A stretch of 39,301 nt of DNA from a virus, in the IMG/VR virus record IMGVR_UViG_3300037163_000032, positions 1 through 39,301 of that record, one strand, 5' to 3'. Both the position numbers and the translations under genes were made by a program. Within the stretch, counting starts at the first letter, position 1, and every line of letters starts with the position of its first letter. Below the pieces are notes generated by a model. The model did no database searches and had not been told where the DNA came from. It saw nothing but the letters and a program-made list of their open reading frames with translations. Shown piece after piece: positions 1 to 39,301 of this stretch.

Positions 1-26
1 TCTTTGGTCAGAGTGGATGTCCGAGA
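1..26. repeat. Terminal direct repeat, copy 1 (identical to 39276-39301). Marks closure of a circular or terminally redundant genome.
   Basis: tctttggtcagagtggatgtccgaga is present at both window ends. Collapsing the two copies joins a minus-strand ORF in phase. Confidence 0.9.
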
Positions 27-1383
27 TGCTCACGTTTGAAATTACGCTTCCTCCGCCATACTGTTCCAACGACACCACTCCGGCATAAAGGTTGTTTGCC
101 AAGTCTCCTGTGACTTGGACTTCTTGGATTTTAACATTGTAAATCTGAGCGCCATCATCATAGCTTTCAAGCCTTACCGCTCCGTTGGCGTTTGTCGCCA
201 GTTCAAGCACCACTCCTGATATGGTTAGATTATAGATGCCACCTTTTGATCCATTGGCGGAATTATTATGTGATTCTATGTATAATGCGTCATAAGCATT
301 ATTACCAGAATGCCAGTTATAGAGGTGTTGCGCTACAACGTTTGAAACCCCTTGGAACACAATGCCCAAACCGCCGCCGTTGTAAGCCGAAAGTCCGTCA
401 ATCTTGATATTGCTTCCGCTGATAATAGTCAAAATAGAGGAAGCTGTATTGCTTGTCTGTCCAACTGCAACGTTATGGACGTATTGATTCACTTGGTCAG
501 AGTAAATAAAATCCCATCTCAATGCGCCGTTGTGCGAAGGGTCTCCGCATTCCTCAAATCCGATGGAGTCGATGACGGAGTTTGAATAGCCTGCGTAAAG
601 CGTAGTGCTATTTGTCAATATCGATCCAGACGTGAATCGGCTTAACCCCTTGTCCCATACCGGTGATCCGGCGAGTCCGATAAGATTAACGGGTCTCGTA
701 ATGTAACCCGGAGTGTTAAAGACTCCCGCTCCGATGTAAATTGTATCTCCAGAAATGGATGAACCATAAGCATTTGCCACGGCGTTGAAACCAGAACCAA
801 ATGAACTCAGATTCGTTCCACTCAACAACCAAACCTCCCTTATCGCACTCCTATTCGTTAACTGCGATTGAAGCGCCGCGTTGGTCTGGACAATAGCATT
901 GCTCCACGCGAGATTGGTCAATTCCATCTTGTTAGTCCAGATGCTATAATCCGTATACAGAACATACCTGGCGTCTGCCGTGCTGATTGTCCACGTCGCA
1001 TTGGTTCCGGCTCCGTCTGTAATGCACTCTGTGACGTTGATTGTCAGGTTGGTTTGCGAGCTTGTGATTGCAAAGTTGAATTGAACGGCGCTTCGGCTGG
1101 TTGTTATTGTCGCCGCGTATTGAGCGGGAACTAGCCGAACACTCGCGGTCCCGTTTGTGAAATACACAGTTCCTGAATCAAGAAGAACGAGCTTGCCGTC
1201 GAAGGTGACTATGGTCGTGTTTGCCAGCGCTGATTTTATTGCCAGTGAAGCGTTGCGGTTGGTGTCCAGATGCAAATCGGACAGATTGAAAATGACAGTG
1301 GCTGGCTCGTTGCAATAGACGTTGCCAGCCAAAGACAAAAATATGGCGAGTAAAATAGCTCTCATCAAGAGAGTCGCGTTCAT
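1..1383 (-). CDS. Tail fibre / tailspike-like protein, N-terminal 461 codons. The gene continues across the junction into 38145-39275, giving an 837 aa product.
   Basis: The ATG at 1383-1381 overlaps the upstream TGA (ATGA). I read all in-frame triplets down to nt 1 and found no minus-strand stop. 1383+1157-26 = 2514 nt = 838 codons, so the two parts join in phase. The N-terminus MNATLLMRAILLAIFLSLAGNVYC is signal-peptide-like. The body is Gly/Asn/Ser-rich with beta-helix-type repeats (SGSNIKIDGLSAYNGGG, NLTISGVVLE, NVSISDIH). Confidence 0.85.
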   Translation of the reverse strand, partial: MNATLLMRAILLAIFLSLAGNVYCNEPATVIFNLSDLHLDTNRNASLAIKSALANTTIVTFDGKLVLLDSGTVYFTNGTASVRLVPAQYAATITTSRSAVQFNFAITSSQTNLTINVTECITDGAGTNATWTISTADARYVLYTDYSIWTNKMELTNLAWSNAIVQTNAALQSQLTNRSAIREVWLLSGTNLSSFGSGFNAVANAYGSSISGDTIYIGAGVFNTPGYITRPVNLIGLAGSPVWDKGLSRFTSGSILTNSTTLYAGYSNSVIDSIGFEECGDPSHNGALRWDFIYSDQVNQYVHNVAVGQTSNTASSILTIISGSNIKIDGLSAYNGGGLGIVFQGVSNVVAQHLYNWHSGNNAYDALYIESHNNSANGSKGGIYNLTISGVVLELATNANGAVRLESYDDGAQIYNVKIQEVQVTGDLANNLYAGVVSLEQYGGGSVISNVSISDIHSDQR

Positions 1384-2612
1384 CACGCCCGGCGCGGGGT
1401 GCCCGCTGGGTAAATCATCTCCAAGCCAAACTGCGCGGCCCACGTATTCGGGTTTTGGCCGATGACGCCCACGCGCAGAACGCAGTTGCGCAGGTGGCCG
1501 TTGGGGTTGGTTTCCAGACCACCGGTCGGGATGGATTCACTGCCGATGGGAATCGCGTTCGCGTTGTCAACATTGCCAAGCCATTGGTATTGGGCTATCA
1601 GGCCGTCGCTGACAAACTCGATGGCGTCTGGCTTTGCGTCTGAGCCGTTAAGCGTGCCGTAGTCGCCATAAGTAATTCGGGCCACAAAGTAATATTGCGG
1701 CGCTGGGTTGGCATGGTACGCCGCCGTGCGCAGCGCGGTAAAGGTGTAGCCTTCAAAATCGTATTGTCCTCCTGACAAGTCCACGCGCCAGCCGCAAATG
1801 GCGCCAGCCTCATCCGTTGAGCCTGCTAACACGCCAATGTTTCCGCCGACGATATGGAATCCAGACCATCCCTGGCCGGACGTCGGCGTGTCGCCGGAAT
1901 CGTCCACGCTCACAACCCCGGTGTCAGGCGTCGCGGCGGCCCAGGCCGTCTGGTGCATGTTGTATAGCCGTGCGGCAAGGTTGTCTTTGTCCGGCGTCCA
2001 TGACTGAGCAAGGAACTCGGCCAGTTTCGAGTTGAAAACGCCCACTGCGCTCCATTGGTTTGTGAGCGCGCGGGTCAAATTATCGCTTGTAAAGTAAGTA
2101 GTATGGCCAGACCAAGCGGCATCTGTTTGCGAATCTTTCGCCCACGTCAAATTTAAATGACTAATATTATGCTGCCAAATAGGAGGCGCTGTTGAACGGG
2201 CTGGCAGTCCAATCATGCGCCAATAGTTTCCACTTGGATAGGTGACGCTCTCGGTGGAAGATTCAGAAGAACTTCCTTGCGATACATGGCCTGTGCCCGA
2301 CCACGCTACCGGAGTCGCTCCGTTCGGAGTATAAACGTCGCTCAGATCGGTGTAGAGATTGAGCGACGGATCAATTGGTACGTCATTGACGTCGGTCCAG
2401 GAAGGGAATGCTGTGAACGGCAAAAAACCGTAGGCAAAAAACGGCGGTTGATAATAACTCGTGTCAAGCGTGTTTCCCACGAGCAGGAAATACGTTTTCA
2501 CGATGTCCGGCGTCGGCTCGGGCGGGGCGTCCAGGGCGCTGTGCATCGGCGACATCGCCAGCGTGTGAAGTTGGCTGGCGCTCAGAGCAGGCATGCCGAT
2601 GAGATTACTCAT
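1383..2612 (-). CDS. Hypothetical tail-tip / baseplate protein (409 aa)
   Basis: Long ORF, ATGA-coupled at both ends, located between the distal tail genes and the fibre gene. I recognised no motif. Confidence 0.6.
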   Translation of the reverse strand: MSNLIGMPALSASQLHTLAMSPMHSALDAPPEPTPDIVKTYFLLVGNTLDTSYYQPPFFAYGFLPFTAFPSWTDVNDVPIDPSLNLYTDLSDVYTPNGATPVAWSGTGHVSQGSSSESSTESVTYPSGNYWRMIGLPARSTAPPIWQHNISHLNLTWAKDSQTDAAWSGHTTYFTSDNLTRALTNQWSAVGVFNSKLAEFLAQSWTPDKDNLAARLYNMHQTAWAAATPDTGVVSVDDSGDTPTSGQGWSGFHIVGGNIGVLAGSTDEAGAICGWRVDLSGGQYDFEGYTFTALRTAAYHANPAPQYYFVARITYGDYGTLNGSDAKPDAIEFVSDGLIAQYQWLGNVDNANAIPIGSESIPTGGLETNPNGHLRNCVLRVGVIGQNPNTWAAQFGLEMIYPAGTPRRA

Positions 2613-3643
2613 TGCACATACTTTCTCGCCCAGACGCGGGCGTCTTTTTCGATTTGCGTTAACTCGATGGACGAAACAAACACCCCCGTATGATCCGCAG
2701 AGTCAACATCAATTTCATCTCCCACCTGATAAGGAGGATAGACTTCCTCGATTTGCGTATTCGTGCCATCGCTGCTGTTTCGGTAGTTGTTCGAGTCGGC
2801 GCCAGAGATCGTGGAATAGGTGTAGGTGACGCCCAGAATGGTCTGAGTCGTTGCGATGGTTTTCCAGGCAACGCGCATTGGCAGGAGCTTCGCCACGTTG
2901 AACGCCGTTGCCCCGGCATGCATGGTTCCATTGGCGTCTTTGTAATATGTGACAACGCTCAAGTACAGATCCGAGATCGCGGTGATTTTGCAATGCTGCG
3001 CACCCCCGCCGCCCCCGGCGTCAATGACGACATCGGCCCGGGTTATTTGCCGCACAATTGCCGTGAGCGATGCCGCGCTCGTGGCAGTGTCGATCAATGC
3101 CACGAGGATGTAGGAGCTTCCCCAGCCAGCGCTGGGGGCCTCCGCGCCTGTTGCAATGGCGGGAGCGGTGGGATCGGTATTGTCGATCCAGACGTAAAAA
3201 ACGGCCGTGCCGGACGGCACCACAAAATCAATTGGCGTGCTGGTATCGTAACCCGGCGCCGGAACATCCTCCGTGTCGTCTGGGTTGCTGTTTGACCCGT
3301 CCGTGCCGGTCACGTCAACGCCGTCCACCTTGCCCGCCCGCACGCGAAATGAGCGCCAGCCGACAGCCAGTTCGAGCGTGTCCGAAGGGGAGGCTAAAAT
3401 CTGGAATGGAAAATAGCGGCTCTCGGCGGTTGTGGTCGTGGTTTCGCCGGAGTCGTCAAGTTCCAGCCGGACATCGTATTCACTCCAGGTCAACTTAAGG
3501 CCCGGCCCCACCTTCAGGCGCTTGATGCAGTTCACGAAACCGATAACGCTGTTAGCGAAACTCGTTGACAGGAAGCGCGGCGAGCCTCCTGGCGTCTGCC
3601 TGGGGAGTTCCGATGTGACTTGGCTGTTTGGTCTGGGCGGCAT
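2609..3643 (-). CDS. Hypothetical tail protein (344 aa from ATG 3643)
   Basis: The ORF track gives 2609-3694. The internal ATG at 3643 overlaps the upstream TAA (TAATG) and removes a 52-nt overlap. The call rests on position downstream of the tape measure gene. Confidence 0.6.
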   Translation of the reverse strand: MPPRPNSQVTSELPRQTPGGSPRFLSTSFANSVIGFVNCIKRLKVGPGLKLTWSEYDVRLELDDSGETTTTTAESRYFPFQILASPSDTLELAVGWRSFRVRAGKVDGVDVTGTDGSNSNPDDTEDVPAPGYDTSTPIDFVVPSGTAVFYVWIDNTDPTAPAIATGAEAPSAGWGSSYILVALIDTATSAASLTAIVRQITRADVVIDAGGGGGAQHCKITAISDLYLSVVTYYKDANGTMHAGATAFNVAKLLPMRVAWKTIATTQTILGVTYTYSTISGADSNNYRNSSDGTNTQIEEVYPPYQVGDEIDVDSADHTGVFVSSIELTQIEKDARVWARKYVQ

Positions 3644-4359
3644 TATTGGGGTTGCACGTAGCGGGTGCAGCGCTCGAAGATTTGGCCCATCCAACGGCGA
3701 TACTTTGACTCCTCAATTACAAGGAGGTTTGCTGTTGGATTTTGCAGCCATGTCAAATATGTTGCGGTGCTTGGAACTGTGCCGGTGCCCAGCATTGTCA
3801 CGTAGGATTTGCCGATAACCGTCGCGCCGTTCAACATTGGGACGTAAAACTCGGTTTTTGGAATGATTGGCAACTCGGCAACCGAGCGGTAGCAATTTGT
3901 TCCAGGAGAGTTGTATTGCCGGTTGGTGTCAACGGTGAAGTATTCGTAAACGACGGAGCACATGACGGCTTTTGTCGTGGCGAGCCTTTCGGTGATGGTG
4001 TAGCCGCCGGAGGCGAGGGCTTTGATTCCTGGGTACGGATAGGTTATGGCGTCCGGCTCTGTTCTTGACTTGGGAATAGTTGCGTAGGTTCTGGACCACG
4101 ATACCATTCCGCCGCCTTGCATGTCTTGCATGTCGCCTTCCTCGACAAGGACAGCCCCGGACACGGACGGGTGCTTGGAAAGGGTTGAGAGGGGAGACCA
4201 GTTGTCAATGTTCTGATTCCACCTGGACTTGAGCACTTTTGTTGTTTGGTCGCCGTTCGCCGAGAATGGGAGGGAGACGATTTCCGGCCCCTCCTGCCGT
4301 GCAACCGTCCAGTCAAAGTCCCGCACAATCCCGTTTGTTTCGTCGTATATGATTGCCAT
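3643..4359 (-). CDS. Hypothetical tail protein in the distal-tail (Dit-like) position, 238 aa
   Basis: It is the first ORF after the tape measure gene. Size and position fit a siphovirus distal tail protein. No motif was recognised. Confidence 0.5.
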   Translation of the reverse strand: MAIIYDETNGIVRDFDWTVARQEGPEIVSLPFSANGDQTTKVLKSRWNQNIDNWSPLSTLSKHPSVSGAVLVEEGDMQDMQGGGMVSWSRTYATIPKSRTEPDAITYPYPGIKALASGGYTITERLATTKAVMCSVVYEYFTVDTNRQYNSPGTNCYRSVAELPIIPKTEFYVPMLNGATVIGKSYVTMLGTGTVPSTATYLTWLQNPTANLLVIEESKYRRWMGQIFERCTRYVQPQ

Positions 4360-4363
4360 GCTG

Positions 4364-6073
4364 TTAGTCCGGGGCTATGACCCCGACTCCGTTGATGAGC
4401 GTCTGGTTTACAATATCCATCTTTTCGGAGAGGTCCGCCAACTGCTCCTGCTGCTTTTTCCACGGGTCACGCTCATTTGATTTGATGTCGTAAAGGCCTC
4501 TGCGGATGGCGTCGGCTTGAAAATACATGTTGTTGGCTCGTCCGACATTCCCGGATGCTGTTGCAGCCTCCGCGCCGGACTCAAGACGTTGCACTTGGCG
4601 GGCGTCCATGATCTCATTGTAGAAGCCTCGGTTTTTTCTGCGCATTTTGCTATTCACGCGCAAGTCGGCAAGCTGTTCAAGAGTCATGCGGCCCCGGTCA
4701 AACGGCTCGTCCTCCAAATCGGCCATGGAGCGCGAAATCTTCCCGCGCTCTTTTATCAACGACCCGAACTTCTCTTGAGCTTTTGCGAGTTGCTGCGCGG
4801 CGTCAATCTGCACTGTGTCAAGTTGCTTTTGTATCTCTTTTTTGCGAATAATATCAGTCTCAAGAGCAAGCTCGTTTTGAAGGCATCTCACTTTGTCTTC
4901 CGCAACTTTAAGTGAGCTGATCTCAGCGGCAAGCCCGCCGTCCTGGTCGTGGTATAACGCCTTGCGAGCCTTTCCTTCATTGTCAATTGCGGCCAGCTTG
5001 TCGCGCAACATCTTGTCTTTTTCGGAATTGATCTCTTTGTCAATATCTGCGAGTTTTGGCACTGACTCGGCGCGGGCGTTTAAAAACTCAACGCTTTGGC
5101 TTCCTTTGTCAACATACACTGCTCCAAGACTGTCTTTGATGCCATTGCGCCGCTGCTCAAGAGCGTCAAGCTTGTCCTGACCTGTCTTTTCCGAGATGGA
5201 CTGCTTTTCAAGGATGTCATTCAGCCGTTCTTGCGCTGCCTTCTTTGCCTCTTCTTGCGCGTGGTACGCTTGACTTGTGCTAAGGTCCGCCTCAACAACA
5301 GGGTTGTCAAACTTCTTTACCATCCAAGCAAGGATACCAACTAAACTGGCTGGGTTCTTTGAAATCAGCATCCCTAATTTTACTGCCGCTATCTCACTTG
5401 CTTTACCGACTGTGCTTAATACCTTTCCAGCGCGTTCGAGAAGTTCCAGGTCTTCTTTGCTTATCACCTGCCAGCTGTTTTTGTTGGATTCAAGCCCAGC
5501 ACGGCCCTGCATGAGCGCGGGAAGGAGCTTAGAGCCAAGCTTCTCGCCAAAGAAATCTGCGGCAATGGCGGCGCGAATGGAGCCATCGGCGGTGTGTTGG
5601 ACGAGGTCCGCCACGTCGCCTAGCAATGTTTCGGTATCCTTGAGCTTGCCGTTCTGGTCTGTCAACGAAATGCCGTACTTGGCAAAAGGCCCGCCGCCTT
5701 CGAGCTTGGCCTTGCCTGCCTCCGTTGAGAATTTGCCGAGCGCTTTGTCCACTTGATCGCTGTCCAAACCAGCCCTTTTCGCGCCTATACGAAGACCTTG
5801 AATGCCCTCAGTCGAAACGCCAAGAGCCGCGGCTTCATTGCGTGTCTTTTTGGCCATGTCGCCAAGCTCTTTGACTTTTGAAATGACTCTGTCAACGGCG
5901 AAAAGCCCCATGACTGGCGCGAGCATCCCAGCCCCCAGGCTCGCAAATGACGACTTGAGCGTGTCGGCAGCTTTTCTACCAAACTCTGCTATACGTTTCT
6001 CTCCGCCCTTGAGCGCCTGGTTTAACATCGTTGTGTCGCCGCCAACCCGTATTTTTACATTTTCATCGCCCAT
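4364..6073 (-). CDS. Tail tape measure protein (569 aa)
   Basis: The N-terminal third has the tape-measure core pattern (AAALGVSTEGIQGLRIGAKRAGLDSDQVDKALGKF ... FAKYGISLTDQNGKLKD ... AADFFGEKLGSKLLPAL). It is followed by a hydrophobic stretch and long coiled-coil-like K/E/L/A-rich sequence. It sits between the tail tube/chaperone slot and the distal tail genes. Confidence 0.85.
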   Translation of the reverse strand: MGDENVKIRVGGDTTMLNQALKGGEKRIAEFGRKAADTLKSSFASLGAGMLAPVMGLFAVDRVISKVKELGDMAKKTRNEAAALGVSTEGIQGLRIGAKRAGLDSDQVDKALGKFSTEAGKAKLEGGGPFAKYGISLTDQNGKLKDTETLLGDVADLVQHTADGSIRAAIAADFFGEKLGSKLLPALMQGRAGLESNKNSWQVISKEDLELLERAGKVLSTVGKASEIAAVKLGMLISKNPASLVGILAWMVKKFDNPVVEADLSTSQAYHAQEEAKKAAQERLNDILEKQSISEKTGQDKLDALEQRRNGIKDSLGAVYVDKGSQSVEFLNARAESVPKLADIDKEINSEKDKMLRDKLAAIDNEGKARKALYHDQDGGLAAEISSLKVAEDKVRCLQNELALETDIIRKKEIQKQLDTVQIDAAQQLAKAQEKFGSLIKERGKISRSMADLEDEPFDRGRMTLEQLADLRVNSKMRRKNRGFYNEIMDARQVQRLESGAEAATASGNVGRANNMYFQADAIRRGLYDIKSNERDPWKKQQEQLADLSEKMDIVNQTLINGVGVIAPD

Positions 6074-6673
6074 TTATTTTGGCTTGTTGAGTTCGTCTAA
6101 TATACGTTGCGTTACAGAATCGGAAATCGAATTGAACATGATTGCGTCCGGCTTGTTGCGGCGCTGCGCGGCGCGGTAGAGTTGTTGCAGGCGGCGGATC
6201 GGCTGGGTCATGATTTCATCGCATGTCCAGCCGTATTCACTGGCCAGGGAGTCAACGTGCAGCGCCATAAACGAAGCAAACGGTTTGCTGCGCTCGCCCG
6301 AGGATGATGGCGGGTCAATAAACGTGGTCTCGACATAATCCTCGATGGCGTCAACAACTTCGCCAAAACGCATTTTACGAAGCGACTTGGCGAAGGCTCG
6401 CATCTTTAGTTTTTTGCGCCAGCGCGACACGGACGGCGTGTTCATTTCGGACACCTGCCACAGAAAGGCCAGAATGTCCGCGATGGCTGGGGGGCCGGAG
6501 TTGACCACAAACGGGTTGTCAATTGCACACAGAGTCATGTAGTCGCGCCAAGTCATCATTCGGCACCAATGCCCGGCAATGCGCACTGGGTAGTCTAGGA
6601 ACGCCGCATCGCGCATGGACGCCTCGCGTTGCCTGGCCGCGTGCAAGTCCTGCTGTGCCTGCTCCGGGGTCAT
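6074..6673 (-). CDS. Hypothetical protein in the tail-assembly-chaperone position (199 aa)
   Basis: It abuts the tape measure start with no gap and sits 5 nt after the putative tube gene. I saw no slippery site or trailing -1 ORF. Confidence 0.4.
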   Translation of the reverse strand: MTPEQAQQDLHAARQREASMRDAAFLDYPVRIAGHWCRMMTWRDYMTLCAIDNPFVVNSGPPAIADILAFLWQVSEMNTPSVSRWRKKLKMRAFAKSLRKMRFGEVVDAIEDYVETTFIDPPSSSGERSKPFASFMALHVDSLASEYGWTCDEIMTQPIRRLQQLYRAAQRRNKPDAIMFNSISDSVTQRILDELNKPK

Positions 6674-6678
6674 AAACG

Positions 6679-7062
6679 TTAAGCCGACGCGATCTTGCGC
6701 GAGAATGTCAGGGTCTGCTTTTTGACGCCGCCCTGTTCCTCGGGAGTTGACACGTCGTCAACAATCCAGACTTCAGTGTCAATCGTAGTCGTTGCGCCGA
6801 CAACCGCAGCTGTCCCGTCGGTAGGAAATTGAACCGTAGCGGTAGCCGACGGTAAATCGGGAATAATCGCCTGTCCGTTCGGGATGTTTTTGTTATCCTT
6901 GGAAACAACTTTCGTGGTCGGATAGTGCGGATTCCAACTTTCAGCGACATAGGACTTTGCCGTGCCGCCTGTGCCAGGGGCTGTTATCGACAAGACCCGC
7001 GTTCCAAAAAGTGTGTCTGTTATTACGCCGTCGTATGTGACAGCGGTGTTTGTGTTTGCCAT
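6679..7062 (-). CDS. Candidate major tail tube protein (127 aa)
   Basis: Small Thr/Gly/Val-rich beta-type protein, two genes upstream of the tape measure gene. It has one of the few SD-like leaders (GAAAGG about 11 nt before the ATG). Confidence 0.45.
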   Translation of the reverse strand: MANTNTAVTYDGVITDTLFGTRVLSITAPGTGGTAKSYVAESWNPHYPTTKVVSKDNKNIPNGQAIIPDLPSATATVQFPTDGTAAVVGATTTIDTEVWIVDDVSTPEEQGGVKKQTLTFSRKIASA

Positions 7063-7095
7063 AAAGCTTTAACCTTTCTAAAAAGGCGGCTTTCA

Positions 7096-7617
7096 TCACG
7101 AGGCGGGCGCGGCGGGCACTGGCGAGTCGGTGGGTGTGAGAGTGGAGAGCAGTCCTGGGTGGATTCCAATGACAAGAGCAAATGAAAGCGAGGTCCAATC
7201 CTGGTTGCGGTCATCTACAATGTGTTGGTCTGACGCCTGCGGCTTTGCCATCACGATTTTGTGATAGAGCAGAAATGAGTTGAGCGGATTATTTTGTTGA
7301 TAGTTGCCACGGGACATCAACGCTCGGAGACGCCCAATTGTGACATCATGCGCCGTCCCGTTCTTTTGCCGGTTGGTCACGATATTGAGAAACAGGTTTG
7401 CGTTGAATTTCTGCTCAGTCAACGCGCCGTCGGCAAGAGGGACGTAAACACCCATTCCGCTGACGCCAGACACGCCTACGGCGACGTATGGTGTCTCGAC
7501 GGTCTGTGTGTCCTCAAATTTGTACGCGGTGATGCCGTTGGCAGCCAGGAACGCGACAGCGGCTTGGCTGATCCACATTTCAATTTCGTAAGCTTGTTCA
7601 AGAGTTGGTGTGCTCAT
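7096..7617 (-). CDS. Candidate neck / tail-terminator-type protein (173 aa)
   Basis: The call rests on position just upstream of the tube gene and on ATGA coupling to the preceding gene. The overall pattern loosely resembles DUF3168-type tail completion proteins. Confidence 0.35.
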   Translation of the reverse strand: MSTPTLEQAYEIEMWISQAAVAFLAANGITAYKFEDTQTVETPYVAVGVSGVSGMGVYVPLADGALTEQKFNANLFLNIVTNRQKNGTAHDVTIGRLRALMSRGNYQQNNPLNSFLLYHKIVMAKPQASDQHIVDDRNQDWTSLSFALVIGIHPGLLSTLTPTDSPVPAAPAS

Positions 7618-8426
7618 CGTAGGAGGAGTTTGTCTTTCTTGCCTTTGACAAATAGTTTAAATTCGTAATTCATTTTCTTGACTCGTGCGCTAACGGCGCG
7701 GCGAATGAGACCAGAATCCTCGCAGTTTCGGACTACAGACGGGGCGTCAGACATTATACAGACCTCGCTGTCGTCTTGACGCAGGTCCATCTCGACAAGA
7801 TGTCCGAACGGGTTTGACGGGACGTGGCGGCGAACCCACGCTGGAATTTTGGAACTGTCGCCTCCAACTAGGGACAGCGCTTTTCCGAAGGAAGCCTTGA
7901 GCCGCCCGACGCGGCGCGTCATTTCGTTGAGTTCCTTTTTGGTGGTTGCAACTGGAACGGCGGGGCGAACGATTTCAGTCCACCCATGCTCCGCGCCTTT
8001 TTTGAATATCCCACCTGAGAGTCCGCGCAATCTGCCTTGCTTATTGCGTTTTGAATTGTGGTATGAAATGAGTTCATCAACGGACTTTCCGGCCCAGTAA
8101 TTTTCTCGATTCACTCCAGTTGCTCCGCCTTGCCCAGTCCAGAGTGGAATGTAGTTTGACCCGCCGGACGCACGCATTTCTTTGTTTGTCAATAACATGT
8201 ATTGCTGCATCGGAAAAAACAGCGGAGTTCCGGTTCTGTTTCCGGCGACTTCACCGCGAATCTTATTGACTCCTTGCGCCTTGTTTCGCGGTGGCGTCCA
8301 ATCAATAATCATCTCCAGCAGCAAACGCATTTCGCGCATGACAAGTTTGGGCATGTGCGCCCCAAGTTCCGTTCCGAACTTTTCAAGGACGTTGTCATAC
8401 TTCAAATCCGAGCTGATTTGAATCAT
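7614..8426 (-). CDS. Hypothetical virion protein (270 aa from ATG 8426)
   Basis: The ORF track gives 7614-8585. The ATG at 8426 forms an ATGA overlap with the upstream stop. The longer form would overlap the upstream gene by 163 nt. Confidence 0.6.
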   Translation of the reverse strand: MIQISSDLKYDNVLEKFGTELGAHMPKLVMREMRLLLEMIIDWTPPRNKAQGVNKIRGEVAGNRTGTPLFFPMQQYMLLTNKEMRASGGSNYIPLWTGQGGATGVNRENYWAGKSVDELISYHNSKRNKQGRLRGLSGGIFKKGAEHGWTEIVRPAVPVATTKKELNEMTRRVGRLKASFGKALSLVGGDSSKIPAWVRRHVPSNPFGHLVEMDLRQDDSEVCIMSDAPSVVRNCEDSGLIRRAVSARVKKMNYEFKLFVKGKKDKLLLR

Positions 8427-8788
8427 GCGTCCTTTCGAAGTTCCATTGTCAGACTCACAGCCGTCTCGTTGACATTGTGTACGGTGAAAGATGAACTGTC
8501 CTCGAATGTAATGACCGTCTCGCGTTCCACCGGACGCCACGGGCCGACGCCAATTGGGGCTGTGGCGCCGCTGGCCAGGATGCAATTCATGTCGAGATTG
8601 CCTTTGAGGACGGTCAACGTAGAAGTTTTCCCGTTGTATTCGCCTGCATCGAGCATCTGGAAACCTCCCGTTGTTTGCGCCTGGCGCAGCCCTACGTATT
8701 GCGTTGTGTCACCCGCTGTGAACAGAGAGGGGTTGTCGAACATGACATCCCGCAGGGCGCTTTCCAGTTGAATTTCGGCTTGTGTCAT
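8423..8788 (-). CDS. Hypothetical head-tail connector-sized protein (121 aa)
   Basis: ORF that is ATGA-coupled on both sides and is the first gene of the neck/tail block. Confidence 0.5.
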   Translation of the reverse strand: MTQAEIQLESALRDVMFDNPSLFTAGDTTQYVGLRQAQTTGGFQMLDAGEYNGKTSTLTVLKGNLDMNCILASGATAPIGVGPWRPVERETVITFEDSSSFTVHNVNETAVSLTMELRKDA

Positions 8789-9123
8789 CGCTTGTCAGAT
8801 TTGCTTATCATGCCTCGAATGTATGCCACGTCCGAAGCGACGGTGTTGATTTTCTCGTGAAGTTCGGAAAGCTTCTTGTCCATAGAATTCTGCACAACCT
8901 CATGTCGTGCCTCGCATTTCTGACTAACCGCATTGATCTCCTTTTTGAAGTCGCTGTAAATAGTGGCAAGTTGCTCATCTATGGATGCGTGCCGCGCAAA
9001 CAGCTTCTTCACGGCATTGATCGTTGAGAATAGGAGGTTTGATCCGGCCAATACGGCTACGGCCCCAATCAACCATTCGCCGGTTGTTGACCACTGGATT
9101 GTTGGGAGTTGTGCGTATATCAT
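8785..9123 (-). CDS. Membrane-anchored coiled-coil protein (112 aa), holin / i-spanin-like in architecture
   Basis: One N-terminal TM segment (WLIGAVAVLAGSNLLFSTINAV) is followed by heptad-like charged sequence (IDEQLATIYSDFKKEINAVSQK...KLSELHEKINTV). Confidence 0.55.
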   Translation of the reverse strand: MIYAQLPTIQWSTTGEWLIGAVAVLAGSNLLFSTINAVKKLFARHASIDEQLATIYSDFKKEINAVSQKCEARHEVVQNSMDKKLSELHEKINTVASDVAYIRGMISKSDKR

Positions 9124-9338
9124 TTCAGTGAGATTATGTTTTTTGGCTTTTGGCCAGGCTCCGGGTAGGGAGGCTCTATGCCCGCTGGCTGTTTCGGCGT
9201 GTTGGTTCCGAATACCAGAGCGCGCCAGATTCCAACGACACCACCCTTGTTTACGATTGCGTAATACGATCGGCCAATGATAGGGACCGCAGCAACGAAC
9301 CAGCCCCAGTGATCTTGAATGAATTGGATGATTTTCAT
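9120..9338 (-). CDS. Small membrane protein (72 aa from ATG 9338), holin-like
   Basis: The ATG at 9338 forms an ATGA overlap with the DUF1353 gene stop. There are two hydrophobic stretches (WGWFVAAVPIIG, GGVVGIWRALVFG) and a Pro/Lys-rich tail. Confidence 0.5.
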   Translation of the reverse strand: MKIIQFIQDHWGWFVAAVPIIGRSYYAIVNKGGVVGIWRALVFGTNTPKQPAGIEPPYPEPGQKPKNIISLK

Positions 9339-9769
9339 TTTGTTGATTGGTTGGTTGGTTTCAGGACTTGGTCGGCGGTGTGGTCGCGATTCCAATAGGA
9401 GCCGCCAAACATGCGCACGTTGTAATAGATGACCTTTCGCGTGAACCAACTCACTCCGCAGACTTCCATTGCTTCGAGAAGCACCGCGTCCGCCTGAGCG
9501 CGAGTGCAGGGCTGGAATGTATAGAGCCAGTCATGCACCAATGCGGCATTGGTGTATTTTCCGAAAGGTGGGTAGATGCTCCAAAGAAATCTCGGGATGC
9601 TGGCCAGGTCGGTCTGAAATCCGGCGAGCACGGTCACTAAGCATGCCAGCACGTCCGAATAGAATCCGAGTTTATCCACAACCGTCCACGTCTTGCCGTC
9701 CGAGTTATTTGACAACACGTTCGTTCCATTGAATACTGGAATACCGCAGATTGTGAATTGCTTTTTCAT
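9335..9769 (-). CDS. DUF1353-family protein (144 aa)
   Basis: Family hallmarks are present: GFQTDLASIPRFLW, then AALVHDWLY, then RAQADAVLLEAM, then YYNVRMFGG. Confidence 0.75.
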   Translation of the reverse strand: MKKQFTICGIPVFNGTNVLSNNSDGKTWTVVDKLGFYSDVLACLVTVLAGFQTDLASIPRFLWSIYPPFGKYTNAALVHDWLYTFQPCTRAQADAVLLEAMEVCGVSWFTRKVIYYNVRMFGGSYWNRDHTADQVLKPTNQSTK

Positions 9770-10524
9770 GTCGCCTTCACCACATCGAGATCGGTCAGCA
9801 ACTTGTTCAAATCGAAACCGTTTGGAGCGTTAAATTCTTTCGCAGACCAGTCATACGATAACGCCGCCCAGGCTTCGTCACCGTATTTCTGCCACCACTC
9901 ATTTGTCAAATACTGAAGGCGCCCCCAGGTGACGCACCAGAAACCATTTGCGTCGTAACCAACAATCGGAACCGCATGCCCTCCCAACACGCCGGCACCG
10001 AACCAAGGATTGGTTTGGTTCCATGTTTTGCGAGCGTTGAACTCATCCATTGCGCGCTGCGTAAGGGTGACGCCAGCGAACACGGCGCCGAACAGATAGA
10101 TTGCCGCGCGCATGTGTTGCAACTCGGCGGTGTCAACTGACACGAATGCGGATATGGGCCTTCCGGCGATTCCGGTTGACTGCCAGTATTTGAGCAAATC
10201 GAGTTCGTTGTAGCCAACGTCGGTTGAAGGACGGGCCGGGTCGTAACCAGCCAACTGGCTGTAAAGTGACAACACCTCATCATCGGTTGGATTGAGGTCT
10301 ATTCCGTGCTCCTTGCGCCATTCCATCAGCATGTGGAACGCAGTCACAAAAACGCAATCCCCGGCTTTGTCATTGCCCAGCATGAGCCAGTCTTTGATTC
10401 CGTTTCCCCACCGTGCGGAGAGAGGAATCGCGGGCATAGCATCGGCCTTGAGATACCGCGCTAACTTTAGAGTGCGCGGGTCGTGGCGCGATGCGAGCCT
10501 GCCGAGTTTTAGAGTTTGACTCAT
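9766..10524 (-). CDS. Papain-like (C1-type) cysteine peptidase (252 aa)
   Basis: There is a nucleophile-like motif (NDKAGDCVFVTAFH). There is also a His/Asn-Trp block typical of papain-fold enzymes (GGHAVPIVGYDANGFWCVTWG). Confidence 0.6.
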   Translation of the reverse strand: MSQTLKLGRLASRHDPRTLKLARYLKADAMPAIPLSARWGNGIKDWLMLGNDKAGDCVFVTAFHMLMEWRKEHGIDLNPTDDEVLSLYSQLAGYDPARPSTDVGYNELDLLKYWQSTGIAGRPISAFVSVDTAELQHMRAAIYLFGAVFAGVTLTQRAMDEFNARKTWNQTNPWFGAGVLGGHAVPIVGYDANGFWCVTWGRLQYLTNEWWQKYGDEAWAALSYDWSAKEFNAPNGFDLNKLLTDLDVVKAT

Positions 10525-10527
10525 AAT

Positions 10528-10710
10528 TTATTCTCCGCAATGCTCGCAGTTTCGCCCGGTGTCCGGGCAGTCAACACATTGACAACCGGGATGGACTTGA
10601 CCATCCGGTCCGGTGATCTCCCTTGCCGAAACGCGCAGGCAAGCCCAGACAACGAATGATGCGGCTAAAACCATCGACGATATACAAACAACGATCAAAG
10701 TCATAGGCAC
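10528..10710 (-). CDS. Small TM protein with a Cys-rich tail (60 aa)
   Basis: N-terminal TM segment (LIVVCISSMVLAASFVVWACL) followed by CQCVDCPDTGRNCEHCGE. Confidence 0.5.
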   Translation of the reverse strand: MPMTLIVVCISSMVLAASFVVWACLRVSAREITGPDGQVHPGCQCVDCPDTGRNCEHCGE

Positions 10711-10711
10711 C

Positions 10712-10963
10712 TCACTTTTGCGACGCGTTCATCACCTTGGTGATCGCCTCTCCGGCGGCGGAGATGGAGTTTGAATCTGAGCCGGACGATCCGCATGTCA
10801 TGGAGGCGCTGTTGGAGCCGTTTTGTATAGTGACAGTCCATGCGGTGGACTGCCAAAACAGTCTGGCGTTCTTGATCTCAGTCCCGTCAGGAGACTTAAA
10901 CGTTGTCGTGTTGCACGCGCACAAAAGCGCGACGGCACAGGCGGAGAGTAGGATTTTTTTCAT
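10712..10963 (-). CDS. Putative lipoprotein (83 aa from ATG 10963)
   Basis: MKKILLSACAVALLCACNTT has a basic N-region, a hydrophobic core and a Cys-containing lipobox-like end. The longer track ORF (to 11017) would read through the terminator hairpin. Confidence 0.55.
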   Translation of the reverse strand: MKKILLSACAVALLCACNTTTFKSPDGTEIKNARLFWQSTAWTVTIQNGSNSASMTCGSSGSDSNSISAAGEAITKVMNASQK

Positions 10964-10964
10964 A

Positions 10965-11010
10965 TCAAATAAAACAGCGGGCACCCGCAATCGCTCACAG
11001 ATGCCCGCTG
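10965..11010 (-). terminator. Intrinsic terminator after the capsid gene pair
   Basis: The minus-strand RNA reads CAGCGGGCA-N18-UGCCCGCUG (9-bp GC-rich stem at 10975-10983 / 11002-11010), followed by UUUUAUUU. It lies 22 nt after the stop at 11032. Confidence 0.6.
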
Positions 11011-11031
11011 AACACACATACGGTTGAAGGT

Positions 11032-11445
11032 TTAGACTCGGACGGTCGGGGTCGCGTTGATGGCTGCGGCGGTGGTTGTGTTCGCGCCCAAGGTCACGTA
11101 GGCACGCCAGTATTGATAATCCAACTCCGGGCGAATCGACAGCGATTGAGCCGCGACGCCAGCGCCGTTGGCTGCTGTGAATATACGGTAGCCACCGTCA
11201 ACAACGCCTGTTGCGAACGTGGAATCGTTGCTGGCCTCGAAACCAAGAGTGACAGTCTTGGTGTCGGGGATGATGGTCGCGGAGAGGGCAGGGAAACTGA
11301 CCTCCAATTCGAGGGCCTCAGGGATCGGTGGGGCCCCGAGATCGATAGCAGAGGACGTGGTTTTGGCGGAGGCGGCGGCAGGCAAGGCGAACGGCACTAC
11401 GGTCGTGGCCCAGTCTTGAAGCTGACGGTGATAATTCCAGGACAT
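11032..11445 (-). CDS. Hypothetical head-associated protein (137 aa), a possible decoration protein
   Basis: It lies immediately downstream of the major capsid gene and upstream of a terminator. It is Ala/Thr-rich and beta-type. Confidence 0.4.
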   Translation of the reverse strand: MSWNYHRQLQDWATTVVPFALPAAASAKTTSSAIDLGAPPIPEALELEVSFPALSATIIPDTKTVTLGFEASNDSTFATGVVDGGYRIFTAANGAGVAAQSLSIRPELDYQYWRAYVTLGANTTTAAAINATPTVRV

Positions 11446-11478
11446 AGTATACGAATTCTTTCTTGGTTCGATTGTTGT

Positions 11479-12549
11479 TTACGAGCGCAAACCGGTTGCG
11501 GCGTCGGTAGTGATCGTCTCCGTGCTGACCAGCGAGTCAGTCACGATAAGCGGGATGCCGTTCGATTCGGACGGGATCGGACCAACAAGCGGCGAGCCTT
11601 GGGGATTCGGAACTGTCACATTCGGGCCAGAGCCGCTCGCTAGAGCAGCGCCGCCGACGGTTTGGTTCTGGATGCTGACCGGAGTTCTGGACACTTGCAA
11701 CAGGTACCGAGCGTCGCGGTTGGCGAATATCTTGAGTCCACCGGAGTTGGTGAACTGCAGCGGGAAGAGGCTGATTGCTTGCGAAATCAAGCGGTCTGTC
11801 AACGGATGTGTCGCGTCGATCCCGATGATGCGGACAACGCATTTCGGATGATTCGCGGCCAGGCCGATGTAACCGTTCATGCCTTGGGTATACGCCGTGG
11901 TGTGATATACAGTCGTGACACCGCCGACTGTTTCGGAAGTCTCGACTTGCCGGAGGTCCCACGCAGGAAGAGCCATGCCAAGCCCGCGATTGTTGCCCCA
12001 TACGAAATGCACGCCTTGGACGTTCTCCCAGATGAGATAAGCCGAGGATGACGCGCCGGATGCGCCGCCAGCGTCAAGAACAAAAGTCGGGTCAACGAAG
12101 TCCCGTAAACCCTGGAAGCCGTTGACGTCGTTGTTGCGGCCATACCAGACTTGAGAGCCGATGGTGATTAGAGCCGCTCGCATGGCCGCCACCAATTCAT
12201 CGGCCAGGATGCTGCCAACGCTTACGGGCGATCCGTCCGCATTCGCTGTGCCCTCAGCCTCAGCGTCAACGATAGGCTTGGGGATGCGCAACTGAGTTTC
12301 GAGGAAAGCGCAAGTGTTGATCTTCTGAGTGTATTGACTGGCAATCAACGGAGTTCCTCGACCCGGAATTGCGAAGCCAACGACGGGCAAAACGCGCTGC
12401 GTTGTCTTATACGACGTGCCGATAATCGGACGCCCGGAGATGTTGTTGAGCTCCGCAGGCAGAGTGGTTGTCAATTCTACAACTCCTACGCTCTGGTCAG
12501 AACCGGTGCGGGCGGTGACACCCGCCAATGTGATCATTTTGTCGGACAT
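11479..12549 (-). CDS. Major capsid protein (356 aa)
   Basis: Its size and its place directly after the scaffold gene fit a lambda-order head module (portal, S49 protease, scaffold, capsid). Confidence 0.75.
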   Translation of the reverse strand: MSDKMITLAGVTARTGSDQSVGVVELTTTLPAELNNISGRPIIGTSYKTTQRVLPVVGFAIPGRGTPLIASQYTQKINTCAFLETQLRIPKPIVDAEAEGTANADGSPVSVGSILADELVAAMRAALITIGSQVWYGRNNDVNGFQGLRDFVDPTFVLDAGGASGASSSAYLIWENVQGVHFVWGNNRGLGMALPAWDLRQVETSETVGGVTTVYHTTAYTQGMNGYIGLAANHPKCVVRIIGIDATHPLTDRLISQAISLFPLQFTNSGGLKIFANRDARYLLQVSRTPVSIQNQTVGGAALASGSGPNVTVPNPQGSPLVGPIPSESNGIPLIVTDSLVSTETITTDAATGLRS

Positions 12550-12555
12550 AGATTT

Positions 12556-13014
12556 TTAGTTGTTTTTGAATTTTGCGCTGAGTTCGGCATCGATGGCTGC
12601 TGCCACGCGGTCAATGCCTTTGAGTCCGGCGGCTTTGTTGGGTTTTCCGGTGGCCAGAGTTGGTTCGGAAATGAGTTCGGCAACGACGGGGGGCACCCCG
12701 GCGGCGGCGGCAATGTCAACAGCTTTCTTGGCTGCTTCAATTTGCACTTTGCCCTTGGGGTCGGCAATTGTCGCCCGGGCTTGCGCGAGTTGGTTTTTGG
12801 CGATTTCAAGCTCCACTTTCGCGCTGGACAATTCGGATTTGACTTGCTCAAGACTGGCTATCGTGTTCTTGACATCTGTCTTGGCCGCGCTGAGTTCGGA
12901 TTGCTGGGCGTCGGCGGTCTTCGTGACGGTCTCAAGATTTGCCTTGGCCGTCGCAAGCTCTGCCTCAAGCTCGCCGATGCGTTTATTGGCTTCGCCAATT
13001 CTGAAAAAGTTCAT
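12556..13014 (-). CDS. Head scaffolding protein (152 aa)
   Basis: Almost entirely coiled-coil A/E/K/L sequence (GELEAELATAKANLETVTKTADAQQSELSAAKTDVK...), located just upstream of the capsid gene. Confidence 0.7.
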   Translation of the reverse strand: MNFFRIGEANKRIGELEAELATAKANLETVTKTADAQQSELSAAKTDVKNTIASLEQVKSELSSAKVELEIAKNQLAQARATIADPKGKVQIEAAKKAVDIAAAAGVPPVVAELISEPTLATGKPNKAAGLKGIDRVAAAIDAELSAKFKNN

Positions 13015-13032
13015 ATTGTTTATTGACTGGTT

Positions 13033-13515
13033 TTACGGAGCGTTTTCGTACCAAATTTGGAACGGCACCGCGTTGGTTTGGGTTGTGGAAACTTGATCAA
13101 GTCGAAGGCCCCAGTAATTCGCAAGCTGGGCGGCTGTTAGGCTATACGAAACAACGGTTGTAACATTGCTGCCGCCCAGGGTGTTGGTCATGGTCAATGG
13201 GAGCGTGGTAGTGGACAGAGACCCGGCGCGAACGGAGGAAACGAAATTGAAAGACGCAATCAGGCTTCCCGTTCCGTTGTTCGTTGGGGTCGCCTTGAGA
13301 TAGACCACCATACCACCTCCTTGGGGTATGGTCAGCACTTGGCTTGCCACGGGCGCTAAGTTGGTCACTGTAGCGGCAGGGCTAACCGTGTTGGTGAATA
13401 GAGTCAACTGGCCTCCGCCAGCGAAAGCTGAATTTGCAGCAAGTAAAGCTGCGGCTGCGATTCCAAAAAAAAGATGTTTCATAAAATGTCTCGTCAAGTG
13501 TTTGAATTTCATCAC
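13033..13515 (-). CDS. Signal-peptide-bearing beta-rich protein of unknown function (160 aa; alternative start at ATG 13482)
   Basis: MKHLFFGIAAAALLAANSAFA-GGGQ is a textbook Sec signal with an AxA site. The mature part is Thr/Ser/Val-rich. Confidence 0.6.
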   Translation of the reverse strand: MMKFKHLTRHFMKHLFFGIAAAALLAANSAFAGGGQLTLFTNTVSPAATVTNLAPVASQVLTIPQGGGMVVYLKATPTNNGTGSLIASFNFVSSVRAGSLSTTTLPLTMTNTLGGSNVTTVVSYSLTAAQLANYWGLRLDQVSTTQTNAVPFQIWYENAP

Positions 13516-14382
13516 CTATTTTGCGGAAGCCCGGAATGACATCGGGATGCTTGACGCCTCTTCGACTGCCTCTTCCATCGTGTCAATCGTTCCATCGGTT
13601 AGGCTAAGCTCCTGTGCGTGGACACCGGTAAACGATTGGCCTTCCAACGCATCGGCAATAGGGGTCCGCTTCGCGGAGCATGCTTTGACAAATTCCGCTT
13701 TGATTTCGTCCACCTCGGCTTGAATCATCGCCCGCTCTTCGTCTGTCATAGATTTGAACGGGGCACCGGTGAGCTTGTATTTGCCAGCGCTGATTGCGTT
13801 GACTTTGACCCCGGCGGTCTTTAGCGCCTCAGTTTGATCGGTGTAGATCGCGTAGCACCCGACGTTGCCGACGTATGCGCTTGGGGCCGCCCATAGGATG
13901 TCACACTGGCTGGCCAGCCTGTAGGCTGCGGAGCAACATTGCTTGTCAACGTATCCAACGGTCGGCTTGGCGCAGTTGGCTATCATGTCGCCGCATTCGA
14001 GCATGCCCACGACTTCACCCCCTGGGGAACGGAAGTCAAAAAACAACACCTCGACATTGCCGTCGGCCTCGGCAAGTTCAATGGCTTCCATGATGTCAAC
14101 GTAATCGCAGCCGCCTAAGCAGGCTTTCTCGAACGAGTCAAGATGTTTGCCAAGAGCGCCATGCACGGGGATGATGGCGACGTTGCCGAATGTCCCTCCG
14201 CTCTCCTGCATTTGATCCGCGTCGTTGTCGGTCTTACCTGGTGCGTTTTCGTCCTCTATGAGGATGGCCCTCGGTTCGCCGTTCATGCGGGCCACGAGCA
14301 CGCGGGCGGCGCGCTCGGCGTATCCGATGTCAATGGCCAGCGGGCGGTTGAATAGCCGTGCGGCAATGTGTTGGTATTTCAT
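13516..14382 (-). CDS. Prohead protease, S49 (SppA/ClpP-fold, lambda gpC-like) family (288 aa)
   Basis: Motifs FDFRSPGGEVVG and CCSAAYRLASQCD...PSAYVGNVG are present. It is ATGA-coupled to the portal gene, as in lambda B-C. Confidence 0.85.
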   Translation of the reverse strand: MKYQHIAARLFNRPLAIDIGYAERAARVLVARMNGEPRAILIEDENAPGKTDNDADQMQESGGTFGNVAIIPVHGALGKHLDSFEKACLGGCDYVDIMEAIELAEADGNVEVLFFDFRSPGGEVVGMLECGDMIANCAKPTVGYVDKQCCSAAYRLASQCDILWAAPSAYVGNVGCYAIYTDQTEALKTAGVKVNAISAGKYKLTGAPFKSMTDEERAMIQAEVDEIKAEFVKACSAKRTPIADALEGQSFTGVHAQELSLTDGTIDTMEEAVEEASSIPMSFRASAK

Positions 14383-16166
14383 TCTGATTCCTTGTCAAAA
14401 TCGTCTTCTTCATCTGGTTCTTTTTCTTGAGTTGTACTTGAGCTTGATCCTTTTTCTCCCATCGTTCCATTTGGATTTTGCAACTCGATATTTGAACTGT
14501 CAGCATGTCCAAATATATTTGTGATGCTGCCCATTGGCTTCTGTAGCATACCCAATGCAATGGTTATCGAAATGTTATATTTTGTTGCTAGCAGAGCCGC
14601 GTCTTGCAACAGCTTGTCCGCACAATCAATTCTACTCTTTCGGACGTGCTCCGGTATGCCGCCGTTGCGTGAAATCACGATCTCGGGAGTTGTGATTCCG
14701 TTTTCTATTTCGCGGATGTCAACATCAGAATCGTACTTTGCGTCGGCGGTAATGCGCCGCTGGCTCTGATAGGTCCACGCTGGCCAGCTCTCGTCAAATG
14801 AAACGTCGCCGCGCTTGATGAACTTGGGGACGCGCCAGCCGTCCACTCGGGTCTGCCAAGGTACCAAAATCAACTCATGCCACTTGGACACCTCTTGATT
14901 GATCCTGGCCACAATAACGCGCATCGCGGCGCCGCTCTTCTTCGCGTCCAAAAAGTAATCAACCGACTGCCCCATTGACGCGATAGCCTCGCGCACGATT
15001 TTGTCATCCAAAGCTTGCTGATTTTCGCTTGGGCGGTCGGCAGTTATGGCTTCAATCTTCTGGTTTGTTCCGGCTTTAGTATACCAAATTTGCGCTCCCG
15101 TGATGATCTGCTTTGCTTGATGAACAAGATTGCCTTCGTCGTCTGCGTTTGGAATCGAGTTTTTGTTAGCCGATGTCGTTCGGATAATTGCCCTAGAAGG
15201 GTCCACAGTGCCAGTCTCATTTACAATATTGAATCCCATCGAAGCGGCGAGCTTCTGTATAACACGTTCCAGGTCGCGCCCCTCATGCACGTCCTGCATG
15301 GGCCACATGAGCGAAGTCAAGATCGGGAAGCCGCGAACTTGCCCGTCAAATTGTGGAATGAATGACGGGAACATATCGCGGGAAGAGATGTCTCGGTAGT
15401 TGCTAAGGTCGGCCTGATTTTCCGAGTAAACCCGGTAAGCGATTGGTCGGCTATACGAATTGACAATCACTCCGTCAATCAAACGCGCAAAGAACTCGAC
15501 GGGCTCAGTGTATGCCGTTCCGTAGCTCTCAGGGTCGGCGCTAATCGCATCTTCAACCAACTTGTCGTCGATAAACATCTGGTTGTTTTCAAGACGCACT
15601 TTGACTGCTATGATACCTGGAACATAGGGTGAGCCGATGCGGTGCGCTGGAATCATTTGAATCTGTGGATAGCCCCCCGATGTCTCCGTAAGTAAAGTGT
15701 ATGTCTCTCCGTCGGTAAGGCAAGCCGAAACGATTGTACGGCGTGCAGTCAAGAAAGTGTATGGCCACCCCTCGACGCGGCCGTACTTGTCATTGGACTT
15801 TAGCAGGGATTCCATTTCATCTCCCCAGGCCGCGTTCGGCCCGGCGTAAAGGCGACGCATGGCAGCGATGTTGCTTGTCAAGTCTTCAATTGCGGCTCTG
15901 AGAATGGGATTATTGATTGCCAGCCAGCGCCCCACCGACATCAGCACCCGGCGTCCGAAGTTGGTGAGGTTGCGATGGAAATCATAGTCCATCATCGGTA
16001 CGTACTGACGCCCGTCTGATTGATTCGCCGCCTGGAAGAGCCGGGAGCCGGTCAGCATCGACGCGGCGGATTGCTGGGAAGGAGAGAGGATGTTGACCGG
16101 CGCTACGCTGGCCATCTTTTGCTGCGACTCCCATTTCGATTCCAGGAATGTCTTCGGGGGTTGCAT
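14379..16166 (-). CDS. Portal protein, lambda-type (595 aa from ATG 16166)
   Basis: About 600 aa ORF between the gpW-like gene and the S49 protease gene, with an acidic C-terminal tail. The ATG at 16166 follows the upstream stop after 1 nt. The track start at 16211 overlaps the upstream gene by 44 nt. Confidence 0.8.
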   Translation of the reverse strand: MQPPKTFLESKWESQQKMASVAPVNILSPSQQSAASMLTGSRLFQAANQSDGRQYVPMMDYDFHRNLTNFGRRVLMSVGRWLAINNPILRAAIEDLTSNIAAMRRLYAGPNAAWGDEMESLLKSNDKYGRVEGWPYTFLTARRTIVSACLTDGETYTLLTETSGGYPQIQMIPAHRIGSPYVPGIIAVKVRLENNQMFIDDKLVEDAISADPESYGTAYTEPVEFFARLIDGVIVNSYSRPIAYRVYSENQADLSNYRDISSRDMFPSFIPQFDGQVRGFPILTSLMWPMQDVHEGRDLERVIQKLAASMGFNIVNETGTVDPSRAIIRTTSANKNSIPNADDEGNLVHQAKQIITGAQIWYTKAGTNQKIEAITADRPSENQQALDDKIVREAIASMGQSVDYFLDAKKSGAAMRVIVARINQEVSKWHELILVPWQTRVDGWRVPKFIKRGDVSFDESWPAWTYQSQRRITADAKYDSDVDIREIENGITTPEIVISRNGGIPEHVRKSRIDCADKLLQDAALLATKYNISITIALGMLQKPMGSITNIFGHADSSNIELQNPNGTMGEKGSSSSTTQEKEPDEEDDFDKESE

Positions 16167-16167
16167 A

Positions 16168-16470
16168 TCAGTATCCCCCCCATCGCGCCCCCTCGGGCAA
16201 ACCAACGACACCTCCGAATCCTACGTTGACAACGGATTGCTCAACCGCCCATTTGTAGGGGTACTTCGTTGGATCGATTACGTATAGCGCGTAATCAACC
16301 CGCTTCAGAGTGAGTTCCGGAGTCGCGGTCGGCTGGTTGCTAGCATGCACGTCTGCCGTGCCTGCCCCTGTCGTGTGCTTGTGCTCGGCGATCTCGAGTT
16401 GCAGCTTGCGGCGCATTGCAAGCAACTCGTTCTCTGTCCAGCCTTGAAAATAATTCGGTAATTGCAGCAT
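16168..16470 (-). CDS. gpW-like head-tail joining / head completion protein (100 aa)
   Basis: Small ORF directly upstream of the portal gene, as in the lambda A-W-B order. Its N-terminal helix (ENELLAMRRKLQLEIAEH) resembles the gpW N-terminus. Confidence 0.45.
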   Translation of the reverse strand: MLQLPNYFQGWTENELLAMRRKLQLEIAEHKHTTGAGTADVHASNQPTATPELTLKRVDYALYVIDPTKYPYKWAVEQSVVNVGFGGVVGLPEGARWGGY

Positions 16471-16493
16471 CTCGAAAAACGCTGCTTCATCAC

Positions 16494-16527
16494 CAAACGA
16501 AAAAACCCGGCTTTATTTTGCCGGGTT
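16494..16527 (-). terminator. Intrinsic terminator closing the moron operon
   Basis: The minus-strand RNA reads AACCCGGC-AAAAUAAA-GCCGGGUU followed by UUUUCGUUU. It lies 24 nt after the HTH gene stop. Confidence 0.8.
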
Positions 16528-16550
16528 GTCAAACTTATTTTACTGCTGAA

Positions 16551-16784
16551 TTATTTTGCGATTGCTTTTTCAACGGCCCGAAGCGTTAGTCCGCGCGGGC
16601 CGGAGGTTCCGGCCTCCCAGTTCTGGTATTGCCGGATTTTCACGCCGAATCGTGCGGCGGCGGCGGTCTGCGTAAGCCCGGCGCGGATGCGCCAAGCGCG
16701 GAGGGATTTTGAAATTTCCATAAAAATTAAAAGCCCGTCGGATGGCGGGCGGTTGGACGTGGATTGTGCGATGGTATCTGTCAA
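16551..16784 (-). CDS. XRE-family helix-turn-helix protein (77 aa; alternative start at ATG 16721)
   Basis: LRAWRIRAGLTQTAAAARFGVKIRQYQNWEAGTSGP matches the classic Cro/C1-type HTH signature. Confidence 0.8.
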   Translation of the reverse strand: MTDTIAQSTSNRPPSDGLLIFMEISKSLRAWRIRAGLTQTAAAARFGVKIRQYQNWEAGTSGPRGLTLRAVEKAIAK

Positions 16785-16888
16785 TAACCGTAATCTTCGG
16801 CGTTTAATTGTTCTGCTTCAAATGCTGCTTTTACAGCATCATTGAATGAATCCTCTCCGCTACCCTGCGAGCCATTCGTTTCAATCCG

Positions 16889-16912
16889 CGCCCCGGCCCG
16901 AAGACCGGGGCG
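16889..16912 (-). other. Very stable RNA hairpin with a UUCG tetraloop
   Basis: The minus-strand RNA reads CGCCCCGGUC-UUCG-GGCCGGGGCG (10 bp including one G-U pair). The G-U becomes a C-A mismatch on the plus strand, so the structure is specific to the minus strand. No U-tract follows it. Confidence 0.6.
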
Positions 16913-16986
16913 ACACTAATTCTTGATGTTTCATTTTGTTGCTTTGTTTGCAAGTCAGGATAAACCTTACACCAGTATTGACTTGG

Positions 16987-17217
16987 TTATGAGTTTGTTA
17001 TTTCGTAGTTCCCATCCATAAACTCTCGAACAAAACACTGGTCGGATTCCGGGAGCATGTCTATTTGATCTTCCGTTATTTCATCATGTCCCACCGGACC
17101 TCCATTACTTTCCATCTTCCCATTGGGAAAGAAAGTCAGACATTCATCTGATCGAAACTCAGGGTTAATTTTAAGGTTTCCATCACAATCAATAAGCGGC
17201 CATTGAATTTTTCTCAT
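16987..17217 (-). CDS. Small acidic hypothetical protein (76 aa from ATG 17217)
   Basis: MRKIQWPLIDCDGNLKINPEF... The track start at 17235 is a GTG inside the 42-bp repeat. The region is A+T-rich. Confidence 0.55.
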   Translation of the reverse strand: MRKIQWPLIDCDGNLKINPEFRSDECLTFFPNGKMESNGGPVGHDEITEDQIDMLPESDQCFVREFMDGNYEITNS

Positions 17218-17230
17218 ATTTTTTACCGGT

Positions 17231-17272
17231 CTCACAGCCGTTCGCCCTGGGGTTCCGCCGGGATCGCGGGTT
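17231..17272 (-). repeat. 42-bp GC-rich start-proximal element, copy A
   Basis: ctcacagccgttcgccctggggttccgccgggatcgcgggtt is identical to 17845-17886. It ends 13 nt upstream of ATG 17217. Confidence 0.9.
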
Positions 17273-17289
17273 CTTTTTTTGCATTTTAG

Positions 17290-17442
17290 TTATTTTTCCT
17301 GAACGACGACCCGATAAGAGAACGGGTGCTTAGGGTCTGTTAGATATTGAGCCTCTTTTTCAGCTTTGGCCTTGCTGTCGAATGAGTACCTGACTTTTTT
17401 GCCATCATTGTTGCGGACAATAGTCCAAATTGTTTTTTTCAT
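17290..17442 (-). CDS. Small basic hypothetical protein (50 aa), below the ORF-track cutoff
   Basis: Hand translation gives MKKTIWTIVRNNDGKKVRYSFDSKAKAEKEAQYLTDPKHPFSYRVVVQEK*. It fills the gap between two moron ORFs. Confidence 0.45.
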   Translation of the reverse strand: MKKTIWTIVRNNDGKKVRYSFDSKAKAEKEAQYLTDPKHPFSYRVVVQEK

Positions 17443-17483
17443 ATTTTGAGTTTTAATGTTGTCATTTTATTTTCCATATTAAA

Positions 17484-17840
17484 TTAAGCTCCGAATTTTG
17501 AATATTTGTTAATGTCCCCCGACCTTTGCACCTCAGCCGTGAAACAGTGGCTCCAAATTCCACCACCTTTTTCTGTGCCATCACCTTTATCAACATCAAC
17601 CATAACCTCGGATTTCTGCATCAGGGATTCAACTTTAGTGAACTCCGGTTGGGTTAGTGCTATACACCCGACTACTCCAACAAACTGTTTTTCCGGGCCG
17701 AAAGCTGGTTTCCGTTCCACCATTCCGGTGGAACATTTTTTAATCCCATCGACCGAAATAAAAGCCGTTCCAGATCGAATTTCAATTTCAACCAGTTTTC
17801 CGGCGAGAGTCGTTTTTGTAAAAATCATATTTTGTTTCAT
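17484..17840 (-). CDS. Small hypothetical protein (118 aa from ATG 17840; alternative in-frame ATG at 17897)
   Basis: MKQNMIFTKTTLAGKLVEIEIRSG... The track start at 17939 lies upstream of the candidate promoter. ATG 17840 lies 4 nt past the 42-bp element (13 nt in copy A). Confidence 0.55.
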   Translation of the reverse strand: MKQNMIFTKTTLAGKLVEIEIRSGTAFISVDGIKKCSTGMVERKPAFGPEKQFVGVVGCIALTQPEFTKVESLMQKSEVMVDVDKGDGTEKGGGIWSHCFTAEVQRSGDINKYSKFGA

Positions 17841-17844
17841 CGGC

Positions 17845-17886
17845 CTCACAGCCGTTCGCCCTGGGGTTCCGCCGGGATCGCGGGTT
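17845..17886 (-). repeat. 42-bp GC-rich start-proximal element, copy B
   Basis: Identical to 17231-17272. The two copies are 614 bp apart in direct orientation. Confidence 0.9.
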
Positions 17887-17917
17887 GAGAGCTTCATGCT
17901 CCCTGTTTCATGATTAA

Positions 17918-17946
17918 ACAATACGCAACGCTTGCGCATCGCGCAA
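17918..17946 (-). promoter_or_regulatory. Candidate sigma70-type promoter with an overlapping palindromic operator for the moron operon
   Basis: The minus strand reads TTGCGC-N17-TATTGT. The -35 element is half of the perfect palindrome TTGCGC-GAT-GCGCAA (17932-17946), and a third CGCAA half-site lies at 17925-17929. Confidence 0.35.
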
Positions 17947-18066
17947 CAAAAAAGTGAAGATTTTTTACGATTTTCTTTTTACAGAGGGGTTTTACCTATG
18001 AAGAATTGGAGAAAAATTGCGAAAAGACAGAGGTTTAGGCGGTGTTTTAAAACCGAAAACTGAAAT

Positions 18067-19923
18067 TTACATCGCAGTTTTTTCGTTTGCTGTCTGCTCG
18101 CTCTGCAACTCGAACGGGTCCGGCCAGACTCCGGCCAGCGTGGCGTAGAGGCAAGCCATCTTGAGTAGGTCGCGGGCGTGATTTGCTTTGGCGTGCTTAG
18201 TGTCAACTGGTTGCCACTGCCAAATGAACTTGCCTTGCTTGCGGACGCGCACTTTTATTTCCGAATTCACTTGCTCCCAAAATTCGCGCTCAACCGGATC
18301 GGACGGGTCAAGGTCGCTCTCAATGCTCTCAGAGTCAATAAGCCCTTGCACCTTGTCATTCATCGTGTCCGAAGAAAAACGGATCAACGGCGTTGTTCCG
18401 AGGGGTGTCTCTGAGTCGCCAACGGTCTGCATATACGATCTTTGCACCTGGAATGATGAACCATCCCCGCGCTTTACTGTCTGAGCGAAACTGTCAACAA
18501 AGCCAACACCTTTCAGCGCTACCCAGTCATATTTGATACACGCCGCATAAACGCCTCGGTCGCTTTTGCTTTGGAATCCCGAATCAATCCCGGGGCGAAA
18601 CGATAGCGAGTCAATCCCAAGGCCGATTTTCCATTTGACTTGCACGGCCAAAATATCGTCAAAGCTGTGGACTTTCCCGAACCAGAGTTTGCGCGCCCTA
18701 CCCGCTTTGTTGAACGCAATCACGAGCACCCAAAAGACATCCTCTTGCTGACGGTCTATCAACAGGAAGCGGGCCACCTCGTCCGGCCATGTGCCGTCGG
18801 CCTCGAACACCACCCGCTTGTAATCCCTCTCAACGTCAAGCGCGTAGCGGCTCGATGCCTGGTTCGCAAGCCGTTTTTGGATGAACGTGCGGGTCGGCCT
18901 TTCGTCACGAACAGATGCCCAGGTGTTGCGAGCGGTTAGCCAATCCATGACTTCATAATCCCATCGCTCTGTCAGAAACGCATTCCACGCATAGGAGTGA
19001 CGCTCCGCGCTCTTGAGTGTGCCGACGCTCTCCCATCTCCCGGTCTGCAACCACGTCTCGCGGAGGACGGGTGACCACTGGTGATGGTGTTGACAATGGA
19101 AACACTCGAACGCGATGGTGGGCACAACTTTGTCAATCACCCATAGCCCGCGGTCGTCTTTGTGTGATTCCCAAACAATGCCCCACCGCGTCCCGTCATC
19201 TCGGCGCCCCTGAAACAAAAGCTCCTGATATTGGCCGCATGCTTGGCAGGGAACGAACCACCGGAACTGCTCTCCACTCTCGTGTTGTATATCCCAGACA
19301 TCTCCCTCGGTTGATCCCTGCGCGGTGCATAGCAGCTTGTCAATGCCCATGCGCCGGGCGTCGCCAAGCCGCGCTTTGATCTCGCCGATGTTCTTTGCAA
19401 TCTCTTCCATCCACATCTCGTCAATGTGCATGTACCGGTAGCCTTTGGCCTGCAACTCTGAGAGTGAAGGGCCGGAAACGTATATGCTTTGGCCGGACGG
19501 CAGGATGATTTCGTTTTCCCGCGTCTTGTGCCGGTCGGTACTCTTGATCTCATCGAACCCCGGGATCGACCGGAGCAGCTTGAACGTCTTGGTCTCGGCT
19601 TCCTCGTGGGCCACCTTCTTGCTTTGGAGCACAAGCTTGAAAGTCCCAGGATCGTTGAACACTTTGTGCGCCAAGAAAATCTGGCCAATGAGCGACTTTG
19701 CGCTTCGCGTCGGCGCGCGCACGTTCACCTCGTGAACTGTGTTTACTTGCAAGTCCGTGAAGATCGACTTGAAGTGCGGCGAGTGCGCAACGGAGAACGG
19801 CCCGGTGATTGTCCACGGCGGAAACAGGCGGACGTGTTCATGCGCCCATTCCCACATTGGCCTACGGTCACGGCGGGCAAAGAGAGCCGACAGCGATTTT
19901 TTAACTGTTTGTTTTACACCCAT
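18067..19923 (-). CDS. terL: Terminase large subunit, GpA (lambda A) family (618 aa)
   Basis: About 620 aa. Shows a Walker-A-like motif (RAPTRSAKS), a Walker-B-like motif (YRYMHIDEMW) and the GpA-typical Zn-ribbon stretch (FVPCQACGQYQELLF ... FECFHCQHHH). It follows the small subunit gene. Confidence 0.85.
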   Translation of the reverse strand: MGVKQTVKKSLSALFARRDRRPMWEWAHEHVRLFPPWTITGPFSVAHSPHFKSIFTDLQVNTVHEVNVRAPTRSAKSLIGQIFLAHKVFNDPGTFKLVLQSKKVAHEEAETKTFKLLRSIPGFDEIKSTDRHKTRENEIILPSGQSIYVSGPSLSELQAKGYRYMHIDEMWMEEIAKNIGEIKARLGDARRMGIDKLLCTAQGSTEGDVWDIQHESGEQFRWFVPCQACGQYQELLFQGRRDDGTRWGIVWESHKDDRGLWVIDKVVPTIAFECFHCQHHHQWSPVLRETWLQTGRWESVGTLKSAERHSYAWNAFLTERWDYEVMDWLTARNTWASVRDERPTRTFIQKRLANQASSRYALDVERDYKRVVFEADGTWPDEVARFLLIDRQQEDVFWVLVIAFNKAGRARKLWFGKVHSFDDILAVQVKWKIGLGIDSLSFRPGIDSGFQSKSDRGVYAACIKYDWVALKGVGFVDSFAQTVKRGDGSSFQVQRSYMQTVGDSETPLGTTPLIRFSSDTMNDKVQGLIDSESIESDLDPSDPVEREFWEQVNSEIKVRVRKQGKFIWQWQPVDTKHAKANHARDLLKMACLYATLAGVWPDPFELQSEQTANEKTAM

Positions 19924-20410
19924 TTATTTCGTCAATCTTCGCCGGAATCGCGGCCATCGCATCGCACACTTGGTCAAATATCTCCTGCCCGACCTCGCGC
20001 AGCTTGCCCACGTCGCTCCCGCACGCGGACGCCGCCACCGGCATTTCGTTGCAGAGCTTTTGTTCGATCACCTGGCGGGCCTGCGTCATGACCATTGTCA
20101 ACCATTCGGCGAAGTCTGCCGCCGGTTGGAGCAAGCCTTCCTCTCGGTCGTTGGCAATCTTGAGCTTGCGCCATTGCTCGAACTCTTTGCGCTGCCTGTC
20201 GCTGCCGCCATCGATCCCGTCAGGCGGGCTGTGAGAAGACAGCCAAGGTTTCAACTCATTCGCATAAACCCGCGAGCCGTGAAAGCCGGGTGATCCTGCG
20301 GACTTTGCCCAAGACAGCAGCCGCTTTGTGGTTCCAAGCCCCGCCGCAGCCTGCGCCATCGAATCGTAGCGGATAATTTCTACCGAACATGTTTTTCTTT
20401 TGTGTGACAT
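19901..20410 (-). CDS. terS: Terminase small subunit, Nu1-like (169 aa)
   Basis: N-terminal HTH (MAQAAAGLGTTKRLLSWAKSAG.PGF) is followed by the conserved helix KEFEQWRKLKIANDREEGLLQPAADF. It overlaps terL by 23 nt. Confidence 0.7.
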   Translation of the reverse strand: MSHKRKTCSVEIIRYDSMAQAAAGLGTTKRLLSWAKSAGSPGFHGSRVYANELKPWLSSHSPPDGIDGGSDRQRKEFEQWRKLKIANDREEGLLQPAADFAEWLTMVMTQARQVIEQKLCNEMPVAASACGSDVGKLREVGQEIFDQVCDAMAAIPAKIDEINGCKTNS

Positions 20411-20413
20411 AAG

Positions 20414-20446
20414 TGTATTGCGCTCAATAGCGCCTATTGTAATAGC
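20414..20446. promoter_or_regulatory. Array of four alternating TATTG/CAATAG half-sites just upstream of terS
   Basis: tattgcgc-tcaatag-cgc-ctattg-taatag. The segment caatag-cgc-ctattg (20425-20439) is a perfect 15-bp palindrome. Confidence 0.4.
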
Positions 20447-20621
20447 ATATATAGCCCGTGTGGTATGCGCCGTGGGCGTTTGTTGATTTTTTCAGCGGTC
20501 ATGCGGACTGGGTGGAATGCTTTGCGACCTCCGTTTCATCACCTTGGAATAGATTCCTTATAGCCCCCAGGGGTGATATAGGGTGGGTTATGGATTGTAT
20601 TGGTATCGCGTACATAGCGTA

Positions 20622-21182
20622 TTACAACGTGTCTTTAAACGCTCTCAGATCGGCTAAGGCGCGTTCGATCCCTGCGATGGTCTGTTCGGCGGCGCTTGCG
20701 AGCGTGGCGCGCTGGCGGTCGGTCAGCGCGTCAGATTCAAGCAACGTGAGCCGCCGTGAGAGTTTGATTGCATCGACCAAATAGGTGCTCATGCTGTCCT
20801 GTGGTGTCACCGGGCGCAGCCTGTGGTTTGACTGCTGCTTACCGATGTTGAGGTGTTTCAGCCCCAGCAATCGGCGCAGCTTGTCCACTCGGTCAAGGAT
20901 GTTCTTCTCAGTGCATTGATAGCGAGCCGCAAGGTCGCTGACAGTTGTTCCGATGTCGCGCTTATCCACAAATGCCCCCGTTGCGTAGATCAGGCAGTCA
21001 ACCGACATGCGCGGGTTGTGGTAGGTGCGGATGACGCTAACCAATCGAGCGATGGTGTTGATGCGGATGTCGTCAATGTCATCTTGCAGGACCTGGACAG
21101 GAGTGTCGTCATTAGGCAACGATGGCCACACAACATGGACTGGTCGTGCATCGTCTTCGTAGTAGCTCTCGTTGGTGGTCAT
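20622..21182 (-). CDS. HTH-containing putative transcription regulator (186 aa)
   Basis: The segment TTVSDLAARYQCTEKNILDRVDKLRRLLGL resembles a sigma region-4 / LuxR-type HTH. It is the last early gene before the packaging genes. Confidence 0.4.
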   Translation of the reverse strand: MTTNESYYEDDARPVHVVWPSLPNDDTPVQVLQDDIDDIRINTIARLVSVIRTYHNPRMSVDCLIYATGAFVDKRDIGTTVSDLAARYQCTEKNILDRVDKLRRLLGLKHLNIGKQQSNHRLRPVTPQDSMSTYLVDAIKLSRRLTLLESDALTDRQRATLASAAEQTIAGIERALADLRAFKDTL

Positions 21183-21191
21183 GAGTTGGTG

Positions 21192-21527
21192 TCAGGCAGT
21201 GAAAAGCGTCTTCTGGTCAGGGTCAGGAACAATGCCCTCGGCATCATCGGATGTGCGCTGCGTGAATGACATTTTTGTTTTCACGATGGGAGTCTTCCCG
21301 GTCAAATCGAACTTCGTACGCGTGCCAACGGCGACTTGACCTTCAGATTCGTCAAGCCTGGCAACTTCGCAGATTTGCTCCCAGTGTGAGGAGAAAAGGG
21401 AGACAAATTGAGCGGCTATTGTGCTCATAGTAGCGGCTTTGATTCCAGACGTGTTCGTGAAACGCGCCACGGCTGCCGCGAGTTGATCTTCGGGTGATTT
21501 GTATGTTTCTGTTTGGGTTGCTTGCAT
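21192..21527 (-). CDS. Hypothetical protein (111 aa)
   Basis: Minus-strand ORF in series with its neighbours. No motif was recognised. Confidence 0.5.
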   Translation of the reverse strand: MQATQTETYKSPEDQLAAAVARFTNTSGIKAATMSTIAAQFVSLFSSHWEQICEVARLDESEGQVAVGTRTKFDLTGKTPIVKTKMSFTQRTSDDAEGIVPDPDQKTLFTA

Positions 21528-21583
21528 GGTGTTTTTTTCTTTCTGTTTGTCTGTCTGCTACTTCACCCCTGCTTGTAGTGACG

Positions 21584-21613
21584 CTTCTAGGGTCATTGTA
21601 ACAGAGATGTCAA
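21584..21613 (-). promoter_or_regulatory. Candidate sigma70-type promoter
   Basis: The minus strand reads TTGACA (21613-21608)-N18-TAGAAG (21589-21584), within a 97-bp intergenic gap flanked by two AAGCAGGG direct repeats. Confidence 0.3.
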
Positions 21614-21624
21614 GCCCTGCTTAT

Positions 21625-21813
21625 TTAGGCTGTGAACGTGTTTACGGTTGTTTTGTTGAGATTCTTTGCTCTTTCCTCTGCGGCGAGCCTGGCGTTGATT
21701 TCCCGGAGTTGCTCGGGTGTCTTCATCGACAAGAGGCCGGAGCGGAATCCAGCCGAAACGAGATTTGGGGCGTTGCGTAGGAGTTCAATTCTTTCTGACA
21801 TTGGAATATACAT
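21625..21813 (-). CDS. Hypothetical protein (62 aa)
   Basis: Minus-strand ORF after dnaB. No motif was recognised. Confidence 0.45.
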   Translation of the reverse strand: MYIPMSERIELLRNAPNLVSAGFRSGLLSMKTPEQLREINARLAAEERAKNLNKTTVNTFTA

Positions 21814-21824
21814 AAACGTGTTTT

Positions 21825-23225
21825 CTAATCATTGTGTGGTGGTGGTGGAATGTTGTCGTCATCAATCGGTGATCGAAGCTCAAATCGGAATTGTGAGGCA
21901 AGGAACGTGAAGCGCACTTCTCCGGTCTCACCGTCCTTGTTCTTAGCTATGATGCAATCCACGTCGTGTATGTCTGTTGTGGAGTCCTTGCAGTAGAGCA
22001 GGAGCGCTTTATTGACATCGTAGTCAATCTGGCCGGACTGGCGCAAATCGCGCAACACAGGCTTGCGGTCCTCATTCGGGCGAGAAAGCGAACTCACCGC
22101 AATGACGGGGCAATTCAGTTCCTTGGCTAGATTCTTAAGCGCCTTGCTGGCATTTGTAACGCGCTCGAACTCGTCCTTGCCCCGGGTCTGTAGCAATTGC
22201 AGGTAGTCCACGATGAACAGGCGAGCCCCGGCTTGGTAGTCCTGGCGTGCGGCGGCGAACAACTGGCCGTCTGTCATGGCCGTGTCGTGTAGCATCAACC
22301 GTGTGCGGATTGCCGCTGTGCGATTCACGCCCAGACTCATTTTCTCGAAGTGTCCTTGCAACGCCGTCCCTTTCAGGAACGCGGCGCCATCAACCTGCCC
22401 AAGAATGCAGTGGATGCGGTGAACCAACGACTTAGCCGAGGTTTCCAGAGACATAATGCTGACAGTGACACCGGCATGCGCGGCGCGGACGGCGATATTG
22501 AGCGCCAGCGTTGTTTTGCCCGACGATGGCACGCCGCCGATGACGATCAGCTCCTGCCCTGTCAATCCGCCAAGTTTGCGGTCGAGGTCTGAATATCCAG
22601 TCGATATTCCCATAAGCGTCTGGCTCGTCATAGCCGCTTCGTAATCCGAAACGAGTTGCTGTTGAACCGCACTCACGTCCGCCCGTCCCCGGCCAGTCTC
22701 AACGCCCTGGCGGATCAATAAGGCAGCCCGCTCGAAATCAGAGAGAAAATTATCAACCTCCGGCGGGCAGTCGAAGGCGGCTCCTGCGGTGGACGTGCAG
22801 AGTGTGATTGCTTTTCTGAGAATGTATTTTTCGGTGAGGATGTCCGCGTAATACCGCAAGTTCAACGCGCAGCCTGTTGCTTCCGGCAAGCTGGCCAGAA
22901 ACGCCATGCCGCCGACTTGGTCAAGCTGCCCTCGATCTCTCAACCGTTGCACTACTGTCAACGTGTCAACGTGGTCCCCGGCCTGAAACATCTCGATCAA
23001 CGTGGAGTAGATCGTGCGGTGTCTAAGATCGTAAAACACGTCTGCGCCAGAAGGGAACAACAGCATTGCCTCGCCGATGACATCCTGTGAAAGCAGACAA
23101 CAGCCCAGGACGCCTTGCTCTGCTTCGATTGAGTGCGGGGGTAGTCTATCCACCATCCGGGTCGCTTTCGTGCGTTGGCGACCCCTCCTTGCTTCAAATT
23201 CGGCCATTTTCGGTTCTTCGCTCAT
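21825..23225 (-). CDS. dnaB: Replicative DNA helicase DnaB (466 aa from ATG 23225)
   Basis: Motifs LPPHSIEAEQGVLGCCLL (DnaB N-domain), Walker A GGVPSSGKTTLALNIA, FIVDYLQLL and SLSRPNEDR are present. ATG 23225 forms an ATGA overlap with the upstream stop. Confidence 0.95.
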   Translation of the reverse strand: MSEEPKMAEFEARRGRQRTKATRMVDRLPPHSIEAEQGVLGCCLLSQDVIGEAMLLFPSGADVFYDLRHRTIYSTLIEMFQAGDHVDTLTVVQRLRDRGQLDQVGGMAFLASLPEATGCALNLRYYADILTEKYILRKAITLCTSTAGAAFDCPPEVDNFLSDFERAALLIRQGVETGRGRADVSAVQQQLVSDYEAAMTSQTLMGISTGYSDLDRKLGGLTGQELIVIGGVPSSGKTTLALNIAVRAAHAGVTVSIMSLETSAKSLVHRIHCILGQVDGAAFLKGTALQGHFEKMSLGVNRTAAIRTRLMLHDTAMTDGQLFAAARQDYQAGARLFIVDYLQLLQTRGKDEFERVTNASKALKNLAKELNCPVIAVSSLSRPNEDRKPVLRDLRQSGQIDYDVNKALLLYCKDSTTDIHDVDCIIAKNKDGETGEVRFTFLASQFRFELRSPIDDDNIPPPPHND

Positions 23226-24133
23226 TTCGATTCTTTCCACTTTTTGCACTGGTTCTGCCAAGCGGAGAAATAAGCGTCGAAGTCGCCTTCCGACTTGAAT
23301 TCCTCGCGCTTTGGCCCGCGCTCCGGCGTGTAGATGCGCCCGTCGATCTTCCACACCTTGGGCGCGTTCGCTGGCTCCGGCGGCTTAATTCCTTCCCTGG
23401 CCAGCCTGTCACGCTGGTATGCCCATTCCGTCGCAAGGTGGCTCTGCCAGCGTCGAATGGGCACGTCCTTGGCATCACGCCCGCCGCGCCCTGCGGCTTT
23501 CTCCCAAGTCCGCCGGGTAAAGTCCGCCGGGCAACAGACCGAAGCACTGGCCAGAACGGCTGCTTCTGCGGTCTTTGGGAACTCTGGTGGAAATTCAACA
23601 GCTTGCTCCCCCTCGCCGTCGCTGCCCGCAGCATGCGGGCTGCTGGCGATAGGCGGGGACGAAGGCGAAGGCGAAGGCGGGGACGAAGGCGAAGGCGAAG
23701 GCGAAGGCGGGGAGGCGTGCAACGCGCTGGCATTGTGCGGGCATTCTGCTTGCGGCTTGCTGGCATTGTGCGGGCATTCTGCTTGCGGCTTGCTGGCATT
23801 GTGCGGGCATTCTGGATATTTGCTTGGTGTTCGAGTCCGTTCTGTCCACCGCTGCATCTGTAAATACCGTTTGCCGTCAACATCGTAGAGCGCGATCAAG
23901 TCATGCTGGCACAATGACAGCAAAGCGCCGTCAATTGTCTGCACGCTCATGTCATTTGATTGAGGATCACCAAACGGGAATGCCTCATTTCGGACCAACA
24001 TCGGGTGCGCCTCATACCGCCCAAAATCGTCCACCATCATAATTAGGCGAACGTATAGCGACTGCTCAAGCCAAGGAAGCTTGTTCCAGCGCTCGCTCTG
24101 GCGCAGTTGGGGGCGTAAAAGTCTTATCGGCAT
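23222..24133 (-). CDS. Putative replication initiator / replisome organiser with a repeat-rich linker (303 aa)
   Basis: It lies immediately upstream of dnaB and is ATGA-coupled to it. The N-terminal domain (WLEQSLYVRLIMMVDDFGRYE...) is winged-helix-like, as in phage replisome organisers. The central linker carries ECPHNASKPQA x2.7 and (S/P)-rich repeats. Confidence 0.5.
   Translation of the reverse strand: MPIRLLRPQLRQSERWNKLPWLEQSLYVRLIMMVDDFGRYEAHPMLVRNEAFPFGDPQSNDMSVQTIDGALLSLCQHDLIALYDVDGKRYLQMQRWTERTRTPSKYPECPHNASKPQAECPHNASKPQAECPHNASALHASPPSPSPSPSSPPSPSPSSPPIASSPHAAGSDGEGEQAVEFPPEFPKTAEAAVLASASVCCPADFTRRTWEKAAGRGGRDAKDVPIRRWQSHLATEWAYQRDRLAREGIKPPEPANAPKVWKIDGRIYTPERGPKREEFKSEGDFDAYFSAWQNQCKKWKESK
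23727..23814. repeat. 33-bp tandem direct repeat, 2.7 copies, inside the initiator gene
   Basis: ctggcattgtgcgggcattctgcttgcggcttg occurs at 23727-23759 and 23760-23792, with a partial copy at 23793-23814. A GGCGAA hexamer tract lies adjacent at about 23650-23715. Confidence 0.9.
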
Positions 24134-24135
24134 TG

Positions 24136-24615
24136 CTAATTTCCTTTTGTGTTCCCGCGAAGTTCTTCAACGAACGCGGTTGCGCTCGGAACGTCATTCC
24201 ACGCTTCACGGCCTTTGGCCCAGAGCTTTTGCAGCGTCGACTCTTGCTCTACAGCGTCTATAAATTCACGCATCGAACGCACGATGTATACGTGGTGATT
24301 TAGTGCTTCGAGATGATGTTTTAGGGCGGCTTGTTCTACTGACAGCTTGCCGGTTCGGCTCTTGCACTCGACAAGCAGGCAACCCCATGGGGCGAAGATC
24401 AAGAAGTCTGGCTCGCCTTCCACTCTTTTTGTTGGTGAGCACATAGCGCCGTGAAACGGAACCCAAGGTCGAGGAGAGGCATTTTTGCAGTAGTCAATAA
24501 TCTGCTCATGCAAATCCGCCTCGCGTTCAACACCATCCGAGGATGCGGAGTGGATTTCTTTTGCAGATTTACGAAACAGAAACGCGTCGTATTCCGCTTG
24601 TGTCATGTTCGGCAT
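24136..24615 (-). CDS. VRR-NUC domain nuclease (159 aa)
   Basis: GEPDFLIFAPWGCLLVECKSRTGKLSVEQ matches the VRR-NUC PD-(D/E)XK core. Confidence 0.75.
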   Translation of the reverse strand: MPNMTQAEYDAFLFRKSAKEIHSASSDGVEREADLHEQIIDYCKNASPRPWVPFHGAMCSPTKRVEGEPDFLIFAPWGCLLVECKSRTGKLSVEQAALKHHLEALNHHVYIVRSMREFIDAVEQESTLQKLWAKGREAWNDVPSATAFVEELRGNTKGN

Positions 24616-25048
24616 GATAAATGAAATGGAGTTTTGAAACTTGATCTTCTGTCAGCGTGTTGCCGTACAGCATTGCGGCAATGTGGTATGCGGCCTCGGG
24701 GGTGTTTTCTATTCCGTGCTTTGCGAAATGGTCGAATTCAGACCTTTGCCCCCAATTCGTTAATGAGTAATCGAGCAATTGGCCGCAAGTGTCACAATGA
24801 GCGCAACCGTCAGATTCCAGCGGCCATCCACCGTCTAGGTGTTCTAAAAGCTCTAAAACGTCGGGCTTGCCTTGGTTCTCTGCTATGAGTTTCAGGCGGC
24901 GTTCCTCTCCGCAGTCAAAGCAGAATAAACCACACTCATTGGCGGCATTGTGCATGAACCAATAAGGAGATTGCGGGTCGGCGTCCTTAACTGTGGCCTC
25001 TACCCACTCCTGAAGTGACTCGTAAGTGATTTTTGTTGGCGGTGTCAT
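24569..25048 (-). CDS. Hypothetical Cys-cluster (Zn-binding?) protein (159 aa)
   Basis: Shows CGLFCFDCGE and CAHCDTCGQ clusters. It is ATGA-coupled to the upstream micro-ORF. Confidence 0.5.
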   Translation of the reverse strand: MTPPTKITYESLQEWVEATVKDADPQSPYWFMHNAANECGLFCFDCGEERRLKLIAENQGKPDVLELLEHLDGGWPLESDGCAHCDTCGQLLDYSLTNWGQRSEFDHFAKHGIENTPEAAYHIAAMLYGNTLTEDQVSKLHFIYHAEHDTSGIRRVSVS

Positions 25049-25137
25049 TCATCCTCCTTTGACCATAGCAGCACTGCGACAATCACGACCGCAGCCAGGG
25101 CGATGCACATTCCCTTGAATAGTTCGGTGGGTATCAT
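25045..25137 (-). CDS. 30-aa single-TM micro-protein, not in the ORF track
   Basis: Hand translation gives MIPTELFKGMCIALAAVVIVAVLLWSKEDE*. Its ATG and its TGA each form ATGA overlaps with the flanking genes. Confidence 0.5.
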   Translation of the reverse strand: MIPTELFKGMCIALAAVVIVAVLLWSKEDE

Positions 25138-26024
25138 TCCGCACGCTCCTTTCTGCGCGCCCAGGCGGGCAGGCTGATTTTGACAGGATCAACCGGGTAG
25201 CCGGGCCAGAGCTTTTCCTTCTGACACTCTGCCAGAACTGTCAAATCCATTTCGTAACGCTCGCGCCCAAGGTCAATGTCATCCAGGTCCACGTAGTAGA
25301 GCGCAACCAAGTAGGGCGGCGTCTTCTCAACCACGATGAACACAAAGGTCTCGCGCTCGTTTGTCTCGCCCATAAGCCCGTTCCACAAGTCGAGGTAGTA
25401 GGCCGACTGCACGTAATACCGGCTACGATACAACGTGTCCGCGAATTCCTCCGGGTGCGCCCCGCCGCGAGTCGTAAACGTCGCGCCCCGCGTCGTCTTG
25501 ATGTCAACGATAATCAAGTTGTTCTCCAGACGTGTTTCCGGGTCTGGCAACCAGTCAACACGGGCTTTGCAAAGCAAACCCGTGCGCGGGTGCCGCTTAA
25601 ACAACGACACCTCAGACTGACCGGCGGCGAAAATCTCACGGCAAGCCTCGTTGGCGCGGATCGAATCCACGCAACCGATAAGCGTATCGTATTCGTCCTG
25701 TTTGATAATGAGCCGCCCGGCTGCCTCCTGCGCTTCTTTCCAGGCTTTACCCTCCCTGGTTACGAACTTCATGCCCTCCGGCTTGACTGCGAGGCTAGGA
25801 AGGGGCAAGTCCGGCTCCAAGATGCGCTGGTGAACGAACGTCCCCAGCATCATGTCAATCGACGGATCGTGCGGCTCCGCAAGATAGGATGGAAGCAACG
25901 CGGGCGGGTCCAAGTGCTTGAGCATCGAATTGCTCACGCCCGGCGCTTTATGGTAGGTCTCGGCGGGAAGGCCCAAAAAGATACCTTCGATGCCGGGTTG
26001 CCAAGTTGTTGAGATTGTTGACAT
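25134..26024 (-). CDS. PD-(D/E)XK recombination exonuclease (RecE C-terminal/DUF3799 or Cas4-like type, 296 aa)
   Basis: ARVDWLPD...LIIVDIKTTRG provides the D...D-x-K motif, and YYVQSAYYLDL provides the QxxxY motif. Confidence 0.75.
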   Translation of the reverse strand: MSTISTTWQPGIEGIFLGLPAETYHKAPGVSNSMLKHLDPPALLPSYLAEPHDPSIDMMLGTFVHQRILEPDLPLPSLAVKPEGMKFVTREGKAWKEAQEAAGRLIIKQDEYDTLIGCVDSIRANEACREIFAAGQSEVSLFKRHPRTGLLCKARVDWLPDPETRLENNLIIVDIKTTRGATFTTRGGAHPEEFADTLYRSRYYVQSAYYLDLWNGLMGETNERETFVFIVVEKTPPYLVALYYVDLDDIDLGRERYEMDLTVLAECQKEKLWPGYPVDPVKISLPAWARRKERAE

Positions 26025-26028
26025 ATTC

Positions 26029-26649
26029 CTATTTCCTTCTGGCGAGTTGCTTTAGCGCGTTCCCAAAAGCCCGCTCGCCTATTTCTTCCCACTGGGCGGC
26101 TGTGAACGTCGTGTTGGCAAGAACGGTGATCTTGTCGCCTTCAATGACAAAGCGTTCGGCGGCGCGAGACGGGGTAACAACGGTGGGCTTCGTGGCAATT
26201 GCCTTAAGCTGCTCATCCGTGTTGCGCACCTGATTGTCCGGCGTGAAAACGACTGCAATTTCTTGTTTTGACAATTGCGTCACTTTCTTGTCATCAACGT
26301 AGGTTTTGCCGTTGGCGACAGACACGACTTTAATCGTACCTTCGTATAGCGCCTTTTGCTGGCTCGCTGGCAGGAGTGCAATGCGTTTGGCGGCAGGCGA
26401 TGAATCAAACAAAAGGGCTTCGTGCATGACGCCGCGCCCTACGCGCTCAAGATTAGCTAACAGGTTTGCGCTGATTTCCGGGTGTTCCTTTTGAATGTCT
26501 CGGTAAGCGTTCGGATTTGCGTCAACGATCAAGCAAAGCATATCGCACGCTTTTTTGATTGCGTCGCGCCCGGCTTGCAGAGCGGCTGCGAACTGGTTGA
26601 TGGTAGGGGTGTTTTGAGTCTTGTCAACTGACGTATTGTGTGTGTTCAT
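26029..26649 (-). CDS. Hypothetical protein (206 aa)
   Basis: Minus-strand ORF, ATGA-coupled upstream. No motif was recognised. Confidence 0.55.
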   Translation of the reverse strand: MNTHNTSVDKTQNTPTINQFAAALQAGRDAIKKACDMLCLIVDANPNAYRDIQKEHPEISANLLANLERVGRGVMHEALLFDSSPAAKRIALLPASQQKALYEGTIKVVSVANGKTYVDDKKVTQLSKQEIAVVFTPDNQVRNTDEQLKAIATKPTVVTPSRAAERFVIEGDKITVLANTTFTAAQWEEIGERAFGNALKQLARRK

Positions 26650-27392
26650 GATTTTGTGTTTAGGATTGTTGATAGGTTGAGTGCTTGAAGGAAATGGATT
26701 GTCTGCAAATTGGGTATTTTGTTGGATTGCGCGGCGTTGTAGGCGGCATTGTAGGCGCGTTTCTCTTCACGATGCGCGGCGTGGTAGGCGGCATCGTAGG
26801 CGCGGTGCTCTTCCCGATGCGCGGCATCGTAGGCGCGTTTCTCTTCACGATGCGCGGCGTTGTAGGCGGCATCGTAGGCGCGTTCCTCTTCACGATGCGC
26901 GGCGTGGTAGGCGGCATTGTAGGCGCGTTTCTCTTCCCGATGCGCAGCATCGTAGGCGGCATCGTAGGCGCGGTGCTCTTCCCGATGCGCGGCATTGTAG
27001 GCGCGTTTCTCTTCCCGATGCGCGGCATCGTAGGCGGCTTGGCGGGCGCGGTGCTCTTCACGATGCGCGGCGTGGTAGGCGCGTTTCTCTTCCCGATGCG
27101 CGGCGTGGTAGGCGGCATTGTAGGCGCGTTTCTCTTCACGATGCGCGGCGTGGTAGGCGCGTTTCTCTTCCCGATGCGCTGCATCGTAGGCGGCATTGTA
27201 GGCGCGTTTCTCTTCCCGATGCGCTGCATCGTAGGCGGCGTGGTAGGCGCGTTTCTCTTCCCGATGCGCGGCGTGGTAGGCGGCTAGGTAGGCGGCGCGG
27301 CATTGTTTACAGCTTTGTTTATTTGAGAACTTCTCTACTGGCAACAACCTGCCGCACTTTGCGCACTGCTTGAATTGTTGGTTGGGTGTCAT
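26646..27392 (-). CDS. Zn-ribbon protein with a long (AAY)AAHREEKRAY tandem repeat (248 aa)
   Basis: N-terminal CAKCGRLLPVEKFSNKQSCKQCRAAY is followed by about 16 units of 11 or 15 aa (AYxAAHREEKR / AYxAAYxAAHREEKR). Confidence 0.7.
   Translation of the reverse strand: MTPNQQFKQCAKCGRLLPVEKFSNKQSCKQCRAAYLAAYHAAHREEKRAYHAAYDAAHREEKRAYNAAYDAAHREEKRAYHAAHREEKRAYNAAYHAAHREEKRAYHAAHREEHRARQAAYDAAHREEKRAYNAAHREEHRAYDAAYDAAHREEKRAYNAAYHAAHREEERAYDAAYNAAHREEKRAYDAAHREEHRAYDAAYHAAHREEKRAYNAAYNAAQSNKIPNLQTIHFLQALNLSTILNTKS
26730..27296. repeat. In-frame 33/45-bp tandem repeat array
   Basis: Units such as gcgcgtttctcttcacgatgcgcggcgtggtaggcggcattgtag are repeated with small variations across about 570 bp. 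Confidence 0.9.
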
Positions 27393-27405
27393 GTGGTATT
27401 ATTTA

Positions 27406-27492
27406 GCCCACGAGCGCCTTGCTCACGCCCGGCGCTTTGTGATAGGTCTCGGCTGGAAGGTCCAAAAAGATGCCTTCGATGCCGGGTTGCCA
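27406..27492 (-). pseudogene. Relic copy of the exonuclease gene 5' end, lying in an intergenic gap
   Basis: 27419-27492 matches 25930-26003 at 69/74 nt. It translates to WQPGIEGIFLDLPAETYHKAPGVSKALVG*, against exonuclease residues 8-32 (WQPGIEGIFLGLPAETYHKAPGVSN). It has no start codon and is out of frame with the upstream gene. Confidence 0.7.
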
Positions 27493-27493
27493 G

Positions 27494-28195
27494 TTAGATG
27501 TTGTCATACAAGTTGCTAAAGTTTCGTATAATGGTTTGAATTCGTACTTTTCCTTCTGCGGGTTTTGAGTCAAAGTCGAGTCTGGAAAGTGTTGTATATT
27601 CCTGTTCGATGACTCTCAAGGACACGTCAATCTGGGGCCAGTCGTCCCGAATCTCACCGGCCTCTTGCGGCAACGTCAACTCCGCTTCCTGCTCTTCTGG
27701 CTCCGGCTCCGGCTCAATAGTCGGTTGAGTGATATGCGGGCGCTCAGGGGCTTCGATTGGCTCCGGGTCTGGCGAACTCTTCGGAACTTCCGAATGGTTG
27801 GCGGCCTGCTTAATGTCTTTGGCCGTGATGTCACGGCCATCCGCTTTGGCTGCTTCCATGGCCTTGCGCAGCGTTTCTTGGCGTTCTTCCTTTGGCACCT
27901 TGGCCAGCTCGCGGGCTTGAGCTTCGTTGACTTCGGTTTGTGCAATTTTTTGCACATTCTCAGCCACTCCAGCTGCCTCCATAAGTTGATATGCACGCCT
28001 CCGTTTGATTTTCCATTTTTCCTCCAAGTAATCCTCAAACGTTTCGTGCGTCTCCCGGTAGAGCCGAAACGTTCGGATTTCCAAGAGCGCGTTTCCAACT
28101 TCAACAAAATTGGACAGGCCTTTTTTGATGACGTCTTCGTCCCTAGAAAGCACCTCCCGCTCTGATGGTTGCAAAACCTTTACAGGAGTTGTCAT
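27494..28195 (-). CDS. Hypothetical DNA-binding-type protein (233 aa), a possible ParB C-terminal-like HTH partner
   Basis: FVEVGNALLEIRTFRLYRETHETFEDYLEEKWKIKRRRAYQLMEAAGVAENV resembles the HTH segment often fused to phage ParB-like nuclease domains. It is ATGA-coupled to the ParB-like gene. Confidence 0.35.
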   Translation of the reverse strand: MTTPVKVLQPSEREVLSRDEDVIKKGLSNFVEVGNALLEIRTFRLYRETHETFEDYLEEKWKIKRRRAYQLMEAAGVAENVQKIAQTEVNEAQARELAKVPKEERQETLRKAMEAAKADGRDITAKDIKQAANHSEVPKSSPDPEPIEAPERPHITQPTIEPEPEPEEQEAELTLPQEAGEIRDDWPQIDVSLRVIEQEYTTLSRLDFDSKPAEGKVRIQTIIRNFSNLYDNI

Positions 28196-28971
28196 ACGTT
28201 AGTGCCGTAGAGCCTTGTGATTTTCCTGTCAGCGATAAAATGCCCGATAGCAGCGGCAGTTTTTTTGTAGCGCTCTATTTGCACTACCGATCCAGCCCCG
28301 TGCGTCCGTGTTGCATCCAGCCATCGTCTCAACATCAACACTGGATCACCAGCGGACAAGTTCTCACCGCTAATGAGTTTTTCCAAGAAAGTGAGTGTCT
28401 TTTTATCTTGGGTTTTATGGTATTCGTTTACAACAGCGGCAATGACGGGAGCGGAAACCCCGTTGACCTTTTTCAGATGTACAACAGCATTAAGCGAATC
28501 AACTATTTCTTGAAACTTGTTAGCGACTTCGCTGGGGCTAAATTTTCCGTAAGAGTCGCCATTTTCGACTCTTAAAATTACATTTACAACCGCTACGATT
28601 TGGGTGCAAATTGACATATCAAACAGGAGACTCAGAACGTCTGAGACGTTGCGTTTGGAGTGTATATCGACATACATCTGTGATTCATCCGGTATGTTCC
28701 TTGCTAAGATGAATTGTATAGGAGGACAATTCTTAGTCTTTAATGCCTCTTCCATTGCTTGCAGCCTATGACCTCCGTCGCTAATAAATCCAGACACTGT
28801 AACCCCGACTCCTTGGTTTGTTAATACCCACTTCCCGTTTAGCATTTCGTTCGTCAAGTATTCAAGATGAGAGTATTTTTTTGATCTGTTATGCGTGTCT
28901 AGCGCGCGAAGTTCTGCAACCAGTTTCGGGGTTGCGGTAACAATTTCAACTGTTGGCTCTTGTGTTTTCAT
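28192..28971 (-). CDS. ParB/Srx-fold (DGQHR-like) domain protein (259 aa)
   Basis: GFISDGGHRLQAMEEAL matches the D-G-x-H-R ParB N-domain motif. Confidence 0.55.
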   Translation of the reverse strand: MKTQEPTVEIVTATPKLVAELRALDTHNRSKKYSHLEYLTNEMLNGKWVLTNQGVGVTVSGFISDGGHRLQAMEEALKTKNCPPIQFILARNIPDESQMYVDIHSKRNVSDVLSLLFDMSICTQIVAVVNVILRVENGDSYGKFSPSEVANKFQEIVDSLNAVVHLKKVNGVSAPVIAAVVNEYHKTQDKKTLTFLEKLISGENLSAGDPVLMLRRWLDATRTHGAGSVVQIERYKKTAAAIGHFIADRKITRLYGTNV

Positions 28972-28990
28972 TTTGTGTGTTTTTCTATTC

Positions 28991-29016
28991 GCCCACGAGC
29001 GCCTTGCTAACGCCCG
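28991..29016 (-). repeat. 26-bp start-proximal boundary element, second copy
   Basis: gcccacgagcgccttgctaacgcccg matches 27406-27431 at 25/26 nt. The two copies end 19 nt and 13 nt upstream of ATG 28971 and ATG 27392 respectively. Confidence 0.85.
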
Positions 29017-29034
29017 TGGGCATTGGTTCTCAGG

Positions 29035-30204
29035 TTACGGGTTTGTAACGGGCTTGCCGTAAAGCGTTATACAGTTCTGGATTGGCGATTTTTGCGTTCG
29101 CTTGTTGACAGTAACCAGCGTGTCCGCGAGCTTGTCAGGCAGGTCAGCCATAGAAGCAAACGCCGTAGGGTCCGCATGGTATCCAGCGCTACCCAGCCAA
29201 CGAAGGAAGTCATCAAACGGAATCTCGTGTAGCTCCAGTGCGGACTCGATAATGCCCTTCGCCTCAGTCATGTTGGGAAGGTTATTAGGAGCCTGGGCAG
29301 GCGCAACTGGCGCAGAGGAATTGACAGCCTGTGAAGATTGAGCCGTGGGTTCCGGCGTCTGTGCTGGCGCAGTAGTCGCCGCAACAGTCGCAGACTTCGG
29401 ACTGTCGAAAGGGACATCATCCTCTTCTAGGGGAGCGGCGGGTGCGGCCTGGGCTTTAACCTCTGGCGCCGTGGCAGGCGTGCGCGTGATCTTGATGGTC
29501 GCTGCGCGTTCCGGCTCTACACGCCTCACCTCCGATTCGACTTCGATGATGTCTGTCAATTCATCCGCAGGGCGCATGCCCATCAGCAGCTCGGGGGCAT
29601 AAATGCGGCCAAATAGCGTCGCCGTGCGATAGCGCAACATCAACTCAGGCATTGTGCGCCACTTGCTGTCTGTCTTTGTATACCATCCCTCCTTGACGGA
29701 CATTTCGATGGACACTGGAGGCGATTCTAAACGGGTGTTTGTTGACTTCTCAACGGCCCATGCGATGCAGACAATGTCCTGCACTGTAATTGTGCCCTTC
29801 TCGCGCTGTTTCTGGCCGTTGACGTACTTGGTGTGCTCGTATTCCAGCGTCTTTTCACCGGCGGGTTTAAGGTCGAATCGCAGCGGAGAGTAGCGCCCGC
29901 ATGAGTTGACGCAAGCGATGATGAACGTGCTGTCCCAGCCAGGCTTTCCGTATACGACGTAAGTGTGTTGCATGACTGCCAGAGGACTCATCGCCATGCG
30001 CTGCGCCATTTCCAGGGCGATAACGCAATTTGGAAGCCCGACTTCGCCGCGGTACATTTCCGGCACGATGGCAGACCGGCTGAACATTGTTGCCACCCGT
30101 TGCAAATGCGCGAACGATGCCGAGTCGCCGAAACCGGCGAGGACGACTTGCTGATTCGATTCTGCGCGTTGAAGCGCTGTTGACTGTGTGTTTGTCTCAA
30201 TCAT
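29035..30204 (-). CDS. RecT/Redbeta-superfamily single-strand annealing protein (389 aa)
   Basis: NCVIALEMAQRMAMSPLAVMQHTYVV and SKWRTMPELMLRYRTATLFGRIYAPELLMGM parallel the lambda Bet blocks FIALLIVANQYGLNPW and GPWQSHPKRMLRHKAMIQCARLAFG. A Pro/Ala-rich linker and a C-terminal domain follow. Confidence 0.65.
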   Translation of the reverse strand: MIETNTQSTALQRAESNQQVVLAGFGDSASFAHLQRVATMFSRSAIVPEMYRGEVGLPNCVIALEMAQRMAMSPLAVMQHTYVVYGKPGWDSTFIIACVNSCGRYSPLRFDLKPAGEKTLEYEHTKYVNGQKQREKGTITVQDIVCIAWAVEKSTNTRLESPPVSIEMSVKEGWYTKTDSKWRTMPELMLRYRTATLFGRIYAPELLMGMRPADELTDIIEVESEVRRVEPERAATIKITRTPATAPEVKAQAAPAAPLEEDDVPFDSPKSATVAATTAPAQTPEPTAQSSQAVNSSAPVAPAQAPNNLPNMTEAKGIIESALELHEIPFDDFLRWLGSAGYHADPTAFASMADLPDKLADTLVTVNKRTQKSPIQNCITLYGKPVTNP

Positions 30205-30214
30205 AGGGATACGT

Positions 30215-31105
30215 TTAAGGTTTTTGATTGTTTGTGATGACTAATTTCCCGAAAGCTACAGTTCCGCGCGCAAGCTTGTCGCACCGAATTTCCGTTTCGG
30301 CTTCGGACGGGATGCGCCAAATGCACATTCCGGCGAATATACGCAAAGAAACGGAAATGACTTTTGCCTCGATGCCCAAGCCAGCCTCGATGCCCGAGCC
30401 AGCCTTGATGCCAATGCCAGCCTTGATGCCCGAGCCAGCCTCGATACTCGATCCAGCCTTGATGCCCTCGCCAGCCTCGATACTCGATCCAGCCTTGATG
30501 CCCCAGCCAGCCTCGATGCCCTCGCCAGCCTTGATGCCCAAGCCAGCCTTGATGCCCAAGCCAGCCTCGATGCCCAAGCCAGCCTTGATGCCCCAGACAG
30601 CCTCGATGCCCAAGCCAGCCTCGATGCCCGAGCCAGCCTCGATGCCCCAGCCAGCCTCGATGCGCAAGCCAGCCTTGATGCCCTCGCCAGCCTCGATACT
30701 CGATCCAGCCTTGATGCCCTCGCCAGCCTCGATACTCGATCCAGCCTTGATGCCCCAGACAGCCTCGATGCCCAAGCCAGCCTCGATGCCCTCGCCAGCC
30801 TCGATACTCGATCCAGCCTCGATGCCCGAGCCAGCCTTGATGCCCTCGCCAGCCTCGATGCCCGAGCCAGCCTTGATGCCAATGCCAGCCTTGATGCCCG
30901 AGCCAGCCTCGATGCCCGAGCCAGCCTCGATGCCCGAGCCAGCCAAAGCGACAATGTTTCCATTTACAGAGAGTTTCTGGAATTTTGCCACGCCGAGGCT
31001 TGCTTCGATTTCGATTGATCCGTCAAAACCATCGAGATTTGTAGGACCGATGTATTTCATTTCCGCGTCAAAGTCTGCGCGGGTTAGTTTTAGTATTGTA
31101 ATCAT
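30215..31105 (-). CDS. Hexapeptide-repeat protein, 32 consecutive G-x-G-I-(E/K)-A units (296 aa)
   Basis: GSGIEAGSGIEAGSGIKAGIGIKAGSGIEAGEGIKA... fits the [LIV]-[GAED]-x2-[STAV]-x left-handed beta-helix hexad. Non-repetitive caps of about 50 aa flank it. Confidence 0.75.
   Translation of the reverse strand: MITILKLTRADFDAEMKYIGPTNLDGFDGSIEIEASLGVAKFQKLSVNGNIVALAGSGIEAGSGIEAGSGIKAGIGIKAGSGIEAGEGIKAGSGIEAGSSIEAGEGIEAGLGIEAVWGIKAGSSIEAGEGIKAGSSIEAGEGIKAGLRIEAGWGIEAGSGIEAGLGIEAVWGIKAGLGIEAGLGIKAGLGIKAGEGIEAGWGIKAGSSIEAGEGIKAGSSIEAGSGIKAGIGIKAGSGIEAGLGIEAKVISVSLRIFAGMCIWRIPSEAETEIRCDKLARGTVAFGKLVITNNQKP
30367..30944. repeat. 18-bp in-frame tandem repeat, about 32 copies
   Basis: gatgcccgagccagcctc and close variants run head to tail for about 576 bp. 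Confidence 0.95.
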
Positions 31106-31148
31106 ATGTGTTGTATGTTATTTACTGAATACGAGTTTGGAGAACAGG

Positions 31149-31367
31149 TTAGGCCGCCCTCCTGAACTCGCGCCGCAGCGCATTCATATCGAGCGGGGAT
31201 GTCAAGATTTTGAACTCCTCACGCGCCTCCGCCTCTTCCCCAGGCCGGTACGATTCAACGCGCTGCCATTTGCCTGTGTCGGGGTTCTCGCGGTCAATGA
31301 CCGGCCCGCGCGGGCGTGTCCGCAACACGTAGCGCCAGCCTGATTCGATGGGTCCAAATTGGGTCAT
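31149..31367 (-). CDS. Hypothetical protein (72 aa)
   Basis: Second ORF of the early operon. It is Arg/Glu-rich, and no motif was recognised. Confidence 0.5.
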   Translation of the reverse strand: MTQFGPIESGWRYVLRTRPRGPVIDRENPDTGKWQRVESYRPGEEAEAREEFKILTSPLDMNALRREFRRAA

Positions 31368-31398
31368 ACTTTGTTGGGTGGGTGGGGGTGGTGTGGAG

Positions 31399-31590
31399 TT
31401 AGATTATGACGGTTTTCTTGCTAGCGGCCATGTCTCGAAGTTTTGGGAGTTGGTTGCGGATGCAAAACGAGATGACTTCCGAAAGTGATTTGCCAGTGGC
31501 CTTTGAAACCTCCTGAAGGTCCAGCCGCACCTGATTCCCCGGTCGAAAACCTATGTAAGAGTATTTTTTGTTTTTGCTTTTGCTCTTCAT
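31399..31590 (-). CDS. Ribbon-helix-helix (CopG/Arc-like) regulator, first early gene (63 aa from ATG 31590)
   Basis: MKSKSKNKKYSYIGFRPGNQVRLDLQEVSKATGKSLSEVISFCIRNQL shows a basic tail, beta strand and two helices. The track start at 31629 is a TTG. Confidence 0.5.
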   Translation of the reverse strand: MKSKSKNKKYSYIGFRPGNQVRLDLQEVSKATGKSLSEVISFCIRNQLPKLRDMAASKKTVII

Positions 31591-31600
31591 GTTGGACAAC

Positions 31601-31617
31601 GTTTTACATTGTTTTAC
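31601..31617 (-). promoter_or_regulatory. Two GTAAAAC direct repeats spaced 10 bp apart, immediately upstream of the RHH gene
   Basis: gttttac occurs at 31601-31607 and 31611-31617 (plus strand), which is 11 to 27 nt before ATG 31590. Confidence 0.35.
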
Positions 31618-31923
31618 CTGACGGCGCAAGATAAAAGTGTGAAATTGTTAAACAAAACAAAGAATTACCTATGAAAAAGAAGCAGAACGATTATCTTGGC
31701 GTCCGCATCTCCCCCGAGCAAAAAGCGTATTTTGCGATCACTCCGGCTTGACGGGCTTCTCTTTCACGATTGAGTCAATAACGGCCCCTATCGGTATCCC
31801 ACCGCCTTGGGCTTCATTCCGCAGTCGTTTCGCGGTCTCCGGGCGGACATAGAGGGTCAGCTTAATGTGACCAAGAGTCCACCGTTTAAACCGTTTTTGG
31901 GGCTTTTGTTCGGGTTTTTCGGC

Positions 31924-32844
31924 TTATTGCCGTCCAAAAGCATAGAGGCTTGATATTTCGTCCGTTGTCAGTGTTCGAGTCCAGATTGACAAGTCATCAA
32001 TCCAGCCTGTGGAATATAGTAAGGATGATCCGTAATGGTTCCCCAAACAAAGGACATCTGATCCCGAGGCAGTCCAAGCGGGAACCGATAGACTGGGAGG
32101 CGCCGACGCTCCATTGACCCTGGCGGAAAGGGTCGTTCCAGCGCGAGTCAGGACAATGTGGTACGCGGTATTGGATGCGAAGTTTGCCGAGGGATAAAAC
32201 TCGTACAAGTTATTTGAATTGCCAATGACATCCACACGGTCGGACCGGATGTATATTCCAAGCAAGTCGCCATTGGCAGTCGTGGTTTCACAGACACCCA
32301 GCACATAGTTTGACGCAGCAAGCGTGTCAAGGCTTACCCAGAATGACAACGTCCAGTTCGATCCGCGAAGAGCGTTTGCGCACGCCGTGGCATTGACCAA
32401 GGAATACCGGTTTGCCAAACCGGCGCAGTAAACCGCGCCATTCGTATAGGTTGTGCTTGAACCGGGGGAAAGAGCATAGGAAGCAACGTCGTCAACAAGC
32501 GAGCCATTAAAGCGCCATCGCGCCGTCATGCTCGCGGTGTCAATCCATGAGGCCACCGGCTGGTCAAACATCGCCGGATCGTTGAGCGTGAGCGGTTGGG
32601 TATGAGCCGTTGCCGGCAACAGCAGCAAGCCTGCCAGCACGAGTGCATCCATGCCGCCGCTCGAATGATGCGGATAGCACGCGGAGCAATCCTTGCGCAG
32701 GCAATCCGCGCAGAGCGAGTTGTGTTCCTCTTTGGGCGGCTCTTCGATCTCCGGCGGGCCAAAGCGCTTGCCCAGCAGACATCCGATGGCGAACATTGCG
32801 GCTGCCACGACTAAGAAAATAATGACTACTGTGATTGCTTGCAT
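31924..32844 (-). CDS. Membrane protein with a Cys-rich loop and a C-terminal LamG (concanavalin-like) domain (306 aa)
   Basis: In order: TM1 ([19 protein letters not shown]), [22 protein letters not shown], a second hydrophobic segment ([18 protein letters not shown]), then LamG hallmarks ([51 protein letters not shown]). Confidence 0.7.
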
Positions 32845-34883
32845 ATTGCTGAGACGAAAGTTCCTGTTGATTTGACAGAGATAAGCATGTTGTGCCCATT
32901 CGTGAGAGTCATCGTTGTCCCTCCGTTATCATACCGAGTCCATCCGCTGGGTAATGTGATTGTGCGATTTGCTCCGTTGGCCCGCAGTTCATACGCCATT
33001 GCCCCGGTGCCAGAGACTCCGCTAAAAGTAAAATTCCCGCCCAAATCTCTGTTTTGATACACCGAATTGAACGAAACTGTCTCAGACCAGTCGCCGGACG
33101 TGCTTCCATTATCCATCGCAAAAGCTGAACCATGCAGTCCTGTCAACTGACTGGCGTCTCCCGTGTATGATCCAGAAATGTTGAAATTCCCTGCTGCTTG
33201 CCAGGTTCCAGCCAACCTATTATAATATATAGTCCATGTGTTGCCTTGGTAAAAATAAGACAAGTTTGTCGCATAAGTCGCGCTCGTGGAAAAGTTAGCG
33301 CTCCCAGAATAATCTGACCAATAAGCGTTCGTGGCGTAGGCCGCATTTGTTGCTACTGGTCCCGTCGCGCCCGTGGCCCCGGTGTTGCCTTGCGGTCCAA
33401 CCGGACCTTGTGGTATTGTGAAATCAATCACTGCCGATGTTGAAGTGCCGCTGTTGGTCACGGCAGCATTTGTCCCTGCCCCAACAGTTGTGACTGTTCC
33501 AACCGAGAACGTCGCGTTGGCGCCTGAGTCGCCTTTGATTCCCTGTGGAATCGAGAAATTGACGACGGCGGCCGAAGAGGAACCTGAGTTGCTCACAGTC
33601 GCGTTTGTGCCCGCTCCAACTGTTGACACTGTGCCGATCGCAATTGTTGCCGCGCTGCCCGTGGCCCCGGTCGCCCCGGTCGCCCCGGTATTCCCTTGTG
33701 GTCCTTGACTGCCAGTCGCCCCGGTCGCGCCTTGCGGCCCAGTCGCCCCGGTCGCTCCGGTGTCACCCTTGGCGCCTTGCGGACCCGTCGCTCCAGTGTT
33801 TCCTTGTATGCCTTGCGGCCCGACCGGGCCTTGCGGAAGCTTGATGTCAAGCACCGCCGCCGTTGCCGTGCCTGAGTTTGTCACAACCGCGTTCGTTCCA
33901 GCGCCTACTGTTGACACGTTGCCAATCGCAAATGTTGCGTTGGTTCCCGAGTCGCCTTTGGGGCCTTGCGCGCCTGTCGCGCCGGTTGCGCCCTGCGGGC
34001 CTTGGCTGCCCGTGTCGCCTTTCGCGCCGTTCGCACCCGAGTCGCCCTTGGGGCCTTGCGCTCCCGTCGCGCCTTGAGGACCTGTCGCTCCATTTGTGCC
34101 GTTGACTCCATTCGTGCCATTGACACCGGCAACGCCCTGGATGCCTTGCGGTCCCTGGCTTCCCGTGTCGCCTTTGGCCCCAGTCGCCCCGGTCGCGCCA
34201 GCAACACCCTGAATTCCCTGCGGCCCCTGAGCGCCGGTTGCGCCTGTTGCGCCTTGGGGTCCGGCCGCTCCATTTGTGCCGTTGACTCCATTCGTGCCAT
34301 TGACACCGGCAACGCCCTGGATGCCTTGCGGTCCCTGGCTTCCCGTGTCGCCTTTGGCCCCAGTCGCCCCGGTCGCGCCAGCAACACCCTGAATTCCCTG
34401 CGGCCCCTGAGCGCCGGTTGCGCCTGTTGCGCCTTGGGGTCCGGCCGCTCCGTTTGTGCCGTTGACTCCATTCGTGCCATTGACACCGGCAACGCCCTGC
34501 GGGCCTTGAGCGCCGGTTGCGCCCGCCGCCCCAGTGTTGCCTTGCGGGCCTTGAGCGCCGGTTGCTCCCACAGCTCCTTGCGGGATTGAGAATTGGAGTT
34601 TTAAAGACTTCGCATCACCAAGATTTGTGACGGCAGCATTCGTTCCGGGACCGACCGTGACCGTGTTGGTTACTGTTACCGTTATTGTGTTCGATACGCT
34701 GTTGATCTGCGCCACAATCGCCGCGTTTGTCTGCGCGAGTTGGTTTGTGGTCGCCAGCCCGTTTGCCGAGGCGAAGTTGGACGGCGCAACCGAGCGTAAT
34801 ACGTTGTTTGTTCCAACGGTGACGGTGATGCTCTGCGAGTATACGTTACAACAAAGCATTGCAAAGAGCAGTATATATTTCAT
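32826..34883 (-). CDS. Collagen-like (G-X-Y) fibre protein with a signal-like N-terminus (685 aa)
   Basis: [17 protein letters not shown] is followed by several blocks of GxY triplets ([25 protein letters not shown]...). These are interrupted by TVGAGTNA(A/V)VTNSG segments. The C-terminal domain is globular. Confidence 0.85.
34086..34499. repeat. Perfect 180-bp tandem duplication plus a 54-bp partial third copy, inside the collagen region
   Basis: 34086-34265 is identical to 34266-34445. The partial copy at 34446-34499 differs at one base. Confidence 0.95.
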
Positions 34884-35494
34884 ATTTGTCCTATGTCTGA
34901 GAGCCTGGGCGCGGGATTCCCGTCCTCCCCTTCAATGATGTCGAGCTGATACCAAAGCGCATTTTTACTCCATTGGAACTGCAACGGGCGGGAAAACCGT
35001 ATAGCACTGCCCGTGTCGTAGATTGGGAGCACCCCAGGGGACGGCGCACCGCCGATACCTGACTCCAAGACGGTCACGGGGATTGAAGCGACTGGCGATG
35101 GCACGGCGTTTGAATCCACAATGAATACAACCAGCAACGCATCGAACCTGCCAATGCCGATCTCTGTTTGATATGGTAGCAGGTCGATTGCAGCGTTGAA
35201 CTTTGAAGAGTCAAGAGAATCCCAATCGCCTTGGGAAATCACGTTTATGGCTGGCGCATACCATGGGCCGGACAGGTAGGCTTCGGCGCATGGGTCGCTA
35301 GCCGACTTGAAGCCGATGCCAATTTGCGCGACGCCAGACAGGTCGCCTGCGATTGCTCCCGCGCTTAAAAGGCCGACCTCAAAGCGCACTTTGGAAGCTC
35401 GGTAGAACGCGATGCTCCTGCCAGTGAGGACGTTGGTGATTCCGTCGCCTACGCCGTCGATTGGTATTGCTATACGATGTCGCAGAACTACCAT
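34880..35494 (-). CDS. Hypothetical fibre-module protein (204 aa), paralogue of 35498-35956
   Basis: Blocks shared with its neighbour are [11 protein letters not shown] / VRIEIGLYSSG and [11 protein letters not shown] / AVIPVTVLSSG. Confidence 0.6.
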
Positions 35495-35497
35495 TCG

Positions 35498-35956
35498 TCA
35501 CACACCTGAGCTTAGTACGGTCACGGGTATGACCGCAATGGGGTTGATGTTGCCCAATGCGTCTATAGTGTATACTACTAACGCGGCTTGAAACTTGTTC
35601 GCAATACCGATGTTGGTCTGCGCTTGCGAAAGCGTGAATGCAGCGTGGTAATTGGCCGGGTCGCCAGCGGTCCACTGTGGGTCTGTAAGGGTGTTTGTCG
35701 GAGCGGCTGGCGTCACGTTTGTTGCCAGCCAAGTTCCCAAAATAGCGGCGTCTTGAAACCCGCAAGCGATTGTTGACACTCCGGTGAAGTCTGCCAATAT
35801 AACTCCGCTGGAGTACAATCCGATCTCGATCCGCACAATAGACTTGCGGTAAATTGACGGCGGATTTGTCAACGTGTCGGCTCTGTTGTTGACCGTAGCG
35901 CCAGGGGACGTCAGGTCAATTTGAAGCCTCAGCCTGTTGGTTGGGATTTGTGACAT
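35498..35956 (-). CDS. Hypothetical fibre-module protein (152 aa), paralogue of 34880-35494
   Basis: See the shared blocks listed for 34880-35494. It lies 3 nt upstream of its paralogue. Confidence 0.6.
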   Translation of the reverse strand: MSQIPTNRLRLQIDLTSPGATVNNRADTLTNPPSIYRKSIVRIEIGLYSSGVILADFTGVSTIACGFQDAAILGTWLATNVTPAAPTNTLTDPQWTAGDPANYHAAFTLSQAQTNIGIANKFQAALVVYTIDALGNINPIAVIPVTVLSSGV

Positions 35957-35974
35957 TATATTAATTTCCAGTCG

Positions 35975-38137
35975 TCAAAATTTCATATTATCCTCAGCCC
36001 AGGAAGCTCGTAGAGGACTGGCGTATGGTCCAATCCTGTCAAACGGGATGTTGAAGAACCCGGTGGACATAGTAGGAGAGCCGTCTAACAGCCGATAATA
36101 GCTGTTGGTCGCACGCATGAAACGCGGGTCAGCAATGATTGAATTCCTGTCAGGTCCAATGCTTTGCCATGTCGACCACGCAATGGTTGTGCTTGTTCCA
36201 GACAGGGTCCTGCCAGCGATAATGTCAGTGCCGCCCGCATAGATTATGTTCTTGTCCCATTCGTTGTGTTCCGTGTCAGTATCGGTCAAATCATACAATT
36301 TGGCGGCAGTGTTAGTATATGACACAATATTGTGGGTGAATTCGTTGCTGGTCATTATCAAACCATTCGGAAGCACCACATCTTCCGGGCTAACTTGCAG
36401 CCCGCGAAACGACGCCCAAGCCTCCTGTCCCGTCATTATGCTGTAGTTTGACAAGAGTGTCGGCAATAGGGCGGACCAGCCTGCGGGATAGCCGTAAAAG
36501 CGCACTTCCTCGTTCCCAACGTCCAGGACGATATTGTTATTCGCGTGGCATTCCAACGCTCCGTTGAACATAATTCCAGCCAGGGAGCATCTATCTATGA
36601 CGTTACCAAGGACATCGACTCCCACGGATTGATTATCAATATACACCCCATAAGCCGCTTTTGGCGTTCCGCGAACGCCGCTTGAAAACCCATATCCAAG
36701 ACTCCCGTGGATATGGTTAAATTGTATAACGCTGCCTCTGGAACGAACCCAGTCTCCGCCTTCGGTGTAAATTGCCCCAGTATCGTCGGTTTCCAAATTC
36801 ACATCGTGAATATAGTTGTATTCAACTACGATATTATTTCCATCAAATCGGATTCCCGCGCGCGGACAACTGTAAATCAAGTTGTGGCTGGCCCGATGTC
36901 CAACCCCCTCCAAAAGAATGCCACTGCCACTTTTGGCAAAGACACCGGGTTGAAAAATTAAATTATTTTCCGCAACATTGTTGGCGCTGGTCAGATTGGT
37001 CCAGTTACCACCGTATATGGTTATCCCACCAGCGCCGGTTTTGGAAATGTCATTGCCATAAACCAAACTGTTTGTTGCATTGTAACAACTTACACCACTG
37101 CCGTTGAAATCTCCAACATTCGTGATTGTGTTGCCGATAATCTGGCAGCCAGTTGTGTAATATAGAAAAACCCCATGACCGACTGAACATTCCAATTGAA
37201 AGCCCTTAAAGACCACGTTGGAAGCTCCAAATCCCATCTCAACCACATATTGGGCTATTGGCGCATAAGCAAGATGTTGTCCATTCATGTTTTGTGGCCA
37301 CCAGTAAAGGGTCCATGTTGTTTTGTCCAAATACCACTCTCCAGGACTGTCCAACTCCTCGGCAACGTTCTGGATAAAATACCGATCACCTGGGCGTATC
37401 GCATAATCAGTGCTGTTACTCAACGTAATGAGACGGTTTACTGTGTCAATTGAAGCCACCGGAATTATGTTGTTCCACCAATTATATCTTGGAAAAATGA
37501 AGACCTCCGCCTCTTGCGGGTTGGCCCAACTGCGGACGTCGCCCACTTTGTATTTGAATTGGGTCATGCTATCGGTTGGAAGATCAATTCCCATGTTTGT
37601 CACCGTTCCATCCACATAGGACCAACCTGCACCGTATGGGTCGTTGGTGTCGAAATTCGGATAGCGGGCCAGGATTTGGCGCTGGCCTGACGAGATCAAT
37701 TGATGAAACGCTATTCCACTGTAACCATCCGCAGCAACGTCAGCTTTCAGAATCTGCCCCTTCCACGGGACAAAGTTGGTAATGGGCATACCTCCAATCA
37801 GGCAAGGGTGTTCCCCGACATACGCGCTGTAGGTGATCGGCGTGTTGGATGAGATTCCTGAGTCTTGTGAGAGAATGGAGAATGCGTTTGTTCGATAATA
37901 AGTGCCACCGCGAACATAGACTGTCGCTCCGTTGGTCAGCGGCGATTGTGCTTTTCTTGTGCGCAACTCAGTTCGTGCCCTCTCCAAGGTTGCAAAAGGA
38001 CCGTCTGTTGCGTTTTCATTTGGAGCAGCCAATGTCCCGCTCCAATTGTCATTACCATTGGTCGCAACATAGACCCGCACTTGAGCAGTGCAAATCCATG
38101 ATGACATAATCATCAGCAAAACAAACAACCTTCTCAT
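35975..38137 (-). CDS. Right-handed parallel beta-helix (pectate-lyase-fold) protein with a signal peptide, a candidate depolymerase/tailspike (720 aa from ATG 38137)
   Basis: MRRLFVLLMIMSSWICTAQ-VRVYVATNGNDNWSGT has a DUF1565-type start. PbH1-like turns recur (GNTITNVGDFNGSG, VYGNDISKTGAGGITIYGG, NNLIFQ, HNLIYS, YNYIHD, FNHIHG). The track start at 38266 overlaps the upstream gene by 122 nt. Confidence 0.8.
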   Translation of the reverse strand: MRRLFVLLMIMSSWICTAQVRVYVATNGNDNWSGTLAAPNENATDGPFATLERARTELRTRKAQSPLTNGATVYVRGGTYYRTNAFSILSQDSGISSNTPITYSAYVGEHPCLIGGMPITNFVPWKGQILKADVAADGYSGIAFHQLISSGQRQILARYPNFDTNDPYGAGWSYVDGTVTNMGIDLPTDSMTQFKYKVGDVRSWANPQEAEVFIFPRYNWWNNIIPVASIDTVNRLITLSNSTDYAIRPGDRYFIQNVAEELDSPGEWYLDKTTWTLYWWPQNMNGQHLAYAPIAQYVVEMGFGASNVVFKGFQLECSVGHGVFLYYTTGCQIIGNTITNVGDFNGSGVSCYNATNSLVYGNDISKTGAGGITIYGGNWTNLTSANNVAENNLIFQPGVFAKSGSGILLEGVGHRASHNLIYSCPRAGIRFDGNNIVVEYNYIHDVNLETDDTGAIYTEGGDWVRSRGSVIQFNHIHGSLGYGFSSGVRGTPKAAYGVYIDNQSVGVDVLGNVIDRCSLAGIMFNGALECHANNNIVLDVGNEEVRFYGYPAGWSALLPTLLSNYSIMTGQEAWASFRGLQVSPEDVVLPNGLIMTSNEFTHNIVSYTNTAAKLYDLTDTDTEHNEWDKNIIYAGGTDIIAGRTLSGTSTTIAWSTWQSIGPDRNSIIADPRFMRATNSYYRLLDGSPTMSTGFFNIPFDRIGPYASPLRASWAEDNMKF

Positions 38138-38144
38138 ATGCTGA

Positions 38145-39301
38145 TTATCTCTGCGTTCCGTACCCATCGTTGTAAAGGATTTTAACTTCATCGCCCGAGA
38201 TCGCTCGATTATAGACGCGCACATCGCTAATTTTCCCAGGGAAATACGATCCGGCATCACTTCCAATAGTAAAGGGTGTTGCGACGTTTCCTAATGCTCC
38301 ATTAGCGGAAACTGCATTGGAGGCGTCCCCATTGTTAAAGTAACTCTTCAAAGTTGTTCCATCATAAGTCATTGACACAAAACACCATTTGGCAGTTGTG
38401 GTGTCAGGTGCATAGACATATGAGTGGAATACTGTACCCGCAGAGTTCCGAAACCCAAATTCAAAACCCGTATTCTCCAGGCGATAAACATAGAAATCAG
38501 CCACGCTGCCATCTCGCATGCCAAGAATACTTTTGTAATAATCGTCAGCATTCGGTCTGATCCATGCGGTTAATGAAATCCCGCTTGCGCTGCTAAGCAT
38601 GTTTGCCGTCAAGGGTGTGGTAACAGTTGTGTTCTGCCCATCGAATACGCCCACGTATCCTCCCCTCCCAGCCGAGTAATAACCGGATTCGCCCGTGGCA
38701 TTGCCGGACCATGTTCCATTCCTACTAAAAATGCTAGAATCTATAGAATTAGAACCGCTGCCTTCATTGAGTTTCCACCAGCCGAACAGTCCAGGAACAC
38801 TCCCCCATCCGGTTAGATAAGAAATGTAATTGGAAAGCGTCGTCAGCGAATTGGCAGTGGCCGCGTTGGTCTGGACAATAGCATTGCTCAAAGCAAGATT
38901 GGTCAAGCCCAGAGCGGTGAGCAGCAAATTGGACGCGCTTCCAATCTGCGATTGCAATGCCGCGTTGGTCTGGATGATGGCGTTGCTCAACACCGTATCC
39001 TGGATATTAGTTAGCCCTCTTCCATTCCCAGCCAATTCTGCAAAATAGTTCTGAGTCGAATCTGCTCTAAGGTTCCAAACACTTCCATCGTCAATGGCGT
39101 TATAGGTTGTTCCATTGACTGTCACATTGTTAAGGTGGATGGTTCCGTTAGTGGCGTGCCACTCGTTGGCGTAACAATATAGGGTGTTGGTGTTGTTTAT
39201 GCTGCAATTTTGAAGATAGATGTTCGTAAATGTCCCAGGAAGTGAAGATGCATATACAGAAAGGAACTGAACGAATCTTTGGTCAGAGTGGATGTCCGAG
39301 A
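38145..39301 (-). CDS. Tail fibre / tailspike-like protein, C-terminal 376 aa of the junction-spanning gene (see 1-1383). It ends in a LamG domain.
   Basis: The frame is open from 39275 to the stop at 38145; the track's apparent start at 39125 is an internal GTG. Contains SNAI(V/I)QTNAA repeats and then a LamG domain (WWKLNEGSGSNSIDSS, ISLTAWIRPN, FVSMTYDGTTLKSYFNG, FPGKISDVRVYNRAISGDEVKILY). Confidence 0.85.
   Translation of the reverse strand, partial: SDIHSDQRFVQFLSVYASSLPGTFTNIYLQNCSINNTNTLYCYANEWHATNGTIHLNNVTVNGTTYNAIDDGSVWNLRADSTQNYFAELAGNGRGLTNIQDTVLSNAIIQTNAALQSQIGSASNLLLTALGLTNLALSNAIVQTNAATANSLTTLSNYISYLTGWGSVPGLFGWWKLNEGSGSNSIDSSIFSRNGTWSGNATGESGYYSAGRGGYVGVFDGQNTTVTTPLTANMLSSASGISLTAWIRPNADDYYKSILGMRDGSVADFYVYRLENTGFEFGFRNSAGTVFHSYVYAPDTTTAKWCFVSMTYDGTTLKSYFNNGDASNAVSANGALGNVATPFTIGSDAGSYFPGKISDVRVYNRAISGDEVKILYNDGYGTQR
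39276..39301. repeat. Terminal direct repeat, copy 2 (identical to 1-26)
   Basis: Exact 26/26 match to the window start. Confidence 0.9.

Follow-up and report, generated by a model that had tools for sequence, protein, structure and literature searches.

A mobile six-gene block at the head-tail junction of a phage genome as a candidate envelope-disruption cassette

Layout of the block

The window, that is, the whole 39.3-kb stretch of DNA analysed here (IMG/VR record IMGVR_UViG_3300037163_000032), is a complete, circular phage genome, so that no gene is hidden outside it. Between its head and tail genes lie six minus-strand genes behind a strong terminator, and the six open reading frames listed in an earlier note on this DNA were all recovered. 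From the terminator onwards, they encode a lipoprotein of 83 aa (10712..10963), a transmembrane (TM) protein of 58-60 aa with a Cys-rich tail (10528..10704/10710), a C1/papain-like cysteine peptidase of 252 aa (9766..10524), a DUF1353/TtaP-family protein of 144 aa (9335..9769), a weakly hydrophobic protein of 72 aa with a Pro-rich tail (9120..9338), and a TM and coiled-coil protein of 112 aa (8785..9123).

The intrinsic terminator (10966..11010, minus strand) consists of a 16-bp stem (11010-10975) with nine GC pairs, then TTTTATTT, which confirms the terminator that had been noticed after the capsid genes. It is the sole minus-strand terminator-like site within 7000-13500, is located after the head module (the major capsid protein, MCP, and its conserved 137-aa partner), and delimits the inserted cassette on its upstream side. 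The genes had also been described as mostly ATGA-coupled. This holds for the last four junctions, which are the overlaps of peptidase and DUF1353 genes, DUF1353 and 72-aa genes, 72-aa and 112-aa genes, and the exit from the 112-aa gene to the next, 121-aa gene; at each of the first two junctions, the genes are separated by a short gap without ATGA. The block is thus translationally coupled into the neck/tail genes and is not sealed from the virion genes, and no promoter-like site belonging to it was found.

Search for lysis genes in the genome

Neither lysozyme, amidase nor transglycosylase was found by Pfam among all ORFs of at least 90 aa, or by PHROGs among the block, the flanking ORFs and the ORFs with no Pfam match; likewise, neither library shows a lysin, a holin or a spanin in the complete genome. 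The statement of the earlier note, made by eye, that the genome has no lysozyme, amidase or transglycosylase was borne out by these profile searches, which also gave no canonical endolysin. Most of the small membrane-targeted proteins of the genome are encoded within the block. Outside it, the coding-strand ORFs with a TM-like segment are those for a 30-aa peptide, a 306-aa fibre-like protein and a 160-aa protein whose N-terminus is signal-peptide-like. About a dozen ORFs of the genome are without annotation, and none of those outside the block encodes a small membrane protein adjoining an enzyme-like ORF. No integrase or lysogeny module was detected by Pfam. The proposal that the block is the best lysis candidate of this genome is supported by its membrane-protein content, by the cassettes of related phages and by the neighbours of DUF1353 genes, both described below.

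Occurrence of the cassette in other phages

In 36 loci with related heads, the block is missing, and the pair of MCP and 137-aa genes leads straight into the neck/tail genes; in one locus with a related head (L216), a 270-aa homologue is found one gene later. The core of the block, composed of the lipoprotein, peptidase, DUF1353 and 72-aa genes, recurs in other phages after tail-fibre genes. For example, in L014 (contig 131) it is flanked by tail-fibre-like genes on one side and by the tape-measure gene on the other, and in L188 it closes the late operon, behind a tail-fibre gene. Both of these cassettes are headed by a holin-like gene encoding a basic-tailed, two-TM protein of 60-64 aa, and this canonical-looking gene has no homologue in the window. 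A canonical endolysin is also absent from the 26 kb covered of the 29.9-kb contig 131, where the only NlpC/P60 domain belongs to the tail module. In L009, the operon ends with genes for a TM-coiled-coil protein with a weak DUF2730/releasin match, a two-TM protein, a lipoprotein, the peptidase and DUF1353, while the order in L048 is a TM protein, an M15 peptidase, a peptidase of the window type and a homologous lipoprotein. The pairing of peptidase and DUF1353 is limited to four cassette variants, those of the window, L014, L188 and L009. Since relatives lack it at the syntenic site and unrelated genomes carry it at other positions, the block is a mobile insertion, and the cassette moves as a unit, independent of tail type.

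The cysteine peptidase

The profile of the peptidase family matches xylellain (3OIS, E=2.3e-5). With the AlphaFold2 model (pLDDT 93.3), Foldseek returned 160 PDB matches at E<=1e-3, the best of which was again 3OIS (E=2e-9, TM-score 0.65), followed by procathepsins K and B, so the modelled fold is that of papain. N51, C57 and H183, assigned as oxyanion-hole residue, nucleophile and catalytic base, respectively, are invariant in an alignment of 68 homologues. Therefore, the earlier assignment as a papain-like peptidase was confirmed by profile, model, Foldseek and invariant residues alike. The protein shares with xylellain and the C1A papain proteases (3OIS, cathepsins) the fold, the Cys-His dyad and an oxyanion-hole residue six positions before the Cys, and its conserved N-terminal segment is reminiscent of a pro-region. 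Unlike in C1A proteases, Asn takes the place of the oxyanion-hole Gln, and no counterpart of the papain-triad Asn is evident. Because Pfam Peptidase_C1 gave no match (nor did any Pfam family at E<=0.1) and 3OIS was reached only by the family profile, the peptidase is filed as C1-like rather than as a C1 member. It belongs to a distinct, unnamed family (phrog_19005) of signal-less proteins of about 250 aa.

The family is C1-like and is not among the known families of peptidoglycan hydrolases. By fold and by profile it matches true C1 proteases, not NlpC/P60, CHAP or M15/M23 wall peptidases; Pfam, PHROG and NCBIfam gave no lysin match; the peptidase carries no signal peptide or other export signal and no wall-binding domain, and no fusion to such a domain was seen among 120 homologues. 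In Acidobacteriota, the family is abundant as a signal-less, chromosomal, non-prophage gene, the neighbours in 80 bacterial-genome loci are non-phage, and the gene is placed among replication genes in many viral loci; because of these contexts, the family is not specific to lysis. Furthermore, about 10% of the viral loci directly adjoin Amidase_2, GH25, GH19, VanY/M15 or Hydrolase_2, which suggests an accessory role beside canonical wall hydrolases rather than their replacement. Small TM neighbours are weakly enriched across the family (OR 1.5, p=0.07). Taken as an endolysin, as previously proposed, the peptidase is therefore unsupported, although it is the only enzyme candidate for the lysin slot here and follows the holin-like gene in L188 and L014; among structurally related phage C1-like proteins, one is annotated as "Peptidoglycan binding-like", and there are weak matches to proteins annotated as "endolysin".

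The DUF1353 protein

The DUF1353 protein matches Pfam PF07087 over the full profile (1-91) with 91.5 bits against a cut-off of 22.5 (E=2.6e-26). The family had been said to have no assigned function, which is outdated, since its founding member TtaP is a phospholipase A2 (PLA2) by experiment, with the catalytic residues H70, D71 and D85 (PMC11525133). These correspond to H79-D80 and D94 of the window protein with the +15 spacing kept; in 31 homologues, H79 and D80 never vary, and D94 is conserved to 90% or more. Based on this motif, we regard the protein as a putative PLA2. The sole PDB profile match is a PLA2 (8K1W) over the HD motif and is weak (E=0.58). Foldseek with the model (pLDDT 85) gave nothing below E=1 and recovered no PLA2 fold, where the comparison was that of the helical core with group XIV secreted PLA2 (1LWB, 4AUP).

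The contexts of the family point in two directions. On the one hand, 7 of 12 sampled cultured phages have a gene annotated as endolysin or holin at most five genes from DUF1353, some close homologues have lipoprotein signal peptides, and fusions to lysozyme, NlpC/P60 and OmpA-like domains are seen. On the other hand, DUF1353 genes often come directly after tail-fibre genes, fusions to the Caudo_TAP and DUF4376 tail-fibre-assembly domains also exist, and the family is labelled "tail assembly chaperone" in phrog_1158 and many phage records and "structural protein" in phage Arash, labels that are propagated annotation, not experiment. Several thousand DUF1353 proteins are present in phages and prophages.

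The lipoprotein and the small membrane proteins

The lipoprotein fits a lipobox (MKKILLSACAVALLCAC, then N; L-C-A-C with Asn at +2). Its mature part of 66 aa is beta-rich with one Pro and has no family match in Pfam, PHROGs or NCBIfam; homologous lipoproteins adjoin the peptidase in L014/L018, L188, L048 and L063. The 58-60-aa protein has a single strong TM segment (Kyte-Doolittle peak 2.48) and an acidic, Cys-rich tail, CQCVDCPDTGRNCEHC, with the pattern CxCxxC...CxxC. It is predicted to be N-out/C-in with a cytoplasmic Cys tail, and is a candidate holin-like protein or membrane tether. Its gene is in the reading frame of the peptidase, from which TAA-ATT alone separates it, and its TM helix has a homologue in P0003/L188, namely the N-terminal TM fused there to the peptidase. 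The 72-aa protein is conserved with the cassette, with homologues in L014/L018 and L188. It was taken earlier for a two-TM protein, which is unconvincing, since its two hydrophobic stretches span 12-13 residues each and no segment reaches even a lax TM threshold by hydropathy; nevertheless, it may be membrane-active.

The 112-aa protein has one TM segment (17-35) and a charged coiled coil, the latter with weak matches to coiled-coil families. Basic residues follow the TM segment (KKLFARH) and none precede it; by the positive-inside rule, an N-out/C-in topology with a cytoplasmic coiled coil is predicted. The protein is specific to the phage lineage of the window: no homologue occurs in other cassette-bearing loci, and it is absent from L014, L188 and L009, where the lipoprotein is kept. 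Neither this protein nor the 60-aa protein matches a Pfam holin.

Two known kinds of lysis protein were compared with these products. In the two-component spanin Rz/Rz1 of lambda, the i-spanin is N-in/C-out with a periplasmic coiled coil, and the o-spanin is a short Pro-rich lipoprotein. The block likewise holds a lipoprotein and a TM-coiled-coil protein in one cluster, and they had been read as a spanin-like pair; however, the two genes are four apart in reversed order and are not conserved together, the 112-aa protein has a predicted topology opposite to that of Rz, and the lipoprotein is not Pro-rich, so this assignment was rejected. The releasin gp25 of phage Mu (DUF2730), encoded in a lysis cluster, is a protein of about 100 aa whose N-terminal TM is oriented N-out/C-in and whose helical domain is cytoplasmic (PMC9239132). 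The 112-aa protein resembles it in size and in its predicted topology and helical part, and its architecture also resembles that of the holin-like protein of phage WO. Nevertheless, as a releasin it was rejected as well, the likeness being one of architecture alone: it has no match to DUF2730 (PF10805), no sequence similarity to gp25 (BLASTP) or to a 103-aa protein of L009, and no SAR (signal-anchor-release) endolysin is present here to be released.

Proposed lysis mechanism

In the current view, lysis of a Gram-negative host takes a peptidoglycan hydrolase together with a holin and with either a spanin or a disruptin. We suggest, with a probability of about one half, that the block serves envelope disruption, as a lysis cassette that spreads horizontally and that, in a phage lacking a canonical endolysin, was inserted where head and tail genes meet. 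Its core would comprise the lipoprotein, the C1-like cysteine peptidase, the DUF1353 PLA2 and the 72-aa hydrophobic peptide, to which the 60-aa TM/zinc-ribbon-like and the 112-aa TM/coiled-coil proteins would be added here as lineage-specific membrane proteins. As to lysis timing, topology, substrates and the identity of the holin, we infer the following course. The small membrane proteins would breach the inner membrane late in infection, by which the two signal-less enzymes would gain access to the envelope. The PLA2 would then hydrolyse phospholipids of the inner membrane and of the inner leaflet of the outer membrane, replacing spanins, and the peptidase would cleave a peptide or protein of the envelope, either the stem peptides of peptidoglycan or the proteins that tether the outer membrane to the wall.

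The reading as a lysis cassette is supported, while the roles given to the single proteins by the earlier note are not. It is supported because the complete genome has no lysin, holin or spanin match and the cassettes of relatives are headed by a holin gene candidate, because DUF1353 adjoins lysis genes and shows the lipoprotein-signal homologues and lysozyme, NlpC/P60 and OmpA-like fusions described above, and because the PLA2 TtaP adjoins a phage-type muramidase and phage WO offers a precedent. It is weakened because the wall-degrading step of the model comes with no identified peptidoglycan hydrolase, because the peptidase family is not lysis-specific and pairs with DUF1353 in four variants only, because the holin-like gene of the relatives is missing here and the TM-neighbour enrichment is weak, and because Foldseek gave no PLA2 fold and the block is ATGA-coupled to virion genes with no promoter of its own. 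The wider claim, that this phage and its relatives with the same cassette lyse a diderm host with no classical muralytic endolysin, by means of a DUF1353 PLA2 and a C1-type protease released by small membrane proteins, the protease being a new endolysin class or a tether-cutter and DUF1353 a general, hitherto unrecognised class of outer-membrane-disrupting phage lysis proteins, is doubtful.

Among the alternatives, the one that survives best is a non-lysis "moron" cassette that remodels or protects the host envelope, for example by superinfection exclusion (lipoprotein), membrane remodelling or vesiculation (PLA2) or proteolysis of a host factor, the true endolysin being an unrecognised ORF elsewhere. 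The block is inserted behind a terminator, at a classic site for morons, the peptidase family is widespread in non-lysis contexts (chromosomal or near phage replication genes), TtaP gave no overt envelope disruption in Salmonella (PMC11525133), and the dozen or so unannotated ORFs leave room for such an endolysin. However, conversion functions are less expected in a genome with no detected integrase or lysogeny module, the relatives' cassettes begin with a textbook holin-like gene, DUF1353 shows a strong association with the lysis genes of cultured phages, and no unannotated ORF outside the block combines a small membrane protein with an enzyme-like neighbour, so we consider this explanation rather unlikely.

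Alternatively, the PLA2 and the peptidase might be entry enzymes, packaged or tail-attached, which breach the outer membrane and wall-linked proteins at infection, and the small membrane proteins and the lipoprotein would then be assembly or immunity factors. Such a role agrees with the position within the structural operon, with translational coupling to neck/tail genes, and with the tail-fibre neighbourhood, the Caudo_TAP and DUF4376 fusions and the tail and structural labels of DUF1353; but tailed-phage virions have no lipoproteins or integral membrane proteins, lipoproteins exist among the close DUF1353 homologues, the cassette travels as one piece whatever the tail type, and the labels are propagated rather than experimental, which makes it improbable. 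The exact model of the earlier note, with the peptidase as sole endolysin, the small TM proteins as holin and antiholin, and the lipoprotein and 112-aa protein as spanin, is slightly more improbable still: no other lysin is detectable, the peptidase takes the slot behind the holin-like gene in L188 and L014 and has lysin-like annotations among its relatives, but its fold is closest to true proteases, other phages carry it alongside canonical endolysins, it lacks both a wall-binding domain and a signal peptide, its family is chromosomal in Acidobacteriota, and the spanin pair fails in gene order, predicted topology, Pro content and co-conservation.

If the lysis cassette reading is true, the combination of a PLA2 and a papain-type protease would add new lysis effector classes, and the several thousand phage and prophage DUF1353 proteins are given a concrete, testable function. 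If the peptidase acts on the wall or on wall-anchoring proteins, it would be a new enzybiotic scaffold. If the block is instead a non-lytic moron, an endolysin family that has escaped recognition must still be encoded in this complete genome, and finding it would be worthwhile in itself.

Comparison with known systems

In P2-like phages, lysis genes are known between the head and tail genes, and the location of the block is thus less unusual than had been claimed. A patatin-phospholipase lytic cassette has also been proposed upstream of the tail module in phage WO of Wolbachia (PMC9203015). This cassette, itself a proposal, is the closest published analogue of the block. Both have a PLA2-type enzyme and a small single-TM/coiled-coil holin-like protein directly upstream of the tail module, and both are accompanied by no canonical endolysin, holin or spanin. 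However, the lipase families are unrelated (patatin in WO and DUF1353 here), WO carries an ankyrin protein where the block carries the peptidase and the lipoprotein, and the WO host has no detectable peptidoglycan.

TtaP lies with the muramidase TtsA in the typhoid-toxin islet of Salmonella, and a role in perturbing the outer membrane has been proposed for it (PMC11525133). The window protein shares with it the Pfam family, the His-Asp...Asp motif at +15, the absence of a signal peptide and a place beside phage-lysis-derived genes. Whereas the islet of TtaP serves toxin secretion and places a muramidase beside it, the window protein is partnered by a C1-like peptidase, no muramidase being present, and it has an extra beta-rich N-terminal region of about 55 aa. 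Lysis by the cassette, if true, would offer a phage-derived rationale for TtaP beside TtsA in typhoid-toxin export, namely a lipid-directed perturbation of the outer membrane.

In mycobacteriophages, LysA is a bona fide peptidoglycan hydrolase, and LysB, a cutinase-like esterase, attacks mycolyl-arabinogalactan. The proteins of the block are homologous to neither of them, and the likeness lies in the logic, that is, a second, lipid-directed hydrolase placed in the lysis cassette for the outer lipid layer.

Genome layout and the block as a mobile insertion

All of the real genes of the window are encoded on the minus strand. In transcription order, TerL (18067-19923) is followed by the portal (14379-16211), the S49 prohead protease (13516-14382), a 149/160-aa protein (13033-13515), a scaffold-like coiled-coil protein, the major head protein (MCP, 11479-12549, with a weak GP7 match) and its conserved 137-aa partner (11032-11445). 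The 149/160-aa protein has a signal-peptide-like N-terminus (...AANSAFA/GGGQ) and 0 homologues in related head modules. A strong intrinsic terminator on the same strand (16-bp stem at 11010-10975, then TTTTATTT) separates the 137-aa gene from the six-gene block considered here (8785-10963), downstream of which come, in this order, genes for proteins of 121, 270, 173, 127 and 199 aa, the tape-measure protein (4364-6073) and the tail and fibre genes. Since a single gene, encoding an 831-aa Laminin_G_3 fibre, crosses the junction and joins the two ends, and the circular gene order is common to the window and a 42-kb JGI contig, the window is a complete 39.3-kb genome. Lysis genes beyond the window are ruled out, the window being a circularly permuted form of that contig. 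Between the TerL and portal regions lies a low-GC island (17000-18000; 0.43 vs. about 0.53 typical of the genome) with three small orphan ORFs of 151, 82 and 50 aa.

A blastn comparison of positions 7000-13000 with 50,697 phage records gave zero matches, and a word-indexed homologue search with the MCP found the MCP itself only; the exhaustive search gave relatives at 36 loci, where the MCPs are 30-36% identical, and three further, fragmentary matches. TerL, portal, S49 protease, scaffold, MCP and the 137-aa partner (homologues in 31 ORFs) are kept across these related-head phages, none of the block genes is found in them, and neck and tail genes directly follow the 137-aa gene. For example, at locus L216 a homologue of the 270-aa protein lies just one gene past it. 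Consequently, the block, missing where related heads run straight into neck and tail genes, is an insertion.

The core of the block was also found at other sites. The L014 cassette (contig 131) lies between fibre-like genes and the tape measure; it runs from a 60-aa two-TM protein through the lipoprotein, the peptidase (74% identity) and a DUF1353 protein to a homologue of the 72-aa block protein. At L188, a tail fibre, a 64-aa two-TM protein with a basic tail, a lipoprotein, a TM-peptidase fusion (P0003), a DUF1353 protein, a 76-aa protein and a 70-aa homologue follow one another, and the late operon stops there, facing convergent early genes. The cassette of L009-L011, at an operon end, consists of a 103-aa protein (TM, coiled coil and Cys, with a weak DUF2730 match), a 79-aa two-TM protein, a 138-aa lipoprotein, the peptidase (47% identity) and a DUF1353 protein, while that of L048 has a TM/Cys/coiled-coil protein, an M15_4 peptidase, the C1-like peptidase of this family and a lipoprotein homologous to that of the window. 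Both the sites and the accompanying genes are those expected of lysis cassettes. No canonical endolysin was found across 26 of the 29.9 kb of contig 131, where the lone wall hydrolase is the NlpC/P60 protein of a GTA-like tail module.

We agree with the headline of the earlier note that the block is the best lysis candidate, though the roles it gives to the parts are right only in part, and give a probability of about 0.5 to its being a mobile, non-canonical lysis or envelope-disruption cassette. What is firmly new is that, in a genome with no recognisable muralytic enzyme, a C1-like protease and a dedicated lipoprotein accompany a DUF1353 phospholipase A2.

The cysteine peptidase

The third product of the block (252 aa) belongs to phrog_19005, whose function is not known in PHROGs. 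Pfam and NCBIfam gave nothing useful for it (the NCBIfam search had zero matches for all block proteins), and a single-sequence PDB search gave only chance MnSOD matches plus a weak streptopain match. Its 328 homologues, from a search of 5.8 billion proteins, are every one labelled "hypothetical". N51, C57, G181, G182 and H183 are invariant in 68 homologues, and the oxyanion-hole residue sits six positions ahead of the nucleophile, which is the papain arrangement. The family profile matches xylellain in the PDB (3OIS, E=2.3e-5), and xylellain is also the best structural match of the AlphaFold model (pLDDT 93.3; E=2e-9, TM 0.65), with procathepsins K and B and further C1A enzymes next; among viral models, phage "Peptidase_C1" proteins are matched, one of them labelled "Peptidoglycan binding-like". 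Based on the invariant residues and the two xylellain matches, the earlier description as papain-like is confirmed as a genuine papain fold, C1-like. The nearest relatives are proteases, not members of NlpC/P60, CHAP or Amidase_5, the groups from which papain-fold wall hydrolases come (PMC10318531). Nearly all family members are about 250 aa long, without signal peptide, TM or wall-binding domain.

Where GC is high, greedy ORF calling gave spurious ORFs on the antisense strand and noisy clusters of neighbours, so nearest same-strand neighbours and Pfam counts were used instead. For 73 non-redundant viral loci, such neighbours include GH25 (2), Amidase_2 (2), Hydrolase_2, VanY/M15, GH19 and a holin. 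Lysis-type neighbours thus adjoin about 10% of the loci, above the expectation from one lysin per genome, which means that the peptidase co-occurs with canonical lysins. The surroundings of the peptidase are enriched in lipoproteins (OR 3.3, p=0.04) and, only weakly, in small TM proteins (OR 1.5, p=0.07); in many viral loci, replication or nucleotide-metabolism genes surround the peptidase. The 80 bacterial-genome loci, mostly from Acidobacteriota and Gemmatimonadales MAGs, have conserved non-phage neighbours (a GGDEF membrane protein, a metallophosphoesterase, TonB-dependent receptors) and no DUF1353 gene within 5 kb, and their peptidases bear a hydrophilic N-extension of about 30 aa without signal peptide. 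The extension and the conserved neighbours suggest a housekeeping or signalling role in cells. Because of these non-phage contexts and signal-less proteins, the family is a general cytoplasmic cysteine peptidase recruited by phages, not a dedicated endolysin family, and the proposal that the peptidase is the endolysin is weakened accordingly. It was also observed that in Acidobacteriota contigs L109-L179 the conserved N-extension of about 30 aa repeats a "DPxRxDP/HDPRTL" motif, with the GGDEF membrane protein upstream and the metallophosphoesterase downstream, both conserved.

A less likely rival explanation, in keeping with these family-wide contexts, is that the block would be a non-lytic moron, with an endolysin hidden elsewhere in the genome.

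The DUF1353 protein

Sequence places the fourth product (144 aa) solidly in PF07087/DUF1353 (91.5 bits). The statement that DUF1353 has no assigned function is outdated: its founding member, TtaP of the Salmonella typhoid-toxin islet, is a phospholipase A2 by enzyme assays and lipid HPLC, with catalytic residues H70, D71 and D85 (PMC11525133). In the window protein the corresponding residues are H79, D80 and D94, with the +15 spacing unchanged; across 31 homologues, H79 and D80 never vary and D94 hardly does. The only PDB entry that the family profile matches, over the HD motif and at no better than E=0.58, is a PLA2 (8K1W), and Foldseek of the model (pLDDT 85) against the PDB gave no significant match, so structural relatedness to known PLA2s was not reproduced. 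As a prediction, this protein is the component of the cassette that attacks lipids. P0123 and P0134, both close homologues, have lipoprotein signal peptides, and fusions of DUF1353 with lysozyme, NlpC/P60, OmpA-like, MliC, several protease and tail-fibre-assembly domains are on record (PMC11525133, domain table); both point toward the cell envelope.

Among 12 cultured phages sampled, seven (AH02, gmqsjt-1, phiRTG5, phiPMW, NrS-3, JD-Fnp5 and an Aquificae virus) have a gene annotated as endolysin, lysozyme, M15 peptidase, transglycosylase or holin within 5 genes of DUF1353. In three, DUF1353 adjoins tail-fibre genes only, and the other two are uninformative. A second, less likely rival explanation is that the block encodes virion-borne entry enzymes. 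The peptidase as a prohead protease is ruled out, since the head module already has the S49 protease.

The small proteins of the block

Four ATGA overlaps tie genes 3-6 and continue into the virion genes of 121, 270 and 173 aa; no promoter-like site was found upstream of the block on the same strand. The 83-aa lipoprotein (10712-10963) has the lipobox LLCAC with Asn at +2. Its odd form, [LF]-C-[AGS]-C, in which position -2 is also a Cys, is kept in peptidase-adjoining lipoproteins of four independent lineages (window 10915-10926; L018 4698-4961; L048 5729-5989; L063 4030-4995).

The 58-60-aa protein combines a single, very hydrophobic helix (KD 2.48) with a CxCxxC...CxxC tail; as its basic residues lie only past the helix, the positive-inside rule predicts an N-out/C-in topology with a cytoplasmic Cys cluster. 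Its 60-aa ORF and the peptidase ORF share one frame, with only TAA-ATT between them (TAA-ATT-ATG, 10522-10530). In P0003 (L188 2257-3108; 74% identical) a homologous TM helix is fused directly onto the N-terminus of the peptidase, which may reflect stop-codon read-through, or gene fission or fusion.

The fifth product (72 aa) was taken for a two-TM protein, which is unsupported, as its two hydrophobic stretches have just 12-13 residues each and neither reaches even a lax TM threshold. The sixth (112 aa) has a charged coiled coil besides its TM (residues 17-35) and is likewise predicted N-out/C-in. Its pairing with the lipoprotein as spanins is not supported: the two lie four genes apart, their order is wrong, the other cassettes lack the 112-aa gene, the coiled coil is predicted to be cytoplasmic and the lipoprotein has one proline. 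Its architecture is that of the Mu gp25 releasin/DUF2730 (about 100 aa, N-out/C-in TM, cytoplasmic helices; PMC9239132) and likewise of a phage WO "holin-like" protein (PMC9203015), although similarity was found neither to Mu gp25 nor to the L009 103-aa protein. The canonical-looking two-TM holin-like gene of L014 and L188 is absent from the window, and tblastn and phmmer gave no homologues there of the relatives' holin-like, 76-aa, 79-aa and 103-aa proteins.

Repeat proteins and fibres

In the early region, a 248-aa protein (26646-27392) has an N-terminal CxxC...CxxC zinc ribbon and then about 13 tandem "AAHREEKRAY-x-AAY" repeats, the DNA array (26728-27284) having periods of 45, 78 and 123 nt. 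A 296-aa protein (30215-31105) is almost wholly composed of 32 copies of GIEAGS/GIKAGS, with an 18-nt period at 30366-30944; the long antisense ORF over it (30228-31343) is probably spurious.

The tail-fibre module (31924-39301 and 1-1443) is unusually rich. Laminin_G_3 occurs in it three times, in paralogues of 306 and 831 aa and in a C-terminal copy (38145-39125). The module also encodes a collagen-repeat protein of 685 aa, with 180 nt duplicated in tandem (34069-34499), and a beta-helix/GH141-like protein of 763 aa, which may be a depolymerase. The 306-aa paralogue (31924-32844) has a very hydrophobic N-terminal helix (KD 3.08) plus a Cys cluster, a layout shared with the 60-aa block protein and unusual in this module.

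Follow-up and report, generated by a model that had tools for sequence, protein, structure and literature searches.

A solitary CRISPR repeat between acr-like and aca-like genes of a phage cassette: a candidate acr-racr-aca locus directed against a verrucomicrobial type I CRISPR-Cas system

In acr-aca operons, small and variable anti-CRISPR (Acr) genes are followed by an autoregulatory helix-turn-helix (HTH) gene, and the HTH proteins are grouped in the families Aca1-Aca13. Morons, known from the work of Hendrix and colleagues on lambdoid phages, are units of a promoter, gene(s) and a terminator inserted between conserved late genes. RNA can also act as an anti-CRISPR: solitary CRISPR repeats found in phages inhibit types I-F, I-C, I-E and V-A (Camara-Wilpert 2023, PMC10651486), and as units enriched less than 1 kb from acr genes they form the published class of RNA anti-CRISPRs, Racr (PMC10651486). 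RacrIC1, in a prophage of Bifidobacterium pseudocatenulatum, follows an acrIC5 homologue at a distance of 11 nt downstream, and both are carried on a single bicistronic RNA (PMC10651486). In the repeat-derived phage RNAs named Cracrs (Liu et al., bioRxiv 10.1101/2024.10.29.618823), a spacer-like segment matches the promoter of a host cas or toxin gene at 9 or more PAM-proximal positions, usually with degenerate repeats on both sides.

The window described here, i.e. the whole stretch of 39,301 nt of viral DNA that was analysed (IMG/VR record IMGVR_UViG_3300037163_000032), encodes phage packaging, portal, tail and replication functions, and no cas family was found in it. A minus-strand cassette of ~1.6 kb has terL on one side and a small gene at the gpW position on the other. 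The terL gene (18067-19923, minus strand) encodes a large terminase of the gpA type (Pfam GpA_ATPase, 2.5e-18), and the small gene, an ORF of 100 aa (16168-16470, minus strand), is followed by the portal gene (14379-16211, minus strand; Phage_portal_2, 2.6e-21). The TerL-gpW-portal order given in the first-pass annotation is right for the gene positions, but the gpW label is positional, since no gpW match was found for the 100-aa ORF in Pfam; one relative has a homologue of this ORF (30% identity, E 4e-10), namely the small ORF that separates its TerL and portal genes. The same annotation described the entire segment as A+T-rich. This applies to the region with ORF1-3 and the repeat (16790-18066), where the GC content is 42.8% versus 53.4% for the whole window, but not to the HTH gene, which at 60% GC falls outside the A+T-rich part.

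The cassette is an accessory element. It is missing at the TerL-portal junction in all three groups of relatives examined (TerL identity 36-44%), in which the gap between the two genes is 20-310 nt long and contains 0-2 small ORFs. Some relatives carry different small inserts at this junction, e.g. a GerE-type HTH gene (L069). The presence of the cassette therefore varies among relatives, and families of its upstream ORFs recur beside HTH genes elsewhere. As in lambdoid morons, there is a candidate promoter (recognized at the sequence level), a terminator, a deviant composition, and an insertion point between two genes that are direct neighbours in relatives. The earlier proposal of a moron between terL and the gpW position, for which a comparison of the junction in related phages had been suggested, agrees with these features. 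The cassette differs from lambdoid morons in comprising four ORFs and a non-coding RNA element instead of a single gene. Among isolated phages, no DNA match to the window was found and TerL is less than 25% identical to that of every isolate, and a search of IMG/VR returned neither relatives of the phage nor matches to the repeat. The cassette is present on five contigs (three samples).

The hairpin at 16878-16914 (minus strand), in the intergenic region that separates the ORF3 stop (16987) from the HTH start (16721), was identified as a solitary CRISPR repeat, GTCGCCCCGGTCTTCGGGCCGGGGCGCGGATTGAAAC, co-oriented with the operon. The repeat folds with a 10-bp stem and a UUCG loop (-24.7 kcal/mol, z -2.6), and the hairpin also forms in the native sequence context. 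A UUCG-capped hairpin had been noted at this place previously, and it does exist, but its identity had been missed. The Rfam family CRISPR-DR9 matches the repeat over its full length with 31.1 bits (the family gathering threshold is 45), and is the sole Rfam match in the window at E <= 0.05. The phage copy is 36/37 identical to array repeats of Limisphaerales and Verrucomicrobiales (L057, L033), of Opitutaceae (L028) and of three further loci (L075, L078, L081), differing by 1 nt from each. It is likewise 1 nt off the repeats of metagenome arrays with 27-48 repeats, with the UUCG loop in common; no array was found with a repeat identical to the phage copy. A covariance model built from the host repeats scores the phage repeat at 61 bits (E 7e-16) and the rest of the window at noise level. 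Among 17 repeat variants, 99.4% pairing is seen in the stem and three pairs covary; of the 26 invariant columns, the phage repeat retains all. At up to 3 mismatches the repeat is single in the window. In the operon direction it reads GTCGCC...ATTGAAAC, as in the host arrays, where it follows cas2 and the leader. Sense expression, as in Racrs, would be consistent with this co-orientation, and the promoter-like hexamers nearby are weak (7/12).

When GTDB genomes were scanned for the stem-and-tail pattern, 60 loci were obtained, which are overwhelmingly CRISPR arrays of Verrucomicrobiota. The matching arrays adjoin genes for Cas8-like, Cas7, Cas3, Cas4, Cas1c and Cas2 proteins. The Cas1c proteins score 420-426 bits (cutoff 385), whereas the effector subunits stay under their family cutoffs and the genes are arranged differently from canonical I-C. 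The repeat family was found almost only in type I loci of Verrucomicrobiota, a phylum that includes Akkermansia-like gut bacteria as well as abundant soil and freshwater lineages. To judge from the repeat, the phage, an uncultured tailed phage, probably infects Verrucomicrobia, which supplies a host prediction for a metagenomic phage that would otherwise be unplaceable. The repeat also names the presumed target, namely a type I, Cas1c-type CRISPR-Cas system of Verrucomicrobiota, and turns a guess from gene layout into a specific prediction. A limited literature search found no anti-CRISPR, RNA or protein, for this phylum. No match to the window was found for 765 spacers from the fetched verrucomicrobial arrays (640 + 125), beyond stretches of 13-16 nt at chance level, and the same spacers gave chance matches of 13-16 nt with the related phage loci.

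We assign a probability of roughly 0.62 to the reading that the cassette is an acr-racr-aca locus, i.e. a self-contained anti-CRISPR moron against a verrucomicrobial type I CRISPR-Cas system. The acr-aca-like counter-defence role that the first-pass annotation had deduced from the layout is supported by three independent lines: the hairpin is a solitary CRISPR repeat of a verrucomicrobial type I family, the rare homologues of ORF1 and ORF3 precede small HTH genes, and the relatives examined have no cassette at the junction. The repeat had not been recognized in that annotation, and with it the clearest and best-supported candidate for the effector becomes, by analogy with the Racrs, the repeat RNA and not the three proteins.

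The locus is a probable further case of the known Racr-type loci, as judged by its likeness to acrIC5-racrIC1. In both, a single host-type repeat in the sense orientation occupies a phage intergenic region in the absence of cas genes and follows a small orphan ORF of the same strand at a distance of a few tens of nucleotides; the repeat tail (...GGATTGAAAC) and the I-C type of the host adaptation module are also alike. Unlike in acrIC5-racrIC1, the unit lies between acr-like ORFs and an aca-like HTH gene and splits a pair that is contiguous elsewhere, and its upstream ORFs show no relation to AcrIC5 or any other known Acr; the present locus is known from its sequence. In addition, the repeat family and the presumed host phylum, Verrucomicrobiota, are outside the set of Racrs tested in PMC10651486. 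The phage repeat does not appear in the examined part of the table of solitary repeat units (SRUs) of Camara-Wilpert.

The cassette could instead be an ordinary moron serving superinfection exclusion, as a small regulatory module or in another anti-defence function. The repeat would then have no effect on CRISPR and would be a relic of recent capture, or a stable hairpin used for termination or stabilization of the RNA. The lack of a recognizable function in ORF1-3 is in line with this, as are the other small inserts seen at the junction of relatives (the GerE-type HTH among them). The five contigs with the cassette are 100% identical over the compared parts, so that population variation offers no depth from which selection on the repeat could be assessed. 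In one verrucomicrobial chromosome (L048), housekeeping genes flank a solitary copy from the same repeat family, which means that lone repeats are not always counter-defence elements. The phage repeat, on the contrary, is intact at all invariant positions and in the stem, has the sense orientation, and is inserted exactly between two genes that are contiguous elsewhere; in published data solitary units are usually functional and clustered with acr genes. On balance, we regard an ordinary moron as unlikely.

A role in recombination of the phage or the cassette with host arrays or in integration into them, or an origin as the remnant of a phage mini-array directed against competing elements, has been raised for viral solitary repeats (cited in PMC10651486). 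A 37-nt stretch at 36/37 identity could support recombination, and a host-type repeat on a virus without cas genes is shared with the mini-CRISPR arrays of phages and archaeal viruses. Such arrays have at least two repeats and a spacer, whereas the cassette has one repeat and no spacer-repeat unit, the annotated parts of the window contain no integrase, and no array containing phage sequence was found. Both of these origins appear highly improbable.

The repeat may also be read as the 5' segment of a regulatory RNA of the CRISPR-like kind (Cracr or viral crlRNA). Once processed, its AUUGAAAC handle and downstream sequence would guide the host Cascade by partial complementarity to the cas operon promoter or to that of a CRISPR-guarding toxin, where Cascade would act as a repressor and not simply be titrated. 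Viral crlRNAs are described for types V-A, I-F, I-E, I-C and I-B, often beside acr genes (bioRxiv 10.1101/2024.10.29.618823), and, as with Cracrs, an RNA derived from the phage repeat could load host Cas proteins. Downstream of the repeat come ~130 nt and then a terminator-like hairpin, and a hairpin followed by UUGAAGC is found about 35 nt downstream of it. Unlike the Cracrs, the cassette has no second or degenerate repeat on either side of the first (the flank scores equal those of shuffles, and the covariance model is also negative). The downstream 35-60 nt match at chance level in 420 kb of verrucomicrobial CRISPR-cas loci, a set that excludes the cas operon promoters, and the seed matches of 9-10 nt all fall in coding sequence with inconsistent PAMs. 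We regard a Cracr-type function as quite unlikely, somewhat more so than an ordinary moron. Two elements were considered as traces of a second repeat, the hairpin with UUGAAGC ~35 nt downstream and AAUGAAAC 13 nt upstream, and both were judged to be due to chance.

Returning to the acr-racr-aca reading, the small ORFs and, after them, a small HTH gene share one strand and one unit, as in acr-aca operons, with inverted repeats at the promoter, a patchy presence, and upstream ORF families that recur beside HTH genes in other elements. The cassette is unlike these operons in its HTH gene, for which the general family libraries gave no assignment to a named Aca family, in having no ORF homologous to a validated Acr, and in its position among late packaging genes and not in an early region. 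All three small ORFs announced in the first-pass annotation are present. ORF1, a candidate Acr (17484-17828, minus strand; pI 7.7), is however 114 aa long and not 118 (or 151), as its start was set at ATG 17828 by alignment with its homologues. Its N-terminal region is predicted to be all-beta, and the C-terminal motif GIWSHC[FY]TAEV.R.GDI is conserved. A search of 1.84 billion representatives recovered only two homologues, with 49% (P0011) and 37% (P0012) identity, and the gene of the former is followed downstream by one small ORF and then an HTH_31 gene. Two giant proteins that match the C-terminus of ORF1 (P0013, P0014) are Ig-like or Calx-beta repeat proteins, and these matches were discarded as spurious. 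ORF2 (17290-17442, minus strand; 50 aa) is basic (pI 9.9), is also called as a gene by JGI, and has no family match. ORF3 (16987-17217, minus strand; 76 aa) is acidic, with a pI of 4.2 and a net charge of -10. Its one homologue (P0003, 59% identity), also strongly acidic, lies in another contig (L064) 4 nt upstream of an HTH gene homologous to that of the cassette. ORF3 and the HTH gene are thus a conserved pair, which in this phage is divided by the repeat. The homologues of ORF1 and ORF3 lie in unrelated phage contigs with different genomic contexts, and both families are associated with HTH genes.

As first described, the three ORFs show no recognizable motif: no family or known-Acr match was obtained in Pfam, PHROGs and NCBIfam, and tblastn against isolated phages gave no known-Acr match for ORF1 and ORF3 (ORF2 was covered by the family libraries only). 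The comparison of AlphaFold models with Foldseek that had been proposed as a check (pLDDT 69 for ORF1 and 87 for ORF3) gave no fold resembling a known Acr, with nothing at E < 0.1 in the PDB (ORF1, ORF3) or BFVD (ORF3). ORF3 is the best candidate for a protein Acr and the strongest candidate for an Acr family, because its pairing with the HTH gene is conserved. The three orphan proteins are candidate founders of new Acr families, and the small HTH protein is a candidate new Aca.

The HTH gene is of the XRE type, as reported, but is probably shorter than the 77 aa given previously. The longest ORF has 77 aa from TTG 16784, whereas the most likely start is ATG 16721, which gives a protein of 56 aa with a pI of 11.6 (16551-16721, minus strand). 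It matches Pfam HTH_3 (2.2e-9, above the Pfam cutoff), HTH_31 and a PHROG of transcriptional regulators, and is 39% identical to the HTH protein encoded downstream of the ORF3 homologue, the alignment beginning at residue 23. In these general libraries, which are not Aca-specific, the assignment is a generic HTH_3/HTH_31, with an RstR-like match below the cutoff and weak PDB matches. The protein is a candidate Aca-like autorepressor. The conserved pair of ORF3 and HTH, with its 4-nt spacing in the other contig, would also suit a type II toxin-antitoxin system of the HigBA kind, in which the toxin comes first and the XRE antitoxin second, and the HTH protein weakly matches (E about 1e-3) NCBIfam antitoxins of the HipB and MqsA types. 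These matches are far under the cutoffs and reflect the generic HTH fold, and ORF3 matches no toxin family and with its pI of 4.2 is unlike RelE/HigB-type toxins. A toxin-antitoxin pair is regarded as highly improbable.

The candidate operon promoter with operator-like dyads is located at 17918-17946 (minus strand). The -35 element TTGCGC (17946-17941) is separated by a 17-nt spacer from the -10 element TATTGT (17923-17918), exactly as described earlier, although the hexamers match the sigma-70 consensus at 7/12 positions and the promoter scan made no call. The perfect palindrome reported to contain the -35 element, TTGCGCGATGCGCAA / TTGCGCgatGCGCAA, was confirmed (17946-17932), with CGCAAgcgTTGCG as a second, overlapping dyad. 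A promoter overlapped by inverted repeats, as in acr-aca operons, is therefore present at the sequence level, and the dyads form a candidate operator. The words TTGTTGC, CAAGCGT and GTATT also occur upstream of the ORF1 homologues in other contigs (p about 0.002-0.003). The pattern TTGC-N7-GCAA occurs twice in the 39-kb window, both times within the cassette. The second occurrence (16953-16939) is overlapped by a weak promoter-like pair, TTGCAA and AAACAT with a spacing of 16 nt, which was picked out by eye, agrees with the consensus at 7/12 positions and went uncalled in the scan. This upstream element (16926-16953, minus strand) stops about 12 nt short of the repeat; that it serves the repeat RNA as its own promoter or operator is speculative. 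There is no terminator between ORF3 and the repeat. Just 5' of the HTH ATG, a weak terminator-like hairpin, GCCCGccatccgaCGGGC, followed by UUUUAAUUUU (16723-16750, minus strand), is possibly an attenuator or the 3' end of the repeat RNA. The strong intrinsic terminator that closes the cassette (16494-16527, minus strand) was found where it had been placed before, in the terminator and folding analysis.

From this arrangement we infer transcription, Cas binding, CRISPR inhibition, protein Acr activity and autoregulation along the following lines. Minus-strand transcription would run from the palindrome-bearing promoter (about 17946-17918) to the terminator (16527-16494), possibly with a contribution of the weak second promoter just upstream of the repeat. 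The transcript would carry one sense host-type repeat, expected to form the same 10-bp hairpin as the genuine repeats. By analogy with the characterized Racrs, the Cas proteins that bind and process repeats in the host, i.e. the Cas5/Cas6-type nuclease and Cas7, would bind this decoy, and the bound Cas proteins would end in non-targeting or aberrant subcomplexes and be titrated off the phage-targeting crRNAs. One or more of the small proteins, with ORF3 as the best candidate, may act as protein anti-CRISPRs beside the RNA, and the Aca-like HTH protein would bind the TTGC-N7-GCAA dyads and switch the promoter off after an early burst.

The repeat lies exactly between the acr-like genes and the repressor gene, so a cut there would separate their messages. 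A Cas-dependent switch can be envisaged on this basis, in which repeat cleavage parts the repressor message from the acr message and creates a CRISPR-sensing feedback loop. The cut would leave a crRNA 5' handle on the repressor message, where Cas5 and Cas7 could assemble; active CRISPR-Cas would then mean less repressor, and the anti-CRISPR promoter would stay on. We consider such a switch very unlikely, but the placement of the repeat between acr-like and aca-like genes makes the locus a natural construct for studying feedback of Cas processing on anti-CRISPR regulation.

A 52-nt direct repeat, with a 42-nt identical core, forms the leaders of two of the genes. Copy B (17835-17886, minus strand) is the 5' leader directly before the ORF1 start, and copy A (17221-17272, minus strand) precedes the ORF3 start. 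Copy B shows no significant structure. The reverse complement of the leader gives a better alignment to the CRISPR repeat than shuffled sequences (p about 0.0025), and the RNA duplexes of the two copies with the repeat are predicted at -46 and -43 kcal/mol. In a possibility related to the switch, and similarly improbable, the leaders, which have weak complementarity to the repeat, might pair with it or with host pre-crRNA and in this way tune translation. An assignment of the leader as an antisense 'anti-repeat' was set aside for lack of support, as 5-13 other sites of the window pair equally well and the host-repeat covariance model gives it no score. In the homologous loci, which are without the 52-nt leader, the ATG comes ~10 nt after the -10 box.

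The genes of the TerL-portal region of the window are all encoded on the minus strand. Between TerL (19923..18067; Pfam GpA_ATPase, 2.5e-18) and the lambda-family portal gene (16211..14379; 2.6e-21) a cassette of ~1.6 kb is found, in which a 120-nt gap after TerL is followed by a palindrome with a candidate promoter, three small ORFs (ORF1, ORF2 and ORF3), a GC-rich hairpin, an HTH gene and an intrinsic terminator. The terminator (16527-16494), reported already in the first-pass annotation, is confirmed. Next comes a 100-aa ORF (16470..16168) adjoining the portal gene. The name gpW given earlier to this ORF reflects its position only; it has no Pfam match, but shares 30% identity (E 4e-10) with the small ORF found at the corresponding position of a relative. 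The left half of the perfect palindrome TTGCGCGATGCGCAA (17946-17932) is the proposed -35 element, TTGCGC, and the candidate -10 box, TATTGT (17923-17918), lies 17 nt past it; both are present as described, although just 7 of the 12 hexamer positions fit the consensus, so that the promoter scan does not call them. Only two TTGC-N7-GCAA dyads are present in the 39-kb window, one at the operon promoter and one 24 nt 5' of the hairpin (TTGCAAACAAAGCAA, 16953-16939). This rarity and the two positions, spotted post hoc, are only suggestive of operators. The GC content is 0.40-0.45 over 16800-18000 versus 0.52-0.59 in the flanks. The A/T-richness ascribed to the whole segment is confined to ORF1-3 and the hairpin region (42.8% GC), whereas the HTH gene has 60% GC (53.4% for the whole window).

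The cassette is accessory. Identical copies of the window, over the parts compared, are present in three samples (JGI metagenome contigs), and no close relatives were found among isolated phages and IMG/VR. Three TerL homologues (44%, 37% and 36% identity) were followed back to the contigs that encode them, where the junctions comprise TerL, 307 nt and portal; TerL, a 68-aa GerE-type HTH, an 89-aa ORF and portal; or TerL, an 84-aa ORF and portal. The cassette is absent from all three, as is any copy of the CRISPR repeat described below, in line with the presence/absence variation that had been proposed as a check, and because of these differing contents the TerL-portal junction has the appearance of an insertion hot spot. 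A moron in the classical sense brings a promoter and a terminator of its own and deviates in composition, and the cassette fits this definition on all three traits, the promoter being a predicted one. Of the differing contents, the GerE/sigma-70-region-4-type HTH gene (L069/L070, the relative with TerL 37% identical, 2300-2506) suggests that the junction is a recurrent insertion site.

The hairpin upstream of the HTH gene is real, and beyond what was first noticed it is, close to certainly, a copy of a CRISPR repeat. In a lenient Rfam scan, it gave a full-length match to CRISPR-DR9 (16878-16916, minus strand; 31.1 bits, below the gathering score of 45); no other part of the window matched Rfam at E <= 0.05. 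A scan of GTDB, with one genome for each species and the pattern CCCCGG-N5-9-CCGGGG-N3-GGATTGAAA, yielded 60 loci, almost all being CRISPR arrays from Verrucomicrobiota (Verrucomicrobiae, Limisphaerales, Opitutaceae, Chthoniobacterales, Akkermansia). The array repeat of 37 nt reads GTCGCCCCGG-(7 variable nt)-CCGGGGCGCGGATTGAAAC, with spacers of ~35 nt. The phage copy, GTCGCCCCGGTCTTCGGGCCGGGGCGCGGATTGAAAC, is 1 base from the variant ...TCCTCGGG... of the verrucomicrobial loci L057 and L033, and 1 base from the variant ...TCTTCGGA... of a further such locus, L028, and of the metagenome arrays L075, L078 and L081 (27-48 copies). It keeps all 26 invariant columns common to 17 repeat variants, the stem of which is 99.4% paired with three covarying pairs. 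With a covariance model trained on the host repeats, the phage copy reaches 61 bits (E 7e-16), and no other site in the window rises above noise.

The phage repeat is unique in the window at up to 3 mismatches, and no degenerate partner was found on either side of it. It is intergenic, has the same direction as the operon and is predicted to adopt the repeat hairpin also within its surrounding sequence; these features fit a solitary repeat unit. Recombination with host arrays, as another role of the repeat, seems improbable.

Lone copies of the repeat also occur in verrucomicrobial genomes (L014, L024, L026, L046, L080), several of them consisting of a conserved leader and a single repeat (orphan or minimal arrays). 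The lone copy in the verrucomicrobial chromosomal locus L048 (3960-3991, minus strand) has no leader and is flanked by dnaJ/rsmE-like genes on one side and a methyltransferase gene on the other. Three MAGs labelled Bifidobacteriaceae (L037, L045, L060) hold the verrucomicrobial repeat, one of them (L045) also with a verrucomicrobial-type leader; these contigs are probably mis-binned. The phage copy could possibly be a non-functional relic or merely a structural hairpin. Consistent with this are the lone repeat of the same family in L048, the identity of all cassette copies over the parts compared, and the spacers from the fetched verrucomicrobial arrays, none of which matches the phage.

The CRISPR-Cas system that carries this repeat in the hosts is of type I with an I-C adaptation module. 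In two verrucomicrobial loci (L013 and L054) the order is large subunit, Cas7, Cas3, Cas4, Cas1c, Cas2 and array, with cas3 located between cas7 and cas4; L054 has an extra four-helix-bundle gene between cas4 and cas1. The array-adjoining 747-aa protein has no family match and is presumably the large subunit. The host Cas7 matches Pfam Cas_Cas7 (6e-38), its best NCBIfam match being Csd2/I-C, below cutoff; Cas3 is an HD-helicase, and Cas1 is a type I-C Cas1c (420-426 bits versus a cutoff of 385). Since the gene order is not canonical for I-C and no repeat-processing subunit was seen among the genes beside the host arrays, the subtype is left as I-C-like. A repeat of the same family is present in Akkermansia (L014), whose systems are typed as I-C and II-C (PMC9241678).

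As was noted from the sequence, the three small ORFs have no recognisable motif: none matches Pfam, PHROGs or NCBIfam. ORF1 and ORF3 gave no tblastn match among isolated phages, and Foldseek with their AlphaFold models (pLDDT 69 and 87, respectively) found nothing at E < 0.1 in PDB or, for ORF3, in BFVD. Homologue alignments shorten ORF1 from 118 to 114 aa (ATG 17828) and, most likely, the HTH protein from 77 to 56 aa (ATG 16721). A word-indexed search of 5.8 billion proteins returned only ORF1 itself, while an exhaustive search gave two small homologues, P0011 (49% identity) and P0012 (37%), with a conserved C-terminal motif, GIWSHC[FY]TAEV.R.GDI, in all three. P0011 heads a three-gene unit ending in an HTH_31 gene, among the early genes of another phage contig (56 kb). 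The promoter of P0012 has TTGTTGC, CAAGCGT and GTATT in common with that of the window. At its locus (L082, 255-348 and 825-911), two copies of a ~90-nt promoter-like region (TTATTCGCTA...GTTGCAA...CCAAGCG..GGTATT.T) each precede a different small gene, one of which is P0012, and the locus looks like a row of small-gene cassettes with one common promoter type.

ORF3 (76 aa, pI 4.2, net charge -10) has one homologue only, P0003 (59% identity), which is spaced by 4 nt from a downstream gene for a 72-aa HTH protein, 39% identical to that of the window. ORF3 and the HTH gene are therefore a conserved pair, between which the repeat and ~265 nt have been inserted in this phage. A toxin-antitoxin reading of the pair seems doubtful. 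The HTH gene (16551-16721) is of the XRE type, as described before, and a generic member of it, with a Pfam HTH_3 match above cutoff. The JGI annotation has instead an antisense 127-aa plus-strand ORF at 16462-16845, and for this reason the HTH protein is missing from public protein sets; the HTH_3 match and a homologue in the phage-related locus L064 indicate that the minus-strand HTH is the real gene. A terminator-like hairpin with a U-tract (16723-16750, minus strand), downstream of the repeat and ahead of the HTH start codon, could be an attenuator of HTH expression or the 3' end of a repeat RNA.

A direct repeat of 52 nt, identical over a 42-nt core (~70% GC), lies directly 5' of the start codons of ORF3 (17221-17272) and ORF1 (17835-17886), in different reading frames. 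The homologous loci lack it and have the start codon ~10 nt past the -10 box; a search for it elsewhere found no copy, and a folding test gave no significant structure. It has weak complementarity to the CRISPR repeat; its reverse complement resembles that repeat above shuffles, with a strong predicted RNA duplex, but several other sites in the window pair with the CRISPR repeat equally well and the host-repeat covariance model gives it no score, so that a role as anti-repeat is not claimed.

Experiments have established the solitary repeat units of phages as a class of RNA anti-CRISPR, named Racr (PMC10651486). RacrIF1 binds Cas6f and Cas7f in an aberrant subcomplex, and Racrs against I-C, I-E and V-A likewise block interference. 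Solitary repeats are over-represented within 1 kb of acr genes, and RacrIC1 follows an acrIC5 homologue after 11 nt on a single transcript (PMC10651486). The layout here is parallel to this: the small orphan ORFs, the sense repeat and the HTH gene are found in this order inside one promoter-to-terminator unit, and because of this parallel an acr-racr-aca mechanism is proposed, with a probability of about 0.6. The cassette would be transcribed from the dyad-bearing promoter, the repeat RNA would titrate or mis-assemble the type I Cas proteins of the host, at least one of the ORFs, with ORF3 the likeliest, might be a protein Acr, and the HTH protein would repress the promoter via the TTGC-N7-GCAA dyads. 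Instead of a decoy, the repeat might conceivably belong to a Cracr-type regulatory RNA (bioRxiv 10.1101/2024.10.29.618823), but there is no second repeat by the phage copy and no target match beyond chance in the verrucomicrobial CRISPR-cas loci searched, the cas promoters lying outside that DNA. An acr-racr-aca-type locus is of an already known kind. New are the repeat family with its presumed host phylum, the two orphan protein families keeping company with HTH genes, the repeat position between acr-like genes and an aca-like gene, and the cassette location between terL and the portal module; to a specialist, the locus would be unsurprising but a good lead that can be tested.

Elsewhere in the window, a tandem array (26728-27284; periods of 33, 45 and 78 nt, ~13 copies, 75-90% matches) lies inside a minus-strand ORF of 248 aa (26646-27392), which implies a protein of 11-15-aa repeats. 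The region 31924-39125 encodes a 685-aa collagen-triple-helix-repeat protein, a 763-aa beta-helix protein and two Laminin_G_3 (concanavalin-like) proteins, and is likely a cluster of tail-fibre or receptor-binding genes.
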